Positions 1-64,000 of a stretch of DNA of 64,000 bases are shown here, piece after piece (the first letter of the stretch is position 1; the number at the start of each line of letters is the position of its first letter). Location of the stretch: the NCBI GenBank assembly GCA_021372055.1, contig JAJFVB010000240.1, positions 505-64,504 on the forward strand, read 5' to 3'. The stretch is from Desulfobacteraceae bacterium. GTDB lineage: Bacteria > Desulfobacterota > Syntrophobacteria > Syntrophobacterales > Syntrophobacteraceae. A program made the translations under genes and the position numbers. The notes under the pieces are model-generated. The model ran no database searches, was not told the DNA's origin, and saw nothing but the letters and a program-made list of their open reading frames with translations.

Positions 1-72
1 AGCCCCCGTGAAGACTCCCACGCACAATATGGCGGCAAGCGCCACGAGCATAGCAAATTTCATCTTGCGCAT
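1..72 (-). CDS. 5' end of a secreted or lipoprotein-like protein (partial, continues past the window start)
   Basis: Reverse strand reads GGGGGAGG, short spacer, ATG, then MRKMKFAMLVALAAILCVGVFTGA. This is an RBS plus signal-peptide-like n and h regions, open to the window edge. Confidence 0.4.
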   Translation of the reverse strand, partial: MRKMKFAMLVALAAILCVGVFTGA

Positions 73-1151
73 CGAATTCCTCCCCCTTTGATATGACAAA
101 AATGGTTTTCCAGAAGCAGTTCCTGCCTGTGTATGTGGTTCTGGCTTATTCCCGGATGGAAGGTTTGTGGAGGGGTAAAGAAGGGGTGAGAATTGGTACT
201 GCCGCCCTACCCAACCAGGTTATTAATCCAGAAGAAACAAGGCAGTAATGGAATCTGCGCAAGCGATCCGCACAGGGGGTATTTTGGGAGGGATAAATAG
301 GGGATACAACATACCAATATACGGATATATAGCTCGTGACCTGGCTATCTTGCATGAAAATCGCGCTTCATAATTCAGCATATATGGCCTTCAAATTGCG
401 CAGCATTTCTCTTGCGCGCGATGCCGATATTCCCGCGCAGGTTTTTCACGCGGGCCGCGCATTGTGATCCTCCCTGTGCCACCGTCCATTTCCGCACGAT
501 TTAACCCTTCAGTAACTCGGACCTTTTTCCGATTCTGAATCTGTGGTTCGTTTCCCTGACACGGCTGCTGAGTACCGAGCGGCCATTTGGATATCGTCAG
601 GAGATGCCGGGTGGAGGAGATCTTCTTCAAGGGCTTTTGAAGGCAGCGCGAAGCGGCCGACTCCTTTCCGGTAATTTTACAGCCCGGCAAACACCGCTCA
701 TGCTCTTTAGATAGAGGTACCTGGTTTCATGATTTCCGCCGGGAGAAAAGATGGGTAGGTTTTCCAGGGAAACACGCCGACTTTTCAGGCTTGCCATGGC
801 CTTGCCGGGTCGTGGTGAAATCCGGATCGCAATCCCCTCAAGGGCCGCGAGAATACCGGATGCATGCCGGAACCGCCGTCATGCGCCGCCTTCTTATTTT
901 TCCAGCCTGCGCGGGCGATCCTCCGCGGGAGTCATATCTTCTCTCTCACCGCATTCCGGGGCCGCTCCCGATGTGTTCCCGCAATCCCGCTTGCTCTTGC
1001 CGAACTCCCGGCACGCCTGCTTCGCATCTTCGGCAGGAGACGAATCCCTATTCACCCGATTTGAGCCCGCTCGGGCAGCTCGCCAAAAATCCCGGATTTC
1101 CCGGACTCCAGGATACGGAGCGAGACCGTCCCGGGATCGGGGAGCTTGAAT

Positions 1152-3377
1152 ATGGGCTCCGTTCTGATCGTCGATGACGAGCAAAGCCTTCGATTCACGC
1201 TCGAGGCTTTTATCCGGTCCGAGGGCCATTCCGCTTTTCTGGCGGACGATATGGCGTCCGCAATCGCCCTTGTGCGGGAATCCCCGATCGATATCGTTGT
1301 GGCGGATATTGTTCTGAGCGGGTCTTCGGGGCTCGATCTGCTGAAGACGATCAGGCAGATCGCACCCGATACCCGGGTTATCATGATGACGGGGGAACCC
1401 ACGCTTGACACCGCAGCCGAAGCCCTTCGGCTCGGGGCTTTCGACTATCTCCAGAAGCCGGTCTTGAAGACCCAGTTCCTGAGTGCGATTCGAAACGCTT
1501 TCAACGCGCGTCGAATAGCGGAAGAGGAAAACCTGGAGTACACGATCCGGCTCGAAAAACTGGTGGGCGAGCGCACGCGGGCGTTGGCCCGGAGCGAAGC
1601 GACCCTCCGCCGCCGGGCGCGGGAACTCGCCGTGCTCCACAACCTGTCCCGGGAGGTCGGTGCGAGCATCACCGTCAATGCAACCATCGAAGCCGGTCTG
1701 AACAAGATTGCCCTTGCGACGGGATCCGACCTCGTCGTTCTTTTCCTTCGCCATGAAGACCACCTCATCCAGCGCGGGTATTTTGCGGGATTGAGGGGAA
1801 TCGAGTGGGACCATGCCTCCGGCGCACGGCTGGGAGAATGCCTTCGCGGAATTGCATTCAACGAAGACCGGCCCGTCTACTGCGAGGACATTCCAGCCGA
1901 TTCCCGGTGCACGCTGAATGTGTGCAAGGATGCGGGTTTCGGCTCTCTTGCCGCCTTCCCTCTCCGAACCGGCAAGGAGGCCATGGGCATTCTCGGACTC
2001 CTTTCCATCGAGAAGCGCGACTTCAAGGCGGAAAGCGCCTTCCTGCTGGCGGTGGCAAGTGAAATGTCCATCGGCCTCAAGAAGAGCCTGCTCTATGAAC
2101 AACTGCAGCATCGCGCCTCCGAACTGCAGGCCAGTCTGGAAAAGATACGCTCGGCGGAGGCCGATCGGCTTCAGCTGCAGACTCAGCTTCAGCAATCCCA
2201 GAAGATGGAGGCGATCGGGACTCTGGCGGGCGGAATCGCTCACGATTTCAACAATATTCTCGGTGCCGTCATAGGCTATGCCGAACTTGCCCAGAATCAT
2301 ATCGAACGTCACTGCAAGGCATACGCTCACCTGAACGAGGTTATCAGCGCCGGAGTCAGGGCAAAGAACCTCATCCAGCAGATCCTGACCTTTAGCAGGG
2401 AAGCCAAGCACTCTCTGAGCCCCATTCGCCTCGAGCCGGTCGCAACCGAAGCGCTGAGGATGATTCGCGCATCCCTGCCCTCGACTATCGAGATCCGTCA
2501 GACCTTCAGCAGCCAACTGGCGGTCGTGGCGGATCCCACCAGGTTCCACCAGGTCCTCATGAACTTGTGCACCAACGCCGCTCACGCCATGCGGAAACGT
2601 GGCGGACTGCTCAAAGTGAGCATCTCCGATTTCTTCCTCAACCCGGAGTCGGCTTCAAACACCGCCGTTTCTCCGGGAACCTACGTCAAACTCACCGTCA
2701 CGGACACGGGCCATGGGATGTCGCGACACACCATGGATCGGATCTTCGATCCGTTCTTCTCGACAAAACGAAAAGACGAAGGAACAGGCCTGGGGCTCTC
2801 GGTCGTCCATAGGATCATAAAGAACCTCAACGGTCATATCCTCGTGCGCAGCAAACCGGGGAAAGGCACTCTTTTCGAAGTGCTGCTTCCGGCGGTGGAC
2901 GCGGAAGTGGAGACATACCCGGAACCGCAGCCGATCCCGACAGGCACCGAGCACATCCTTCTTGTGGACGATGAAAAACCGCTGGTCCAATCTCTCAAGC
3001 TGCAGCTTGAATCGCTGGGATACCGCGTTACGGCGATGACCTGCCCTCTCGAAGCCCTGGACGCATTTCGCGAGGCCCCCTCTCAATGCGACCTCGTTAT
3101 CACCGACCTGACCATGCCGCAGTTGCCCGGCGACAGGTTGGCAAAGGCCCTGCTGGAGATTCGACCCGACCTGCCGATACTCTTGTGCACCGGTTTCAGC
3201 ACCTCCATGGACAGCAAGTCCCTTGCTGCGGCGGGTTTTCGCGCACTGCTCTATAAACCGGTCCTCAAACGGCAACTGGCCGTGGCGATCCGCCAGGCTC
3301 TGGGTGAAAGACAACCCGCATGCCTCGAGGACCTTTTCGAAAACGCCGCCACCCTCACCGCGCGTCATCGAAGCTGA
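1152..3377 (+). CDS. Hybrid sensor histidine kinase/response regulator (REC - coiled coil - GAF-like - HisKA - HATPase_c - REC)
   Basis: N-terminal receiver (VLIVDDEQSLR, DIVVADIVL). H-box GGIAHDFNNILGAV. ATPase boxes LMNLCTNAAHAM, DTGHGM, GTGLGLS. C-terminal receiver (ILLVDDEKPL, DLVITDLTMP). The ORF opens at TTG 1146; ATG 1152 is preceded by GGGGAG. Confidence 0.9.
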   Translation: MGSVLIVDDEQSLRFTLEAFIRSEGHSAFLADDMASAIALVRESPIDIVVADIVLSGSSGLDLLKTIRQIAPDTRVIMMTGEPTLDTAAEALRLGAFDYLQKPVLKTQFLSAIRNAFNARRIAEEENLEYTIRLEKLVGERTRALARSEATLRRRARELAVLHNLSREVGASITVNATIEAGLNKIALATGSDLVVLFLRHEDHLIQRGYFAGLRGIEWDHASGARLGECLRGIAFNEDRPVYCEDIPADSRCTLNVCKDAGFGSLAAFPLRTGKEAMGILGLLSIEKRDFKAESAFLLAVASEMSIGLKKSLLYEQLQHRASELQASLEKIRSAEADRLQLQTQLQQSQKMEAIGTLAGGIAHDFNNILGAVIGYAELAQNHIERHCKAYAHLNEVISAGVRAKNLIQQILTFSREAKHSLSPIRLEPVATEALRMIRASLPSTIEIRQTFSSQLAVVADPTRFHQVLMNLCTNAAHAMRKRGGLLKVSISDFFLNPESASNTAVSPGTYVKLTVTDTGHGMSRHTMDRIFDPFFSTKRKDEGTGLGLSVVHRIIKNLNGHILVRSKPGKGTLFEVLLPAVDAEVETYPEPQPIPTGTEHILLVDDEKPLVQSLKLQLESLGYRVTAMTCPLEALDAFREAPSQCDLVITDLTMPQLPGDRLAKALLEIRPDLPILLCTGFSTSMDSKSLAAAGFRALLYKPVLKRQLAVAIRQALGERQPACLEDLFENAATLTARHRS

Positions 3378-3557
3378 ACCCGCAGCCATACTGCGTTCCC
3401 GCCCTAATGCCCATCATGTTTTTCATCCCTTTTCTTTTTGAAGCCGGCGGACAAAAAAGCACACGCCTTTGAAAGGAAGAGTATATAATTTGCTGCCTCA
3501 TGCGAAGTTTTTTGAACTTTTTCAACTCTGCACCTCAAACGCCAGGAGTCATATAGG

Positions 3558-4688
3558 ATGAAGATCGGTTGTCCCAGGGAGATCAAGAGCCAGGAGTTCC
3601 GTGTGGGACTTATTCCCGCAACGGTCAAGACATACGTCGACTGCGGCCACCAGGTTTATCTGGAAAAAGATGCCGGAATGGGGTCGGGAATTCCCGACGG
3701 TCAATACGCCGCCGCGGGAGCCACGATTTGCGCAACGGCCCGCGAAGTCTGGCAGGAATCGGAGATGATCGTAAAGGTGAAGGAACCTCTTGCGGCCGAA
3801 TATGAATTCATGCGGCCGGGACAACTCGTCTACACGTACTTTCACTTTGCAGCTGACGAAAAGCTGACGAAGGCATGCCTCGAAAAGAAGATAATCGCGC
3901 TTGCTTACGAGACCGTGCAGAAGGCCGACGGTTCCCTTCCCCTGCTCAAGCCGATGAGCGAAGTCGCAGGCAGGATGGCCCCTCTCATGGGTTCGTTTTA
4001 CATCGGCAAAATGCACGGCGGGCGGGGTCTTCTCGCGACCGGAGTGCCGGGGGTGACCCCGGCGAGCGTGCTGGTGATCGGCGGCGGCACGGTGGGGAGC
4101 AACGCCGCCAAAGTTGCGGCGGGACTCGGAGCAAAAGTAACGCTGCTCGACATCAACCTCGATGCGCTCGAATCCCTGGGCAACATCATGCCGCCCAACG
4201 TTTCTCCCATTTACTCCGATCCCTACACGCTCGATCGGGCGCTGAGGGAGGCGGACATCGTGATCGGGGCGGTGCTCATACCGGGCGCGAAGGCGCCTAA
4301 GATCATCAAGCGCGAGCACCTCAAGATCATGAAGCCGGGGTCCGTTTTCGTCGATGTTGCAATCGACCAGGGCGGTTGTTCCGAGACATCCCGACCCACG
4401 ACGCACATCGATCCGATCTTTATCGTCGACGAGGTCGTGCACTACTGCGTCGCCAACATGCCGGGGGCCTACGCCCGGACCTCCACATTCGCGCTCTGCA
4501 ACCGCACCGGCAAGTACGGGCTGAAACTTGCGAACGAAGGAGTCAAGAACGCGTGCCTGAAGGACCCGGCCCTTCTGAAGGGCCTGAACATGTACAAGGG
4601 ATTGATCACCTTCAAGCCCGTGGCCGAAGCCTTCGGCATGGAAGCTCTCTACAAGTCCGCAGCCGATGCGCTTTCCGGATCGAACTAG
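3558..4688 (+). CDS. ald: Alanine dehydrogenase
   Basis: MKIGCPREIKSQEFRVGLIP start, Rossmann motif VLVIGGGTVGSNAA, and a length of about 376 aa typical of Ald. AGGAG RBS 9 nt upstream. Confidence 0.9.
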   Translation: MKIGCPREIKSQEFRVGLIPATVKTYVDCGHQVYLEKDAGMGSGIPDGQYAAAGATICATAREVWQESEMIVKVKEPLAAEYEFMRPGQLVYTYFHFAADEKLTKACLEKKIIALAYETVQKADGSLPLLKPMSEVAGRMAPLMGSFYIGKMHGGRGLLATGVPGVTPASVLVIGGGTVGSNAAKVAAGLGAKVTLLDINLDALESLGNIMPPNVSPIYSDPYTLDRALREADIVIGAVLIPGAKAPKIIKREHLKIMKPGSVFVDVAIDQGGCSETSRPTTHIDPIFIVDEVVHYCVANMPGAYARTSTFALCNRTGKYGLKLANEGVKNACLKDPALLKGLNMYKGLITFKPVAEAFGMEALYKSAADALSGSN

Positions 4689-4805
4689 GCTTTTTTCTCA
4701 ACACTTTTTCATGATCGACCATCCCACGGGGAGAGACGATACGGGTTTTCCGGCCGTCCTCCCCGCGGGACCGGTACCCCGCATCCAAGCCATGAGATAT
4801 TTCCC

Positions 4806-5201
4806 GTGAAAGCCAAGCCGAGGCTCCTCCATGTCTGGACCGATCCCATCGACGCGGAACGACTCGTCCGGAAACTCGCGGAAACCTCCTTTGACTTCGA
4901 GGCCAAGCTGGTGAAGACACTGCCCGAGTTTGTGTCGTCTTTGGCAAGGGAAGCATTCGATATCATCATAGCGGATTCGAGGTCCGAATCCGCCGCGCCC
5001 GGCACGGAAGATCTTACCCTGGAGCAGATTGCCGCGGAACTCGCGCCCGGGACTCCTTTCGTGCTGCTCTGCGGGGATCGGGACGCAGATGGCGCCGGGC
5101 GCCGCTCCGGGTCTTTCCGCGTGCCGCGGCGGGAACTCGTCAGGCTGAAAGAACTGATTCCCGGGCTGCTCCGGAAGGGAGAGAGACCGTCCGCCGACTG
5201 A
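4806..5201 (+). CDS. Divergent receiver (REC)-like single-domain protein
   Basis: GTG-start ORF with strong G/C third-position bias. The pattern LLHVWTDPID ... FDIIIADSRS ... PFVLLCGDRD resembles a CheY-like fold with a degenerate acidic pocket. No clear RBS. Confidence 0.45.
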   Translation: MKAKPRLLHVWTDPIDAERLVRKLAETSFDFEAKLVKTLPEFVSSLAREAFDIIIADSRSESAAPGTEDLTLEQIAAELAPGTPFVLLCGDRDADGAGRRSGSFRVPRRELVRLKELIPGLLRKGERPSAD

Positions 5202-5320
5202 TCTTTTTTCAGCCGAAGGTTTTTCCTTTTTTTCCACGGAGACTTTTCCCGATCAACTCCGAGCCGGTCTTTTTTGCTTTGTAATGCGGCGACTCTGGTT
5301 TACTCTGTCGACGTAAGCGG

Positions 5321-6190
5321 GTGAATGGACTGCCAAACTCTTTCTGCCGAGAGATGGAAATGTTCCTGCCGGAGCGCACCGACATCGTTGAGAGCATACT
5401 GGACAATTGCCTTCAGGTCTGGTCCGTCACCCCGTCGTTTGCGCCCCTTGCCGAAGTGATCCAACGCGACTCTCAGGCCATCAGGGCGCAGATCCAATCC
5501 AGCCAGGCAACTCCCCGCGCGTCCTCCAACCCGGACCGGATTCGCGCTCTTATCGTCCAGTACGCGGTCGAGCATGCCGCGCTGCCCATCGGCTGGCGGC
5601 ATTTCAACCTTTTCCGTGAAGCGGAAACCGTGCAGGTGATCCTTGAGGATACGTTCGGCGTCCGTCCGGGCATGGAAGAGGATGAGATTCTTATACCGCA
5701 CCAGGACAGCGCTCTTTTAATTATAGTAAAATGCCTTTTCGCAAAGCATCGCAAGTCCGACGACGGTAGCGGGATCAACGCATTCCTGCAGATCTTGTGC
5801 AACGCTTCCGATGCGGATCGTCCGGCTCAGGACAGGACCATGCGCATCAAGACGATGATCTGGTTCGTCTATCTCGTGATCGAGATCGTCACCGTCGAGC
5901 GCCATGTCTGCCTGCGCGGACTTGAGTATCTCAGGATCAAGTTCCGTCGCTTGCTGGACTGTGTCGTCGAGGGAACCATAATTGACGAGGGGTCCAGGAA
6001 ACCGGGCTTCGAGAACGGCATGTGGGAGGAATCCCTCTTCGGCTGGCTTCAGGGGGAAGACCGAAAGCGGTTCGTCCTGAAGCTCAGGCGCCAGTTCAAC
6101 CTGGAGAACAACCCCGAACATGCCAATCGCTGCCTGCTCGCCGAGCACCGGCGGTGCGTGTTCGAACAGGTCCTGGAAAAGTTCTGCTAG
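5321..6190 (+). CDS. Hypothetical protein (no recognisable domain)
   Basis: 289-codon ORF with marked G/C third-position bias on this strand. The start is uncertain (GTG 5321 or ATG 5354). Confidence 0.6.
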   Translation: MNGLPNSFCREMEMFLPERTDIVESILDNCLQVWSVTPSFAPLAEVIQRDSQAIRAQIQSSQATPRASSNPDRIRALIVQYAVEHAALPIGWRHFNLFREAETVQVILEDTFGVRPGMEEDEILIPHQDSALLIIVKCLFAKHRKSDDGSGINAFLQILCNASDADRPAQDRTMRIKTMIWFVYLVIEIVTVERHVCLRGLEYLRIKFRRLLDCVVEGTIIDEGSRKPGFENGMWEESLFGWLQGEDRKRFVLKLRRQFNLENNPEHANRCLLAEHRRCVFEQVLEKFC

Positions 6191-6209
6191 ACCAGATTGG
6201 GAAAAGGGC

Positions 6210-6875
6210 GTGAACTCTGACGAGATTTTCGACATATTGCCGCTGAAGGTGCTTCGGGGGTTTAAGACCCGCATGCTGCTGGGAACCGTGCCGGCCGATA
6301 CCGTTGCGGAAGTTCTCGAGCCTTTCCTGTCGCGTTTCTTCGATCTCATGCTCGGGCTTCCGCCCGGCCTTCAGACCGATATGGAAAACATTCTGAGGAT
6401 TTACCCCGACGTCGCCGAACGGTTCGGCCTTCGCATGAAGCCGCCCATGGAGACGGTCCTCACGGAACTGCGACTCCATTTTACCGAACGCGGCGATCTC
6501 GAGGAAGAATACGCCCCGGACATGGCCGCCGAGGACCAGGCCCCCTTTTGGGGCTCGACTTCACGCCTTTGGGAAGCTCAGGGGTTTTTCAGGACGGACA
6601 GGGACAACCCGGTCTATCTTGAACTCTCCTACAGGCAAGCAGACGCGGCGGTGCGTTTCGCGCATATTTCGACAATACCCGGGATAGAAATCGTTATCTG
6701 CGGCGCACCGGTGCTCAGCCTGGGCCGCGATGTTCCGAAAGGCGAAGTCCCGGTAGGCGTCATCTCTTCACTACTCGCAAATCTCCCCTCTCATCCTCTG
6801 ATCCGAATTATCGAAAAGTCCGGAAACTCTCCGCGCATGCGAATCGTCCGTCCCGAATCTCCGACCGGGATGTGA
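6210..6875 (+). CDS. Hypothetical protein (no recognisable domain)
   Basis: The ORF opens at 6120 but overlaps the upstream gene. GTG 6210 follows the upstream stop (6190) and an AAAAGGG purine stretch. Codon bias is consistent with coding. Confidence 0.55.
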   Translation: MNSDEIFDILPLKVLRGFKTRMLLGTVPADTVAEVLEPFLSRFFDLMLGLPPGLQTDMENILRIYPDVAERFGLRMKPPMETVLTELRLHFTERGDLEEEYAPDMAAEDQAPFWGSTSRLWEAQGFFRTDRDNPVYLELSYRQADAAVRFAHISTIPGIEIVICGAPVLSLGRDVPKGEVPVGVISSLLANLPSHPLIRIIEKSGNSPRMRIVRPESPTGM

Positions 6876-7013
6876 GGCCGGGGACTGCCGGCGCCATCGC
6901 ACAGCCATCATTCGAAAAAGGCAAACGAACCATCACGGCGTCATTGACCTTTCGCCTCCCGGACTGTTACGTAGTACGAAAACTCCTCAACCCCACGCCA
7001 CACTGGAGGACCC

Positions 7014-7625
7014 ATGCGAAAAGGTTTTTCCGTCTTGATGACAGCCTGCGCCCTTCTGGCACCCCTTGCGATCGGTTGGGCCGCAAGCGACGGCGCGATG
7101 AAGCTTCGCGCCGAAAACGGGCTGACAGAGTTCAAGGTCCCGGCAACTCTTCTGTCCGGCAACTTCGTTGCTGACGAAATCGATCCGCGGTTTGTTTTCG
7201 GCAAGGTGGACGATTTCGTCAAATCCCGGTCATGCGCCACGACGTGGCTCATCGACGAAAACGAGAAAAGACGCGTTGAAGCACAGTCCAACCAGACGGA
7301 GCCGCTTGAATACACGCTCTACCTGGAGGAGGACTGCCCGGACAAGGTTGCCTACTATATTTTCGTCGACCGTTCCCAAGCCAGGTCCGCGCAGTGGATG
7401 GAATGGCGCAAGCAGTTTCATAAAAGCAAGGCCGAGCCTCAGTACGCCGCTGTCGACGCAGCGCTTGCAGAGGCGGGGCAGAAGGGTTTTCAGGTCGACG
7501 CGGAGCTTCGTTTTGTCGAAATCGGGGGCAATCTGATTCTGAAGAAGACGGAAGAGTTCGTGACCGACGATCTCAAGCTACGCCCGATATACGATCTTAA
7601 GGCGGGCAAGGCCGCGCAACAGTAA
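7014..7625 (+). CDS. Secreted hypothetical protein
   Basis: GGAGG RBS. Signal peptide MRKGFSVLMTACALLAPLAIGWAAS. No recognisable domain. Confidence 0.65.
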   Translation: MRKGFSVLMTACALLAPLAIGWAASDGAMKLRAENGLTEFKVPATLLSGNFVADEIDPRFVFGKVDDFVKSRSCATTWLIDENEKRRVEAQSNQTEPLEYTLYLEEDCPDKVAYYIFVDRSQARSAQWMEWRKQFHKSKAEPQYAAVDAALAEAGQKGFQVDAELRFVEIGGNLILKKTEEFVTDDLKLRPIYDLKAGKAAQQ

Positions 7626-7714
7626 CGGGGCCGAACCCGTTCATCACCGGCGGGCAGGACCGATGTGCCGATGATGTTTTTCGAATCGTTTCTCGCTTTT
7701 TGGAGGACGCAGTT

Positions 7715-8938
7715 ATGGCAGGAAATGACAAACAGGATGGTTTGACAAGGCGCGGTTTCATGAAGGCCCTGGGAATCGCCGGGATCGCGTCAACGGGACT
7801 GAACACGGGCAAGGCTCTGGCGCAGGAAGCCGCCGGCAAGGCCCCTTCCCTTCCGAAGCGAAAGCTCGGGAAGACCGGCGTCGAGGTCTCGATCCTCTCG
7901 CTGGGCGGCATGTTCGATACGCTGAACAATCAACTCCTCCTGCGGCAGGCGCACAACTGGGGAGTGACTTACTGGGACACGGCCGAAGGGTATGGAAACG
8001 GGATGAGCGAGGATGGATTCGGCCGCTATTTCACGCGCAATCCCGCCGCCCGCAAGGATATATTCCTGGTCACCAAGTTCCGGCAGGGCACCGCCGAAGC
8101 GATGACGGAAAACCTCGATAAAGCGCTCAAGCGCCTTTGCACCGAATACGTCGATCTTTTCTTCATTCACGGGATCAAGGACTTCTCCGAAATTGCCGAA
8201 CCCAAGCCCCTCAAGCAATGGGTCGCGGCCATGAAAAAAGCCGGCAAGATGAAGTTCTTCGGATTCAGCACGCACGCGAACATGGAGGACTGCCTCCTCG
8301 CGGCGGCCAAGACGGACTGGATCGACGCCGTCATGTTCACCTACAATTTCAGGCTCATGCATACGGACAAGATGAAACAGGCGCTCGATGCCTGCACCGG
8401 AGCCGGAATCGGCCTTGTGGCAATGAAGACCCAGGGCGGCGGCCCGGTCAAGACCGACAGCGAAGCCGAGCTGCAGATGGCGGGCAGGTTCCTCGAAAAG
8501 GGATTTACCGACAAACAGGCCAAGATCAAGGCGGTGCTCGAAAACCCGAACATCGCAAGCGTCTGTTCCCAAATGCCCAACCTGACGATCCTCTCGGCCA
8601 ACGTTGCGGCTGCCCGCGACCTGACAAAGCTCGGCGGGAGCGATTTCGAACTGCTCCACCGGTTCGCCTCCGAAACGCGTGAGGGCTACTGCGCCGGGTG
8701 CGGCCGGATCTGCGGCGACGCCGTCGCGGGCGACGTTCCCGTGAGCGACGTCATGCGCTGTCTCATGTACTACAGGGAATACGGGGATCGCGAGCTGGCG
8801 CGCGAGGTTTACGCGGGGTTGCCCCGAGAGGCGAGGCAAAAGTTGACGGAGATCGATTACACGAACGCCGAGAAGATCTGCCCGCAGGGACTCGCGATTG
8901 CAGCCCTCATGCGCGAGGCTTCCGAGCTTCTGGCCTGA
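7715..8938 (+). CDS. Aldo/keto reductase with twin-arginine (Tat) signal and Cys-rich C-terminus
   Basis: TRRGFMKALGIAGIASTG Tat motif. AKR core (LGKTGVEVSILSLGG, YWDTAEGYG, DLFFIHG). C-terminal CAGCGRIC plus further Cys residues. GGAGG precedes ATG 7715. Confidence 0.8.
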   Translation: MAGNDKQDGLTRRGFMKALGIAGIASTGLNTGKALAQEAAGKAPSLPKRKLGKTGVEVSILSLGGMFDTLNNQLLLRQAHNWGVTYWDTAEGYGNGMSEDGFGRYFTRNPAARKDIFLVTKFRQGTAEAMTENLDKALKRLCTEYVDLFFIHGIKDFSEIAEPKPLKQWVAAMKKAGKMKFFGFSTHANMEDCLLAAAKTDWIDAVMFTYNFRLMHTDKMKQALDACTGAGIGLVAMKTQGGGPVKTDSEAELQMAGRFLEKGFTDKQAKIKAVLENPNIASVCSQMPNLTILSANVAAARDLTKLGGSDFELLHRFASETREGYCAGCGRICGDAVAGDVPVSDVMRCLMYYREYGDRELAREVYAGLPREARQKLTEIDYTNAEKICPQGLAIAALMREASELLA

Positions 8939-9061
8939 TTCCCGGATTATTCCGGGGCGCGGAGATGACGACCCGACGCCAAACGGTGCTGCGGAGTTGG
9001 TTGGCGCCCCGCAGCCCGCAGCCGGGGAACTCATCCGGCGCTCCTCTCCCCGGCGGAAGGT

Positions 9062-11299
9062 CTATTTGCCCTCGTCGTCCGGCTTTTGCCCGCTCGTCGG
9101 CCCGCTTTTCGACAATGCATCGGCTATCGGTTGAAGGTCAAGAAACCACTGCTGCACGGGGCGATCGTGTTCGAGATCCATTTGCTTGAACGCGTCGGCT
9201 ATGGAGCAGGGGGAGATCGCGCCCGCCTGAATTCCGAACACGAGCACATCGTTGCTGTGGGTTTCGAGCGCCCTGATCAGCGCGTTTGCCGCGGCGGCCC
9301 CCATCCTGCAGGCCAGTATCCGGTCAAAAGCGCTCGGTATGCCGCCCCTCTGGACGTGTCCGAGCACGGCCGTCCGGACCTCGAACTCCTTATGGCTCTC
9401 CTCTTCGAGAAGATTGCGCAGGAAATCGGTCGTATAGTGAAACGAGGCATCCTCGTTGCGCATATAGATGACCATACGCTTTCCGCTCTCGAAACTCTCT
9501 TTGAGCTCGATGACATCCCTGTTCAATTCGGCCAGGCTTATGCCGGTCTCCGGCAGGTACGCCTTTTCGGCCCCTGTCGCCATTGCGCCCATGAGCGCCA
9601 GGAAACCGCATTCCTTGCCCATGACCTCGACGATGAACGCACGGCGCGTGGCGCCCGCGGTGTGGCGGATCTTGTCCACGGCGTCGACGATGTTGTTTAA
9701 GGCCGTGTCGGAACCGATGCAGAGTTCGCTTGAAGGAAGATTGTTGTCGATGGAAGCCGGAACGAGCATGATCGGGATGTTGAACTCGGGGAATTTCGAA
9801 CGCATCGAAACGAATTGTTCGATCCTCTGGTAGGTTCCCCAGCCCCCGATCGCGATGGCCCCCTTTATGTTGAATTTTCGGATATTCTCGGCAATTTTGG
9901 CAAAATCGCCCTCGAGCAGATCGAAACGCGCGGTTCCGATGTCGGAACTCGGACGTCCCACCCAGTCGACGAGTTCATGCCAGTCAAGCTGGATGAAATC
10001 CCCGTGAATCAGGCCATAGAACTCGTCGCGGCAGCCCAGGGCCTCGACGCCTTCGTTCAGGATGTGCCGGGCGGCCACGCTTACCGCCGCGTTCATTCCG
10101 GGCGCGTCCGCTCCCCCGGTGAGTATGACCACTTTGCCGTCGTCGCGGGATTCATGGGCCGGGTGAAGGCGCGTCAGGGTCTTGACCAGGTTCAGCATAT
10201 TCTGGAAGCCGTCGCCCCGCAACTGGATCGCCTTGGCAAAGTTCCCGCTCTCGATCTCCCTCTTGACGGTCCGCGTGTCCTCCACGACCGTCATGAGCGG
10301 TGTTGCCACAACCTTGTTCTTTTTCACTCCAACCATGTGCCGGTGAATCACATCGGGCTCGTCGAGGAGCAGATCCACCGCGGCCACTCCCAAACGGGTG
10401 GAAAGGATCCTGTCGAAAGCCGACGGGGCGCCGCCACGCTGGATATGCCCGAGCACGGTCAGCCGCACGTCGAGCCCGAGCCTCTCCTGGAGAATCTTCG
10501 TGATGTCTCTCGATTCTATCCGGAGACCGTCGGGATGCCTTGCGCCTTCGGCCACGACGACCATCTGATGGGTCATGCCGACTTTTCGCGCCTTCTCGAT
10601 AGTGTCGACCATCTTCTGATGCCAGCGCAGCTCGAGTTCCTGCTCCGGGATGAGCGCCCAGGTGGCCCCACCCGCGAGAGTTCCGGCCAGGGCGAGGTAT
10701 CCGCAGTTTCTGCCCATGGTTTCCACCACGAACGTGCGCTGGTGAGAGGCGGCGGTGGAGGTGAGATCGTCTATCGCATGCACGATGTGGTTCAGGGCGG
10801 TGTCCGCCCCGATGGACATATCCGTTCCGCTCAGGTCGTTATCGATGGAACCGGGCAGCCCCACCACCTGCAGAACCGGCTCACCGGTTGCGGCCTCCCT
10901 GAGGTCGGCCCGGGCCTCGAATACCTGCGCCGCCAGTTCGGGCCATTCGACCGAGAGTTGATGGGCTCCCATCAGGGAACCGTCCCCGCCTATTACGATG
11001 AGGGCGTCAATACCCAGCGCGAGTATGTTTTCGGCTGCCCGGCGGCGGCCCTCGATCGTCCTGAACTGCTCCGAACGGGCCGTGCCGAGGAAAGTCCCGC
11101 CACGCTGCAGAATGCCGCCCACATCGTTCCAGCCCAGCTTTTTGATGAGGCCCCCCCCCTGGACGAGTCCCTCATACCCGCTAAAGATCCCATACACCTC
11201 GATTTGATTGTCGAGAGCGCGGCGCACAACCGCTCGAATGGCCGCATTCATTCCCGGAGAATCCCCACCGCTGGTCATGACTCCTAGAGACTTGATCAT
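9062..11299 (-). CDS. pfk: Tandem-duplicated (two-domain, ~746 aa) ATP-dependent 6-phosphofructokinase
   Basis: N-half motifs: GVMTSGGDSPGMNAAIR, IGGDGS, PGSIDNDL, MGRNCGYLAL, LGHIQRGG. C-half repeats the set: LTGGADAPGMNAAV, IGGWGT, PASIDNNL, MGKECGFLAL, LGHVQRGG. The ATG at 11299 (MIKSLGV) has an AGAGAGG RBS. Confidence 0.85.
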   Translation of the reverse strand: MIKSLGVMTSGGDSPGMNAAIRAVVRRALDNQIEVYGIFSGYEGLVQGGGLIKKLGWNDVGGILQRGGTFLGTARSEQFRTIEGRRRAAENILALGIDALIVIGGDGSLMGAHQLSVEWPELAAQVFEARADLREAATGEPVLQVVGLPGSIDNDLSGTDMSIGADTALNHIVHAIDDLTSTAASHQRTFVVETMGRNCGYLALAGTLAGGATWALIPEQELELRWHQKMVDTIEKARKVGMTHQMVVVAEGARHPDGLRIESRDITKILQERLGLDVRLTVLGHIQRGGAPSAFDRILSTRLGVAAVDLLLDEPDVIHRHMVGVKKNKVVATPLMTVVEDTRTVKREIESGNFAKAIQLRGDGFQNMLNLVKTLTRLHPAHESRDDGKVVILTGGADAPGMNAAVSVAARHILNEGVEALGCRDEFYGLIHGDFIQLDWHELVDWVGRPSSDIGTARFDLLEGDFAKIAENIRKFNIKGAIAIGGWGTYQRIEQFVSMRSKFPEFNIPIMLVPASIDNNLPSSELCIGSDTALNNIVDAVDKIRHTAGATRRAFIVEVMGKECGFLALMGAMATGAEKAYLPETGISLAELNRDVIELKESFESGKRMVIYMRNEDASFHYTTDFLRNLLEEESHKEFEVRTAVLGHVQRGGIPSAFDRILACRMGAAAANALIRALETHSNDVLVFGIQAGAISPCSIADAFKQMDLEHDRPVQQWFLDLQPIADALSKSGPTSGQKPDDEGK

Positions 11300-11703
11300 A
11301 CGAGACCTCTCTGCTGGTTTGGTCAACGAAACAGTACCTCGGAGCGAATATTCCCGGTATTCTAATACAATATTGTCGCCGAATGCACCGGGAAAAGTTT
11401 TCCCCGAGACCATCCGTTACAGTCCATGTGGGTCCACCCGGTTTTTTGCTTTGATTCATTGAGCCAATATCGGTAAGATTCCGTCGATTGAGGGAGCCGA
11501 AAAGCGGGAGAATTATCCCGGCAGACTTTTCATCAATGGGGCAATATATTCGTCTGAGCGTGCCCGCGGGATTCGGCGGTACGGGCCGGCATGAAAAAGG
11601 TTTACCGGTTTTTGCAGCCGGGGCCTTTTGCGCCAATGAAGGGGTTTTGCGCTCGGAGGATTCGGCCAGGAAACGCTAACATATTGTAGAGAAAGATATT
11701 TTC

Positions 11704-13131
11704 ATGATTATTCCGGTGATTTTGTCCGGCGGCATTGGTTCCCGTTTGTGGCCTCTTTCCCGCGAGCACCTGCCAAAGCAGCTCATGCCCCTCATGGGGG
11801 GCACGTATTCCCTTTTTCAGGAAACGCTCATCCGGCTGTCGGCTATTGCGCAAGTATTGCCTCCCATCATCGTATGCAACGAGAGCCATCGTTTCATGGC
11901 CGCGGCACAAATGCAGGACATCCAGCTTGCGCACACCGAGATCATCCTCGAACCGGTCGGGAGGAACACCTGCCCGGCCATAGCCGTGGCGGCGCTGGCA
12001 GCCTCGAAAGACGAGGCCGATCCGACCCTGCTGGTTGTGCCCGCAGACCATCTGATCCAGAATGGCGCTCTTTTCGCGTCCATCGTCTCAGCCGCCGAAC
12101 CCCTGGCCGACTCCGGAAACATAATCACCTTCGGCATCGTTCCCGACCGCCCGGAGACCGGCTTCGGTTATATCCGCCGCAGCGGGGTCATCGACTCGAA
12201 CGGCTTGCCGGACGGCGCATACCGCGTCAGTGAGTTTTGCGAAAAGCCCGAGCACGAAAGAGCCCTCGCCTATGTGGAATCGAAGGAGTACTTCTGGAAC
12301 AGCGGTATGTTCATGTTCCGGGCGTCCGAATTCCTGAGGGAACTCAAGCAGTATTCTCCCGAAATCCTCAAGGCGTGCTCGGAGTCTTACAAGAAAGCCA
12401 GACGGGACCTGGATTTCACGCGACTCGATGAAAACACCTTTACCTCCAACCCGAGCATCTCGATCGATTACGCTCTCATGGAAAAAACGCCCAACGCGGT
12501 GGTGATCCCCATGGATGTGGGTTGGAGCGACGTCGGAAGCTGGCTCTCGCTCCACGAGGTCTGCCGGAAGGACAACGATCACAACGTGCTCACCGGGGAC
12601 ATCGTGACGGAGGATGTCCAGAACTGCTACATCCGTTCCGAAAACAGACTTGTCGCCGCCCTGGGCATCAAGGATCAGATCATCATCGAGACCAAGGACG
12701 CCATCCTCGTATCGTCCCTGGACCGTTCCCAGGATGTGAAGACCATCGTCAACAAGCTGAAGAAAAATCAGCGCGAGGAGGCTCTGTTCCACGCCCAGAC
12801 CTATCGCCCCTGGGGATCCTATGAAAACATCGACTTCGGCGACCGGTTCAAGGTAAAGCGCATCACCGTCAACCCGGGCGCATGCCTTTCGCTCCAGATG
12901 CACTATCACAGGGCGGAACACTGGGTCGTGGTCAGGGGAACCGCCAAGATCACCAAGGGTGACGAAGTGTTCCTCCTGAACGAGGACCAGAGTACCTATA
13001 TCCCGTACGGCACGAATCACAGGCTCGAAAATCCGGGAAAAATTCCCCTGGAACTCATTGAGGTTCAGTCGGGAAGCTACCTCGGCGAAGACGATATTTT
13101 CCGTTTCGAGGACAATTACGGCCGCTGCTAG
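11704..13131 (+). CDS. manC: Bifunctional mannose-1-phosphate guanylyltransferase / mannose-6-phosphate isomerase (type II PMI cupin)
   Basis: MIIPVILSGGIGSRLWPLSRE nucleotidyltransferase start. C-terminal cupin RPWGSYENI ... SLQMHYHRAEHWVVV ... NHRLENPG. 475 aa, typical of ManC/CpsB/XanB. Confidence 0.9.
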   Translation: MIIPVILSGGIGSRLWPLSREHLPKQLMPLMGGTYSLFQETLIRLSAIAQVLPPIIVCNESHRFMAAAQMQDIQLAHTEIILEPVGRNTCPAIAVAALAASKDEADPTLLVVPADHLIQNGALFASIVSAAEPLADSGNIITFGIVPDRPETGFGYIRRSGVIDSNGLPDGAYRVSEFCEKPEHERALAYVESKEYFWNSGMFMFRASEFLRELKQYSPEILKACSESYKKARRDLDFTRLDENTFTSNPSISIDYALMEKTPNAVVIPMDVGWSDVGSWLSLHEVCRKDNDHNVLTGDIVTEDVQNCYIRSENRLVAALGIKDQIIIETKDAILVSSLDRSQDVKTIVNKLKKNQREEALFHAQTYRPWGSYENIDFGDRFKVKRITVNPGACLSLQMHYHRAEHWVVVRGTAKITKGDEVFLLNEDQSTYIPYGTNHRLENPGKIPLELIEVQSGSYLGEDDIFRFEDNYGRC

Positions 13132-13156
13132 AACGCGTCCGGCGGCAGTCCGAGCG

Positions 13157-13471
13157 CTACTTGAGCCTGACGACCGGATTGTGCTGCTTCTGATGGATCA
13201 TCAGGCTGTTGCGGTCAAGCAACCCCAGTATCCTGCCCCTATCGAGCCTGTAGGTCTCTTCCTGGACGGTCCGCTCGTAGAGATTCCGGACATAGGCGAG
13301 GTTTGCATTGAGCGTGGAAGCCTCGCCTGCCGTCAGATCCCCCCGCGCCAGGCGGAACCTGATCGCGTTCTGCTGCTCGGCAAGCTTTTCCGAAATCCCA
13401 TCCTGGGAAAAAGCCGTTCCGAAAAACGCTAGAGATAGGACAAGAAAGAGTATCGCGCTTCGAATCTGCAT
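13157..13471 (-). CDS. Small secreted hypothetical protein
   Basis: Internal ATG at 13471 gives MQIRSAILFLVLSLAFFGTAFSQ, a signal peptide. Convergent with manC. Confidence 0.5.
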   Translation of the reverse strand: MQIRSAILFLVLSLAFFGTAFSQDGISEKLAEQQNAIRFRLARGDLTAGEASTLNANLAYVRNLYERTVQEETYRLDRGRILGLLDRNSLMIHQKQHNPVVRLK

Positions 13472-14338
13472 CCTGCACCCCTGCTGTCCCGTATGGAATG
13501 CGAGTGAACTCCGGGCAGGCTCGACGGGAGCCCGTCCGGATTCCACAGTGCGCTTGAAGATACTACCAAACTGACGTTTTTGAAAGCGGGAGCGCTTTGT
13601 TCGACAAGCGTTTCCCGAATCCCCGCATCAGCTGCCCGAAGCCTCCCCGCCCGGGAACAACAGGATCGTGCCTCCAATTTCAGGACCGTGAGCGAATTAG
13701 CCTTTCACAGCATCTGCTGTTGTGGGATAATGGGCTCCAATCACCCCACCCATTCCATGAAACATGGCCCATCCTCAGGGCTTCACGGCGAAATCACGCC
13801 AAACGCCGTGGTGTGAAGACGGATTGTGTTAAGAAAAACCTCTGAACGGCCGATAGACTTGTCAGCCAAAGCTTTCGGGTTGATGTAATCGGGTTTGCGG
13901 AGCTTTGAGAATCCAAAGATTACAAAAATTCGCCACATGCGATCAGTTTAAGAGATGATCCGGTATACTATTCAACATCTCATCATAATCAGGGTGCAGC
14001 ATGGTAAACACAATCTGTAAATGGCTCGAAAACGCTGTCTGCCGGATCTGCGGCCTCGGCGACAGCATTCTGGATAGGATTTTCAAAAGGTCCCCCACCA
14101 CCAGGGATGCTTTTCTCGACGGGACGGGAAAGAAGGAACCCTCCAAGGAAGGGACTCTGCGCAACTCAAGAAGCGAATCCGTCCTGTTCCAGGGTTGAGT
14201 GGCGCTGGAGGACGGATGCATGATCATCCCGGTTCCGTTTATTCCCGGTGCGGTGCGCGCCGCCGCCTGCGGAAAGAAGGGATGACGGTCCTTCGCCCTT
14301 TTGTCTGATGTGCCTTTCCGAACCCGGCACACTTTCGT

Positions 14339-16810
14339 ATGATAAGGCCCTTGCCACTCCTCCGAATTGTTTGCACCATTCTTGTGTTTGTCCTCTCCTG
14401 CGGGGAGTGTTCCGCTTCCACCGCTGGCCCGGCCCCGTCCGCTCCCGGTCGTGAGTTCCTGCAATGGCAGGCGGAGCCGGGCGTGACCATCGAGGTCGAA
14501 AACCCGGTCGACCCGAACAAGGGCGCAAAGGCCATCCGGATATCCGGGACTCAGGAAGACCGCTGGAGCTATGCCGTTACAACGGACACTCTGAGCCTCG
14601 AACCCGGCGCGAAATACCACCTTGAAGGCTGGCTGAGGCTTGATTTCCTCTCCGATCCCAGGCAACCGCCCTTCCTCAAGGCAGGCGTCCTTGACCAAGC
14701 AGGGCAAGGGGTTGCGGGTTTTAACACCGGCAAATCCGATATTCTTCTGATGCATGAATGGCAGAGACTCTCCTGTGAATTTCAGGCAACAGGCAGGATG
14801 AATCGATGCTATCTGGCCGTCGAGAAAGGCACCAGGAACCGGATCGGCGTGAAACTGGCGATCCGGGACGTCAGGCTTTCGAAAATTGACCGGGCAACGC
14901 CTCCCGAGAGGCCTGCATTCGGATCCGCGCCGCCCGGCCTCAAGGAACTGGCTGCGCAGCGCCCGCGCCTCTTCATGCGCGGAACGGACACAAGCAGGCT
15001 GCGCTCCAAGCTTTCCCGGTATCCCTATTCGAAGTTCTGGACCGCCGTCAAAACGAAGGCCGACGGCTTCGTGAGCGAAGTTCCTCCCCTGCAGTTGACC
15101 GGCGATATCCGTTCCCTTGGCAATAAATTGCCGCCTGCCGCCATGGCCTTTCTCCTGACGGGAAAGGCCGAGTACCTGAGGGGAGTCAGGAAGTGGATGG
15201 ATGCGTTCGTTTCCTACCCGAATTGGCCGGACAACAGGGATCTGGGGGCCGCTCACGTTCTATTCGGCATGTCCGTTGCCTACGACTGGCTGCATGACAG
15301 GTTCACTCCCGAGGAACGGTCCAGGTATCGGAAGAAAATACTTCATCACGCCGAAATTCTTTACGCCGCACTGCGCGGCCGGGAGATCTGGTGGGCAAAC
15401 GAGCTTCTGCAAAATCATAATTATACCAATGTCATGGCGATTGCCGTGGCTGGGGTCGCGCTCTATGGAGAATGCCCCGAAGCCGAATCCTATCTCGCGG
15501 TCGCCGAATCGAATTTCCGGAAAGTCCTCGGCCTGCTTTCTCCCGATGGAGCGTCCCAGGAAGGAATCGGATATTGGGGTTACGCCACAGACTCGCTCCT
15601 GAAGTATTTCAGGGCCGTTGAACCCGTCTACGGCATGAACGCGGTTCTGGCGAACCCCTATTTTGCGAATTGCGCCGGGTTCAGGTTGCATGCATCCCTG
15701 CCCGGCTATCGCGAAAACGTGGATTTCGGGGATTCGCCGCGTTTCGACTGGAACGGACCGGGCCGGATCCTGCGCTGCCTGGCTTCGCTTTTCCGGGATG
15801 GAACGGCACAGTGGCTTGCCGAAAGAATCGAGACAGCGCGGGGAACACATGCCGATCTTTCCTGGGAAGATCTCCTCTGGCACGATGAAACGGTGAAACC
15901 CGTCCCGCCCGACAGATTCCCGACGAGCGCCTATTTCGAAAATATGGGCATTATCATCAGCAGGAGCGGCTGGACCGATGATGCGTGCTGGACTTTCTTC
16001 AAGGCCGGCGCCCCCCAGGGACGCAACTCGCGGGACAAGGTCCCGGCGAGCACGCACTCCCATCCCGACCAAGGCGGCTTCCTCCTGTGGGCCTTCGGGA
16101 AATGGCTCGTGATCGACGACGGCTACGTCTACCTCAAGCGAACATACAACCATAACCTTTCCATCTTCAACGGCAGAGGCCAACTGGGCGAAGGCAAGAA
16201 ATGGTTCGACTTTCCGCCGCTTGCGGAGGGCGTTGAAACGGCTGCCGTCGTGCACCACGCCAAACAGCCTTCGTTCGAATACATTGTCGCCGATTTGACG
16301 AAAATCTATCCGCCGGAAGCCAATATCAAGAAGTACGAGAGAACGTTCGTTATCCTGCCCAAGGGCTATCTGGTCGTAAAAGACGACGCAGTGTTCGACT
16401 CACCGGGCAGCGCAACGAGCCTCCTGCACTTCGGATCGGGGGCGCTGGAGCGCACCGGGACCGGATTTGCATTCGTTGCGGACGGCAAATCGGCGTCTCT
16501 GGGGATCGAAATCTTTCCGGAAGGCGACTCCGTGATCTCGGCCTTGGACTTCACCATCCCCCGGAACGAACAGAACCGCGACACGTACGGAAACTACTCC
16601 GGCAGACTGCTTAAGCTGAACCGGGAAAACGCCGACCGAAATTCCACGGTTTACCTGCTGCGGCCATCGAAATCCGTTTCGACGCAGCCCCGTATCGCAA
16701 GCTTCGAGGGCGACCGGCTTCAATTCGACGATGCGCACGTTTCCTTTTCCGTCGATTTTGCCGCTCGAAGCGTCCGGGTTCCCTTGAGAGCCCGGTCGGA
16801 AACACCTTGA
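14339..16810 (+). CDS. Secreted heparinase II/III-like (polysaccharide lyase-like) protein with N-terminal CBM-like beta-sandwich
   Basis: Signal peptide MIRPLPLLRIVCTILVFVLSCGECSAS. N-terminal ~170 aa resemble a carbohydrate-binding module (IRDVRLSKI end). Alpha/alpha toroid region follows. C-terminal HSHPDQGGFLLWAFGKWLVIDDGY is typical of Hepar_II_III. Confidence 0.75.
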   Translation: MIRPLPLLRIVCTILVFVLSCGECSASTAGPAPSAPGREFLQWQAEPGVTIEVENPVDPNKGAKAIRISGTQEDRWSYAVTTDTLSLEPGAKYHLEGWLRLDFLSDPRQPPFLKAGVLDQAGQGVAGFNTGKSDILLMHEWQRLSCEFQATGRMNRCYLAVEKGTRNRIGVKLAIRDVRLSKIDRATPPERPAFGSAPPGLKELAAQRPRLFMRGTDTSRLRSKLSRYPYSKFWTAVKTKADGFVSEVPPLQLTGDIRSLGNKLPPAAMAFLLTGKAEYLRGVRKWMDAFVSYPNWPDNRDLGAAHVLFGMSVAYDWLHDRFTPEERSRYRKKILHHAEILYAALRGREIWWANELLQNHNYTNVMAIAVAGVALYGECPEAESYLAVAESNFRKVLGLLSPDGASQEGIGYWGYATDSLLKYFRAVEPVYGMNAVLANPYFANCAGFRLHASLPGYRENVDFGDSPRFDWNGPGRILRCLASLFRDGTAQWLAERIETARGTHADLSWEDLLWHDETVKPVPPDRFPTSAYFENMGIIISRSGWTDDACWTFFKAGAPQGRNSRDKVPASTHSHPDQGGFLLWAFGKWLVIDDGYVYLKRTYNHNLSIFNGRGQLGEGKKWFDFPPLAEGVETAAVVHHAKQPSFEYIVADLTKIYPPEANIKKYERTFVILPKGYLVVKDDAVFDSPGSATSLLHFGSGALERTGTGFAFVADGKSASLGIEIFPEGDSVISALDFTIPRNEQNRDTYGNYSGRLLKLNRENADRNSTVYLLRPSKSVSTQPRIASFEGDRLQFDDAHVSFSVDFAARSVRVPLRARSETP

Positions 16811-18051
16811 GACTGCAGGAAAAAGGCATTCACGAGTTGCGCAGCGCCAAGGACGGAATCCGGGTGCTCACCACGATATTCGACTTCTGGCCCCGCATGG
16901 GGGGCGCGGAGAACGTCGCCTACCATCTGGTGAGCAACACCAACGATCGGGGGACAACAAACGGCGTCCTCACCGTCTCCACCGAGGAAGTCGAAGGACT
17001 GTGCGGCGGCAGGTTTATCAGGTCCGAACGGCCGGGCAACCGGTTTCAAATCGAGAGGTTTCGCCTGCTGCACATCCAAGGCAGGGAGAAGAACGGGCGC
17101 TATGCGAAATACCCGAATCTCGGCATCTACGTGGCCAACCTGATCAGGCTCCGAAACGGCTATGACCTCATACACGCGCACACGTATTACTGGCCGGCTG
17201 TCGCCTGCATTATCGCAGGCAGGATCTGCGGGAAGAAAGTGGTCGTCACGGGCCACAACACCCTGAAGCGCTACACGGCCCAAATCGAAAGAGGCGAGTT
17301 TCCCCGCTGGGCAATTTCCATTCTCAGGCATTGCGACGCCTATGTCGCCATAAGCAGGGGAATCGAAACCGAATGCCGGAAAATACTGAAACTGGACGGG
17401 AGCAAAGTTCGCTACATTCCCAACGGAATAGACGACGCCGTGTACCATCCTCCATCCGGTCCGGAAGAACGGCGCAAGCTCAGAGGCGAACTCGGATTAC
17501 CCGCCGATATTCCTCTGATCGTCTACCACGGACGGCTTGAACCCCATAAAAACGTTGAAGCTTTGATCAGATCCGTCGCGGTTCTGCGCGCCGGATCGGT
17601 CGCCGTAAGAGCTCTGGTAATGGGCAGGGGCTCGCACACGGCCGCCCTGAAGGATCTCGCCGGAAAGCTCGGCATTGCCGAAAGCGTGATCTTTCTCCCG
17701 TTCAAGCAGAACGCCGATGAATACCTGAGGTGTTCCGACATCTACTGCCTTCCCTCTTTCTATGAGGGGCACCCGCTCGCGCTGCTCGAAGCCATGTCCT
17801 CCGGGCTCGTTTGCCTTGCCTCGGATATCGACGGAAACAGGGACATCATAAGCAGCGGCCGGGACGGCATCCTGTTCGACCCTTCTGCGGCGGACGGTCT
17901 GCCCGATACGGTTTCCCGCGCGCTTGCGGGCGGAGAGGAGTTCGCCTCCATGCGGCGGGCGGCCCGTGAAAAGGTACGGGCAAAATTCTCGCTGACCGCG
18001 ATGGTCAATGCCTACAGGGAACTCTATTCGGAAATGGCGCGACTCGATTGA
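16807..18051 (+). CDS. Glycosyltransferase, GT4 family
   Basis: IRVLTTIFDFWPRMGGAENV N-terminus. C-terminal GT-B motif LPSFYEGHPLALLEAMSSGL. The TTG start overlaps the upstream stop (TTGA). Confidence 0.85.
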   Translation: MRLQEKGIHELRSAKDGIRVLTTIFDFWPRMGGAENVAYHLVSNTNDRGTTNGVLTVSTEEVEGLCGGRFIRSERPGNRFQIERFRLLHIQGREKNGRYAKYPNLGIYVANLIRLRNGYDLIHAHTYYWPAVACIIAGRICGKKVVVTGHNTLKRYTAQIERGEFPRWAISILRHCDAYVAISRGIETECRKILKLDGSKVRYIPNGIDDAVYHPPSGPEERRKLRGELGLPADIPLIVYHGRLEPHKNVEALIRSVAVLRAGSVAVRALVMGRGSHTAALKDLAGKLGIAESVIFLPFKQNADEYLRCSDIYCLPSFYEGHPLALLEAMSSGLVCLASDIDGNRDIISSGRDGILFDPSAADGLPDTVSRALAGGEEFASMRRAAREKVRAKFSLTAMVNAYRELYSEMARLD

Positions 18052-18140
18052 CGAAGCGCCGGGACGATTGCCCGGCAGGGGGAAGCGCGCGACCGTCCCA
18101 CGTCGACATAAACCGCTTGAAACGATTTTGATTCAAAGCC

Positions 18141-19505
18141 ATGGATCCCAAGCAACTTTTGGAACTTGTCCTGATCGTCCTGATGCTCATCGCGGGCGTT
18201 ATCCTTCCGCGCGGGGTTCTGCCACGGCTTTGCGTGCTCATTGTTCCCTTTTCGCTCAGGACCGGTTTTGGCTATCTCAACGTCTACATCGTCCTGGCAG
18301 TGTCCATCCTCTATCTCGTCCGAAGCAAGCTCTCGGGCCGGAAGATCTCGGTTTCTTTCGGAACTGCGGCCATCCTCGCGGGCATTGTGCTCATGTATTG
18401 CCTGTCATACGTTTTCAATCCGGCATCGCCGCTGCGCCCGGGCGTAATCGTCCGGATATCCCCCGATCTGCAGGCAGTGATCACGATCCTCAGCAATGTG
18501 GCCCTCTTCGCGATGCTGGCAACGGAAATCAGGGAAAAATCCGACATCCTGAGCCTCCTGAGGCTGTTTATCGTCGCTTATGTGCTTTCCTCCATGTCGT
18601 CTATCCTGCAGCTGATAAACCCCAATCAGCTATGGATCTTCGAACACATATCCCACGTCGACCCGGAAGCTTTTCATGAGGACAGGCAGGGTTTGCGGAT
18701 CTCGGGGACTTTGGGGGAATATGAACTCTACGCGGAATATTCCGCCATCGTTGCCGTCATGATTTTCTATCTGATCGTCAATCGCACCGGGTTCAAATCC
18801 ACGGCCCTGATGGGTCTGGCCGGCTATGTGATTTTTCTCATGTTTTTCACCAAGACCCGCGGGGCTGTACTCTCGCTCTCCATTGCTTTCGCGTTCATCG
18901 TTGTGTCGACATACAAGTACAAGATAGACCGGTCAAGGATCTCGAAAATCCTTGCCGTCGGAGTGACTCTGGTCGTTTTGTTCGGGGTATACCGCTGCAC
19001 CAACCCTGGATACAATGTGATAGACCATCTCCTGAAGACCGAATATGACGTAAAGTCAAAAGAATTCGACCGCTACGGGACTTGGGCCTACGGCTGGCAG
19101 GAGCTCCTGAAGGGAGACGCGCTGGCCTTCGGCAGGAGCCCGGGGCTGCAGTCGCAAACGAGGAAGCTCATAATCTATCCTCACAATCTCTACCTCTTTA
19201 TCCCTCTTGCCATAGGCATTCCCGGACTGATCCTGTTCCTGCTCCTGTTTCTAAGGCTCATCGTTACCAGGGTCAGCTATGAGGACAGGGAACTGTCCAG
19301 CCTGATGCTTTTTCTCAAAGCCATCCTGCTGCTTTTCCTGGTCGACCAGTTGAAGATCGAGTTCCCCAGGAACCCGGTCTACGAACACATTGTGTGGTGC
19401 GTCTTCGCTTTCATCTACTCCGTAAACAGCAGAGGCCTGATAGCCGAAACAATGCCCGCGGCGCCTCAGCCGCGCACGGTCCGGCCCCTGCATGCCAATG
19501 CCTGA
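18141..19505 (+). CDS. O-antigen ligase/polymerase-like (Wzy_C domain) polytopic membrane protein
   Basis: Multiple TM helices. TKTRGAVLSL and YPHNLYLFIPLAIGIPGLILF resemble the O-antigen ligase domain. A ligase-like gene of this kind is a regular member of exosortase loci. Confidence 0.8.
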   Translation: MDPKQLLELVLIVLMLIAGVILPRGVLPRLCVLIVPFSLRTGFGYLNVYIVLAVSILYLVRSKLSGRKISVSFGTAAILAGIVLMYCLSYVFNPASPLRPGVIVRISPDLQAVITILSNVALFAMLATEIREKSDILSLLRLFIVAYVLSSMSSILQLINPNQLWIFEHISHVDPEAFHEDRQGLRISGTLGEYELYAEYSAIVAVMIFYLIVNRTGFKSTALMGLAGYVIFLMFFTKTRGAVLSLSIAFAFIVVSTYKYKIDRSRISKILAVGVTLVVLFGVYRCTNPGYNVIDHLLKTEYDVKSKEFDRYGTWAYGWQELLKGDALAFGRSPGLQSQTRKLIIYPHNLYLFIPLAIGIPGLILFLLLFLRLIVTRVSYEDRELSSLMLFLKAILLLFLVDQLKIEFPRNPVYEHIVWCVFAFIYSVNSRGLIAETMPAAPQPRTVRPLHANA

Positions 19506-19514
19506 TACGCATAT

Positions 19515-19590
19515 GTACCAAGGAACGCTTTTGAAAAGCGTGGGGAGCGCGCCACACACCCCCACGCCGCTACGCGGCTCAGTATGAGAC
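19515..19590 (+). repeat. Partial copy (D) of the modular intergenic repeat family, left flank of the GT gene
   Basis: Sequence: gtaccaaggaacgcttttgaaaagcgtggggagcgcgccacacacccccacgccgctacgcgg. Shares the blocks gaacgcttttgaaaagcg and cacacccccacgccgct with the inverted copy at 20741-20826. Shares ccgctacgcgg with the copy at 60385. Confidence 0.8.
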
Positions 19591-19607
19591 AAAATCGGAT
19601 CTTCCTC

Positions 19608-20741
19608 ATGCCTTCGCAAGCTAAGAGCATCTGCTTCGTCGTTCCAAGGATCAGTTGCTTCATGGACGCGAACCCGGCCGCCGGCTCCATCGGGGGAGCC
19701 GAAGTCCAGCAGTTTCATCTCGGGAACTATTTGAGCGGGCATGGCTGGCAGGTTTCGTTTACGGCGCAGGATGCGGGGCAGTTCGCGGGCGGAGTGGAAG
19801 TCCGCCAAAACCGCATCAGGCATATCAAATGCTTCGACGCGGTGAAGGGATCACGCGGGATTTCCGGAATGGTCGCGTGGCTCGCGGGCTTGTGGCGGGC
19901 GATGAGCGCGGCGGACGCAAGCATTTACTATCAGCGGTGCGCGGGCCTGATAACCGGAGTCGTAGCCGCCTTCTGCAAAACCCACGGCAGGAGATTCGTC
20001 TACGCCGGGGCAAACGACTGGAATTTCTTCCCGCCCCGGGATCTCCAACTCCAGGCCCTGCAGGAACGGACCGGATACAGGTATGCCTTGAAGCGGGCAG
20101 ACCTCATCACGGTTCAAAGCCTGACTCAACTCCATCTTCTGAAGAAAAACTGGGGACTTGACGGCACCTTCATACCGAACTGCCTGCCCGAGGGTCCCGG
20201 AAACGAAACCGCTGGCAAACCCGGGAAGTATTTCCTCTGGGTCGGCGGCATGAGGAGGGCGAAAAGGCCGGACAGGCTCGCAGCACTCGCCCGCGCATGC
20301 CCCGATCTGCGTTTTGTCATGATAAGCGGCGGGGCGAAGGATTCGGACGACTATACGGAGAGGATGAATGAACAGATCCGATCCGTCCCGAACATCGACT
20401 GCAGGGGATTTGTTCCCTACCCCGAGACTCATGCCTACTTCGAATCGGCAATAGCCCTTGTGAACACATCGGACTACGAAGGCTTTTCAAATACGTTTCT
20501 TCAGGCGCTAAGAGCGGGCATTCCCATAGTCTCCTATCTCGACCCGGATGGTATTCTCGCGGAAAACTCCATAGGTTTTCCCGTCCGCTCCGACAAGGAA
20601 CTGATCGAAACAATTAGAGAAATCAGCATGATGGATCTTTCGGAACAGTCTGCCGCCTGCCGTGATTTCTTCAAACGGACATACTCGCTCGATGCGGTCG
20701 GTGCGAGGTTCGACGGCCTTTTCTCGTCTCTTCTGCGCTGA
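19608..20741 (+). CDS. Glycosyltransferase, GT4 family
   Basis: ICFVVPRI ... GGAEVQQ N-terminus. C-terminal NTSDYEGFSNTFLQALRAGIP. The ORF-track start 19584 lies inside repeat D, so ATG 19608 is preferred. Confidence 0.8.
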   Translation: MPSQAKSICFVVPRISCFMDANPAAGSIGGAEVQQFHLGNYLSGHGWQVSFTAQDAGQFAGGVEVRQNRIRHIKCFDAVKGSRGISGMVAWLAGLWRAMSAADASIYYQRCAGLITGVVAAFCKTHGRRFVYAGANDWNFFPPRDLQLQALQERTGYRYALKRADLITVQSLTQLHLLKKNWGLDGTFIPNCLPEGPGNETAGKPGKYFLWVGGMRRAKRPDRLAALARACPDLRFVMISGGAKDSDDYTERMNEQIRSVPNIDCRGFVPYPETHAYFESAIALVNTSDYEGFSNTFLQALRAGIPIVSYLDPDGILAENSIGFPVRSDKELIETIREISMMDLSEQSAACRDFFKRTYSLDAVGARFDGLFSSLLR

Positions 20742-20826
20742 CCATACCAGACAAGCGCCAAAATGAGCGGCGTGGGGGTGTGGGGGGGGCAACTCTCCGC
20801 GCTTTTCAAAAGCGTTCTTTAGGTAC
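20741..20826 (-). repeat. Partial copy (E) of the same repeat family, inverted, right flank of the GT gene
   Basis: The reverse complement reads gtacctaaagaacgcttttgaaaagcgcggagagttgccccccccacacccccacgccgctcattttggcgcttgtctggtatggt. It begins at the stop codon of the GT gene. Confidence 0.8.
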
Positions 20827-20855
20827 ATTCTTGAACTCAGCATGAGACAGCTCTA

Positions 20856-21728
20856 ATGAAATTTCTCATACGTGATGACGACACGTGCGCTTTCACACGC
20901 GTTGAGGACTTGGAGAAATGCTACGCGTCCATTCGGCCGCACATCCCGGTGGGCCTTTCGGTGACCCCGTTTAGAATCCCCGGAAAGATCGGCAGCTTCT
21001 CCCGGCCGGGACAGCCGTCGGCGCCCACGCCTCTGGGCGATAACGGCGAACTGGTCTCCTTCCTCAAAGAAGGCATACGGGCGGGTCATTTCAGCATCGC
21101 ACTGCACGGATATTCCCACGTGGTGACCAACCGCAATGGTATCGCCGGTTTCGAGCCCTGGAACAAATACCACGTCGGCCGCGAGTACTACTACGGGACC
21201 GATCTCGTCGAGAAAACCCGCTCCGGCAGGAAGTATCTCTCCGAGTTGTTGCAGTGCCGCATCGACACATTCGTCCCCCCGGGAAACGCGATATCGGAGG
21301 AAGGCATGTCAGCCCTGATCGATCAGAAGCTGAACCTCATCGGCTCAAAGGGACTGGGATTCCGCGCCCTTTTCAGAAAGAAGCCCTACCCTTCTTCCTA
21401 TCCGTATGCGGATTTTTTCGGGAACATACGCCGCCACGGGTTGGCGGTCAGAAAAGAATACCCTTATGTGGCAGATTTCAAGTCCTACAAGGAAGTCGCT
21501 TATTATACCCTTGCTCCGCACTCCACCATCTCATCTCTCAAGGGCAGGATCGACTACGTGCACTCCGTGGATGGAGTGTTCATCCTGAGCACGCACTATC
21601 ATGAGTTCGGCGAGAGGACGGCCTCGGGAGAGCTGATAGCGGACGGACTTCGAGAGCTTCTGGAATACGCGAACCGGAAGAGCAACGTTTCTTTCATCTC
21701 CTACGATACGCTGTGGGGAGGCAAATAG
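20856..21728 (+). CDS. Predicted polysaccharide deacetylase-superfamily protein (DUF2334-like)
   Basis: MKFLIRDDDTCAF and ALHGYSH motifs resemble the metal-binding D-D / H-x-x-x-H arrangement of the deacetylase beta/alpha barrel. Assignment is by motif only. Confidence 0.6.
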   Translation: MKFLIRDDDTCAFTRVEDLEKCYASIRPHIPVGLSVTPFRIPGKIGSFSRPGQPSAPTPLGDNGELVSFLKEGIRAGHFSIALHGYSHVVTNRNGIAGFEPWNKYHVGREYYYGTDLVEKTRSGRKYLSELLQCRIDTFVPPGNAISEEGMSALIDQKLNLIGSKGLGFRALFRKKPYPSSYPYADFFGNIRRHGLAVRKEYPYVADFKSYKEVAYYTLAPHSTISSLKGRIDYVHSVDGVFILSTHYHEFGERTASGELIADGLRELLEYANRKSNVSFISYDTLWGGK

Positions 21729-21731
21729 GCC

Positions 21732-22928
21732 GTGGCGGGCGGATCTCCCAAAATTGTGGTGGCGGCTTTCGGGCATCTCGAACCCGCGGGGGCCGGTGCG
21801 GGTCTTTTCGGATACCACCTATGCGCAAAACTGCATCGAGAATCCCTCCTGCATGATGCCTTCGCGTTCTCCCGGGAGCGACATCTCGCTCCGGAATGGC
21901 CCTGCAGGACGATTCCGAGGAACTTTCAGCGCGTGCTCTGGAGACTCTACGGGATGTCGGGGATGCCCGCGCACGTATTCCGCGGGATTCGGGAACGGAT
22001 CTTCGATCTCTTCTGCATGGCCCGGCTTCGACGGGATGCCGACATTCTCGTCACCTTCCACCCCGTGATCCCGAGAACGCTCAAAAGAGCGAAGGAACTC
22101 GGCATCGCCACCGTACTGATTCCCCTGAATCCCTGCGATTTCGAGATAGCCGACCGCGTGCGCGCGGAACTTGCGAAGTGGAATGTCCGTAGCGATACGG
22201 ACGCATACACGTCCGAATTCCGCCTGAGCACGATGCGAAGATCCTTTGCCTCGCTCGACTGCATGATTGCCACAACGTCCCTTATTCGTGAAACATTCGA
22301 GCGGAAGAGCGTATCGGATGCCCGCATAATGGACGCGGGCTTCCCCCTCTGCTACGACTTTACGCCTGCGGCCGTTCACGCCGGGAACCCGGACGGAGTG
22401 TTCCGGGTCGGCTACATCGGTCATACGGTCTGGCTCAAAGGACTCCAGTATCTTATGGATGCCTGGTCCGGACTCAATCTCCCCGGCTCCGAACTCGTTG
22501 TTGCCGGGAAAATCGCCGGCGGCGTTAGCGAATTCATTCGGGAGCGCCACCCGAATCTTCGAAATGTGAGATTCCTGGGAGACATTACCGCCGTGGCTGA
22601 TTTCATGCGTTCCTGCTCGGTCCTCGTCTGTCCCAGCATTATAGACGGCGTCCCGCTGGTTGCGTTCGAAGCGATGCTGAGCCGAGTGCCCGTGGTGGTG
22701 ACCGAAGGCTGCGGGGCAAAAGACCTGATCGGCGACGGGGTCGAGGGGTTTGTGATCCCGGTCGGGGATTCCGAAGCAATCGCGCGGAAAATCAGATGGT
22801 TCCACGAAAATCCGGAATCCCGCGCCGGAATGGGTGAGAATGCCTTTCTGAAAATGCGGCAATTCAGGATGGACGGACTTACCGACCGGCTCAAGACCGC
22901 ACTCGAAGGCATATTCGCCAAGAAATGA
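21732..22928 (+). CDS. Glycosyltransferase, GT4 family
   Basis: C-terminal VCPSIIDGVPLVAFEAMLSRVPVV and the GxxG region are typical of GT-B/GT4. Stop overlaps the next start (ATGA). Confidence 0.8.
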   Translation: MAGGSPKIVVAAFGHLEPAGAGAGLFGYHLCAKLHRESLLHDAFAFSRERHLAPEWPCRTIPRNFQRVLWRLYGMSGMPAHVFRGIRERIFDLFCMARLRRDADILVTFHPVIPRTLKRAKELGIATVLIPLNPCDFEIADRVRAELAKWNVRSDTDAYTSEFRLSTMRRSFASLDCMIATTSLIRETFERKSVSDARIMDAGFPLCYDFTPAAVHAGNPDGVFRVGYIGHTVWLKGLQYLMDAWSGLNLPGSELVVAGKIAGGVSEFIRERHPNLRNVRFLGDITAVADFMRSCSVLVCPSIIDGVPLVAFEAMLSRVPVVVTEGCGAKDLIGDGVEGFVIPVGDSEAIARKIRWFHENPESRAGMGENAFLKMRQFRMDGLTDRLKTALEGIFAKK

Positions 22929-24454
22929 AGCAAAATATCGTAACGAGCGCACTCTGCCTGCTGGCGAGCCAGTACGGGCTGACCCTCATCGGGTTCGTTT
23001 TTACCGCTTACCTGCTCCGCGAATTGTCGAAGCCGGATTTTGCGGCGATCGTCACGCTCGATATCCTCGCCGGTCTTTTCGTCTTCTCCGATCTGGGCCT
23101 GACCGGCGTTCTGGACCAGCAGGCCCCCTCGGGCTTTCGTGAAGACGGCGACAGGGCACGGTCCTTCGGCCTGATCAAGTGCATGATGTATACCCAGACC
23201 GTGATCGTCCTGATTGTAGGCGCGGTCGCAATTCTGTTTTCCTCCGATATTTCGCTGCTGTTTCTGAAAACCCGGGATTATTCCTGGGTGATAGAATGCT
23301 TCGTCCCGGCCGCAATCGGCTGCACATGGTTTTCCTTTCTTCGCCACGTCGCGCAGGTGAAGGGGAATTTCTTTCTGGTCGCCAGATGGAATTTCATCGC
23401 GGGAGTCGCCCGTCAGGCCCTCACAATCCCCGTCTACCTCCTGCTCGGCTTCCGGCCCTACGTGATCGCAATCGTGGCGGCGACCTTCGTGCCCGTGGCC
23501 GGGATGGCCTACCACCTGCGCGGGGACCTTTTCAACCGTTTTCACTGCGCCCCCATCCTGGCGACCATCAGGTACGGCTTGCCCCTCTACCTGCGAAGCT
23601 TCCTTCGCTACGGCTTCATGGAACTCGACCAGTTCGTCGTCGCCGTCGCGCTTTCTCCCGCGGCCCTTGCCTCCTACAGCGCCACGAGCCGCCTTGCAAG
23701 CCAGATTTACACGATCACGGAATCTTTCCAGGCCCCCATCGGCATCCGCATGTCCTCGCTTCGCTTCGCGCAGATCGAGGAAAAGCGCGCCTTTTTCTCC
23801 AGCGCAAGCCGGTACACCGTCGTCATAATCCTGCCGCTTGCCGCTGTCATGGCCGCCGCAAGCCCATGGCTGATGACCCTCTATGGAGGGGCGAAATATG
23901 CCGACAGCTGGCCCCTGCTTGTGATGCTGGTCATGGCGAATGCCGGCTATGCGCTCTACATGGTCTACTGCAGCGCCGTTTTTGCCTACCAGGCCCCGAA
24001 GGACACTCTTTTGCTCGACGGACTGGTGGGCACGGCCAACTACCTGAGCGCTCCGCTTCTGATCCTTGCGGCCGGCCAGTACGGCATCGCGTGGGGGCGG
24101 ATGCTCGCATTCGGCGTGGGAATCCTTGCAGGCAAACACATCCTGAAAAAACTGCCGGGGATGAAATTCGACAAGAGCGCCCTGCGGCAAATTCTGTTCC
24201 CGCTGGCAGCGGGCCTCCTGCCGGTTGTCCTCGGGCAGGCGCTCTATCCCGTGGCGGCCGCCGTGCCGTTCTACCTTGCCGCGGGAGCTTCCCTGTTCCT
24301 CCTTCTGGCGATGCAAAAGGTCGGCCCGGACGAATGGCGGCAGGCAAGAGAGGTCCTGCCGACCCGAATGGCGCCGCTGCTCGACCGCGCCGAGAGACTG
24401 TTCAGGGATACGATTCCGCGCATCCGCGGATCCTTTACCGGGTCAGGGACCTGA
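22925..24454 (+). CDS. Wzx-like polysaccharide flippase (MOP superfamily)
   Basis: About 12 predicted TM helices. N-terminus NIVTSALCLLASQYGLTLIGFVFTAYLLRELSKPDF is typical of Polysacc_synt proteins. Confidence 0.8.
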   Translation: MKQNIVTSALCLLASQYGLTLIGFVFTAYLLRELSKPDFAAIVTLDILAGLFVFSDLGLTGVLDQQAPSGFREDGDRARSFGLIKCMMYTQTVIVLIVGAVAILFSSDISLLFLKTRDYSWVIECFVPAAIGCTWFSFLRHVAQVKGNFFLVARWNFIAGVARQALTIPVYLLLGFRPYVIAIVAATFVPVAGMAYHLRGDLFNRFHCAPILATIRYGLPLYLRSFLRYGFMELDQFVVAVALSPAALASYSATSRLASQIYTITESFQAPIGIRMSSLRFAQIEEKRAFFSSASRYTVVIILPLAAVMAAASPWLMTLYGGAKYADSWPLLVMLVMANAGYALYMVYCSAVFAYQAPKDTLLLDGLVGTANYLSAPLLILAAGQYGIAWGRMLAFGVGILAGKHILKKLPGMKFDKSALRQILFPLAAGLLPVVLGQALYPVAAAVPFYLAAGASLFLLLAMQKVGPDEWRQAREVLPTRMAPLLDRAERLFRDTIPRIRGSFTGSGT

Positions 24455-24473
24455 TGCGGCGCAAGGGCGTGCC

Positions 24474-25595
24474 ATGAAACCGTTCCGCTTTATCGATTCC
24501 AACCGGTCCAACCGGCTTTTTGAACTTCTGTCCACCCCGGGACTGTTTTCCACGGCGGCAAAGGCCCTGTTGCGCCGCCTCGGAAAAGGCTTTGTCCTGT
24601 TCGGCCACGGTGTGGATTCGCCCATTGACGGCCTCCAAGCGGTAAATGTGCATGCGCAACTGCCCCTGGAGGAGTTTCTCAGGGTGATTTCACTGCTCAA
24701 GGCCCTTGAGTACCGGTTCGCGAGCCTGCAGGAAGTCGAGCGCTACGCTCAAGACATCTCCAAGGCTCCAAGGCACTGGGTGCACCTGAGCTTTGACGAC
24801 GGGTACAGGAACAATCTCATCGTCGCGCGCTACCTCGAAGAGAGCGGGATACCCTGGTCCCTTTTCATCACCACGGACCTGGTGGAACAAAAACGCCGGT
24901 TCGGCGTCTACAAAGTTCGATGCGCGGTTCTGCACACAACCAAAGACATCGAATATCCGGCTTTCGGACAAGCGATCAACGCCGATGCTCCTCCGAACGA
25001 AAGGCTGGCTTTCGCTGAACGCGCCGTAAAGCTTTTGAAATCATCGGACGCGGCGGCGGCCGAGGGGATCGAAGCCTTCTGCGAGTCGCTGCTTGGCGCG
25101 GAGGAATGGACTGCCTGCGATGCAATGTATTCGGCTCACGAGGTGCTTGGCCTCGACGAACTGCGGACTCTGGCCGCGGGAGGCAACGTTGCGGTCGGAG
25201 CGCACGGCCTGACGCATTCCTGTTTGAATGAGGCGGCAACCCCCGAGCGTATCCGGCGCGAAATCGCCGACTCAAAATCCTGGCTCGAGGAAAAACTCGC
25301 AGCCACGGTTACGGCCTTCTCCTACCCGGACGGCCAGTTCACCGAGGGGGCCCAGAAAGCCTGCGAAGCGTCCGGATACAAGATCGCCTTCACAACAAAA
25401 AACGATTTCTTCTGCCATGCGCCGAACAAGCTCGAGGTGGGAAGATTTCCCCTTCCGATGTCGGGGGTTCTGAAAGCCATCTGCCTATCCATTGTTCCAA
25501 GGCCTCTTTGCCGCATAATGAGGTCCGTTTATGCCGGAATTCCGGCCATGCCATGCATGGACGCCAAAGTTGACGGGAAGCGGGTACGGCGATGA
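24474..25595 (+). CDS. Polysaccharide deacetylase (NodB homology domain)
   Basis: HLSFDDGYRNN (D-D motif) and GAHGLTHS (His motif). ATG 24474 lies just after the flippase stop. The upstream part of the 24225 ORF overlaps the flippase and was discarded. Confidence 0.8.
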   Translation: MKPFRFIDSNRSNRLFELLSTPGLFSTAAKALLRRLGKGFVLFGHGVDSPIDGLQAVNVHAQLPLEEFLRVISLLKALEYRFASLQEVERYAQDISKAPRHWVHLSFDDGYRNNLIVARYLEESGIPWSLFITTDLVEQKRRFGVYKVRCAVLHTTKDIEYPAFGQAINADAPPNERLAFAERAVKLLKSSDAAAAEGIEAFCESLLGAEEWTACDAMYSAHEVLGLDELRTLAAGGNVAVGAHGLTHSCLNEAATPERIRREIADSKSWLEEKLAATVTAFSYPDGQFTEGAQKACEASGYKIAFTTKNDFFCHAPNKLEVGRFPLPMSGVLKAICLSIVPRPLCRIMRSVYAGIPAMPCMDAKVDGKRVRR

Positions 25596-26605
25596 AACCC
25601 TCACAGATCAGGGTGATTCTGGACAAGAACACCGACATGGAGCACTTTCTCCAGGTTCTCAAGGATCGGTTCGGATCCGTTCCAATTCACCGCGTGGTCA
25701 TGCCGGACCCATTCAGGAGGGCTTTCCTTTCAAAGTTTCTCAACATCGCCAATATTGCGGTCGGCAGTCTGCGTCTTTTCCTGCATTTTCTGCTTTCGGA
25801 CAACAGAAATTGCCTGTTTGTAACAAGCTCGGTCACCAATACGATTGCCGCTCTGCTGGTCCGCCAGGCACTTTTTCTCAAAAACAGCGTGCTGATCACA
25901 AACTGGTACCTGCACGGTTTGGAATCCCATCCCGCGGTAATACGAATCCTTTCCTTCCTTTTGGACGAAAAGATCACGATCCTGCTCCAAAGCCCGAGGG
26001 AAAAGACACTCTACAAGCTCCGTTATCCGGCTATCAGGACCTTTTTCATCCCCTATTGCCAGGCGCCCGTTCCGCATTCGGGCAAACCCGATGCGAAGCA
26101 GGACTACGTCTTTGCCGGCGGCTATACGAACCGGGATTACGAAACCCTCATTTCCGCCGCGAAAGCGTCGCCGTACAAGTTCGTGATAGCCTGTTCCGCG
26201 CTGAACGCCCTGCCCCCTGTTTCCCCCAATGTAGCCGTGTACAGGGACATCCCCAGGGAGGCTTTCAACAGGCTGATGGCAAATGCCGGCGTGATTGTCC
26301 TCAATCTCAGGGATCAGGTCGGATCGTCCGGCCAGATGGTCGCGCTTGCCGCAATGTCCATGGGGAAGGCCATCGTCTATGCCGATAACGAAGGGATCTC
26401 CTATTACTTCAAGGGGCCGGACTGCGCCGTTCCCTACACCATGCGGGACGCCCGGGATCTCGCGGCAAAGATCGGGGTGCTCATGGAAGACGAACAGATG
26501 CGCAAGAGGCTGGGAGAAAGCGCCAGGCAAAGGCATTCATCCCTCTATGACATGCGGGCCTGCGTCCGGTACCTTCGCGACGCGCTGAACGCCATGATTT
26601 CCTGA
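25592..26605 (+). CDS. Glycosyltransferase (GT-B fold, family uncertain)
   Basis: C-terminal half (DYVFAGGYTNRDYETL ... SSGQMVALAAMSMGKAIV) resembles the GT-B nucleotide-sugar binding domain. ATGA overlap with the upstream gene. Confidence 0.65.
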   Translation: MKPSQIRVILDKNTDMEHFLQVLKDRFGSVPIHRVVMPDPFRRAFLSKFLNIANIAVGSLRLFLHFLLSDNRNCLFVTSSVTNTIAALLVRQALFLKNSVLITNWYLHGLESHPAVIRILSFLLDEKITILLQSPREKTLYKLRYPAIRTFFIPYCQAPVPHSGKPDAKQDYVFAGGYTNRDYETLISAAKASPYKFVIACSALNALPPVSPNVAVYRDIPREAFNRLMANAGVIVLNLRDQVGSSGQMVALAAMSMGKAIVYADNEGISYYFKGPDCAVPYTMRDARDLAAKIGVLMEDEQMRKRLGESARQRHSSLYDMRACVRYLRDALNAMIS

Positions 26606-26619
26606 CCGGGAACGTTCCA

Positions 26620-27759
26620 ATGCTCGTAGTCTATGCAATCGATTCTCTCCGATCCGGAGGCAAGGAGAGGCAGCTTCTCGAACTCATACGGGGCGTTTCG
26701 GCCTCGGACCGGATATCCCACAAGCTCGTCGTGTTTTCCCGTGAGGCCGATTTCCCCGTTCCGACCCCGAGCAGCGATATCCACTACATCATACGCAAAT
26801 TCAAAAAAGATCCGTCCGTGCTCCTGCCCCTGTTCAAACTGCTCCGGCGCTGCAGGCCCGACGTACTCCACTCCTGGAGCACGATGACCTCCGTCTACTG
26901 CGCACCACTCGCCAAAATGCTCGGAATCAAGTTCGTGAACGGCATGATCCGCGACGTCCGAACGGATTTCAAGCCCTTCAGCGAGTTCTACCTCCGCGGG
27001 AAATTCACATTCCCCTTTTCCGACGCCATCGTATCGAACACCTTTGCCGGGCTCAGAGCGTGCGGACTGGACGACGCGAGGGCGCATTGCATCCACAACG
27101 GATTCGACTTCTCGCGCATCGATTCGGTTGAAGACCCGAACCGGCTCCGGAAGCGGTATCGCATGGATTCCACCACCGTCGCCGTGGGAATGGTCGCTAC
27201 ATTTTCCCGGTACAGGGATTGGGAAACCTATATCAGATCCGCCGAAGACGTGCTTGAAAGCGGCAGGAAGGTTGTATTCTTCTGCGTGGGCGGGGGGCCC
27301 ATGCTCGAATCCTGCAAAGCTCTTGTTCGCCCCGAATTCCGGGGCTTTATCGTCTTTACCGGGCACCAGCCCCGCGTGGAAGACTTCGTCAATATGCTCG
27401 ATATCGGCGTGCTGCTCACGAACACGAACCATCTCCACGAGGGCCTTTCGAATTCCCTGATGGAGTTCATGGCGCTCGAAAAGCCGGTGATAGCCACGGA
27501 CTGCGGCGGCAACAGGGAACTGATCGCGCCCGGACGCTCCGGATTTCTCGTCCGGCCTTTCGACCGGAAGGGCCTCGCTTCGGGAATCGCTTCTCTGGTC
27601 GAGGATGCCGGCTTGCGCAAAACCATGGGGCAGGCGGGCAAAGAGATCATCAAAGAAAACTTTTCCCTTGGAAAAATGACCGATTCCTATCTGCGGCTCT
27701 ATGAGTCGCTCCTGGAGAACAGCGAGGAAAGCCCCGCCGGGAGGCCGAGACGGGCATGA
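26620..27759 (+). CDS. Glycosyltransferase, GT4 family
   Basis: MLVVYAIDSLRSGGKERQLLEL N-terminus. EGLSNSLMEFMALEKPVIATDCGGNRELI C-terminal motif. Confidence 0.85.
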   Translation: MLVVYAIDSLRSGGKERQLLELIRGVSASDRISHKLVVFSREADFPVPTPSSDIHYIIRKFKKDPSVLLPLFKLLRRCRPDVLHSWSTMTSVYCAPLAKMLGIKFVNGMIRDVRTDFKPFSEFYLRGKFTFPFSDAIVSNTFAGLRACGLDDARAHCIHNGFDFSRIDSVEDPNRLRKRYRMDSTTVAVGMVATFSRYRDWETYIRSAEDVLESGRKVVFFCVGGGPMLESCKALVRPEFRGFIVFTGHQPRVEDFVNMLDIGVLLTNTNHLHEGLSNSLMEFMALEKPVIATDCGGNRELIAPGRSGFLVRPFDRKGLASGIASLVEDAGLRKTMGQAGKEIIKENFSLGKMTDSYLRLYESLLENSEESPAGRPRRA

Positions 27760-28880
27760 ACATTCTCATCACATTGCCTTCCCTGGACGATCCGGGCGGG
27801 GTCGCGGGCTACTTCAGAGCCGTTCTGCCGAGGCTCCGGACGGAAAGCTGCAGGGTCGAGGTAATCGAGATCGGCAGCACGCAGTCCTGCGCGGGAGCGC
27901 TCCATCCGCTTCTGGACCCATTGCGCCTTTTCCTGAGGCTGATCCGGGGGGAAACGGATCTGCTGCACGTAAACCCGTCGATGAACTTCAGGAGTTTTTT
28001 CCGCGACTCCATATTTGTCCTGATCGCCGCCCTGCTCCGCATTCCGGTGCTGGTTTTTTTTCACGGCTGGGACGAAAAGTTCGCAAATCGCGTCGACCAT
28101 GGGTTCCGCCGGTTTTTTCGAACGACATACGGCCGGGCCGGAGGTTTCATCGTCCTGGCGCGAGACGTGAAAGAACAGCTCAGGATGTGGCGGATCACCG
28201 CGCCGATTCACCTTGCGACCACAGCCGTCGAGGACCTTGGCGACGGACAATGCGCGCCGGATTTTGCTTCAGGCGGGTCGAAAGGCGAGGCCAGGCCGCT
28301 TCGGGTCCTGTTTCTGTCGCGGATAGTCAGGGAAAAGGGAATTTTCGAAGCCATAGACGCATGTGGCCTGCTCTCCTCGCGGTCCGTTCCCGTGCTCCTG
28401 ACCATCGCTGGAGAAGGGCCCGAACTCGATGAAGCACGGAATTACGCCCGCCTGCGGTTGGGCGCGAATGCGCGTTTCACCGGTTATGTTACGGGCAGCG
28501 CCAAGACCGAGGTCTTCGCCAACTCCGACGTTTACCTTTTCCCCAGTTATACCGAAGGGATGCCGGTTTCGGTGCTCGAGGCCATGGCCATGGGACTGCC
28601 CGTTATCGCAAGGCGCGTCGGCGGCCTGAAAGATTTCTTCGATCACGGGAAAATGGGATTCATAACCGACAGCATGGACCCACAGGTTTTTGCCGAATAT
28701 CTGCAAATCCTCGCGGAGGATAAACGGCTTCGAGAGGAAATGTCCCGGTATAACGCCGAGTATGCGAGGAAGCATTTTTTCGCCTCCAGGGCGTCGGCAG
28801 CCTTGCGCGAGATCTACACGACCCTGGCTCGGGGAACCGGCAAGCCGGGACAGGCCCGGCCCAGATCGGAGCTCCCATAG
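27756..28880 (+). CDS. Glycosyltransferase, GT4 family
   Basis: FPSYTEGMPVSVLEAMAMGLPVIARRVGG motif. ATGA-type overlap with the upstream gene. Confidence 0.85.
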   Translation: MNILITLPSLDDPGGVAGYFRAVLPRLRTESCRVEVIEIGSTQSCAGALHPLLDPLRLFLRLIRGETDLLHVNPSMNFRSFFRDSIFVLIAALLRIPVLVFFHGWDEKFANRVDHGFRRFFRTTYGRAGGFIVLARDVKEQLRMWRITAPIHLATTAVEDLGDGQCAPDFASGGSKGEARPLRVLFLSRIVREKGIFEAIDACGLLSSRSVPVLLTIAGEGPELDEARNYARLRLGANARFTGYVTGSAKTEVFANSDVYLFPSYTEGMPVSVLEAMAMGLPVIARRVGGLKDFFDHGKMGFITDSMDPQVFAEYLQILAEDKRLREEMSRYNAEYARKHFFASRASAALREIYTTLARGTGKPGQARPRSELP

Positions 28881-30745
28881 TGTGCGGCATCGCTGGATTC
28901 ATAACGAAAGAACCTTTGCCCGACATCGAAGGAGTCCTCTCGCGGATGACATCGGCCATACTCCACCGCGGACCGGACGATGAGGGGTATTTCACCGGCG
29001 GGACGCGGGACGGGCAATACTCGATCGGGCTCGGGCACCGGAGGCTTTCCATCATAGACCTTTCCGGCGGAAAGCAGCCCATCTCAAACGAGGCCGGGAC
29101 GATCCAAATCGTTTTCAACGGGGAGATATACAATTTTCCCGACCTCAGGCGCGATCTGGCCGCCGCCGGCCACACTTTCAGCACGGCCTCGGATACCGAG
29201 ACCATCGTTCACGCCTACGAGGAATACGGCGATGCCTGCGTCGAGCGGCTTCACGGCATGTTCGCCTTCGCGCTGTGGGACGCAAACAGCGACCGGCTCC
29301 TCCTTGCCCGCGATCGGTTCGGCAAAAAGCCGCTTTATCTCTACAGCCGTAACGGAACCACGGCGTTCGTTTCGGAAATAAAGGCACTCTTCCCCTTTCC
29401 CGGAATCCGCTTCGACGTGGATTACAGCGCTGTTTTCGAATACTTCGCATTCAGATATGTTCCGGGCCCCGGAACCCTTTTTTCCACCGTCCGGAAACTC
29501 ATGCCGGGAACCTGCGCGGTCTGGGAAAAGGGGCGGCTCAGGCATTTTTCCTACTATTCCCCACCGGACGGGCTCCCGAGGGCGGACGGACCAACACCGC
29601 CGGATACGGTTGAAACCTTTTCCTCCCTGCTCGATAAAGCGGTCAGGGTCCGTATGGTCAGCGACGTTCCTTACGGGGCATTCCTTTCCGGAGGAATCGA
29701 TTCCTCCGCCGTGGTCGCGCTCATGACCCGCCACAGCTCTTGTCCCGTCAAAACGTTCTCGGTCGGGTTCGCACAGAGAGAATACAGCGAACTGCATCAT
29801 GCGCGCACGATCGCGGATGCGTTTCGAACCGAACACCACGAATTGATCATCACCGAACGGCAGATTATGGACACTCTGCCCTCGCTCATCGGCTATCGCG
29901 ACGCGCCGGTTGCCGAACCATCCGATATTCCAATCTATTTTCTTGCACGGGAAGCCTCGCGCACGGTCAAGATGGTTCTTACCGGCGAAGGCGGTGACGA
30001 AATCCTCGGGGGATACCCCAAGAGTGTTTTCGAGCAGCATGCAAATCTCTTCTCGCCTCTGGCCCATTCGGTGAATTTCCTGATTCGGCCCCTGATCGAT
30101 GCCCTGCCCTACTCTTTTCGCCGCATCAAGACGGCCGTTCGCTGTCTTGGAATTGCAGACCGCCAGGAGAGGTTGATCCGCTGGTTCGGAGCGCTCGACA
30201 ACCGGGAGCGCGAAGCTCTCGTCACCGTTCCGGCTCCTCAAACCCGTCCCGAATATGGTCGGTGGAACCGGCGGAACAGCCCTTTGCGGCAGATGCTCTT
30301 TTTCGATCAGCAATACTGGCTGCCGGATAACCTGCTCGAGCGCGGCGACCGCATGACGATGGCCGCTTCCATCGAGGCCCGCATGCCGCTACTCGACCAC
30401 GAACTTGCGGCCTTTGTATCCGCTCTTCCCGATGCTTTCCGCGTAAGGGGCAGGCAAACAAAGTGGATCCTGCGGCAGGCGGTGGCGTCGCTTTTGCCTC
30501 CATCGATTCCGGCGCGGCCCAAAGTCGGGTTTCGCGTGCCGGTAAACGAATGGTTCCGGGGACCGATGCGTGAGTATCTCCACGATCACCTGAGCGGCCC
30601 CGGTTCTCTGACGAACCGGTTCTATCACCGCGCCGAGCTTGACCGCATCCTGGTGGAACACGACTCGGGCAGGCAGAATCACGAAAAGCTCCTGTGGACG
30701 CTTCTCAACCTGGAGATCTGGTTCAGGCTCAATGTACGGCAATGA
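28880..30745 (+). CDS. Asparagine synthase (glutamine-hydrolysing)-like amidotransferase, EPS/exosortase-locus type
   Basis: (M)CGIAGF Ntn-amidotransferase start with Cys2. HRGPDD. PP-loop SGGIDSS. 621 aa. The GTG start overlaps the upstream stop. Confidence 0.9.
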   Translation: MCGIAGFITKEPLPDIEGVLSRMTSAILHRGPDDEGYFTGGTRDGQYSIGLGHRRLSIIDLSGGKQPISNEAGTIQIVFNGEIYNFPDLRRDLAAAGHTFSTASDTETIVHAYEEYGDACVERLHGMFAFALWDANSDRLLLARDRFGKKPLYLYSRNGTTAFVSEIKALFPFPGIRFDVDYSAVFEYFAFRYVPGPGTLFSTVRKLMPGTCAVWEKGRLRHFSYYSPPDGLPRADGPTPPDTVETFSSLLDKAVRVRMVSDVPYGAFLSGGIDSSAVVALMTRHSSCPVKTFSVGFAQREYSELHHARTIADAFRTEHHELIITERQIMDTLPSLIGYRDAPVAEPSDIPIYFLAREASRTVKMVLTGEGGDEILGGYPKSVFEQHANLFSPLAHSVNFLIRPLIDALPYSFRRIKTAVRCLGIADRQERLIRWFGALDNREREALVTVPAPQTRPEYGRWNRRNSPLRQMLFFDQQYWLPDNLLERGDRMTMAASIEARMPLLDHELAAFVSALPDAFRVRGRQTKWILRQAVASLLPPSIPARPKVGFRVPVNEWFRGPMREYLHDHLSGPGSLTNRFYHRAELDRILVEHDSGRQNHEKLLWTLLNLEIWFRLNVRQ

Positions 30746-30764
30746 ACGGCAGAACTCGGGGAAA

Positions 30765-32819
30765 ATGCTCGAAGAGGCTCCGGAAGATGAACAGATGAGA
30801 TTCGGAAAAATCATCGAAAAAGCCGGATGGTACCTTGCGAGGCTGCAACTCATGTCCTTGCCGGAGGTTTTTTTCCGGATTCGCAGGGCGATATCGAACC
30901 GGTTGGAGCGCGCGCCCTTCCGGCCCGCCCTCGTTCCTCCCGCCCCGGACCTGCGCCTTCTGCCTTCGGCAATGCTCATCCCGGATCCGTCGGGCATCGA
31001 TCCGGCGCCATACATCGCATGCGCAGACGATATCGTCCGGGGACGGCTGGGGATTTTCGAGAAGACCTTCACCCTCGACGGCCCCTGTCCCGAATGGAAC
31101 CGGGATCCCCTCACGGGGCTCAGAGCGCCTCTTTGCCACGGGAAGAGCCTCGACTACCGGAACCCCGACCGGGTAGGCAACATCAAGTACCTGTGGGAAC
31201 TGAACCGCCACACGCATCTGGTGACGCTCGCGCAGGCATACAGGCTTACCGGCGGCTCGCGGTACCTCGCGACCCTGTCGGCGCACCTGCGGTCCTGGCT
31301 CGATCAGTGCCCGTATCCGCTTGGCCCGAACTGGAGCAGTTCTTTGGAGCTTGGGCTCCGTATCATCAACTGGTGCTTCGTCTGGCACCTCGCAGGGGGC
31401 GAGCGCTCCGAACTCTTTTCCGGGGAAGAAGGCCGGAGGCTGCGAAACGATTGGCTCAATTCAATTTATCTGCACGCCCGCTTCATTGCCGGGTATCTGT
31501 CTCTCTACTCTTCGGCCAACAATCATCTCATTGGCGAAGCCGCAGGATTGTTCGTCGCGGGAACCGTCTGGCCTCTCTGGAAGGCTTCGGAGCCGTGGCG
31601 GGAGATGGGCGGCCGGATTCTTATATCCGAGGCCCGGGCCCAGAACTGGCCGGACGGGGTGAACAAGGAGCAGGCGGTCGCCTACCAGCATTACGAAACC
31701 GACCTTTTGCTGATATCCGCTCTGATTGGCAAGGCGCATTCCTTCAGCTTCCCCGGGAATTACCGGGACGTCATCGAAAAGATGCTCGAGTATTTCGCAT
31801 CCATAATGGACGTTTCCGGCAACATTCCGATGTTTGGAGACTCGGATGACGCCATTGTCGTCCGCTTGTCCCGGGAAAAGGATTTCTGCGTCTACCGATC
31901 CCTGCTCTCAACCGGGGCCGTGCTGTACAACCGGGCGGACTTCCGCGCAAAGGCCGGCCGGTTGGACGACAAGACGCGGTGGCTGCTCGGGTGCGGGGCG
32001 GAACCGCAGTCCGGCGGCGAGAACGCGGATTCCGCGGTTCTGCCCGTCAGGCGGGATTTTTCGAGCGGCGGCTACTACATCCTGGGCGCGGACTTCGAGA
32101 CGCCGGAGGAAATCCGCCTGATCGCGGACGCCGGTCCATTGGGCTACCTCTCAATCGCGGCGCACGGCCATGCGGACGCACTCTCCTTCGCGCTTTTCGC
32201 CGGAGGGAAAGAATTCCTCGTCGATCCGGGAACATACGCATTTCACACGAATAAGGCGTGGCGAGATTACTTTCGCGGCACGTCCGCTCACAACACCGTG
32301 CGGATAGACGGCCGGGACCAGTCCGTCATCGGCGGGAACTTCATGTGGCTGCGCAAGGCGAATGCGCGCTGCTACAGGTGGGAATCCGGAGACGCCCTGG
32401 ACCGCTTCGGAGGGGTACACGACGGATATTCGAGGCTTCCCGACCCGGTCGTGCATTACCGAGAAATCGAACTGCACAAAGACGAACGGCTAATTGTCGT
32501 GACAGACATTCTGCAGTGTACCGGGCATCACAGGGTTGAGCAGTTCTGGCATTTTCCCGAATCGTGTTCCGTTGCGGCGGACGAGACCGGGATCGTGGCC
32601 GAAAACGGGGGCATCGTGCTTGCACTCAGGCCCAAGCATGCCCGTCCGGACATCGAAGTGCTCCGGGGTTCCTATTCACCCATCGGCGGATGGGTATCCC
32701 GAAAGCTGGATGTGAAGGTCCCGGCGACAACGGTTGTCTTTCGCTCCGCTATCGACGGTCTCACGCGGCTTGATGTCGAACTGGATCTCTCATTCTCAAA
32801 ATCAAAGGCAAAAAGGTGA
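30765..32819 (+). CDS. Heparinase II/III-like protein without signal peptide (cytoplasmic paralogue)
   Basis: NWSSSLELGLRIINW, NNHLIGEAAGL and AAHGHADALSF...DPGTYAF...AHNTV motifs are typical of the Hepar_II_III_N plus Hepar_II_III architecture. The start is uncertain (30732, 30765 or 30795). No hydrophobic N-terminus. Confidence 0.75.
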   Translation: MLEEAPEDEQMRFGKIIEKAGWYLARLQLMSLPEVFFRIRRAISNRLERAPFRPALVPPAPDLRLLPSAMLIPDPSGIDPAPYIACADDIVRGRLGIFEKTFTLDGPCPEWNRDPLTGLRAPLCHGKSLDYRNPDRVGNIKYLWELNRHTHLVTLAQAYRLTGGSRYLATLSAHLRSWLDQCPYPLGPNWSSSLELGLRIINWCFVWHLAGGERSELFSGEEGRRLRNDWLNSIYLHARFIAGYLSLYSSANNHLIGEAAGLFVAGTVWPLWKASEPWREMGGRILISEARAQNWPDGVNKEQAVAYQHYETDLLLISALIGKAHSFSFPGNYRDVIEKMLEYFASIMDVSGNIPMFGDSDDAIVVRLSREKDFCVYRSLLSTGAVLYNRADFRAKAGRLDDKTRWLLGCGAEPQSGGENADSAVLPVRRDFSSGGYYILGADFETPEEIRLIADAGPLGYLSIAAHGHADALSFALFAGGKEFLVDPGTYAFHTNKAWRDYFRGTSAHNTVRIDGRDQSVIGGNFMWLRKANARCYRWESGDALDRFGGVHDGYSRLPDPVVHYREIELHKDERLIVVTDILQCTGHHRVEQFWHFPESCSVAADETGIVAENGGIVLALRPKHARPDIEVLRGSYSPIGGWVSRKLDVKVPATTVVFRSAIDGLTRLDVELDLSFSKSKAKR

Positions 32820-34132
32820 GAATAAGCATTTTTGGATTAGGCTACGTGGGCGCGGTATCCGCCGGTTGCTGGGCCGATTTCGGCCACGACGTAACGGGAG
32901 TCGACCCCTCTCTTATAAAGGTCGAAGCGATCAACCAAGGGCGAAGCCCCGTGATCGAAAAAGGGCTCGAATCGCTCATTGAAAAGGCGGTCCGCTCATC
33001 GCGCCTCCGGGCAATCCCCGATGCGGCGGAAGCCGTCCGAAATTCGGACATCTCCTTTATCTGCGTCGGCACACCAAGTCAGCACAACGGCGGAATGGAC
33101 CTGAAACACATAAAACAGGTCAGCGAGGAAATCGGGGCGGCCCTCTCGGACAAGTCCACCGAGCATCTCGTGGTGCTCAGGAGCACGGCTTTTCCCGGAA
33201 CGATGAGGGACATCGTCATACCCGCTCTGGAAGCAGGTTCGGGCAGGCGGGTGGGCGAAGGCTTCGGCGTATGCGGCAATCCCGAGTTCCTCAGGGAAGG
33301 CACGGCGATTCACGATTTCCACCATCCCCCCAAAACGGTCATCGGAGAACTCGACGCCGCGAGCGGCGACAAGCTGGCCGCCCTCTACGGGGACATCCCC
33401 GCGCCGCTTATCAGGACAAGCCTTGAGACCGCGGAAATGATCAAGTATGTCGACAACATCTGGCACGCTCTCAAGATCACCTACGCAAACGAAATAGGAA
33501 GCATCTGCAAAACGCTCGGGCTCGACGGCCAGGAGGTGATGAACATTTTCTGCCGGGACGAAAAGCTCAATATCTCCCCTGCCTACCTCAAGCCCGGTTT
33601 CGCGTTCGGCGGCTCCTGCCTCCCGAAGGATCTGCGCGCGATGACGCACAACATACGGCGTATGGATCTCGATCTCCCGGTCATCAATTCCATCCTGCCG
33701 AGCAACGAGAGACAGATCGAGCGCGGACTGGATTTGATCTACTCCGGAGGCAGCAAACGGGTCGGCATCCTGGGACTCAGTTTCAAGTCCGGAACCGACG
33801 ACCTGCGCGAAAGTCCCATGGTGAGAGTAGCCGAGCAGCTCATCGGCAAGGGCTACGATCTGCGCATCTATGACCGCAACGTGAAGCTTGCCAGTATTTT
33901 CGGAGCCAACCGGGACTACATCCTCAACCGCATTCCTCACATTTCCAGGCTCATGGTAAACGAAATACAGGACATCCTCGACCATGCCGATGTAATCGTC
34001 ATCGGCAACAACGATCCGGAATTCGCCTGCGTGCGCGATACGGTGCAGGGCAACGGACGGGTCGTCATCGACTTTGTGCGAGCTTTTGAATGTCGGAGTG
34101 ATGGAATTGCATACAATGGAATCTGCTGGTAA
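32816..34132 (+). CDS. algD: GDP-mannose 6-dehydrogenase (AlgD-like)
   Basis: Collinear with my recollection of Pseudomonas AlgD from MRISIFGLGYVGAV through GFAFGGSCLPKD and LSFKxGTDDLRESP to the C-terminal GICW. 438 aa. Confidence 0.85.
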   Translation: MRISIFGLGYVGAVSAGCWADFGHDVTGVDPSLIKVEAINQGRSPVIEKGLESLIEKAVRSSRLRAIPDAAEAVRNSDISFICVGTPSQHNGGMDLKHIKQVSEEIGAALSDKSTEHLVVLRSTAFPGTMRDIVIPALEAGSGRRVGEGFGVCGNPEFLREGTAIHDFHHPPKTVIGELDAASGDKLAALYGDIPAPLIRTSLETAEMIKYVDNIWHALKITYANEIGSICKTLGLDGQEVMNIFCRDEKLNISPAYLKPGFAFGGSCLPKDLRAMTHNIRRMDLDLPVINSILPSNERQIERGLDLIYSGGSKRVGILGLSFKSGTDDLRESPMVRVAEQLIGKGYDLRIYDRNVKLASIFGANRDYILNRIPHISRLMVNEIQDILDHADVIVIGNNDPEFACVRDTVQGNGRVVIDFVRAFECRSDGIAYNGICW

Positions 34133-35321
34133 GTCAAAACGCGTCCTCATCATCGTGGAGAATTTGCCCGTTCCTTTTGACAGGCGGGTCTGGCAGGAGG
34201 CAACCACGCTCGGCAAAGCCGGCTACACTGTCTCGGTCATCTCGCCGGTCGGCAAGGGATTCGACAAGCTCTACGAGGAGATCGACGGAATTGCCGTCTA
34301 CCGCCACCCGCTTGCAACCGAGGCCAACGGCGCGGGCGGCTATGCGCGGGAGTACTCCTCCGCGCTTTTCCAGGAATTCGTGCTTTCCCGGAAAGTCCTT
34401 GCGGAGCGCGGTTTTGACGTGATCCAGGCGTGCAATCCGCCGGACACGATATTTCTTATCGGATTGTTCTATAAAGTTTTTTTCGGAAAGAAGTTCATTT
34501 TCGACCACCACGACATAAATCCGGAACTTTATCTGGCAAAATTCGGCCGCAAAGATCTGTTTTACATGCTGGTGCGGACTTTGGAAAAACTGACTTTCCT
34601 CACTGCGGACCTCTCGATAGCAACCAATATGTCATACCGGCAGGTAGCGATCGGGCGCGGGGGAATGCGCCCCGATAAGGTCGCGGTCGTGCGGAGCGGT
34701 CCGTCGCTCGAACGGTTGCAGCCGGTCGCATCCAATCCGCGCTGGAAGCAGGGGAAAGCATTTCTGGTCGGATACGTCGGCGTGATGGGCAAGCAGGAGG
34801 GCATCGACCACCTGTTGCGGGCGGCTCATTACATCGTGCGGGAACTCGGTAGAGAAGACATCCATTTTCTTCTCATCGGGAGCGGGACCGAATTTCAGTC
34901 GCTCGTTGCGATGAACCAAGACCTGGGACTCTCGAAATATGTCACCTTCACGGGCAGGGTGTCCGACGATCAGATGATTGAAGCGCTTTGTACATCCGAC
35001 GTGTGCGTCAACCCCGATGTGGCCAATGAGATGAATGACAAATCGACGATGAACAAGGTCATGGAATACATGGCTCTTGGAAAGCCCATCGTTCAGTACG
35101 ACCTGACCGAAGGAAGGTTTTCAGCAAGAGAGGCGTCTCTTTACGCCGAACGGAACAACACGCGGGATCTTGCGGATAAGATACTCTATCTGCTGGCGCA
35201 TCCGGAAGAGCGCGCGCGCATGGGCGCATTCGGTTTCAACAGGGTCCGCTCCGAGCTTCACTGGGGAATTGAAGCACCGAAGTATCTGGGTCTCTATGAA
35301 AAGCTTTTTCGATATGCATGA
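34116..35321 (+). CDS. Glycosyltransferase, GT4 family
   Basis: KRVLIIVENLPVPFDRRVWQEA N-terminus. NDKSTMNKVMEYMALGKPIV C-terminal motif. ATG 34116 or 34101; overlaps the algD-like stop. Confidence 0.85.
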   Translation: MESAGKSKRVLIIVENLPVPFDRRVWQEATTLGKAGYTVSVISPVGKGFDKLYEEIDGIAVYRHPLATEANGAGGYAREYSSALFQEFVLSRKVLAERGFDVIQACNPPDTIFLIGLFYKVFFGKKFIFDHHDINPELYLAKFGRKDLFYMLVRTLEKLTFLTADLSIATNMSYRQVAIGRGGMRPDKVAVVRSGPSLERLQPVASNPRWKQGKAFLVGYVGVMGKQEGIDHLLRAAHYIVRELGREDIHFLLIGSGTEFQSLVAMNQDLGLSKYVTFTGRVSDDQMIEALCTSDVCVNPDVANEMNDKSTMNKVMEYMALGKPIVQYDLTEGRFSAREASLYAERNNTRDLADKILYLLAHPEERARMGAFGFNRVRSELHWGIEAPKYLGLYEKLFRYA

Positions 35322-35435
35322 GAACCGGGGAAATTCATTTGGCTTTTCGAAGGATCCCGTGTACTAATCATGTCGATTATTAATATACAGGGTACAAATA
35401 GGTTTTGCCCTTAATAAAAATAAAGAGTCGACGGA

Positions 35436-36974
35436 ATGGCTATTGCACACAAAAAGCTTATTCTATCCCTGATTCTTCTCGGAGGGTGTTGGTTCTATTC
35501 TTTTTCCGGCGCAAATAGGACTCTTTTGACCAGATGGGACTCGGAGGACTATTCCTACTGTTATCTGGTTCCATTTGTGTTTCTTTTCCTTCTCCATGGG
35601 CTGCGGACCCGACTGCTCACGGCAGCCAAGGGTTCCCCCGCCGCCGGGTTTATCGGTCTTCTGCTCGCGGGATTCTTCTTCCTGGCGGGAGTTTTGGGAT
35701 CCGTTGAAACGATCGTCTATTTTGCGCTATGGCTCACTGTCGCATCCCTTTTCGCCCTTCTTTTCGGTTTGTCAGGCATCAGGATTCTCGCCTTTCCGCT
35801 CCTGATCCTGCTTTTTGCGATTCCTCCGCCCCAGTTCGTGGACGCGCAACTCACATTCCACCTGAAACTCGTTTCATCGGACATTGCCCTCAGATTTCTG
35901 CACCTGATCGGGATTTCGGCATACAGGGAAGGCAATATTATAGACCTCGGCATCACGAGGTTTCAGGTGGTCGAGGCCTGCAGCGGCCTGCGCTATCTTT
36001 TCCCGGCGGTGCTCATCGCCCTGCTTACCGGCTACTTTTTCAACAAGATGCGCTGGCAACGCTGCGCACTGGTCCTTTTCGCCGTTCCCGTGGCAATTTT
36101 GATCAATTCGTTTCGCATCGTGGCGCTTGCCGTTCTAACTATCCACGTCTCACCGGCTTTTGCCGAGGAAGGATTCCTTCACGATTTCTCGGGCTGGTTT
36201 ATATTCCTGATAACGGCTGCCCTGATAACCGGACTGAGCACCCTTCTTCGCACGACCGGAGGCGGGGAGGATGAGGGAACGGTGGACCGGCGGGAACAGG
36301 CACGGGAAACATCCGCGCCCCTCCACGCGGGACGGGCATGGGCATACCTCACGGTAGCCGCCGTGTTCTTTCTCCTGCTGCATTTTTCGGAAACGTATCT
36401 TTTGGCGCATCAGAGTGTCCCGCCACGAAACACATTTGCAGATTTTTCTTTGCAGATAGCGGATTGGAACGGGAAACGCGAATTTTTCTCAAAGGAGATT
36501 CTCGACTCATTGTGGGCCGACGATTATCTCGCCGCCAGTTTTTCCCGACAGGGATCCCCAGCGCACCTGAACCTTCTTGTTGCCTTCTATGCCAATCAAA
36601 CCACTTATCACACGGCCCATGCCCCTACTTCATGCCTCGTCGGGAGCGGCTGGGCCATTCATGCCAAGGGCGTGCTCCCGAGCGATCCGGGCTCCGGGAG
36701 GGACTTCCCCGTCCACCGGATGGTTCTGGAGAAAGCCGGTCAGACCATGCTTTCGAACTTCTGGTTTCAGCAGAGGGGGCGAATTATCACGGGCGAATTT
36801 GAAAACAAAGCCTTCCTGTTCTGGGACGCTGTGACAAAGAGAAGAACCGACGGCGCCCTCGTCCGGGTAGAGATGATGGTCGCGCCGAATGAATCGATCG
36901 AGGACGCTCAGAAAAAGATGAATCGCTTTACCTCGGAGCTTCGCGCTCATCTGAAAAACTATATCCCGGATTAA
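35436..36974 (+). CDS. Exosortase (EpsH/Xrt family) fused to a C-terminal EpsI-family domain
   Basis: Polytopic N-terminal half carries the exosortase catalytic signature: VVEACSGLRYLFP (Cys), NSFRIVALAV (Arg), HDFSGWFIF (His). The C-terminal ~200 aa follow one further TM helix, with HAPTSCLVGSGW as in EpsI proteins. AT-rich promoter-like DNA lies upstream. Confidence 0.9.
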   Translation: MAIAHKKLILSLILLGGCWFYSFSGANRTLLTRWDSEDYSYCYLVPFVFLFLLHGLRTRLLTAAKGSPAAGFIGLLLAGFFFLAGVLGSVETIVYFALWLTVASLFALLFGLSGIRILAFPLLILLFAIPPPQFVDAQLTFHLKLVSSDIALRFLHLIGISAYREGNIIDLGITRFQVVEACSGLRYLFPAVLIALLTGYFFNKMRWQRCALVLFAVPVAILINSFRIVALAVLTIHVSPAFAEEGFLHDFSGWFIFLITAALITGLSTLLRTTGGGEDEGTVDRREQARETSAPLHAGRAWAYLTVAAVFFLLLHFSETYLLAHQSVPPRNTFADFSLQIADWNGKREFFSKEILDSLWADDYLAASFSRQGSPAHLNLLVAFYANQTTYHTAHAPTSCLVGSGWAIHAKGVLPSDPGSGRDFPVHRMVLEKAGQTMLSNFWFQQRGRIITGEFENKAFLFWDAVTKRRTDGALVRVEMMVAPNESIEDAQKKMNRFTSELRAHLKNYIPD

Positions 36975-36996
36975 CAACCGGCAAGAAGAAGCATCG

Positions 36997-38391
36997 ATGT
37001 TTCAGCAGCAAGTTTTCATATTGAACATGATTTTGATGACGCTCGATTCCCTGTGTATCATCGGGGGAGGATATGCAGCGCATTTCCTGCGGTCTTACCA
37101 ATCCTACTGGTTATGGTCGATGGACGATTATGCGTTTTCACTTTCCATTCTATTCGTCATGTTTGCAAACAACGTCGTCATGGCCAAAGCCGGATTGTAC
37201 TCGGACGGGCGCATTCATTCATACTGGAAGCTCTGCTACGATATAACCTGCAGCGTCTTCTTCGATTTTCTGGCCCTCTCGGCCCTCGTATTTGTATTCC
37301 ACCACCTGGCGTACTCGAGAATTTTTCTGCTCTATTTTGCCGTTTTCTCATTGATTCTCATCCTGATAACACGGCTTTCCGTCACATATTACGTCAATAA
37401 CATTGCGGCAGGCAGTTTCAATACGAGAAGACTGCTTGTCATAGGCGACACAATCCGGGGACAGTACGTACTGGATGCACTCAACCGCCAGCTCAGCCTG
37501 GGGCACCGCATAGTCAGCTACCTCACCACAGAGGGACATAACGAGGAGTGCGCCGAAAGGCTTGCGCAGCTTCCACAGATACTAACCGAGCAGGAAATCG
37601 ACGAAGTCATCTTTGCGGTTCCGAAGGACAGGACGATAGACCTGTCGCCTCACCTGGCGCTCTGCTCACGCATGGGCATCTCGGTCCGGATTCTTCCCGC
37701 GCTCTGGTATCCCGACAGGTCGCCGCTACGAGTCGACCAATGCCAGGGCATTCCGTTTCTTACTCTGAACTTCAACAATTTCAATGCAACCGGCCAGCTC
37801 TATAAGAGGATCCTGGATTTGGCGGGAGCCGCGGTCGGAATCCTGATCATGTGCCTCCTGTATCCTTTCATCGCCATTGCCATCAAGCTCGACACAAAAG
37901 GCCCCGTGTTCTTCAGGCAGGACCGCATCGGCAAAAACGGCAGGGTATTCAAGCTCTACAAGTTCAGGTCGATGTACATGGATGCCGAAGAACGCAAGAA
38001 GGATCTCATGTACGCAAACGAGATGAAAGGCCCCATGTTCAAGCTTGCCAAGGATCCGCGCGTGACCAGGGTTGGACGGGTCATCCGGAAATTATCGCTC
38101 GACGAACTGCCGCAGTTCATCAATGTACTCAAAGGAGAAATGAGCATGGTCGGCACGCGGCCGCCGACGACAAGCGAAGTGAAGCAATACGAACTCAGCC
38201 ATTTCAAACGCATATCCTTCAAACCGGGCATAACGGGGCTGTGGCAGATTTCGGGGAGAAATGAAATATCGGATTTTGCCGAGATTGTCCGCCTGGACTG
38301 CCAGTACCTGGATAACTGGCGTTTTCGAGACGACTTGATCATACTCGCCCGTACGATTGTGGTTGTGCTCGCCCGGAAGGGCGCCTGGTAG
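36997..38391 (+). CDS. Priming undecaprenyl-phosphate sugar transferase (bacterial sugar transferase family, PEP-CTERM-locus type)
   Basis: Four to five N-terminal TM helices. C-terminal KRILDLAGAAVGILI ... PVFFRQDRIGKNGRVFKLYKFRSM ... DELPQFINVLKGEMSMVGTRP. Confidence 0.9.
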   Translation: MFQQQVFILNMILMTLDSLCIIGGGYAAHFLRSYQSYWLWSMDDYAFSLSILFVMFANNVVMAKAGLYSDGRIHSYWKLCYDITCSVFFDFLALSALVFVFHHLAYSRIFLLYFAVFSLILILITRLSVTYYVNNIAAGSFNTRRLLVIGDTIRGQYVLDALNRQLSLGHRIVSYLTTEGHNEECAERLAQLPQILTEQEIDEVIFAVPKDRTIDLSPHLALCSRMGISVRILPALWYPDRSPLRVDQCQGIPFLTLNFNNFNATGQLYKRILDLAGAAVGILIMCLLYPFIAIAIKLDTKGPVFFRQDRIGKNGRVFKLYKFRSMYMDAEERKKDLMYANEMKGPMFKLAKDPRVTRVGRVIRKLSLDELPQFINVLKGEMSMVGTRPPTTSEVKQYELSHFKRISFKPGITGLWQISGRNEISDFAEIVRLDCQYLDNWRFRDDLIILARTIVVVLARKGAW

Positions 38392-38454
38392 GGGCCGCAA
38401 CGCACTTCCCGTTAATTGTTGTTGCCCGCTCAAGGGCCTGATAATAGAATTAAT

Positions 38455-38655
38455 GCCAATAAGCGTTCAAGACGATACCAAGCTTTAAGACCGTGGGGAG
38501 CCTGCTCCCCACGACCCACACGCAGCTGCGCTGCTTATTTTGGCGCCCGGCCTGACGCGCGTGCGCGTAAGGCTGCGACAGAAATCCCGAGGGGGCGCGG
38601 GGAAATCATTTTCCCCGCTCTTTTCCAGTTCTTTTTTGAACGCAATTTGGCATAA
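38455..38655 (+). repeat. Full-length copy A of the ~190-200 nt MITE/REP-like intergenic element
   Basis: Near-identical to the copies at 39338-39505 and 54666-54873. Terminal inverted repeat gcgttcaa (38463-38470) / ttgaacgc (38636-38643). Internal hairpins at 38493-38512 (gtggggagcctgctccccac) and 38597-38618 (gcggggaaatcattttccccgc), the latter followed by a T-rich run. Confidence 0.85.
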
Positions 38656-38689
38656 GACTCGTCACTTTGCCTGGAGGCTAGTTTTTCCT

Positions 38690-39289
38690 ATGAGACTCGC
38701 GTGCTCGCTTCTGATGCTGTTGCTGCTGGCTGGAGGGTGCAGTACGTCCGTGGATTTTCAGACTGCGGGAGTAGCAACGGAATTCAAATCGCCCGAGGGG
38801 GATGCCCTCTACCAGATCGGGACGGGCGACGTGCTCGAGATCACGGTCTACGGGGAGGAATCGCTCAACCGGACGGGACTCGTGGTGAGGCCGGACGGTA
38901 AGATTTCATTTCCCCTGGTCGGAGACATAGAAGTGGGAGGACTCACGACGACTCAGGCCAAGGACTCTCTGGAAAAGCAACTGCGGGAATATATTCCGGG
39001 AGCGGTGGCCGCCGTCAGCGTCGTCCAGCTGGGCAGCCTCCAGTATTATGTCGTCGGGAAAGTGAACAAGCCCGGCATGTATAACGTCTCCAAGCCCCTG
39101 ACCGTCCTTCAGGCACTGGCCATGGCGGGAGGACTGACGCCCTTTGCCGACGAGAGCAAAATCATCATCATGCGCAATTACGGAAGCGAGACGGCCCGAC
39201 TTCCCTTCAACTACAAGAAGATCAAACGAGGTCTCAACGTAGAGGAAAACATCCTCCTCAAACGGGGCGACGTCGTTGTCGTGCCCTGA
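38690..39289 (+). CDS. Polysaccharide export lipoprotein (Wza/Poly_export-like, short PEP-CTERM-locus type)
   Basis: Lipobox LLLAGGC. YQIGTGDVLEITVYGE...VRPDGKISFPLVGDIEVGGLT Poly_export motif plus an SLBB-like end. The internal ATG 38690 follows GGAGG; upstream ORF codons lie in repeat A. Confidence 0.85.
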   Translation: MRLACSLLMLLLLAGGCSTSVDFQTAGVATEFKSPEGDALYQIGTGDVLEITVYGEESLNRTGLVVRPDGKISFPLVGDIEVGGLTTTQAKDSLEKQLREYIPGAVAAVSVVQLGSLQYYVVGKVNKPGMYNVSKPLTVLQALAMAGGLTPFADESKIIIMRNYGSETARLPFNYKKIKRGLNVEENILLKRGDVVVVP

Positions 39290-39337
39290 GCTTTAGCACC
39301 CCGCTGCGCTCAAGATTGCGTAAAAAACCCATGACTA

Positions 39338-39505
39338 AAACGTGGGGAGCCCGCTCCCCACACCCCACACGCAGCTGCGCTGCTCATTTCGGCGCTTGCG
39401 GCGGGCCTGACGCGCGCATGCGTAAGGCTGCGACAGAAATCCCGAGGGCGCGCGGGGGAAATCATTTCCCCCGCTCTTTTCCGTTCTTTCTTGAACGCAA
39501 TTTCG
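39338..39505 (+). repeat. Copy B of the intergenic element, between convergent gene ends
   Basis: Same core as A and C. Hairpins at 39342-39361 and 39452-39474 (gcgggggaaatcatttcccccgc, then tcttttcc). Right end is cttgaacgcaatttcgtata; the left end is rearranged. Confidence 0.85.
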
Positions 39506-39517
39506 TATAAGCCGGTA

Positions 39518-41899
39518 TCAGCCCGCCTGCCATTGTTTCTTCAGATCCGCCGCTTTCTGCGCGGACTCGCCGTCCAGTTTCTGCAGCATAACCTTGTCCA
39601 GATAACCGAGGGCCTCTTCCCCACGGCCCAGTTCCTTCAAAATCATGGCTGCGTGAAGGTTGTGAACGCTCGCTTCCGGTGAGATCAGCAGGGCTGTGTG
39701 CAAGGTATCCCACGCCGATTCGAAATCTCCCTGCCTGAAGTATATCCACGCCATCGTATCGAGGTAGCTGGGGTTATCCGGTTGCATTTCGAGGGCCCGG
39801 TGCGCCAGCTCGCTTGCCTTGGCCAGATTGGCTTTAGACGCCAGGTGTTCCGCGTAGAGGTAGGCGAGATTGTTGATGATAACCGGCGAAGGACTGCCCT
39901 TTTCCAAAAGAGCGCCGTAATAACGCGCCGCTTCTTCGAATTTCCCGCCGATTTCCTGATAAATGGCCAGTTGCAGACAAAGCGGGATGGAGGTCGGATT
40001 CTGGCGATGCTTGGCTTCGACGGCGGATAGCGCTTCCGGCAACTTGCGATTCCTCATGTAGATCTCTGCAAGCCGCCTGTAAGGATCGGGCCACACCGGC
40101 GCAAGTTCCACGGCCTTGAGGAAGGATTTTTCGGCGTCGTCGAATTTCCCGACGGCAAGCTGAAGCTGTCCGCGAAGGAACTGAGGCAAAGCGGCATCGG
40201 AGTGCTTCGAGGCCTCTTCTTCCACTACCGCCAGGGCTGCGGCGGAATCCCCTTTGAGCAAATGAGCGCGGGCAAGGGCCGGCAGCGCTTCGGGCCATCC
40301 GTTGGGAAGCGCCTGGATTTTCCTGTAATACCCTATTGCGTCATCGTAGCGCGATCCCGCGAGCATCAGATTGCCCATTTCGGCATAACCGGCGCTGAGC
40401 TCGGGATTGATCTCTATCATCCTGAGGAAATCCTTCTCGGCTTTTGCGAAGTTATTCCTCGAGGCCTCGATTCCGCCCCTCACCCTCAGCAGCACCAGGC
40501 TCTTGGGCTTCCGTTCCAAGCCTTTATCCAGCAGGCGCAGAGCCTGTTCGAAGTCCTTTCTGTCGATGTAGTGGCGAACCACCGCGATGCGCAACCGCTC
40601 GCTGTCCGGATTGGCTTCGAGACCTTTTTTCAGCGTATCGCCCGCAACGGAGTCCTTCTTGTTGAACAACTGGCAGCGAGCGAGCAGGATGTTAACCTCT
40701 TCGTCGCCCGGACGGGCCAGAACCACCTGATTCAGGTGTATCTCGGCCTCCTGAGAGTTCCGGGTGCTCAGAAGGACTTTGCCCAGCAGGAAATGAGCCT
40801 CGACATTCCCCTGGTTTTCCCCCAGCACCGTCGTGCAGATTTTCTTCGCCTCTTCAAACTTGCCGCCCGCACCCAGGATATTTGCCTTCAGCAGGAGCAC
40901 GGCTTCCCGCTCGGATTTTTTGAGGTCCTTTTTCAGCATCTTTTCCAGATGATCCAGCGCATTCGCCGGATCATTCTGTTTGAGATAGGATTGCGTCATT
41001 TTGATGTTCGCAGAGAGTTCGTCGGGCGAAAGCGCCAGAATCTTCTTCAGAATGGCACGAACCTTTTCCCAGTCGCCCCGCCTGCTCCAGTATTCGGCGC
41101 GCAGATTGAGCGTCTCCGGGGTCTCCGACAACTTTTCGTATGCCGCCTGGGCAGCTTCGACCAAGCCGATTTTCTCGAGCGTCTGGGCTTGGAGCATCGC
41201 GATTTTCACCTCACCGGGATTCGCATCGGCCATCTTTTGCAGCTCCCGGGCCGCGGGCTCCTTATCGCCATTATCCGCATGGAATTGGACGAGGAAAAGA
41301 TACGAGCCGGGATCTTTCGGCTCCAGTTCCCGCCACTTGCCCGCGGACGCCATCATCATGTCCAGTTTTCCGACCGCCCTATAGGCAATCGCCAGAAACA
41401 TCTGGATGTTCTTGTCCTTTTCGCCGTTCTCCGATTTTGAGAGCAGATCGACGATTTCCTGGTATCGCTCCAAGTTTAGGAGCGCCCTGGCCTTTATCAG
41501 ATCGACGTTGGGCTGAAAACCGTCCGGATTGTTGACCGTGGCGACGAGATCCAAAGCCGGCTGGCTCTGGTTTGAAACCGAATAAAGCCAGGCCAGTTGG
41601 ACCTTTGCTTCGTCAACGTTCGGGTCCAGTTCCAAGACATTGCGAAGTGTGGATGCCGCCTTCTGGAAATCCCCCTGGACCAGAAGCGCGCGCGCCATGC
41701 CCATATTGGCGGCAACGCTCTTGTGATCGATTTGAATGGCGTTCTTGTATTCGAGGAGAGCGCGAACCGCATCCCCTTCCTTCAGCAGTTTATCCCCCTT
41801 CTCGACAAATCCCGTAACCTTCTGTTCCTTGTTGCTGCAGGCAAAAAGGCCGAATACAATCACAAAGGAGACAACGACAACCTTAGCCCATCTATTCAT
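39518..41899 (-). CDS. TPR-repeat lipoprotein, PEP-CTERM-system type (PrsT-like)
   Basis: ATG 41899 gives MNRWAKVVVVSFVIVFGLFAC (lipobox). About 790 aa of consecutive TPR motifs follow. The start overlaps the upstream stop (ATGAATAG). Confidence 0.85.
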   Translation of the reverse strand: MNRWAKVVVVSFVIVFGLFACSNKEQKVTGFVEKGDKLLKEGDAVRALLEYKNAIQIDHKSVAANMGMARALLVQGDFQKAASTLRNVLELDPNVDEAKVQLAWLYSVSNQSQPALDLVATVNNPDGFQPNVDLIKARALLNLERYQEIVDLLSKSENGEKDKNIQMFLAIAYRAVGKLDMMMASAGKWRELEPKDPGSYLFLVQFHADNGDKEPAARELQKMADANPGEVKIAMLQAQTLEKIGLVEAAQAAYEKLSETPETLNLRAEYWSRRGDWEKVRAILKKILALSPDELSANIKMTQSYLKQNDPANALDHLEKMLKKDLKKSEREAVLLLKANILGAGGKFEEAKKICTTVLGENQGNVEAHFLLGKVLLSTRNSQEAEIHLNQVVLARPGDEEVNILLARCQLFNKKDSVAGDTLKKGLEANPDSERLRIAVVRHYIDRKDFEQALRLLDKGLERKPKSLVLLRVRGGIEASRNNFAKAEKDFLRMIEINPELSAGYAEMGNLMLAGSRYDDAIGYYRKIQALPNGWPEALPALARAHLLKGDSAAALAVVEEEASKHSDAALPQFLRGQLQLAVGKFDDAEKSFLKAVELAPVWPDPYRRLAEIYMRNRKLPEALSAVEAKHRQNPTSIPLCLQLAIYQEIGGKFEEAARYYGALLEKGSPSPVIINNLAYLYAEHLASKANLAKASELAHRALEMQPDNPSYLDTMAWIYFRQGDFESAWDTLHTALLISPEASVHNLHAAMILKELGRGEEALGYLDKVMLQKLDGESAQKAADLKKQWQAG

Positions 41900-43067
41900 C
41901 TGTCCCTCGAATCCTGCGGTGAGAAGCGGGTTCGATCCTGGTGATCTTATCGAGAAGCGCTCTGAGGTTTTCGAATTCCGTTTCGAGTTCTCTGTTCCTT
42001 TGCGACATGGCCGCGAGTTTCCGGCTGAGATTTTCCGAACGCTCCTTTTCCTGTTCCAGCTTCGCCCGCAGCAATTCGATTTCTTTCGATTCTCCGGACT
42101 GCTCGGTCCTCGCCATCCGCTTTTCAAGTTCCTGGAGCCTCGAATCCACGGACGAGAACCAGAGTTGCAAATCCTGGGACATCCCCTGGGATTCCGCCCG
42201 GTGCAGGTGCCCATCGTCCGCCCCCCGCCCCGCCGGCCCGCGGTTGAATTCAACCGAAAGCAGAGGATGGTCCGCAACGACCTTCTCGATGATATCCTTG
42301 CCTATCTGCTTGAGATCGTCCGCAAAAGCATACGTCAGAGCGGACTCGCAGATCGTGTTGATCACCCTGGGCACCCCTTTGGAAATCTCCGCTATGACCT
42401 TGAGCCCGTCCGGGGTAAACAGAGGCTCGGGCCGGTCATAACCGGCGACCTTGAGACGGTGCTCCACGTACTTTGAGACTTCTTCGGCTTCCAGGGGCGG
42501 AAGGTGGTAATAGACGGAAATGCGCTGCGTCAGTTGAGCCAGATTCGGATCGGACAGCCGGTCTCGAAGCTGATGTTGGCCCACCAGGATGATTTGAACC
42601 AGGAAGTCGTTATCCGCCTCCAGGTTGGAAAGCATCCGAAGCTCCTCGCACGCTTCGAGGGACAGGTTCTGCGCTTCGTCGATGACGATAAGGCTCCGCT
42701 TGCCCCCCGAATACTGCCGGATAAAGTGCGTGTGGAGCAACCCGAGGATTTCCGCTTTCCCGGTCGTAGGGGAAAGGGGCAGCTCAAACTCCCGGGCTAT
42801 CATCTCCAACAGCGACAGCGAATCGAGCTGCGTGTTGAAGATCATCGCGATGTCCTGAGACTTGCTGACCCGGTCGAAAAGATATTTCAGCAGGGTGGTC
42901 TTGCCGACGCCTATCTCTCCGGTGAGGGCGATAAACCCCGCATTATGGATCAGCCCGTATTCCAGATGCGTCAGCGCCATATCCAGCGCGCTGCTGAAGT
43001 AGAGAAAGTTCGGATCGGGCGTCAGAATAAACGGTCTTTTCTTTAAGCCGAAGAATTTCGTATACAT
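41892..43067 (-). CDS. ExeA/GspA-like AAA ATPase, PEP-CTERM-locus type, with C-terminal coiled coil
   Basis: MYTKFFGLKKRPFILTPDPNFLYFS start. Walker A GEIGVGKTT. Walker B LIVIDEAQNL. Heptad-rich tail (LQELEKRMARTEQ...). GAGGAAGA RBS. Confidence 0.85.
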   Translation of the reverse strand: MYTKFFGLKKRPFILTPDPNFLYFSSALDMALTHLEYGLIHNAGFIALTGEIGVGKTTLLKYLFDRVSKSQDIAMIFNTQLDSLSLLEMIAREFELPLSPTTGKAEILGLLHTHFIRQYSGGKRSLIVIDEAQNLSLEACEELRMLSNLEADNDFLVQIILVGQHQLRDRLSDPNLAQLTQRISVYYHLPPLEAEEVSKYVEHRLKVAGYDRPEPLFTPDGLKVIAEISKGVPRVINTICESALTYAFADDLKQIGKDIIEKVVADHPLLSVEFNRGPAGRGADDGHLHRAESQGMSQDLQLWFSSVDSRLQELEKRMARTEQSGESKEIELLRAKLEQEKERSENLSRKLAAMSQRNRELETEFENLRALLDKITRIEPASHRRIRGTDE

Positions 43068-43142
43068 TCTTCCTCACAGCCGCAGTGTAAACGTGTGAAC
43101 GCATTCGCCTCGCCTGCACGGTTCGCACAGGCCCCGGAGCCG

Positions 43143-44804
43143 TTAATCGCATTCATCGGGCTCGACATTGTTCAGCACCATGCCGAAAATCTTTTCCTTC
43201 GGCAGAAGGTTCATGGCTGCCCTGATGCTACTTTGGGGAGTCCGGTGCGCTCTTGCGACGAGCACCAGTCCGTCCACGTACTCGGAAATGACGAGCGGGT
43301 CGGGGCACTCGCTGATTCCGGGAGTATCAAAGATCACATAGCGATCGTCGTATCGCTCCTTCAATTCGCGCACCAGGCTCTCCATCTTGGGCGAGCCGAG
43401 CAGTTCCGTCGGATTCGTGATGGTGCCTCCCGCAAGCAGCACCGTGAGCTTCCTTATGCCGGGCGAGATAAAAATCTCCTCCAAAGGCACCCCGTCTATC
43501 AGATGCGAGCGAAGTCCGGGGCCATCATCGAGCCCGAGCAGTCTCGCAATCGAGGGCTTCCGGAAGTTGAGATCGACAAGGACCGTTGTCTGCCGCGCAT
43601 CCTTTGCGATGCTCAGTGCAAGATTCAAGGCGATAAGACTCGCACCGTCCCCGGGGCCGAAGCCCGAAATCTGAATCGTGTTGAGCCCCCTGTGCCGGGT
43701 ATACTGAAAAAGTTGCGTTCGGAGAAGCTTAAACTGCTCGTTTGCGGGACTGTCGTCCAATGCGGCAACGAGCTTGTTTTTCACGAATGTTTCCTCGGGA
43801 ATCCTGACCACGCGCGTCCGGGTGTAGCCTATGGCGTCCGCGGGCATGTCCGGCTTGGGCTCGGAAGCTCTATCCGGCTCAATTTCCCCGAGATGCTCTC
43901 CCAGTTCAATGGCCGCGGCGGCAAGGTCGATGGCTCGAAGATCATCAGGACCAGAACGGGAATCTCCAGCTATATCAAGGGCAGGCATTGCGTCCGCAGT
44001 TGCCGGTCCCCCGCGCGCCTCCGGGATTTCCTCAGACCCATGGCTTCCCTCGTCACAGGGTGGATTTATCGCGCGGATTTCGGCGCCGAATGTTTCGGCC
44101 GTATCAACGCGATCCAAAATAACACCGGCTACAGCCGTTTCTCCGCGCTCAGGGCAGACGTCCCGCTCTTCTTCGGCCGTCTTTTCGCCGGGCGCGCCCA
44201 TCGCATCCGCCCCGGCCTCACAAGCGGAATCCCGGCCGCTCGCCGCGTCGGTGATTTTCAATGCATCCAGGAGCTTGGCATGCCAATCCAGCGCTCTTTC
44301 CGCCGAATCCGCGGCATCTTCACCGGGACAATCCCTTGCACGCTCCGCGGGAGCGCCACCGGTTTCGAAAAGAGCACTCTGCAACTCCCTTTCAAGATCC
44401 AGGGCATCTTCCAGAGTCACATCCTTCAGATCCTGTTCGAGATCGAGAGTGACGTCCCGCAGCGCATCTTCCAGGTCCGCTTCCAGCGGGGTGGTATTCT
44501 CAACAACGGCAGCAGACTTCTCAGCGTCCAATCCGGAGGGAATTTCCGCAGGGCTTGCCGGCGGCGCGGTCTTTTCCGTGACGCCTTCCGGGTCCTTCGG
44601 GCTCGGCTCCCCGCTTCGAGAGAGCAGACCGTTTACCTGAGCATTTCTTAGCTCAAAGGTCTGATCGATCCGCCTGTGCAGGTATTTGAAAACGTCATCG
44701 ATTTCCCCGGCCTGCTCGTCCCCCGCCCTCTCCTCGGAACGTGTACCAAGAAGGATCGTCCTCTCCGCTTTTGCCTTCTCCAGAGCCTTTTTTAAATGAC
44801 TCAT
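43143..44804 (-). CDS. BY-kinase-like (MinD/ParA-fold) EPS protein with degenerate Walker A and a long acidic N-terminal region
   Basis: MSHLKKALEKAKAE start. C-terminal P-loop-NTPase fold has GFGPGDGAS where GxGEGKS/T is expected, VLVDLNFRKP where DxDxR is expected, and Walker B VIFDTPG. No Tyr cluster at the C-terminus (ends NNVEPDECD). Confidence 0.75.
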   Translation of the reverse strand: MSHLKKALEKAKAERTILLGTRSEERAGDEQAGEIDDVFKYLHRRIDQTFELRNAQVNGLLSRSGEPSPKDPEGVTEKTAPPASPAEIPSGLDAEKSAAVVENTTPLEADLEDALRDVTLDLEQDLKDVTLEDALDLERELQSALFETGGAPAERARDCPGEDAADSAERALDWHAKLLDALKITDAASGRDSACEAGADAMGAPGEKTAEEERDVCPERGETAVAGVILDRVDTAETFGAEIRAINPPCDEGSHGSEEIPEARGGPATADAMPALDIAGDSRSGPDDLRAIDLAAAAIELGEHLGEIEPDRASEPKPDMPADAIGYTRTRVVRIPEETFVKNKLVAALDDSPANEQFKLLRTQLFQYTRHRGLNTIQISGFGPGDGASLIALNLALSIAKDARQTTVLVDLNFRKPSIARLLGLDDGPGLRSHLIDGVPLEEIFISPGIRKLTVLLAGGTITNPTELLGSPKMESLVRELKERYDDRYVIFDTPGISECPDPLVISEYVDGLVLVARAHRTPQSSIRAAMNLLPKEKIFGMVLNNVEPDECD

Positions 44805-44837
44805 CAACTTCTCCCGGAAGCTCCGCCTCAATCAACG

Positions 44838-46583
44838 CTAAAAGAATCGCTGCAGCCGGCGCTCCACTTTTGCGAAAAGAACGTGCAGATCCATCACCCA
44901 GAAATGAAAGGCGACGATGATCAGGATGATCGCTACCATGGAACCCGCCACGAGGATCATCTTCTTCCTGCGCTTTCCGGCCAGCTCTTCGCGGGTAAGA
45001 ATGCTCGGGATGACGGTCCATACGCGAAGACCGGTAATTTGCTCCAAGCCCTCCACGTTCTGAATGCTATTGTCCATGAACTCGACAAGCGTCGCGCACC
45101 CCAGCGCAATCCCCAGCCCGGCGATAAAGCCTATGACAATGATAGCCATCCGGTTCGGTTTGACCGGCTTTTCGGGCAGAAACGGAGGCTCGACGACATG
45201 GAATGTTTCGCCAAGCTGCTCTTCTTCCATCCCCTGCGCCACCTGGGCCGATGAGAACTTTACCTGCAGATCCGTGAACTGGTTCTTGGCATTCTGGTAA
45301 TCCGTCATCAGCTCGTTGTATTCTTTGGACACCCGAGGCATGGAGCGGAGCTTGTCATAGACTTCGGCAACCATTTTCTCGAACCGCTGTATCTCGCCTC
45401 GCGCGGATTCAACGGAAATGTCGAGTTTTTCAAGATCGGTTTTGAGAGATACATAGATAGGGTTTGTCAGCCGTTCCTTTACCACCGCTTTTGGCTTTTG
45501 CGCCTTTTGCTGCCCGACCGGAAGGGCTTCAACCTCCTTCCTGACCCGCTCAACCTCAAGCACCTTGCTCTGGACCGCCGGGTGCTTGTCCGTATAGCGA
45601 CTCTTCAAGTCAGCCAGTTCGAGCTCCAGCGACCTTAGCTGATCGCGCAGCTTCGCCCCCCCCTGCTGGTCCCCTTTCCTTTCGAGTACGGTGATCTCCT
45701 GGTTCTTGGCCTGAACCGCAGGATGCTTCTTCGAATACTTGGACGTCAGTCCCGCAAGCTCCAGTTGCGCCTGCTGAATCCTGTCGTCATAGCTGAGGAC
45801 CCGCTCACTGGGCGACAAAGGGTCGAGAGACGACAACTTGCCCTTGATGACGGAGCGCTGCTCTTCCATCGAACGGACTTGCATATTGAGATTGGAGATG
45901 TCGGCATTGAGCTTATCAAGCTTTTGCATGTTCAGAGTGGTAAATTCCGGCAATTCTTCCAGATGCTGCTCGCGGTAATCTGCAAGTTTGGATTCAAGCT
46001 CGGACACTCTGACTTTTGCCTGCTGCATCTGCTCCTGGAGGAACTTGGAAGTTGTCCTCGCGTGCTTTTCTCTATCCTCCAGGTTTTTTTCCATATAATA
46101 AGATGTCAGCTCATTTGTGACCTTTTGTGCCTTGGACGGGCTCTCATCTTCATAGGAAAGTTTGAAAGCAATGGTCAGAAGAATGGGCTTGTTCTGACTT
46201 TCCTTTTTAATTTCAGCATCAATCGGCTGTACATTAATTCTTTTTTGTACCCGATCGACTACATCTTCCGTTGGAAGTACGTCCCGCTTATCGGGAAGAA
46301 GATTATATTTGGCTACCAGATTCAGAATTCTTGTCCTTGATGTCGCCTCCTGTGTCATCGACTGAATTCTCTGATCCGCGAAGCTTGTTACGGTGGAAGG
46401 AACGAGGTTGGGCGGAACGCGCGGATTCTCGATGAGAATGACCGCGGAGGAACGAAAGATTTCAGGCAATACGAAGGCCACCACCACGACAGGTATGAAA
46501 GTGAGGAAGAATGGAAAAATGAGCCACCATTTTTGCTTTTTTGCGATTTGCTTAATCTTTGCGAGCTCTAGGTTCTGCTCCAT
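44838..46583 (-). CDS. Polysaccharide chain-length determinant (Wzz/GumC-like, PEP-CTERM-locus type)
   Basis: N-terminal Wzz motif after TM (WWLIFPFFLTF...FRSSAVILIE). Long coiled-coil periplasmic region. C-terminal TM helices. ATG 46583 lies one codon inside the TTG-opened ORF. Confidence 0.85.
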   Translation of the reverse strand: MEQNLELAKIKQIAKKQKWWLIFPFFLTFIPVVVVAFVLPEIFRSSAVILIENPRVPPNLVPSTVTSFADQRIQSMTQEATSRTRILNLVAKYNLLPDKRDVLPTEDVVDRVQKRINVQPIDAEIKKESQNKPILLTIAFKLSYEDESPSKAQKVTNELTSYYMEKNLEDREKHARTTSKFLQEQMQQAKVRVSELESKLADYREQHLEELPEFTTLNMQKLDKLNADISNLNMQVRSMEEQRSVIKGKLSSLDPLSPSERVLSYDDRIQQAQLELAGLTSKYSKKHPAVQAKNQEITVLERKGDQQGGAKLRDQLRSLELELADLKSRYTDKHPAVQSKVLEVERVRKEVEALPVGQQKAQKPKAVVKERLTNPIYVSLKTDLEKLDISVESARGEIQRFEKMVAEVYDKLRSMPRVSKEYNELMTDYQNAKNQFTDLQVKFSSAQVAQGMEEEQLGETFHVVEPPFLPEKPVKPNRMAIIVIGFIAGLGIALGCATLVEFMDNSIQNVEGLEQITGLRVWTVIPSILTREELAGKRRKKMILVAGSMVAIILIIVAFHFWVMDLHVLFAKVERRLQRFF

Positions 46584-46670
46584 CAACGTCTCTCTGCATT
46601 ACCGGTCATGAAATCGCCTGCAATTCACGCATACTTACATTCGGCTTACAAACCGATTCGGTTTAAAATA

Positions 46671-46937
46671 TTATCGCGCCGCAAGGCCGCAAACGGCCAC
46701 TCCGGCAAGAGTCCAACGCCGAACCCGGGCGCTGCCTCCGGAATCGGATAACGGCCCGTCACCGCGCTCCCCCCGCCGCACGACAAAACCGAAGTATCCG
46801 AACCCACCCAAGAGGATACGATATCTGGTCTTCTCATTCATTGGAAAATGATAAAAGAATAGCCCCGCTAACGTCAACAGGCACCAGGCAAGGCGAACAG
46901 GCCATCCGATCAGGCGGGGTCCCTCCTGCGACCTCAT
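46671..46937 (-). CDS. Possible small membrane protein (3 hydrophobic segments)
   Basis: The ORF lies between the OMP and the chain-length determinant. MRSQEGPRLIGWPVRLAWCLLTLAGLFFYHF plus two further hydrophobic stretches. No homology recognised; may be non-coding. Confidence 0.3.
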   Translation of the reverse strand: MRSQEGPRLIGWPVRLAWCLLTLAGLFFYHFPMNEKTRYRILLGGFGYFGFVVRRGERGDGPLSDSGGSARVRRWTLAGVAVCGLAAR

Positions 46938-46950
46938 CAGATCTCCGCGA

Positions 46951-48249
46951 TCAATGGCTGGCAAGAAACCTTGGCCATTTGTACGTCAGCTCAGCCCAGG
47001 TGCGAAAGCGTTCGACATGAGACTCGTTACCGTTTATGCCCCCGAAGTTCTTATCGGTTTCATGCTCGTAGGAGCCCGCGAACGTGATGACCAAGGACTC
47101 GGAGATGTCTCTTTGAATTGCCGGGCACAACCGGTAATACGTGATCTCCTCGCTTCCGTTCGCATTTTGCGAGTTCATGTCGTATTTCGCATCGAAGAGT
47201 ACCGACGTCAGTTCCGAAAGCCTGTATTTTCCCGATCCCCGAAATGAGGTTTTCTCAAAACTCCGCGCATTTACATCGCTATATTCTTCCATGTTGGCGG
47301 AAACCGTGGTTGTGAAACGTTCCGTCCAGTCCTTCTTTACCTCGGCCATAAAGACCGGGCTCGAATCATCGGAATTTACCTTAATCGAAGTAAAAAGAGG
47401 GGGGGGATAGGAGTTGATTCCAAGTTCCCGATGATTGGCGGAAGTATACTGGTATCCCGCTCCGAACTTAAAACTGAGGGTTTCGCTTAGAAGTCTTTGA
47501 AAATAGAGCATCTCCGAAAACGTGCTGATATCGGCCTGGTTGGAATAGCCCGGGAGCGTATTGACATTGTTCGAGTAGTCGGCATAGACGTAAGAGCTGC
47601 TCAGGCCAATGCTGTCCCTGTGACTGAGCGACCAGACGGGAGTCAGGTTCGCCTGAAAGGTGGTTTGGTCCTGGAGAAGCCCGGAAGGATAAGTCGTAAG
47701 GCCCACCGCGGCGCGGGCCTGTAAAAAGAGCGGTTCCGTCAGGGCATATTTGCCGCCAAACCCCAGATCATAGTGAAAACGTTCCGTCCTGACCGTGGTG
47801 ATACCAGATTTTTCAACCTGATCATCAAGCGTCCAGTCGTGAATGAATCCGAAGTTGGCGTCCGTTGACAATCTCGGAGACCATAGATAGCTGACCGAAG
47901 CCTTGGTATCCGTATTGATGGTATCGTAGTGAGGATTGTTGACGTATTTCTGCCCCTGTGTAACCGTATCGATCTTTATCTTTGTCCGTTCGCTTTCACC
48001 GGATACCGAAATTATAGGAGTCAGATTGGTTATAAAATCCGATTTGCTCGAACCTGCAGGCGTCCTCGAGCTAAAGCGGACATTGCTGTCATACATTTCC
48101 GAAAGTGTTACCGAAGGGGTGAGAGACCAGTCAATCGCAAAAGCGCTCCCGATGGGGAGAAAGGCAAGGAAGGCACTGAAAAGAATCAGGAATTTGGTCG
48201 GAAAGAGGGCATACTTCCACCTGCCGGAATACCCATACAGCGGTATCAT
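46951..48249 (-). CDS. Outer-membrane beta-barrel protein of PEP-CTERM/EPS loci (uncharacterised family)
   Basis: Signal peptide FLILFSAFLAFLPIGSAFA. Alternating amphipathic beta-strand pattern rich in Y/S/T/N throughout. Its position at the head of the minus-strand arm is as in other exosortase loci. Confidence 0.7.
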   Translation of the reverse strand: MIPLYGYSGRWKYALFPTKFLILFSAFLAFLPIGSAFAIDWSLTPSVTLSEMYDSNVRFSSRTPAGSSKSDFITNLTPIISVSGESERTKIKIDTVTQGQKYVNNPHYDTINTDTKASVSYLWSPRLSTDANFGFIHDWTLDDQVEKSGITTVRTERFHYDLGFGGKYALTEPLFLQARAAVGLTTYPSGLLQDQTTFQANLTPVWSLSHRDSIGLSSSYVYADYSNNVNTLPGYSNQADISTFSEMLYFQRLLSETLSFKFGAGYQYTSANHRELGINSYPPPLFTSIKVNSDDSSPVFMAEVKKDWTERFTTTVSANMEEYSDVNARSFEKTSFRGSGKYRLSELTSVLFDAKYDMNSQNANGSEEITYYRLCPAIQRDISESLVITFAGSYEHETDKNFGGINGNESHVERFRTWAELTYKWPRFLASH

Positions 48250-48446
48250 GTGATCCCCCTCCATTTCGAAGATGCCAGCGGGCTCCCCTATTCCCTCAAA
48301 AAATTAATGCTTTAGCCCCTATTTCCCACTGCTGATCAAATACACCTTAATCTATTTAAATAGCGAATACAAATGTTTTTTGTCCCGGAAATCTTTGAGA
48401 TTCAGCAACTTCGGGGACGAAATCCCCTGCCCCTTTTTCCGCCGCT

Positions 48447-48481
48447 ATAAATAAAAAGGGGGCCTCAACATCTGAGGCCCC
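48447..48481 (-). terminator. Rho-independent terminator downstream of the lipoprotein gene
   Basis: The minus strand reads ggggcctcagatgttgaggcccc followed by ctttttatttat: a 9-bp GC-rich stem plus a T-run, about 30 nt after the stop at 48512. Confidence 0.75.
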
Positions 48482-48511
48482 TGCCGTTTGCAGGACAAAC
48501 GCGGACAAATC

Positions 48512-49153
48512 TTATCTTACGGGAGGAAGACTCTGGAGCATTCTGGAGACCTGCATATCCACGACGCGCTGCACGTCATACGGCGGAACGTTTGCCAGAT
48601 CCACCAAGGCGCTCGACGACGAAGCCGTGCCATCCCTGAAGCTTTGCGTGGAGATGTCGACCCTCACCATGGCGGCATCCGCCGGAGCCACCAACCCCAA
48701 TGCGGCACCGCTGCCGGCACCTATCGCCGCCCCCTGACCGGGACTGCCGAGAGCCCCCCCTATGATTGCTCCCGTGGCCGCACCAAGCAATGCACCGCCC
48801 ACGACGTTTCCCGCCCTCGCTTCGGGATTATCCCGCGCCGTGGCGAAAAAGGAGATATTCAGGCCGAAATCGGCTTCGCGCTCCCGTCGAACCAGGTCAT
48901 ACCCCTTTTCATACAGGAGATTTTGCGACTGAGGCAGATTTTGCAGCCCGAAAGGCGTCCTGTCATCAATGCGCACAATATAGAAACGATCCTGGAGTCC
49001 TACCATCAAAGGGGCTCCCCCGGACGGTCCGACCTGCGAAGGAGCTGACGTAACGCTGTAGTAGGGAGCCGGGGTGCCTGCCACACAACCGGCGAGGAGA
49101 GCCAGGGCAAGAGCAACTCCGAATGTCTTGCACGTCCACGACAAAGCTTTCAT
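48512..49153 (-). CDS. Lipoprotein with glycine-zipper segment
   Basis: Lipobox LALLAGC. GGALLGAATGAIIGGALGSPGQGAAIGAGSGAALG glycine-zipper. GAGGAG RBS. Confidence 0.7.
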   Translation of the reverse strand: MKALSWTCKTFGVALALALLAGCVAGTPAPYYSVTSAPSQVGPSGGAPLMVGLQDRFYIVRIDDRTPFGLQNLPQSQNLLYEKGYDLVRREREADFGLNISFFATARDNPEARAGNVVGGALLGAATGAIIGGALGSPGQGAAIGAGSGAALGLVAPADAAMVRVDISTQSFRDGTASSSSALVDLANVPPYDVQRVVDMQVSRMLQSLPPVR

Positions 49154-49481
49154 GAGAAACTCCTCGAGTAAATGGATATAGATGGTTGGTCAACGGAATT
49201 TAGCCAATGAATAGCAGCAATACCTCCTCTTTTCAACAGAGATTATTCGCAGCGTTTTCCCCTGGGTTTTTTGCGGCCGACTTTCGCCATCAAATGTACG
49301 GATAATGACCTGTTTTGTCAGTCTCAAAGCTATCGTGAAAATGTAATATGCTGCATGGACCTTCTAGCAAATCCACCGTTGCCCCCGGGAAAAAAGACTA
49401 TTATGCTTTATCCATGCGGCATCAATTTTCACCGCGTAAATTTCGGCTTCCCCTTAGCGTCCTCTCGACCGGAGGTTGCCA

Positions 49482-50456
49482 ATGAATAAGGTAAGACTGG
49501 GCGTAAGCGCCTGTCTTCTGGGCCAGCCCGTGCGCTACGACGGGAGCCACAAGCTGGACACGATCCTTGCCGACATACTCGGCCCCTTTGCGGATTATGT
49601 ACCCGTTTGCCCCGAAGTCGAGTGCGGTCTTCCCGTACCGAGGGAACCTATGCACCTGGAAGGAAGCATCGCTTCTCCGAGGCTCGTCGTCACCCGAACC
49701 CGCCTTGACCTTACCGAAAAGATCCTGTCCTGGACCGGGCGGCATCTGAAGCAACTCGAAAGGGAAAACCTTTGGGGGTTCATTTTCAAGAGCAATTCTC
49801 CCAGTTGCGGAATAGAGCGGGTCAGGATTAGCTCGCCGGAGGGATCTTCCGGAGATGCGGGGGCAGGCATTTTCGCAGCTGAGTTCATGAAGCGCTTTCC
49901 CACGGTGCCCGTTGAGGATGAACGCGGGCTCCGGGACCGGGGAGCATGGGAAACCTTCATGGAACGCGTATTCATCTTCTCGCGCTGGAGGGAACTTCTC
50001 GCAAGCGGCGGGGATCTTGCCGCGCTTATCGACTTCCATAGCCGCCACAAGCTCATATTCATGGCCCACAGTCCAAAGCACTACAGACTGCTCGGCCGGC
50101 TGGTCGGCACAGGCGGGGAAATATCTCCAAAGAAACTCTTTCATGAATACTTCACATTTATGGCGGAAGCTCTGAGCTTGAGGGCAACCCCGAGCAAGAA
50201 CGCCAACGTGTTGCAGCATCTTGCCGGCTACTTCAAGAAGGTACTCTCACACGAGGAGAAAAGCGAACTTCAGGAACTCATTTCCCAATATCATGCGGGT
50301 CGCATTCCCCTTCCCATCCCGATAGCCCTCATCAACCACTATGTGAGGAAATACGATCAGCCCTACCTGCGATCTCAATACTACCTCAATCCTCACCCGG
50401 TAGAGCTGAGACTGCGAAATCACGCCCGGCATTCGGCGTCACAGCCGAGTGAGTAG
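49482..50456 (+). CDS. DUF523 (TudS/YbbK-like) - DUF1722 (YbgA-like) fusion protein
   Basis: LGVSACLLGQPVRYDGSHK and VPVCPEVECGL (DUF523 Cys motifs). The C-terminal half matches the DUF1722 pattern (FHSRHKLIFMAHSPKHY). GGAGG precedes ATG 49482. Confidence 0.8.
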   Translation: MNKVRLGVSACLLGQPVRYDGSHKLDTILADILGPFADYVPVCPEVECGLPVPREPMHLEGSIASPRLVVTRTRLDLTEKILSWTGRHLKQLERENLWGFIFKSNSPSCGIERVRISSPEGSSGDAGAGIFAAEFMKRFPTVPVEDERGLRDRGAWETFMERVFIFSRWRELLASGGDLAALIDFHSRHKLIFMAHSPKHYRLLGRLVGTGGEISPKKLFHEYFTFMAEALSLRATPSKNANVLQHLAGYFKKVLSHEEKSELQELISQYHAGRIPLPIPIALINHYVRKYDQPYLRSQYYLNPHPVELRLRNHARHSASQPSE

Positions 50457-50524
50457 ACGCCCCCCCCCCGTGGAAGAGCGCATCCATTGCCATGACAAGC
50501 CGAGGCGATACCGCATCATTTCGG

Positions 50525-50564
50525 CAAAAAAGAGAAGGCGAAACACGAGTGTTCCGCCTTCTCT
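50525..50564 (-). terminator. Rho-independent terminator after sdhB
   Basis: The minus strand reads agagaaggcggaacactcgtgtttcgccttctct followed by tttttgcc: a 10-bp stem plus a T-run, about 45 nt after the stop at 50608. Confidence 0.7.
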
Positions 50565-50607
50565 ATGGTAAGCGTCTTGCGAAGACGCCGGGTTTTCAGA
50601 GCAAATA

Positions 50608-51363
50608 CTATTTGCCCGGCATTACAGCCTTGAACAGGTGCTTGACCTGCGAGAAGCCCATCTTCCGGCGCAGCACACCCAGCTGATCCTGGAGAGGAAT
50701 CTTCTTGGGGCACATGTCTTCGCAGCCGAGGAGTCCGAGACATCCGAAGATGCCGTCCTCGTTTCCGACGACCTCGAAATACTGGTCATTCGTCCTTTCA
50801 TCACGCGGGTCCATCATGAACCGAGCCACGCGGTTGAAAGCAGTGGCCCCCATGAAGCCCTCGGGCAGCATGTTGGCCTTGCCGCACGCCGCAACGCAGC
50901 AGCCGCATTCAATGCACCGTTCGAGTTCGTAAATCTCGTCGGCCAGCGCATTATCCATGCGTTCTTCCGGAGCATGCGGCTCGAAAGTCTTCCTCGTGTG
51001 AACCCACGACTGAACTTTTTCGTTCATGCCGCGGAACCACGTTCCGGTGTCGACCGAAAGATCCCCGATCAGCTTGAAGACCGGCATGGGCATCAGGGTG
51101 ATTTCGCTGGGCAGCTTTTTCGTTTTCGTGTGGCATGCAAGATCGGGCTTCCCATTGATCATCATGGCACAGGATCCGCAAATACCGGCGCGACACATGA
51201 AGTCGAACATGAGTGCGGGGTCCTGCTCTTCCCGGATGCGGTTGAGAGCAATATAAAGGGTCATTGCGTCGGTTTCCTCGAGGTAAAACGTATCCATGCG
51301 CGGAACCGCAGCCGTGTCCTCCGGGTTAAATCTAAAAATATTGAACTTAAGTGTCCGTCCCAT
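50608..51363 (-). CDS. sdhB: Succinate dehydrogenase/fumarate reductase iron-sulfur subunit
   Basis: 2Fe-2S motif CRAGICGSC. CIECGCCVAAC and CLGLLGCEDMCP cluster motifs. 251 aa. Confidence 0.9.
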   Translation of the reverse strand: MGRTLKFNIFRFNPEDTAAVPRMDTFYLEETDAMTLYIALNRIREEQDPALMFDFMCRAGICGSCAMMINGKPDLACHTKTKKLPSEITLMPMPVFKLIGDLSVDTGTWFRGMNEKVQSWVHTRKTFEPHAPEERMDNALADEIYELERCIECGCCVAACGKANMLPEGFMGATAFNRVARFMMDPRDERTNDQYFEVVGNEDGIFGCLGLLGCEDMCPKKIPLQDQLGVLRRKMGFSQVKHLFKAVMPGK

Positions 51364-51383
51364 TCAAACACCTCTCGCTTCGC

Positions 51384-53243
51384 TTAGTTGGTTTCCGGCT
51401 TTGGAGTACAAATCTCGGGATCCTCGGTGCAGATGATCTTCGATGAACCGTATCCTCTTTCACCAGGCGGAAGTTCCCAAACCTTGGAAGGCTTTTCGTA
51501 TTCCAGCGTTGGGAGCGTATCGTCTTCGCTCTTCCAGTAGGCCAGGGTGCGCTTCAACCAGTCTCTGTCATTGCGTTCCGGATAGTCTTCGCGAGCATGC
51601 GCTCCGCGGCTTTCCGTACGCATCAACGCTCCATACGCCGTACACAGCGCAAGCCGGACCATTCCGGGCATACGAAGCGCCATGGAAAGTTCCGGGTTGG
51701 CTCCAACCGGTTTCGACGAGAGCCCGATCCTCTTGGCCCTGTCGTAGATCACCTGGAGATTGTCGACGGCCTTCTGCAGTTCCGCCCCGGTCCGGAAGAC
51801 GGCAACCCGATCCATGAGTTCGTCACCCATGGCAGCCTTGATCTCATAGACATTTTCTTTGCCGTTCTTGCCGCTGACGAGGTTGTTGATTTTTTCCTGC
51901 TGCTTCTTGACCTCGGCCTGGATAATGGAGGTCTTGAAATCCACTTCATAGCCCTGCAGGAATTCGGATATCTTCTCACCGACGATTCTTCCAGCCACGA
52001 TCGTTTCAGCCAAGGAGTTGCCACCAAGACGGTTGAACCCGTGCATATCCCAGCACGCAGCCTCGCCCGCAGCGTACAAGCCCTTGAGCCCGTAAGCCGC
52101 GCCGTCCTTGTTGGTGCGAACACCACCCATGCTGTAATGGTGGGCGGGACGGACCGGGATCATCTGCGTAATCGGGTCGACATCGAGGAACTCGTTGCAG
52201 ATTTCCTCGACTTCGCGAAGCTTCGTCTTGATGTGATGAGCGCCCAGATGGCGGATGTCCAACCACAGGTGTGGACCATAGGGGCTCGGAACGCCCTTCC
52301 CAAGGCGCATATGATGAGTCATCCAGCGGGAAACAACGTCGCGCGACGCAAGTTCCTGTTTGCCCGGCTCATAGATGTGCATGAACCGTTCCCCATTGAC
52401 GTCTTTGAGTGTGCCGCCGTCACCACGGCAGCCTTCCGTTACGAGGATGTTGGTCGGCACAATACCGGTCGGATGGAACTGCACAGCTTCCGGGTTTCCG
52501 AAGGGAACGATCCCGGTATCGAGCGTAACAATCGTGCCGTCGCCGTTATTGATCACGCAATTTGTCGTTTCGCGATATATCCGGCCGTATCCGCCTGTTG
52601 CGATCAGGGTCGCCTTGGCGAGATAGACACGCAGCTTGCCGGTCTTCAGGCAGCGTGCGACAACGCCCATGCAAGTCTGGCCGTCATGGATGAGCGACAG
52701 CACTTCCACACGGTCGTGGACGGTTACACCCAGATGGACGACTTCGTTGTCCATGGTGAAAAGAAGCGTGTGGCCGGTGCCATCAGAGGTGTAGCACGTC
52801 CGCCATTTGGCCGTGCCGCCGAAATCGCGGGCCGTGATCATGCCCTCCATTTCCCTCTTTTCAATCTTTTCGTATTCCTTGCCCGCTTTGTAGTAAATGC
52901 CCTTTCCAGGCACCACGCGGTTCCAGGGAATACCCCAGAAGGCCATTTCCCGCACCGCGACCGGCGCCGTCTCCGCAAAAAGACGCGCGACTTCCTGGTC
53001 GCAACCCCAGTCGGAGCCTTTGACCGTATCGGCAAAGTGCACATCAGGGCAGTCGCCTTCGCCTTTACAGCAGTTTCCAAGCGATGCCTGCATGCCGCCC
53101 TGGGCGGCCGAAGAGTGGGAACGTCTCGGCGGAACAATGCTGAGACAGATGGTCTCAAAACCTGCTGAGGCCGCTGCAACAGCCACTCGCTCGCCTGCCA
53201 AGCCCGCTCCGACGCACAAGAGATCAGTATAGAAGGTATCCAA
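51384..53243 (-). CDS. sdhA: Succinate dehydrogenase/fumarate reductase flavoprotein subunit
   Basis: FAD-binding LLCVGAGLAGERVA. HSSAAQGG (covalent FAD His). HPTG. RGAHARED near the C-terminus. TTG start 7 nt after AGGAG. Confidence 0.9.
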   Translation of the reverse strand: MDTFYTDLLCVGAGLAGERVAVAAASAGFETICLSIVPPRRSHSSAAQGGMQASLGNCCKGEGDCPDVHFADTVKGSDWGCDQEVARLFAETAPVAVREMAFWGIPWNRVVPGKGIYYKAGKEYEKIEKREMEGMITARDFGGTAKWRTCYTSDGTGHTLLFTMDNEVVHLGVTVHDRVEVLSLIHDGQTCMGVVARCLKTGKLRVYLAKATLIATGGYGRIYRETTNCVINNGDGTIVTLDTGIVPFGNPEAVQFHPTGIVPTNILVTEGCRGDGGTLKDVNGERFMHIYEPGKQELASRDVVSRWMTHHMRLGKGVPSPYGPHLWLDIRHLGAHHIKTKLREVEEICNEFLDVDPITQMIPVRPAHHYSMGGVRTNKDGAAYGLKGLYAAGEAACWDMHGFNRLGGNSLAETIVAGRIVGEKISEFLQGYEVDFKTSIIQAEVKKQQEKINNLVSGKNGKENVYEIKAAMGDELMDRVAVFRTGAELQKAVDNLQVIYDRAKRIGLSSKPVGANPELSMALRMPGMVRLALCTAYGALMRTESRGAHAREDYPERNDRDWLKRTLAYWKSEDDTLPTLEYEKPSKVWELPPGERGYGSSKIICTEDPEICTPKPETN

Positions 53244-53254
53244 TTTTCAGCTCC

Positions 53255-53920
53255 TTACATTGCTTTGACTAAGAAGAAGAAGGTGAACAACGTCACTAAA
53301 CCAATCCCAATCATGATCACAGTGAGCTTGTTCTCGAAGCCGTGCAGCACTTTTCGATTGGCCCTCTTGATGTAGCCCCATTTTACGCCTATCCTGTAGA
53401 TGCCGATGCCGACATGCAGCTCAATCATCGGGAGCAGGAAAAGGTAGAAAAGAAGCCACCATCCGCCCTGAATCCTATGGGCGCTCTTTGCCGCGGTGAT
53501 CGGCAGGTCGGTAAGGACCGTCCACATGTGGATGCAGCCCATAATCAGGATAATGAATGCGGTTACCGCCTGAATTATCCACAGCCAGGTATCGGTGTGG
53601 TTGAAATTGACGGTATGCCGCCACATCGCCTTCTGCTCACGGGCGCGGAAGGGGAGCTTGCGGGCGGCCAGCACAAAATGGAACACCATTGTCAGAGCAA
53701 TCAGCGGGCCACCGAGCTGTGCCATATACGTGGCTTCGAAGAAGTAGGCAATGAGGTTCATTACCCGGCCTCCTCCGAGGTCAAGGTTGACACTAGCTAC
53801 CAGAATCATATGGCACCACATGAACGCCACGAGCCCGACTCCGGTAAGCATTTGGAGGAAATCCAAATACGCCTCAGTTCGTACAGGTTCTACTCGAGCA
53901 ATTGTTTGATCCGCCATCAT
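53255..53920 (-). CDS. sdhC: Succinate dehydrogenase/fumarate reductase cytochrome b subunit (single large 5-TM subunit)
   Basis: 221 aa with five hydrophobic helices and conserved His residues (WCHMIL, MVFHFV, CIHMW, IELHVGIG). First gene of the C-A-B order. AGGAG RBS. Confidence 0.8.
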   Translation of the reverse strand: MMADQTIARVEPVRTEAYLDFLQMLTGVGLVAFMWCHMILVASVNLDLGGGRVMNLIAYFFEATYMAQLGGPLIALTMVFHFVLAARKLPFRAREQKAMWRHTVNFNHTDTWLWIIQAVTAFIILIMGCIHMWTVLTDLPITAAKSAHRIQGGWWLLFYLFLLPMIELHVGIGIYRIGVKWGYIKRANRKVLHGFENKLTVIMIGIGLVTLFTFFFLVKAM

Positions 53921-54618
53921 CTGTCTGTAACTCCTGAATAGCTGTTGTGAAGTGGGTTTGAAAGAAACTTGGGTTCGCGCGTATCATTGAGGAAATGACA
54001 AATCGGCCAAAAAGTCAAGTACTTTTTATCACAACTATTAGCGGATCGAGAGCCGGGATTTAGTCTTCATCCCCGCAGCCACTCCTGCTTTGACATTCCT
54101 ATAGAGCAGCCGCTCTTCTAAGCTTCGGGAATGAGCGTTTTCCATCGGTTTGCATAATACGTTGTAACAACTCCATTTTCGATAAAAGCGGAAGGATCGA
54201 ATACACATTATTATGTGCATATTTTCTTTTGAATTACCCAGAAGTGCTCGAATCCGCGCGCATAAGATTTGCACAATCCACAGCCAGGGCACGCATTTGG
54301 GTGCGCTGCCGTCCATGCGAATGCACCGGCCGGCACCCGCTACGCACCCTATGCGGATATCCATTTCGCCGGCTCTTTTCCGGGGACTGCCACAGCTCAG
54401 TTCCGCAATGAAATTGGATGCTTCTCGGGAAACCATTTCTTTGAAAAACAGATTCGACAAAGGGCGTGCGAGGTTTGGCACAAAGCACAAACTCCGAGTG
54501 ATTTTTTTAGAAGGCGCACGCGGCAGGGGAGCCGGAATGATAACGCCCGGTCATCGGGAACTTCCCGGGCGCAAACGGCGGCCAGGATATGGCATGAACC
54601 CGTTTTTTTCGACTACTC

Positions 54619-54634
54619 TGGCATTGCACCTGCT
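54619..54634 (+). promoter_or_regulatory. Candidate sigma-54 (-24/-12) promoter
   Basis: tggcattgcacctgct against the consensus TGGCAC-N5-TTGC. The GG and GC elements are at correct spacing, with one mismatch in each half. It sits about 390 nt upstream of the CBS gene and just upstream of repeat C. A single motif match only. Confidence 0.25.
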
Positions 54635-54665
54635 TTCAGCGGAATTGGGAAAGTTGGGTATTCAT

Positions 54666-54873
54666 ACCAATGAGCGTTCAAGATGATGCCAGGCTTTCAG
54701 ACCGTGGGGAGCCTGCTCCCCACACCCCACACGCAGCTGCGCTGCTCATTTTGGCGCTTGCGGCGGGCCTGACGCGCGCGCGTAAGGCGGCGACAGAAAT
54801 CCCGAGGGGGCGCGGGGGAAATCATTTCCCCCGCTCTTTTCCATTTAGTTTTATCTTGAACGCAATTTCGTAT
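54666..54873 (+). repeat. Full-length copy C of the intergenic element
   Basis: Perfect 11-bp terminal inverted repeat gcgttcaagat (54674-54684) / atcttgaacgc (54853-54863). Hairpins at 54704-54723 and 54812-54834. Core near-identical to copies A and B. Confidence 0.85.
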
Positions 54874-55021
54874 CACAGGGGCGCGCATTTGGCTCAGCTT
54901 CGAAAACTGAGCGTTCTCCTTTGAATTCGCTACACAAACGGGCGGGAGAATGCTAAAAATTTATTGCCCCACCTTTCGTGAAGTTATCTGATCACCAGGC
55001 TATGCAACTTGGAGGTTACGG

Positions 55022-55714
55022 ATGCTTGTAAAGAACTGGATGACTAAGAACGTTGTCACGATAGAGCAGGACGACTCGATGCAACAGGCCTTGGCCCTCA
55101 TGAAGGAAAACGACATAGGAGTGCTTCCGGTAATGAATAGTGGGGTCATGGTCGGCATTGTTTCAGACACCGATCTGAAACGCGCTTCGGCATCCGATGC
55201 AACCATGCTCGACACGCATGAGTTGCTCTACCTGATCTCCAAGATCAAAATAAGCGAAATCATGACCAAAAAAGTCATCACCGTGCCGGAAGACTTCACC
55301 GTCGAGGAAACAGCCCAGGTGATGATGGAACACAACATATCGGCTGTCCCCGTTACGGATCAAAACGGCAAGCTCGTAGGGATCATCACCAGGCACGATC
55401 TGTTCAAGATTTTGATTTCCCTGAGCGGCCTCGGCAAACGGGGAATCCAGTTCGCTTTTCTCATCGACGACGTCTCCGGCTCCATAAAGAGCCTTACCGA
55501 TGTGATCCGCCGCTACGACGGCCGGATAGCCAGCATCCTGAGTTCCTACGAATATGCCCCTCCCGGCAAGCGGATCGTCTACATCCGGATCTATGAAGTC
55601 GACAGGTCCAGGCTCCCGGAACTTATCCAGGAATTCCGGGATAAGGGCACCCTGATCTACCTTGTCGATCACCGCCAGAACAAGCGAAAGATATACCACG
55701 ACATCATGGCCTGA
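55022..55714 (+). CDS. CBS-pair domain protein with C-terminal ACT-like domain (AcuB-like)
   Basis: MLVKNWMTKNVVTIEQDDSMQQAL...GVLPV and a second CBS repeat IMTKKVITVPEDFTVEE...SAVPV. GGAGG RBS. Confidence 0.8.
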   Translation: MLVKNWMTKNVVTIEQDDSMQQALALMKENDIGVLPVMNSGVMVGIVSDTDLKRASASDATMLDTHELLYLISKIKISEIMTKKVITVPEDFTVEETAQVMMEHNISAVPVTDQNGKLVGIITRHDLFKILISLSGLGKRGIQFAFLIDDVSGSIKSLTDVIRRYDGRIASILSSYEYAPPGKRIVYIRIYEVDRSRLPELIQEFRDKGTLIYLVDHRQNKRKIYHDIMA

Positions 55715-55740
55715 GAAGAAGCAGGCCTGCGTTTCTCCGC

Positions 55741-55779
55741 ACAAAAGACAAACGGTCCGCTCTGCCGGATCGTTTGTCT
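55741..55779 (-). terminator. Rho-independent terminator after the stand-alone REC gene
   Basis: The minus strand reads agacaaacgatccggcagagcggaccgtttgtct followed by tttgtgcgg: a 9-bp outer stem with an internal extension and a short T-run. Confidence 0.6.
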
Positions 55780-55834
55780 CCGCAGCCAAAGGCTTTTTCC
55801 GCTTCCCTTTCAGCAGGCGCCGCCCGATCTCACC

Positions 55835-56227
55835 TCACGCAAGTATCCCCCGAATGGTAACAAGGAGTTCTTCGGCCTCCGGCGGCTTTTCGATGTATGC
55901 GGCCGGTTCCGGGATCTTGACCCCTTCGAATTCATCCACGACTTTCTGGGAATGGAAAAAGGTCTTCTTGGACAGCGCCGACACCATAATGACCGGGATG
56001 TTCCTCATTTCCGGGTCCTTTTTCACTTCGCGGTACATGAAGATTCCGCTCTCCCTGGGCATCATGATATCCATGATTATCAAAGCCGGCTTTTCCTTTC
56101 GCGCCATCTCCAGCCCCTCACGCCCGTCCTTGGCCGTGACCGGCTTAAAGCCGCTGGTCTCCAGGAGCGTTGTCATAAACACTCGGATATCCTGCTCGTC
56201 ATCGACTACCAGTATTTTTTTCACCAT
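55835..56227 (-). CDS. Stand-alone response regulator receiver (CheY-like)
   Basis: MVKKILVVDDEQDIR, LIIMDIMMP, VIMVSAL, YIEKP. Complete REC signature with no output domain. Confidence 0.85.
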   Translation of the reverse strand: MVKKILVVDDEQDIRVFMTTLLETSGFKPVTAKDGREGLEMARKEKPALIIMDIMMPRESGIFMYREVKKDPEMRNIPVIMVSALSKKTFFHSQKVVDEFEGVKIPEPAAYIEKPPEAEELLVTIRGILA

Positions 56228-56359
56228 GTCCGAAACCCTCCAGGCCGGTCGGAAAATCGGGACCCCCACCGACGCTTTCTCGACTTATCGAATCAACGCC
56301 TCACATAAGGCCTTGTTGCCTCCAAGACATTCGTGCGCCCGGTTCAGCCGCGACCGGTA

Positions 56360-56857
56360 TCACCCCCGGATCGGAAGCGTAAACTGGTTCAGGGGATTGC
56401 GGATCGCCATAACATGGCAGTGGGCATACCTCGAAACCCGCGCCACAGTGCTTCCCCGTTCTTCCCGCTCCGAATCCGAATTGCCCAGAGCACCCATGAC
56501 GATCAGGTCGATCTCGTTTTTTTTGGCGTAACGTATGATCTCGACATCGGGAGCCCCGCATGCCACGAGGAACTCGTACCGCTCATAGCCCTGCATTCGC
56601 CCCTCGTAGGCGTTTTTGAGCCTGCCCAGCGCCTCTTCGGCGATTTTCGGATCGTAGAATGCCTGCCCGTTCATATCGCCGCCCTTGGGGATGTCTTCAT
56701 CCACGACATGTTTTGCGTACTGAAACGGAGAATGAGGCACATGCAGGATGGACAGCTTCGCGCCGTATTTCTTTGCAAGGCCAAGCGCGTGCAGGAAGGC
56801 GATGTTGGCGTCATCGGAAAAGTCCGTACAGAAAAGAATTTTCTTATACTCAAACAT
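56360..56857 (-). CDS. Universal stress protein (UspA family)
   Basis: MFEYKKILFCTDFSDDANIAF. C-terminal ATP-binding-like IVMGALGNSDSER...GSTVARVSRYAHCHVMAI. The start overlaps the upstream stop by 8 nt. Confidence 0.85.
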   Translation of the reverse strand: MFEYKKILFCTDFSDDANIAFLHALGLAKKYGAKLSILHVPHSPFQYAKHVVDEDIPKGGDMNGQAFYDPKIAEEALGRLKNAYEGRMQGYERYEFLVACGAPDVEIIRYAKKNEIDLIVMGALGNSDSEREERGSTVARVSRYAHCHVMAIRNPLNQFTLPIRG

Positions 56858-58073
56858 TGTTCTCTCCTTTCGTTGCATCAGGCGACCGCCACGTCCGACA
56901 TCGCACAGAGTTCTCCTTTCGCCCTTTCCCGCACAGGGCGATATCCCCTGCAGGAAGTCTGACTGCAAATGTTGCCCCTTTGCCCTTTTCCGAGAAGACC
57001 GACACCTCTCCTCCGTGCTCGAGAACGATTTTCTGAACGATCATGAGGCCGAGTCCGGTGCCTCTGGTGCCTTTCGTACTGAAGAATGCCTTGAAGATCT
57101 TTTCCTTTATTTCTTCGGAAAGCCCGCAGCCCGAATCGATCACCCGGTACTCGACTCCACCGCCCTCGATGAGGGCGGTGCTGAGGACGACCTCCTTGGG
57201 GTTCCCCGAATTTTCAACGTCAAGGCAGGCATCGAAGGCATTCCCGAGAAGATTCAAAAGGCAGCAATGAATCGCGTCCGGGTCCAGGCTGATTTCCTTG
57301 ATACGTTCATCGAGCCGGACCGTCAGGTTGATCCCGCACTCACGGGCACGCTCCTGCATGAGCAGATGCAGATCGGATGCAACCCGGTTCGGATTTATCC
57401 TCCGGTATTCCGGTTCCCGTTCCTTGGAGTAGTTCAGCAGATCCAGCGCAAGGTTTTTTATCTTTTCGACATTGCCCTTTACCATCGCCCAGCCCTGGGT
57501 GAGATACTTTTGACTGCCCAGTTCCATGCCCTTTTCCACAACGAAGATGCCGCCGTTGAGTCCGCCTATGATGTTTTTGATCGCATGAGCCAGGGTTGCT
57601 ACCGTCTGGCCTATGGCGGCCAGCCTTTCCGTTTCGATCAGCCGCTGCGATTTTTCGAGGACGAGCTGCTCGAGCCCCTGCGTGTATTCGCGGAGCTTTT
57701 CCTTCATCCAGATCCGTTCCCGGGCCCTTTGGAGCGCAATCCGGAGCGCCGCGTCGTTAATCGGTTTGGTAATGAAATCGACCGCTTCGAACTGGATGCT
57801 CCTGATTGCAAGTTCCAGGTCCCCGTGCCCCGTGACCATGATGACCTCGGTTTCAGGCATCTCTTTTTTGATCCTTTGCAGCAGTTCGATCCCGTCCATT
57901 CCCGGCATTTTGACATCCGTCAGGACAACCGGGGGACGATGCTTCCGGACGATATCGAGCGCCTCTTCGCCCGAGGCGGCCGTCAGAACCCGGTAGCCCC
58001 AGTCGGCGAGCGAAATGCCGAGGACTTTCCGAATCCCCTCCTCATCGTCCACGAGCAGAATAGGGTTTATCAT
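56850..58073 (-). CDS. Hybrid response regulator-histidine kinase (REC - HisKA - HATPase_c)
   Basis: ILLVDDEEGIRK, VVLTDVKMPGMDG, VIMVTGH, FITKP (REC). H-box ATLAHAIKNIIGGL. LLNLLGNAFDA, DSGCGL, GTGLGL. ATGA overlap with the upstream kinase. Confidence 0.85.
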   Translation of the reverse strand: MINPILLVDDEEGIRKVLGISLADWGYRVLTAASGEEALDIVRKHRPPVVLTDVKMPGMDGIELLQRIKKEMPETEVIMVTGHGDLELAIRSIQFEAVDFITKPINDAALRIALQRARERIWMKEKLREYTQGLEQLVLEKSQRLIETERLAAIGQTVATLAHAIKNIIGGLNGGIFVVEKGMELGSQKYLTQGWAMVKGNVEKIKNLALDLLNYSKEREPEYRRINPNRVASDLHLLMQERARECGINLTVRLDERIKEISLDPDAIHCCLLNLLGNAFDACLDVENSGNPKEVVLSTALIEGGGVEYRVIDSGCGLSEEIKEKIFKAFFSTKGTRGTGLGLMIVQKIVLEHGGEVSVFSEKGKGATFAVRLPAGDIALCGKGRKENSVRCRTWRSPDATKGENNV

Positions 58074-60346
58074 CAGGCCTCACCCGCGGCGGGAAATCGA
58101 ATGATGAATGTAGCGCCTTCGTTTTCCCTGGTCTCGACTTCTATCGTTCCTTCATAGTCCTGCACGATGCCGTAGCTTATCGAAAGACCCAAACCGGTTC
58201 CGCGGCCAACCCGCTTCGTGGTGAAAAACGGTTCGAAAATCTTGTCGAGCACCGATTTGGAAATGCCCGTCCCGGTATCCGACACCTCCACGCGAACCTT
58301 GCCCCTATCGAGCAGGGTTTTCAATGACACCCGCTTTTCAATGTCGCCGTTGCACATCTTTTCGCACCGATCCTCGATGGCGTCCCGGGCGTTGATCAGC
58401 AGGTTTATGAAGACCTGCTCGAGCCTGTTGCTGCTGGCGAGAACCGGCGGCAGATCCGGCGCCAGGTTCTTTTCCACTTCGATCTTCCTCAGCTTCAGCT
58501 GCTGCATGAAGATCTGGAGGGCCTTCTCCAGGGCCTCGTTTACGTCCACCCTGTCCCTTTCCACCTCCGATTTGCGTCCGAATTCCCGGAGGTGGTTGAT
58601 AATGCAGGACGCCCTGTCCACATGGCTGTCGATCTCCGCCGCCATTGTCTTGAGGACGTCTTCCCTGATGGGCTCGCTCCTGCTGATCTTGCGCACCAGG
58701 AAACTGCTCGCCGTCTTCATCACGGAAAGCGGCTGGTTGAGCTCATGGGCTATCGCGGTCGCCATCTCTCCCAGGGTGGCCATTTTGCTCGCCTGGATCA
58801 GGTGCTGCTCGGCCATGAGCCGTTTGGTGATATCGCTCGTGGTGACGAGAAACGCATCCCTGCCGAGATACTCCGAAGGAGAGATGCGGATATTCACATA
58901 GATGGCCCGTCCGTCCTTGGTCACGTGCCGCACATTGGTGAGCGCGTCGGATCTTTTGATGTTCTGCGTGACTTCACCGTTCTGCTCGCCTTCGAGAATG
59001 TCCCGGAAATGCTCGCCCAAAAGTTCCGACTTTTCGTAACCGTAGACGGCAAAGACCATTTCGTTGCAGTCGAGTATTTTGAGTTCACGATCGAGAACGA
59101 AGAGTGGATTCGGGATATTGTTGAAAATTTCCCTGTATTTCTTTTCCGATTTCACGATTTCTTCTTCGAGCGCCTTGCGTTCGGTGACATCGACGCTCAT
59201 TTCCATCACGGCGCTGATTTCCCCGCGACTGTCCTTGAGAGGCGAAGTCCTGCATATCCATGTCGATGCCTTCCCGTCGGCGGTGGTGCCGGCTTCCTCA
59301 CTGAGATGGGACTCTCCATCGGCGAAGGTCTTCAGAACCGGGCAGTATTGACAGACCTCTTTTCTGCCCTTGTAGATCTCGTAGCAGCGGCCGCCGGGCC
59401 GAGGATCGAAAGCGCGCGCGAACTCGCGGTTGTAGCGGACAATCGTGAGTTCCCGGTCCTGCACGGTGATGTAGCACGGCACCTGCTCGAAGAGTTCCTG
59501 GTACTCGTTTCTCTGCCGGTTCAGCTCTTCCTGTTTTTCGTCGATCTGCCCCGCCATGGCGTCGATCGCGTGGGCGAGCTGACCTATCTCGTTTACCCAG
59601 TGAGGACGGAATTCATGCCGGTACTCACCCTCGGCGATATTGCGCGTCCACGCGATCAGTTTCCTGATGGGACGGTTGACGAAAAACAACAGGAACCCGA
59701 CGATTATCGCGGAGGTTGCAAGAAAGCTGATCACCGCCAGGATTATGATTCTTTCTTCGTATGTCCGTATCGCCCTGTCGGTTTCCTTCAGGGAAACGAC
59801 CACGTCGAGCGCCCCGAGGACCGTCTTGTCCGGAGGATGGACGTGGCAGGCCTCCGACGCGCAGCTCGGCTCGTTGTAGATCGGGCTGATGATGCCGAGC
59901 TGCCTGTGCCCGTCGGGCGACCGGAGGATACGCGTTCTGGCGGATGCGGCCAGGTCCTTCAGGGGCGGGTCCGTCCTGTGGCAGATGTCACAGGCTTCCG
60001 CCTTTATGCTGGTTGTCTGGTCGACCTCGCCCGGAAGGCTCGAGAACTTGATCTGCCCCTGCTTGTTGTAGATACGGATGTTGTCGATACCCTCCTGCGA
60101 TCCGATATTCCTGGTTATTTCATCGAGATCGTTACGCGAATTGAGCATCATGGCGTAATGGGTGCCCAGCCTGATCGTATTGCCCAGCCTGTCGCAAGAC
60201 TCGATGATGGATTGCAGCGTGCTCTCTTTCTGATAGTTGATATTGAAATAGGCCCAGATGAAGATGCTGACGGACAGCACCAGTCCGACCAGAACGATCA
60301 GCCTGGAGATCAGGCTCCTGTAGATCCCGACTGCACCTTCGAACAT
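58073..60346 (-). CDS. Membrane sensor histidine kinase (periplasmic Cys-motif domain - HAMP - 2x PAS - HisKA - HATPase_c)
   Basis: Two TM helices flank a ~170-aa extracytoplasmic domain containing CDICH (CXXCH) and CASEACH. HAMP (NIAEGEY...EIGQLAHAID). PAS repeats. H-box TAIAHELNQPL. INLLINARDA, DTGTGI, GTGLGLS. Confidence 0.85.
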   Translation of the reverse strand: MFEGAVGIYRSLISRLIVLVGLVLSVSIFIWAYFNINYQKESTLQSIIESCDRLGNTIRLGTHYAMMLNSRNDLDEITRNIGSQEGIDNIRIYNKQGQIKFSSLPGEVDQTTSIKAEACDICHRTDPPLKDLAASARTRILRSPDGHRQLGIISPIYNEPSCASEACHVHPPDKTVLGALDVVVSLKETDRAIRTYEERIIILAVISFLATSAIIVGFLLFFVNRPIRKLIAWTRNIAEGEYRHEFRPHWVNEIGQLAHAIDAMAGQIDEKQEELNRQRNEYQELFEQVPCYITVQDRELTIVRYNREFARAFDPRPGGRCYEIYKGRKEVCQYCPVLKTFADGESHLSEEAGTTADGKASTWICRTSPLKDSRGEISAVMEMSVDVTERKALEEEIVKSEKKYREIFNNIPNPLFVLDRELKILDCNEMVFAVYGYEKSELLGEHFRDILEGEQNGEVTQNIKRSDALTNVRHVTKDGRAIYVNIRISPSEYLGRDAFLVTTSDITKRLMAEQHLIQASKMATLGEMATAIAHELNQPLSVMKTASSFLVRKISRSEPIREDVLKTMAAEIDSHVDRASCIINHLREFGRKSEVERDRVDVNEALEKALQIFMQQLKLRKIEVEKNLAPDLPPVLASSNRLEQVFINLLINARDAIEDRCEKMCNGDIEKRVSLKTLLDRGKVRVEVSDTGTGISKSVLDKIFEPFFTTKRVGRGTGLGLSISYGIVQDYEGTIEVETRENEGATFIIRFPAAGEA

Positions 60347-60384
60347 GGCCCGCCCTCTCTAAACCGGTGATGCCGGGTGCTCAT

Positions 60385-60473
60385 GTAACAAAGAACGCTT
60401 TTGAAAAACGTGGGAAACTGCGCCCCACTCACATCCCTCGCCGCTACGCGGTTCATTTTGGCGCTTGCGGGGG
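60385..60473 (+). repeat. Partial copy (F) of the modular repeat family
   Basis: Sequence: gtaacaaagaacgcttttgaaaaacgtgggaaactgcgccccactcacatccctcgccgctacgcggttcattttggcgcttgcggggg. The left module matches copies D and E. The tcattttggcgcttgcgg module matches copies C and E, with near matches in A and B. Confidence 0.75.
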
Positions 60474-60477
60474 ATTC

Positions 60478-60659
60478 AGGGCTTGTCCGTAAATAAAACC
60501 TTTGCGCTCGCATCCGGCTTTTTGCCTGCTTCGACCGCTCCTCAATCGCAAAATTCTCGACGTAGCCCAACTACACCTGCGGTTTTGCTCAATCGTTGCA
60601 GCCAAATCAGACTCAATATCCGGCGCGAATCCCTAAAAGCCTATTTACGGACAAGCCCT
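60478..60659. repeat. 182-nt element bounded by a perfect 18-bp inverted repeat
   Basis: agggcttgtccgtaaata (60478-60495) and tatttacggacaagccct (60642-60659) are exact reverse complements. The right arm touches the stop codon of the HdrA-like gene. Confidence 0.8.
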
Positions 60660-63600
60660 TATTCCAGTGCCGCATCCAACATCGCCATTACCCGCCGGTC
60701 GCCGTAGCCCCGGACGACCGAAGCGCTGTTCGGGCAGACGGCGGCGCATGCCCCGCAGCCCTGGCAGGCCAGTTCGTCAACCTCGATAATGTCCTCCTCG
60801 TCGTTGCGCTTCCGTGCATCGTAGGGACAGGCGGCGATGCAGCTTTCGCAAAGGGAGCACAGGCTGTGCCGCACCTCGGCCGTCACGTTCGCGGCAGGAA
60901 CGCGCTCCCGGCTGATAAGCGCTAGCGCGCGCTGCGCCGCGGCCTGCGCCATGGCTACAGACTCCGCAACGGACCTGGGCGAGTGCGCCACGCCGGCCAG
61001 AAACACCCCGCGTTTCCGGGAATTGACCGGCAGCCACTTGTACTCGGCCTCCTGGAAAAACCCGTCTTCATTGACCTCTATGCCGAAGATCTCAGCAAGG
61101 CCCTTGCCGTTGCCCGGCGCGATGCCGGTGCTCAAGACGAGGAGGTCGGACTCGAACACGATTTCGCGCCCGAGGATGGGATCCATTGCGCAGAGCCGAA
61201 CCTTGCCCGCTTCGCCCAGGGAGCATTCCGGTTTTCGGTCGGGCGAATACCGTATGAACATAATCCCGGCCCGCCTTGCCTGCGTGTAATATGTTTCCAG
61301 AAAACCGTAGGTCATGATGTCTCTGTAGAAGATGCAGACGTCCAGGTCGGGATTCGCCGCTTTGAGGCGAAGGGCGTTCTTGAGCGCCGTGGCGCAGCAG
61401 ACCCTGCTGCAGTAGTTCCTTCCCTCCTCGCGCGAACCGACGCACTGAATCATGGCAACGGCCTTGAGCCCGGCGGGGTCGAGCCGGCCGTCGGCCAGAC
61501 GATCTTCCAGCTCGAGCTGCGTAAGGATCGAATCGCTTTTCCCGTAAAGGTAGGCCTCGGTTCGGGCCTCGCCTCCACCGCTGGCAAGAATCACGGCCCC
61601 GTGCTCCACAACCGCGGGATCGTTGCCCGACTGATCCAACGTTGTCAGGAAGTTGCCGCCCAACCGCTCCGAGTGCACAACGGAAGCACTTTTGCGAAGG
61701 GTGATCCGGGGATGGCTTTCCACCCGCGCAATTGTTTCTTCCAGCAGCCCCTTTGCGGAAAGTCCCTCGATGGTGTGGTGGATTCGCAGAGCAAGACCTC
61801 CGAGATTTTCCGTCTTTTCGACCAGATCGACCTCGAAGCCCTGATCCGCTATCGAAAGGGCCGCGGTCATTCCCGCGATGCCTCCTCCCACCACCAGGGC
61901 GCGCTGAACCACAGGCTGATCGGACCGGACGACGGGCTCCGCGGAAAGAAGCCCTTGCAGCGAAATCTTGAGAGCGGCCTCCATGCGCTTCACGGCATAA
62001 TCCCCACTGTCGGGGGCAGCGCCCAAAGCCGCGGAACGGATATCCACCACGTCCATGAGGCTTCTAGGAAGCCCGATCCGGCGGCTGAGTTCCGCCAGCT
62101 TGCCCCCGTGCATGCACGGAACGCAGGCTCCGATGACCACCGCGTTGGCGCCGCTTTTTTCCAGGGCCTCGGACATGGTGTCCCATCCCGACTTCGTACA
62201 GATTCTTTCGATTTCCAGGACGCGGAGCCCCGGAGCCCACTCCGGCAACGCCGCGCGCAGAGCGGCGACCTCTCCGGCGAGCGAATTCCCGCAGGCGCAC
62301 AGGGCAAGCGCGACCCGTGGAATCTCCCTGGAAACGTCGCGCAATGCCGCTTCCGGCCGCTCTGCGGCCATCAGGCTTCCGCCCTTGGAATGAATCAGCT
62401 TCGATGCTTCGCAGGAGGCGGCTCCGGCCTGAATCACGGATTCCGAGATATCTTTGAACCCGGAGAAGGAACCGCCCGAGAAAACGCCGTTCCTGCTGGT
62501 CCGGCCCGGAGCAAAACCGTCCGTCCGGCAAAATCCCCAATTGTTTCGTTCGATTCCTGCAATGCTCGCCAGCACTTCGGAATCGGCGGGAGGTCTTTGC
62601 CCCACCGCCAGAACGACGAGATCGAAAACCTCATCGCGTTCCCGGCTCTCGGCGTCGGCATAGTGGAGCCGCAGACGGCCGCCTTCGTGAGGTTCGACCG
62701 AGTGGACGCGGCTTCTCACGAACCGCACCCCCGCTTCCCCCTCCGCGGCGTCGCGGTAGCGCTGGAAATCCCTGCCGAAAGTCCGCATGTCCATGTAGAA
62801 GATGGCGGTGTCCACGGCCCCCCCGCTCCTGTCCTTTGCGAGAAGCGCCTCCTTGATCGAAAACATGCAGCAAACCGACGAGCAATAATCCGCCTTTTCC
62901 TGGAGGTTCCTGGACCCGACACACTGCAGCCAGGCGATCTTCCCGACCGGTTGGCCGTCGGGACGGAGCAGCCGCCCTCCGTTGGGGCCGGTGCCGCTGA
63001 TCAGCCTCTCGAACTCGATGCTCGTGACGACATTGGGCAGGACCTTGTACTCATACGTGTTCGAACCCTCGCACGGGTCCGCGAACCCGGATCCCGCCGC
63101 CATGATCACGGCGCCGACCTGGACCGTGCGCTCGGGAGACTTGACCGTGCCGTCGTATTGCTGGACCACTTTCGCTATCATCGCGTTGATGTCAAAAGGC
63201 TTCATCAGGTAGTCGAGCGCGCCGATCTTGAGCGCCTCCACGGCGTTTTCGACCGTCGCGTAGGCCGTCATCATGATCACCGGCAGGCTCTCCCGCATCT
63301 GCTTTGCGACCTTGAGGACCTCGACGCCGTCCATGCCGGGCATTTTGATGTCGAGCAGCATGAGGCCGTATTCGTTGCGGGCGAGCAGTTCCACGGCCTC
63401 TTTTCCCGACCCCGCCATGTCGACGCTGAACCCCTCCGTCAGGAGCCATTCCTTGAGCGAGTCCCGAACGACCAGTTCGTCGTCCACCACCAGAACGCGA
63501 AACGCCCTCCGGGCTTCCAATCCGAGATCTATCGCCCCGGTCGGGCAGGCCTTCTCGCATTCGCCGCACCGGTTGCACGCGCGCGCGTCGATCACAAAGC

Positions 63601-64000
63601 AATTGGGTATGCTGTGAGGTACGGGCAGGTGGACTGCCTTCCTGCGGGTCAGGCCCGCATTGAATTCGTCAGGGACCTCGATGGGACAGATTTCCGCGCA
63701 TTTTCCGCAGCCGATGCATTTTGCCGGATCTACGCTCGACGGGATGGTCGTCAGCGTAACGCGAAAATTGCCGGGTTCGCCCTCGATGCCGACCATCTCG
63801 GTCCCGAGCATCAACTCGATGTTTTCGTGGTACAACCCTCTCCTCAGGCAGAACTGGGATGAGGCATCCCGGTCCGTCATGGGGAGCATCCTGCACATGC
63901 CGCAGTGATCGGTGGGAAACTGATAATCCAGCTGGCTCAGTATTCCCCCCAAACCCGGCGACTTGTCTATCAGGTACACACGGTGATTCATCTCAGCCAG
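60659..64000 (-). CDS. Tandem HdrA-like FAD/FeS oxidoreductase with inserted response-regulator receiver domain (5' end outside the window)
   Basis: Continuous reading frame of at least 1110 codons, open to the window end. Module 1: GLGGILSQLDYQFPTDHCGMC, ferredoxin insert CIGCGKCAEICP and CNRCGECEKACP, then REC (RVLVVDDE, LMLLDIKMPGMDG, IMMTAY, YLMKPF), then the fold resumes (CVGSRN...YCSSVCC). Next comes an HdrA N-domain-like Cys segment (LALCACGNS...GACVPCMHG). Module 2: VVGGGIAGMTAAL, CVGSREEGRNYCSRVCC, C-terminal CSLCESCIAACP and CQGCGACAAVCP. Confidence 0.85.
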   Translation of the reverse strand: MAEMNHRVYLIDKSPGLGGILSQLDYQFPTDHCGMCRMLPMTDRDASSQFCLRRGLYHENIELMLGTEMVGIEGEPGNFRVTLTTIPSSVDPAKCIGCGKCAEICPIEVPDEFNAGLTRRKAVHLPVPHSIPNCFVIDARACNRCGECEKACPTGAIDLGLEARRAFRVLVVDDELVVRDSLKEWLLTEGFSVDMAGSGKEAVELLARNEYGLMLLDIKMPGMDGVEVLKVAKQMRESLPVIMMTAYATVENAVEALKIGALDYLMKPFDINAMIAKVVQQYDGTVKSPERTVQVGAVIMAAGSGFADPCEGSNTYEYKVLPNVVTSIEFERLISGTGPNGGRLLRPDGQPVGKIAWLQCVGSRNLQEKADYCSSVCCMFSIKEALLAKDRSGGAVDTAIFYMDMRTFGRDFQRYRDAAEGEAGVRFVRSRVHSVEPHEGGRLRLHYADAESRERDEVFDLVVLAVGQRPPADSEVLASIAGIERNNWGFCRTDGFAPGRTSRNGVFSGGSFSGFKDISESVIQAGAASCEASKLIHSKGGSLMAAERPEAALRDVSREIPRVALALCACGNSLAGEVAALRAALPEWAPGLRVLEIERICTKSGWDTMSEALEKSGANAVVIGACVPCMHGGKLAELSRRIGLPRSLMDVVDIRSAALGAAPDSGDYAVKRMEAALKISLQGLLSAEPVVRSDQPVVQRALVVGGGIAGMTAALSIADQGFEVDLVEKTENLGGLALRIHHTIEGLSAKGLLEETIARVESHPRITLRKSASVVHSERLGGNFLTTLDQSGNDPAVVEHGAVILASGGGEARTEAYLYGKSDSILTQLELEDRLADGRLDPAGLKAVAMIQCVGSREEGRNYCSRVCCATALKNALRLKAANPDLDVCIFYRDIMTYGFLETYYTQARRAGIMFIRYSPDRKPECSLGEAGKVRLCAMDPILGREIVFESDLLVLSTGIAPGNGKGLAEIFGIEVNEDGFFQEAEYKWLPVNSRKRGVFLAGVAHSPRSVAESVAMAQAAAQRALALISRERVPAANVTAEVRHSLCSLCESCIAACPYDARKRNDEEDIIEVDELACQGCGACAAVCPNSASVVRGYGDRRVMAMLDAALE

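Follow-up and report, generated by a model that had tools for sequence, protein, structure and literature searches.

A receiver domain inserted within a fused double HdrA of sulfate-reducing and syntrophic Desulfobacterota

We found that a response-regulator receiver (REC) domain lies inside the fold of a fused double HdrA, whose gene sits at the end of the 64,000-nucleotide stretch of DNA analyzed here (the window). Both the REC identity of the inserted segment and the wide occurrence of a genuine REC insert in this protein are confirmed. The presence of the domain next to likely kinases in dozens of species suggests direct control of an enzyme of core energy metabolism by a sensor system. 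Hdr-like complexes are believed to determine how energy-efficient sulfate reducers and syntrophs are, and to our knowledge, and in the literature we searched, no HdrA-type enzyme under direct two-component control has been reported. If true, such control would mean signal-controlled, post-translational routing of electrons in the energy conservation of many sulfate-reducing and syntrophic Desulfobacterota.

On the minus strand, a single unbroken frame extends between the edge of the window at 64000 and the stop codon at 60659-60661. Its translation matches a public protein of 1136 amino acids (P0001, whose numbering we use) with 100% identity, so only 23 N-terminal residues lie off the window; the ATG at 63991 in the ORF listing is internal and not the gene start. 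The product is a single-chain pseudo-heterodimer of two HdrA modules, with the following features.

60659..64000, minus strand, cut by the window edge: tandem HdrA-REC-HdrA gene (full protein 1136 aa, 23 N-terminal residues missing; 100% identity to P0001)
63740..64000, minus strand: module 1, initial portion of the thioredoxin-reductase-like FAD domain (the window covers residues 24-110; aligned to the 8rvu chain from 154 onwards)
63527..63739, minus strand: inserted ferredoxin domain (residues 111-181), with two CX2CX2CX3CP motifs for two [4Fe-4S] clusters and invariant cysteines
63146..63499, minus strand: REC domain (residues 191-308; Pfam envelope 63167-63496), from Pfam, AF2 secondary structure, and motifs
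63350..63352, minus strand: codon for D240, the Asp predicted to accept the phosphoryl group (numbered D217 in the translated window)
62390..63133, minus strand: module 1, rest of the FAD domain, which carries the [4Fe-4S] motif CVGSR...C..CC (residues 313-560; query 313-457 = 8rvu chain 324-467)
61910..62332, minus strand: module 2, HdrA N-terminal domain (residues 580-720; query 580-751 = chain 8-181)
60917..61900, minus strand: module 2, FAD domain (residues 724-1051; Pyr_redox_2; sHdrA 6tjr, E 1e-32, query 724-1051)
60662..60892, minus strand: C-terminal ferredoxin domain, two [4Fe-4S] clusters (residues 1060-1136; query 961-1135 = chain 480-653)

The fold matches 5ODC and 8RVU, and each module carries GxGxxG and CxGSR...C..CC motifs (G12/G14/G17 with C383/C396/C400/C401 and G728/G730/G733 with C876/C887/C891/C892), all of them invariant. 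The GAGISG motif of module 1 falls just off the window. No single module holds all four HdrA domains: of the three other than the FAD domain, module 1 contains just the inserted ferredoxin, and module 2 contains the N-terminal and the C-terminal one. In module 1, the DHCGMC motif (invariant C56 and C59) corresponds to HdrA Cys197 and the N-domain is absent, whereas module 2 carries the N-domain (C591, C593, C624, and C649 invariant in set A1) and lacks DCSMC, which is the pattern of a fused pseudo-heterodimer. Sequence and alignment to solved HdrA agree that module 2 lacks both this motif and the inserted ferredoxin domain, as the sequence-only reading had noted. The double HdrA is predicted from its conserved motifs to bind 2 FAD and 7 [4Fe-4S] clusters.

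Methanogen HdrA, the electron-bifurcating subunit of HdrABC-MvhAGD and related complexes (PDB entries 5ODC, 8RVU, and 7BKB), is related (phmmer E ~1e-100; Foldseek E ~1e-38), sharing the thioredoxin-reductase-like FAD domain, CVGSR...C..CC, the inserted ferredoxin, the N-terminal cluster, and the C-terminal ferredoxin domains. There, however, the enzyme is a homodimer, whereas here the domains are spread over two fused modules; the host is a bacterium, and CoM-S-S-CoB would not be expected to serve as substrate. The NCBIfam models score 629, 492, and 467 bits, each in four separate stretches, far below their equivalog cut-offs (1400 or 1300 bits for HdrA and 1100 bits for HdrA2, the latter to be set against 629). 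Two modules per chain are known from the fused HdrAs of ANME (HdrA3/4, HdrA5/6, and HdrA12/13) and from the HdrA of the Moorella thermoacetica MetFV-HdrABC-MvhD complex (PMC9012536), in which a complementary N-terminal domain and Cys197 ligand imply an intramolecular heterodimer (Chadwick et al. 2022, PMC9012536). Compared with ANME HdrA3/4 the module order is reversed, the N-terminal module here having Cys197 and the C-terminal module the N-domain, and none of the fused HdrAs described there has a REC (PMC9012536). An assignment as HdrL, in which a GltD/NADH-binding domain is joined to HdrA (Strittmatter et al. 2009, PMC2702500), was rejected, as the protein contains no Fer4_20/GltD-type domain; orthologous loci encode HdrL in a gene of its own (1126 aa), located two to three genes upstream.

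A profile search identified the inserted segment as a receiver domain. Pfam Response_reg (PF00072) scored 106 bits (E 1.6e-30) against a cut-off of 30.2 bits, covering model positions 1-110 of 111 and window residues 169-278. This places the REC at 63167-63496, in agreement with the span of about 63158-63502 read earlier, and all of its motifs are found (VLVVDDE, LMLLDIKMPGMDG, IMMTAY, and YLMKPF). The counterparts of CheY D12, D13, D57, T87, Y106, and K109 are D196, D197, D240, T268, Y287, and K290. AF2 predicted a clean (beta-alpha)5 fold with a pLDDT of ~80-90 in the REC and a pTM of 0.77 for the whole model, the strand/helix pairs being 191-195/199-211, 215-219/223-231, 236-240/247-258, 264-268/273-282, and 284-289/294-308. 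We also considered an NtrC-family response regulator and rejected it: the AtoC, NtrC, and ZraR models match the REC only, over ~110 residues and far below their cut-offs, and the protein has no Sigma54_activat and no HTH_8.

The REC replaces the short connector that leads from the inserted ferredoxin domain back to the FAD domain. In the alignment to 8rvu, query 8-181 corresponds to chain 154-317 and query 313-457 to chain 324-467; therefore the canonical connector is ~6 residues compared with 131 here. The short linker that the first reading had given for canonical HdrA was thereby borne out. The nearest relatives of the window protein include REC-less sisters of ~1000-1020 aa, and at 37-49% identity these sister proteins show a clean ~125-aa gap between "CPTxAIDL" and "VGAVILA." In ANME-1 HdrA, an NfnB-like domain splits the inserted ferredoxin domain within the same peripheral region (PMC9012536, S8 Fig legend), showing that this site tolerates insertions, although the insert there is a redox module and here a signaling domain.

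A homolog search, as proposed from the sequence alone, gave the REC insert in 120 of the 120 closest protein clusters and in 76 of 76 species-level genomic loci from Syntrophobacterales, Desulfobacterales, and Desulfovibrionales, with a domain length of 132-137 aa in every locus. A mis-assembly, a frameshift, or an annotation fusion of a response-regulator gene with HdrA genes had to be weighed, given the metagenome-type contig and a gene cut by the window edge, and nothing else that we found speaks for it. The same continuous architecture recurs in independent assemblies, among them closed chromosomes (3-7 Mb) and the assembly of Desulfoferrobacter suflitae, a cultured isolate. The insert interrupts a single structural domain, its flanks aligning to the two halves of one HdrA fold. 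The comparative data refute an artifact, for which we see practically no chance.

Conservation points to a domain under selection for its phospho-chemistry. None of the 60 homologs compared varies at D196, D197, D240, T268, Y287, or K290, and 68 of the 76 species-level loci retain all six, the phospho-acceptor being kept in 74; the residues also persist in representatives of 50%-identity clusters that share only 42-50% identity with the window protein. Within the REC, conservation reaches 0.94-1.0 in the active-site loops and 0.91 in alpha4, compared with 0.36-0.51 in the linkers; as a whole, with a mean identity of 66%, it matches the catalytic domains in conservation.

Eight loci of the Desulfovibrionales type depart from this pattern. 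They keep a domain of the same length, in which the phospho-residues are degenerate (e.g. DPDGFH and HPACIW) and the acidic pair, Thr, and Lys are lost, with Pfam scores falling to about the cut-off, and none of the eight has the HAMP-PAS kinase described below nearby. Because the domain is retained without its phospho-residues, it must be credited with a phosphorylation-independent, structural role as well. One could go further and propose that the REC is purely structural, a docking platform (e.g. for the HdrL, MvhD, or FrhB-like subunit) or a dimerization module whose phosphorylation has no physiological role, and no REC-bearing lineage among the 76 loci has dropped the domain. A scaffold, however, would not need all six phospho-residues to be invariant across most loci and distant clusters, nor active-site loops that are its most conserved parts. 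In addition, the REC of the eight degenerate loci is only 25% identical to that of the window, whereas their other domains hold at 50-63%; because REC identity collapses where the residues are lost and the rest of the protein does not follow, the constraint on the intact lineages falls on the phospho-chemistry. We consider a purely structural REC improbable. The association between kinase absence and a degenerate REC (Fisher p = 0.0014) overstates the independence of the eight loci, which probably form one clade, so that the co-loss is effectively one evolutionary event and not eight. This degenerate pseudo-receiver clade offers a natural built-in control.

Candidate phosphodonors lie downstream, where kinases had been read at 56850-60346; two genes there are now resolved by domain.

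58073..60346, minus strand: HAMP-PAS-PAS-HisKA-HATPase sensor histidine kinase, 757 aa, candidate phosphodonor (67% identical ortholog at the same position in locus L001; syntenic in 40 of 67 intact-REC loci)
56850..58073, minus strand: REC-(H-box)-HATPase hybrid kinase, 407 aa (H-box TLAHAIKNII; its start overlaps the stop of the upstream kinase)
56360..56857, minus strand: universal stress protein (Usp), conserved in the signaling sub-cluster (67% identity to the L001 ortholog)
55835..56227, minus strand: stand-alone single-domain REC protein (76% identity to the L001 ortholog)

Both the HAMP-PAS kinase and the REC-kinase hybrid are co-operonic with the double-HdrA gene. Orthologs of the former lie within 10 kb in 40 of the 67 intact-REC loci, and the kinase and Hdr gene ends overlap even at loci only 42-43% identical. 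Because the neighboring kinases are conserved partners in the operon, the enzyme is best read as receiving input from a phosphorelay. The REC-less sister operons also have a HAMP-PAS kinase and a stand-alone REC, indicating that the kinase association is older than the insertion and not peculiar to the inserted REC. Orthologous loci further include a divergent sigma-54 activator of the NtrC type together with a kinase of its own, and the receiver of this activator is the nearest local relative of the inserted REC (44-50% identity), so that the partner kinase of the activator could be the cognate one instead. The earlier suggestion that electron flow is gated by a phosphorelay rather than transcriptionally was too strong on this account: since the activator is present as well, control at both levels is likely.

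We favor, at a probability of roughly 0.55, a model in which co-encoded kinases phosphorylate D240 and thereby modulate the low-potential (ferredoxin) branch or assembly of the complex, alongside sigma-54/NtrC control. In published structures, the inserted ferredoxin domain lies on the low-potential path, and HdrA is conformationally flexible in a way that gates electron transfer (PMC9012536; PMC13518236). Insertion into the short connector places the REC, predicted to be phosphorylation-competent, at the exit of this low-potential (ferredoxin) branch. Phosphorylation of D240 by the co-operonic HAMP-PAS kinase, the REC-kinase hybrid, or both would rearrange the alpha4-beta5-alpha5 face, and this change could affect where the inserted ferredoxin domain sits or how mobile it is, how its redox partner docks, or the oligomeric state. 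Electron routing would then be tuned post-translationally, next to sigma-54/NtrC-type transcriptional control. We infer phosphotransfer to D240, the donor kinase, and an electron-gating output, the last from position and conservation only. That this would be the first enzyme of the electron-bifurcating HdrA type to be switched directly, in its low-potential branch or its assembly, by Asp phosphorylation from kinases of the same operon is a claim we put forward tentatively.

Information could also flow the other way, with the enzyme serving as a sensor or as a sink for phosphate. How readily the REC gains or loses phosphate would then depend on the redox or occupancy state of the Hdr complex, and the enzyme would compete for phosphoryl groups with the stand-alone REC, the REC-kinase hybrid, and the NtrC-type activator and so report ferredoxin/NAD(P)H/disulfide status to the two-component network controlling the operon. 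The rich, branched signaling set at the locus (HAMP-PAS kinase, REC-kinase hybrid, Usp, and single-domain REC, with the NtrC-type regulator and its kinase in orthologs) suits this scheme; the likeness to the NtrC-type receiver is compatible with a shared kinase, and intact phospho-residues fit it as well as they fit gating. The very high conservation of alpha4, however, suggests an output interface rather than a passive sink, and retention of the domain after loss of its phospho-residues in Desulfovibrionales argues for some role within the enzyme. We regard reverse flow as unlikely, if somewhat less so than a purely structural domain.

Among response regulators with enzymatic outputs, such as the CheB methylesterase, the PleD/WspR diguanylate cyclases, and RpfG, a phosphorylatable REC that is N-terminal to the output controls the attached enzyme. 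In the double HdrA, by contrast, the REC is nested inside a multi-cofactor redox enzyme fold, a rare topology in which the receiver is inserted within and not appended to its output enzyme, and the output would be electron transfer instead of hydrolysis or cyclase chemistry. A conserved, phosphorylation-competent receiver at the ferredoxin-side exit of HdrA would provide a concrete experimental handle, and the PAS and HAMP inputs of the kinase may help to reveal the physiological signal that governs electron routing.

At orthologous loci, the double HdrA is the core of an HdrL (NAD(P)H-binding)-MvhD-FrhB-like FeS protein-HdrA-HdrC/B (or HdrD) operon. HdrC and HdrB follow it in ~50 of the 67 intact-REC loci, and where they are missing, a fused HdrD-like gene invariably lies upstream of HdrL. 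The window contains no HdrB or HdrC homolog, and the region upstream of HdrL lies beyond its edge. Such an assembly would act in sulfate reducers as an oxidoreductase of NAD(P)H, ferredoxin, and a disulfide (possibly DsrC), either bifurcating or confurcating; in the literature searched, we found no biochemical data on bifurcation or substrates of this family, nor on its phosphorylation or any effect of it on activity.

The sequence-only reading had not recognized the architecture as described. This stands for the REC fusion, as we found no paper mentioning a REC in HdrA in the literature searched, and does not stand for its surroundings. Fused double HdrAs were known (PMC9012536), hundreds of database entries already carry the Response_reg annotation (some are named "response regulator" by NCBI), and the gene cluster had been described (PMC5947623). 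The gene order HdrL-MvhD/FlpD-FdhB/FrhB-like FeS protein-HdrA-HdrC-HdrB, with adjacent kinase and regulator genes, is identical between the orthologous loci and both the HdrABC/HdrL cluster Sfum_0819-0824 of Syntrophobacter fumaroxidans (Sedano-Nunez et al. 2018, PMC5947623; Sfum_0821 being the putative ortholog by synteny and taxonomy) and the hdrL/hdrA4 locus, locus VIII, of Desulfobacterium autotrophicum (Strittmatter et al. 2009, PMC2702500). Both papers call the protein simply HdrA and mention neither a receiver domain nor a double module. In proteomics of S. fumaroxidans, the cluster of the same gene order was detected only under sulfate-reducing conditions (PMC5947623).

The minus-strand tandem HdrA gene runs as a single continuous frame from its stop codon (60659-60661) to the window edge, as the sequence-only reading had described. 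Its translation is 100% identical to P0001, a public protein of 1136 aa whose residue numbers we follow; the window misses only the first 23 residues, among them the greater part of the GAGISG FAD motif. The segment noted as a receiver domain (REC) was scored by the Pfam Response_reg profile at 106 bits (cut-off 30.2; E 1.6e-30), with the whole model covered, which settles the identity that had been read from its motifs. The other Pfam matches were four Fer4 motifs and Pyr_redox_2. In an NCBIfam search of the window protein, the HdrA and HdrA2 models matched in four separate stretches, far under their cut-offs, and the best REC matches were to NtrC-, AtoC-, and ZraR-type receivers.

Receiver features of the tandem HdrA gene
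63146-63499, minus strand, REC inserted in the tandem HdrA
63350-63352, minus strand, codon of the predicted phospho-acceptor D240 in REC

An AF2 model built with a 60-sequence alignment (pLDDT 77.7, pTM 0.77) gave REC a textbook (beta-alpha)5 fold, and a Foldseek search with the whole model returned HdrA structures only (E about 1e-38). We then mapped the domains by phmmer against PDB chains, using the methanogen HdrA 8rvu as the reference.

Correspondence of the window protein (query) to 8rvu
query 8-181, 8rvu chain 154-317, FAD domain, first half, together with the inserted ferredoxin domain
query 313-457, 8rvu chain 324-467, remainder of the FAD domain
query 580-751, 8rvu chain 8-181, HdrA N-terminal cluster domain and beginning of the second FAD domain
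query 961-1135, 8rvu chain 480-653, C-terminal ferredoxin domain

Residues 724-1051 additionally matched the minimal HdrA-like protein 6tjr (E 1e-32). These alignment blocks indicate that the protein is a pair of HdrA modules that complement each other. The Cys197-type DHCGMC motif and the inserted ferredoxin domain fall in module 1, which lacks the N-terminal and C-terminal domains; module 2 supplies the latter two but has neither a DCSMC motif nor an inserted ferredoxin domain. The 131 residues containing REC stand where the canonical HdrA connector has about 6. The same complementarity in the fused ANME and Moorella HdrAs was read by Chadwick et al. as an intramolecular heterodimer (PMC9012536), but the module order is reversed in the window protein. 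One divergent REC-bearing representative (P0126; alignment A2, columns about 615-625) has no CxC cysteines in its module-2 N-terminal domain; judged from this protein, the N-domain cluster may have been lost in some lineages.

The insertion is shared by a large family. The 120 best clusters at 90% identity, whose proteins are 57-69% identical and about 1135-1160 aa long, all contain PF00072, as a family-specific REC HMM confirmed. Scanning a single genome for each species gave more than 580 relatives; the best 80 of these were full-length (42-68% identity) and came from Syntrophobacterales, many Desulfobacterales genera, an Olavius symbiont, and Desulfovibrionales-type MAGs; a second protein search added a cultured isolate, Desulfoferrobacter suflitae. 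The insertion point that had been noted recurs throughout, the segment between both flanks measuring 132-137 aa in all 76 translated loci. Among the best 150 50%-identity representatives drawn from 1.84 billion proteins and scored for REC, the domain was present in 15 and absent from 135, 87 of which are tandem HdrAs of 900-1100 aa. When these REC-less sisters are aligned, a clean gap falls precisely between 'CPTxAIDL' and 'VGAVILA'. The constant segment length and the clean gap identify REC as a precise domain insertion that marks out a sub-clade of tandem HdrAs. The database name of P0001 is 'MAG: FAD-dependent oxidoreductase [Desulfobacteraceae bacterium]', and some of the relatives lie on closed chromosomes; we regard the possibility that the fusion is an artefact as negligible.

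Three loci with relatives of the gene call for separate mention. Extra length in L075 was considered as a further inserted domain and rejected, as it consists of low-complexity loop insertions only. Past about residue 868, the L071 copy (10001-13430) is interrupted by 11 in-frame stops, which mark it as frameshifted, a pseudogene, or misassembled. In L035 (10001-23012), strong tblastn matches reach about 10 kb downstream, which suggests a second tandem-HdrA paralog.

The window-type locus matches two clusters in the literature. One is the Sfum_0819-0824 'HdrABC/HdrL' cluster, whose proteins were detected only with sulfate available and for which electron confurcation toward DsrC has been proposed (PMC5947623); the other is D. 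autotrophicum locus VIII (hdrL/hdrA4; PMC2702500). Neither paper mentions a receiver domain. S. fumaroxidans, a putative member of the family, was not among the matches of the second protein search. We found no description of an HdrA-REC fusion in the literature searched, a scope that excluded subscription reviews (e.g. of HdrA module diversity), and a 2024 preprint lists 11 HdrA architectures with REC in none. Databases already annotate the domain in these proteins, and the NCBI name of some members is 'response regulator'. The sequence-only reading had not recognised the architecture as described; the literature searched apparently contains no description of it, but it is not new to the databases. 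The feature is real and widespread. We view it as the union of two known kinds of protein, fused HdrAs and response regulators whose output is enzymatic; the nested topology is unusual, and the function is predicted.

The equivalents of CheY D12, D13, D57, T87, Y106, and K109 are D196, D197, D240, T268, Y287, and K290. These six phospho-switch residues do not vary among 60 homologs and are intact in 68 of the 76 species-level loci; they are likewise kept in cluster representatives at only 42-50% identity. Conservation in the intact set was 0.94-1.0 in the active-site loops, 0.91 in helix alpha4, 0.79 in helix alpha1, and 0.36-0.51 in the linkers; REC as a whole was as conserved as the catalytic domains.

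In HdrA structures, the low-potential path leads from FAD to the N-terminal-domain cluster, which is completed by the partner's Cys197, and through the inserted ferredoxin clusters to the acceptor, with electron transfer gated by conformational mobility within HdrA (PMC9012536; PMC13518236). The window protein, as a single-chain heterodimer, would have only one such path, and REC would sit at its exit hinge. We consider it somewhat better than an even chance (roughly 55%) that phosphorylation of D240 changes the position of the inserted ferredoxin domain, partner docking, or the oligomeric state, thereby tuning electron routing in parallel with transcriptional control.

The remaining eight loci (L049, L051, L052, L055, L056, L059, L060, and L070; main gene about 10001-13500 in most) are of Desulfovibrionaceae, Desulfolutivibrio, Desulfocurvus, Desulfohalobiaceae, or Desulfomicrobiaceae type. 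They keep the domain at the same length, with the acidic pair gone and Thr and Lys mostly gone (e.g. DPDGFH, HPACIW). The degenerate REC is only 25% identical to that of the window, whereas the other domains are 50-63% identical, and its Pfam scores fall to about threshold. The HAMP-PAS kinase occurs within 10 kb in none of the eight, compared with 40 of 67 intact loci; for HdrL the counts are 0/8 and 46/67, and a canonical 680-aa HdrA takes the place of HdrL upstream. The joint absence links the phospho-residues to the kinase, and retention of the domain shows that REC has a structural role as well. The eight loci are probably one lineage and would thus represent one evolutionary event. That REC is purely a structural scaffold would suit these loci, but set against the 68 in which every switch residue is kept, we judge it quite improbable. 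In L051, a [NiFe] hydrogenase large subunit lies about 3 kb downstream of the degenerate tandem HdrA.

Candidate partners for phosphorylation of D240 lie next to the window gene.

Kinase genes following the tandem HdrA
58073-60346, minus strand, HAMP-PAS-PAS-HisKA-HATPase kinase of 757 aa, next gene after the tandem HdrA
56850-58073, minus strand, REC-H-box-HATPase hybrid of 407 aa, after the HAMP-PAS kinase

A Usp and a single-domain REC complete the signaling genes. Pfam HisKA was silent in the 407-aa protein, in which the H-box TLAHAIKNII was seen by eye; this clear H-box marks it as a probable receiver-regulated kinase, which suggests a multi-step or branched relay. Within such a network, the enzyme's REC could instead be a redox-dependent phosphate sink or sensor, a reading that we hold to be doubtful.

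The four signaling genes are collinear with, and 66-76% identical to, their counterparts in a Syntrophobacteraceae locus. Genes upstream of the window gene were inferred from orthologous loci only, where the order is HdrL-FlpD/MvhD-FrhB/FdhB-like FeS protein-HdrA(REC)HdrA-HdrC-HdrB-kinase-REC-kinase(-Usp-REC), HdrL combining a GltD-like NAD(P)H domain with HdrA. The same arrangement, with overlapping gene ends, is found even in loci 42-43% identical. Often, a PAS kinase is found upstream together with an NtrC-type sigma-54 activator in divergent orientation. The kinase was rejected as a mark specific to REC-bearing enzymes, since sister operons whose tandem HdrA (about 1015-1030 aa) lacks REC also have a HAMP-PAS kinase together with either a REC-kinase or a stand-alone REC.

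REC-less sister operons with signaling genes beside HdrC/B
L087, 14403-17433
L089, 13969-16000
L088, 3-3178

Their presence there indicates that the two-component link to the Hdr operon predates the REC insertion. Derivation of the inserted REC from the operon's stand-alone REC (the Rosetta-stone idea) was rejected, as the two are only 27-35% identical. Its closest local paralog, at 44-50% identity, is the receiver of the NtrC-type activator, a likeness that may reflect common ancestry or the use of one kinase by both.

Divergently transcribed NtrC-type sigma-54 activators whose receivers are the closest local paralogs of the inserted REC
L001, 1114-2466, minus strand
L004, 1280-2623, minus strand

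Finally, no HdrC/HdrB homologs were found in the whole window, and a 312-bp gap (60347-60658) separates the tandem HdrA from the kinase. In all loci lacking HdrC/HdrB after the tandem HdrA, a gene for an HdrD-like fusion (Fer4+CCG) lies upstream of HdrL. The operon thus comes in two variants, and the window probably belongs to the HdrD variant, with HdrD off the window. Given this fusion, the missing HdrC/B is probably not a sign of a different complex. Just past the signaling genes and on the same strand is an SdhC/SdhA/SdhB-like operon (50608-53920, minus strand; succinate dehydrogenase or fumarate reductase). Between these Sdh-like genes and the stand-alone REC, the opposite strand carries a gene for a CBS-pair protein (55022-55714, plus strand).
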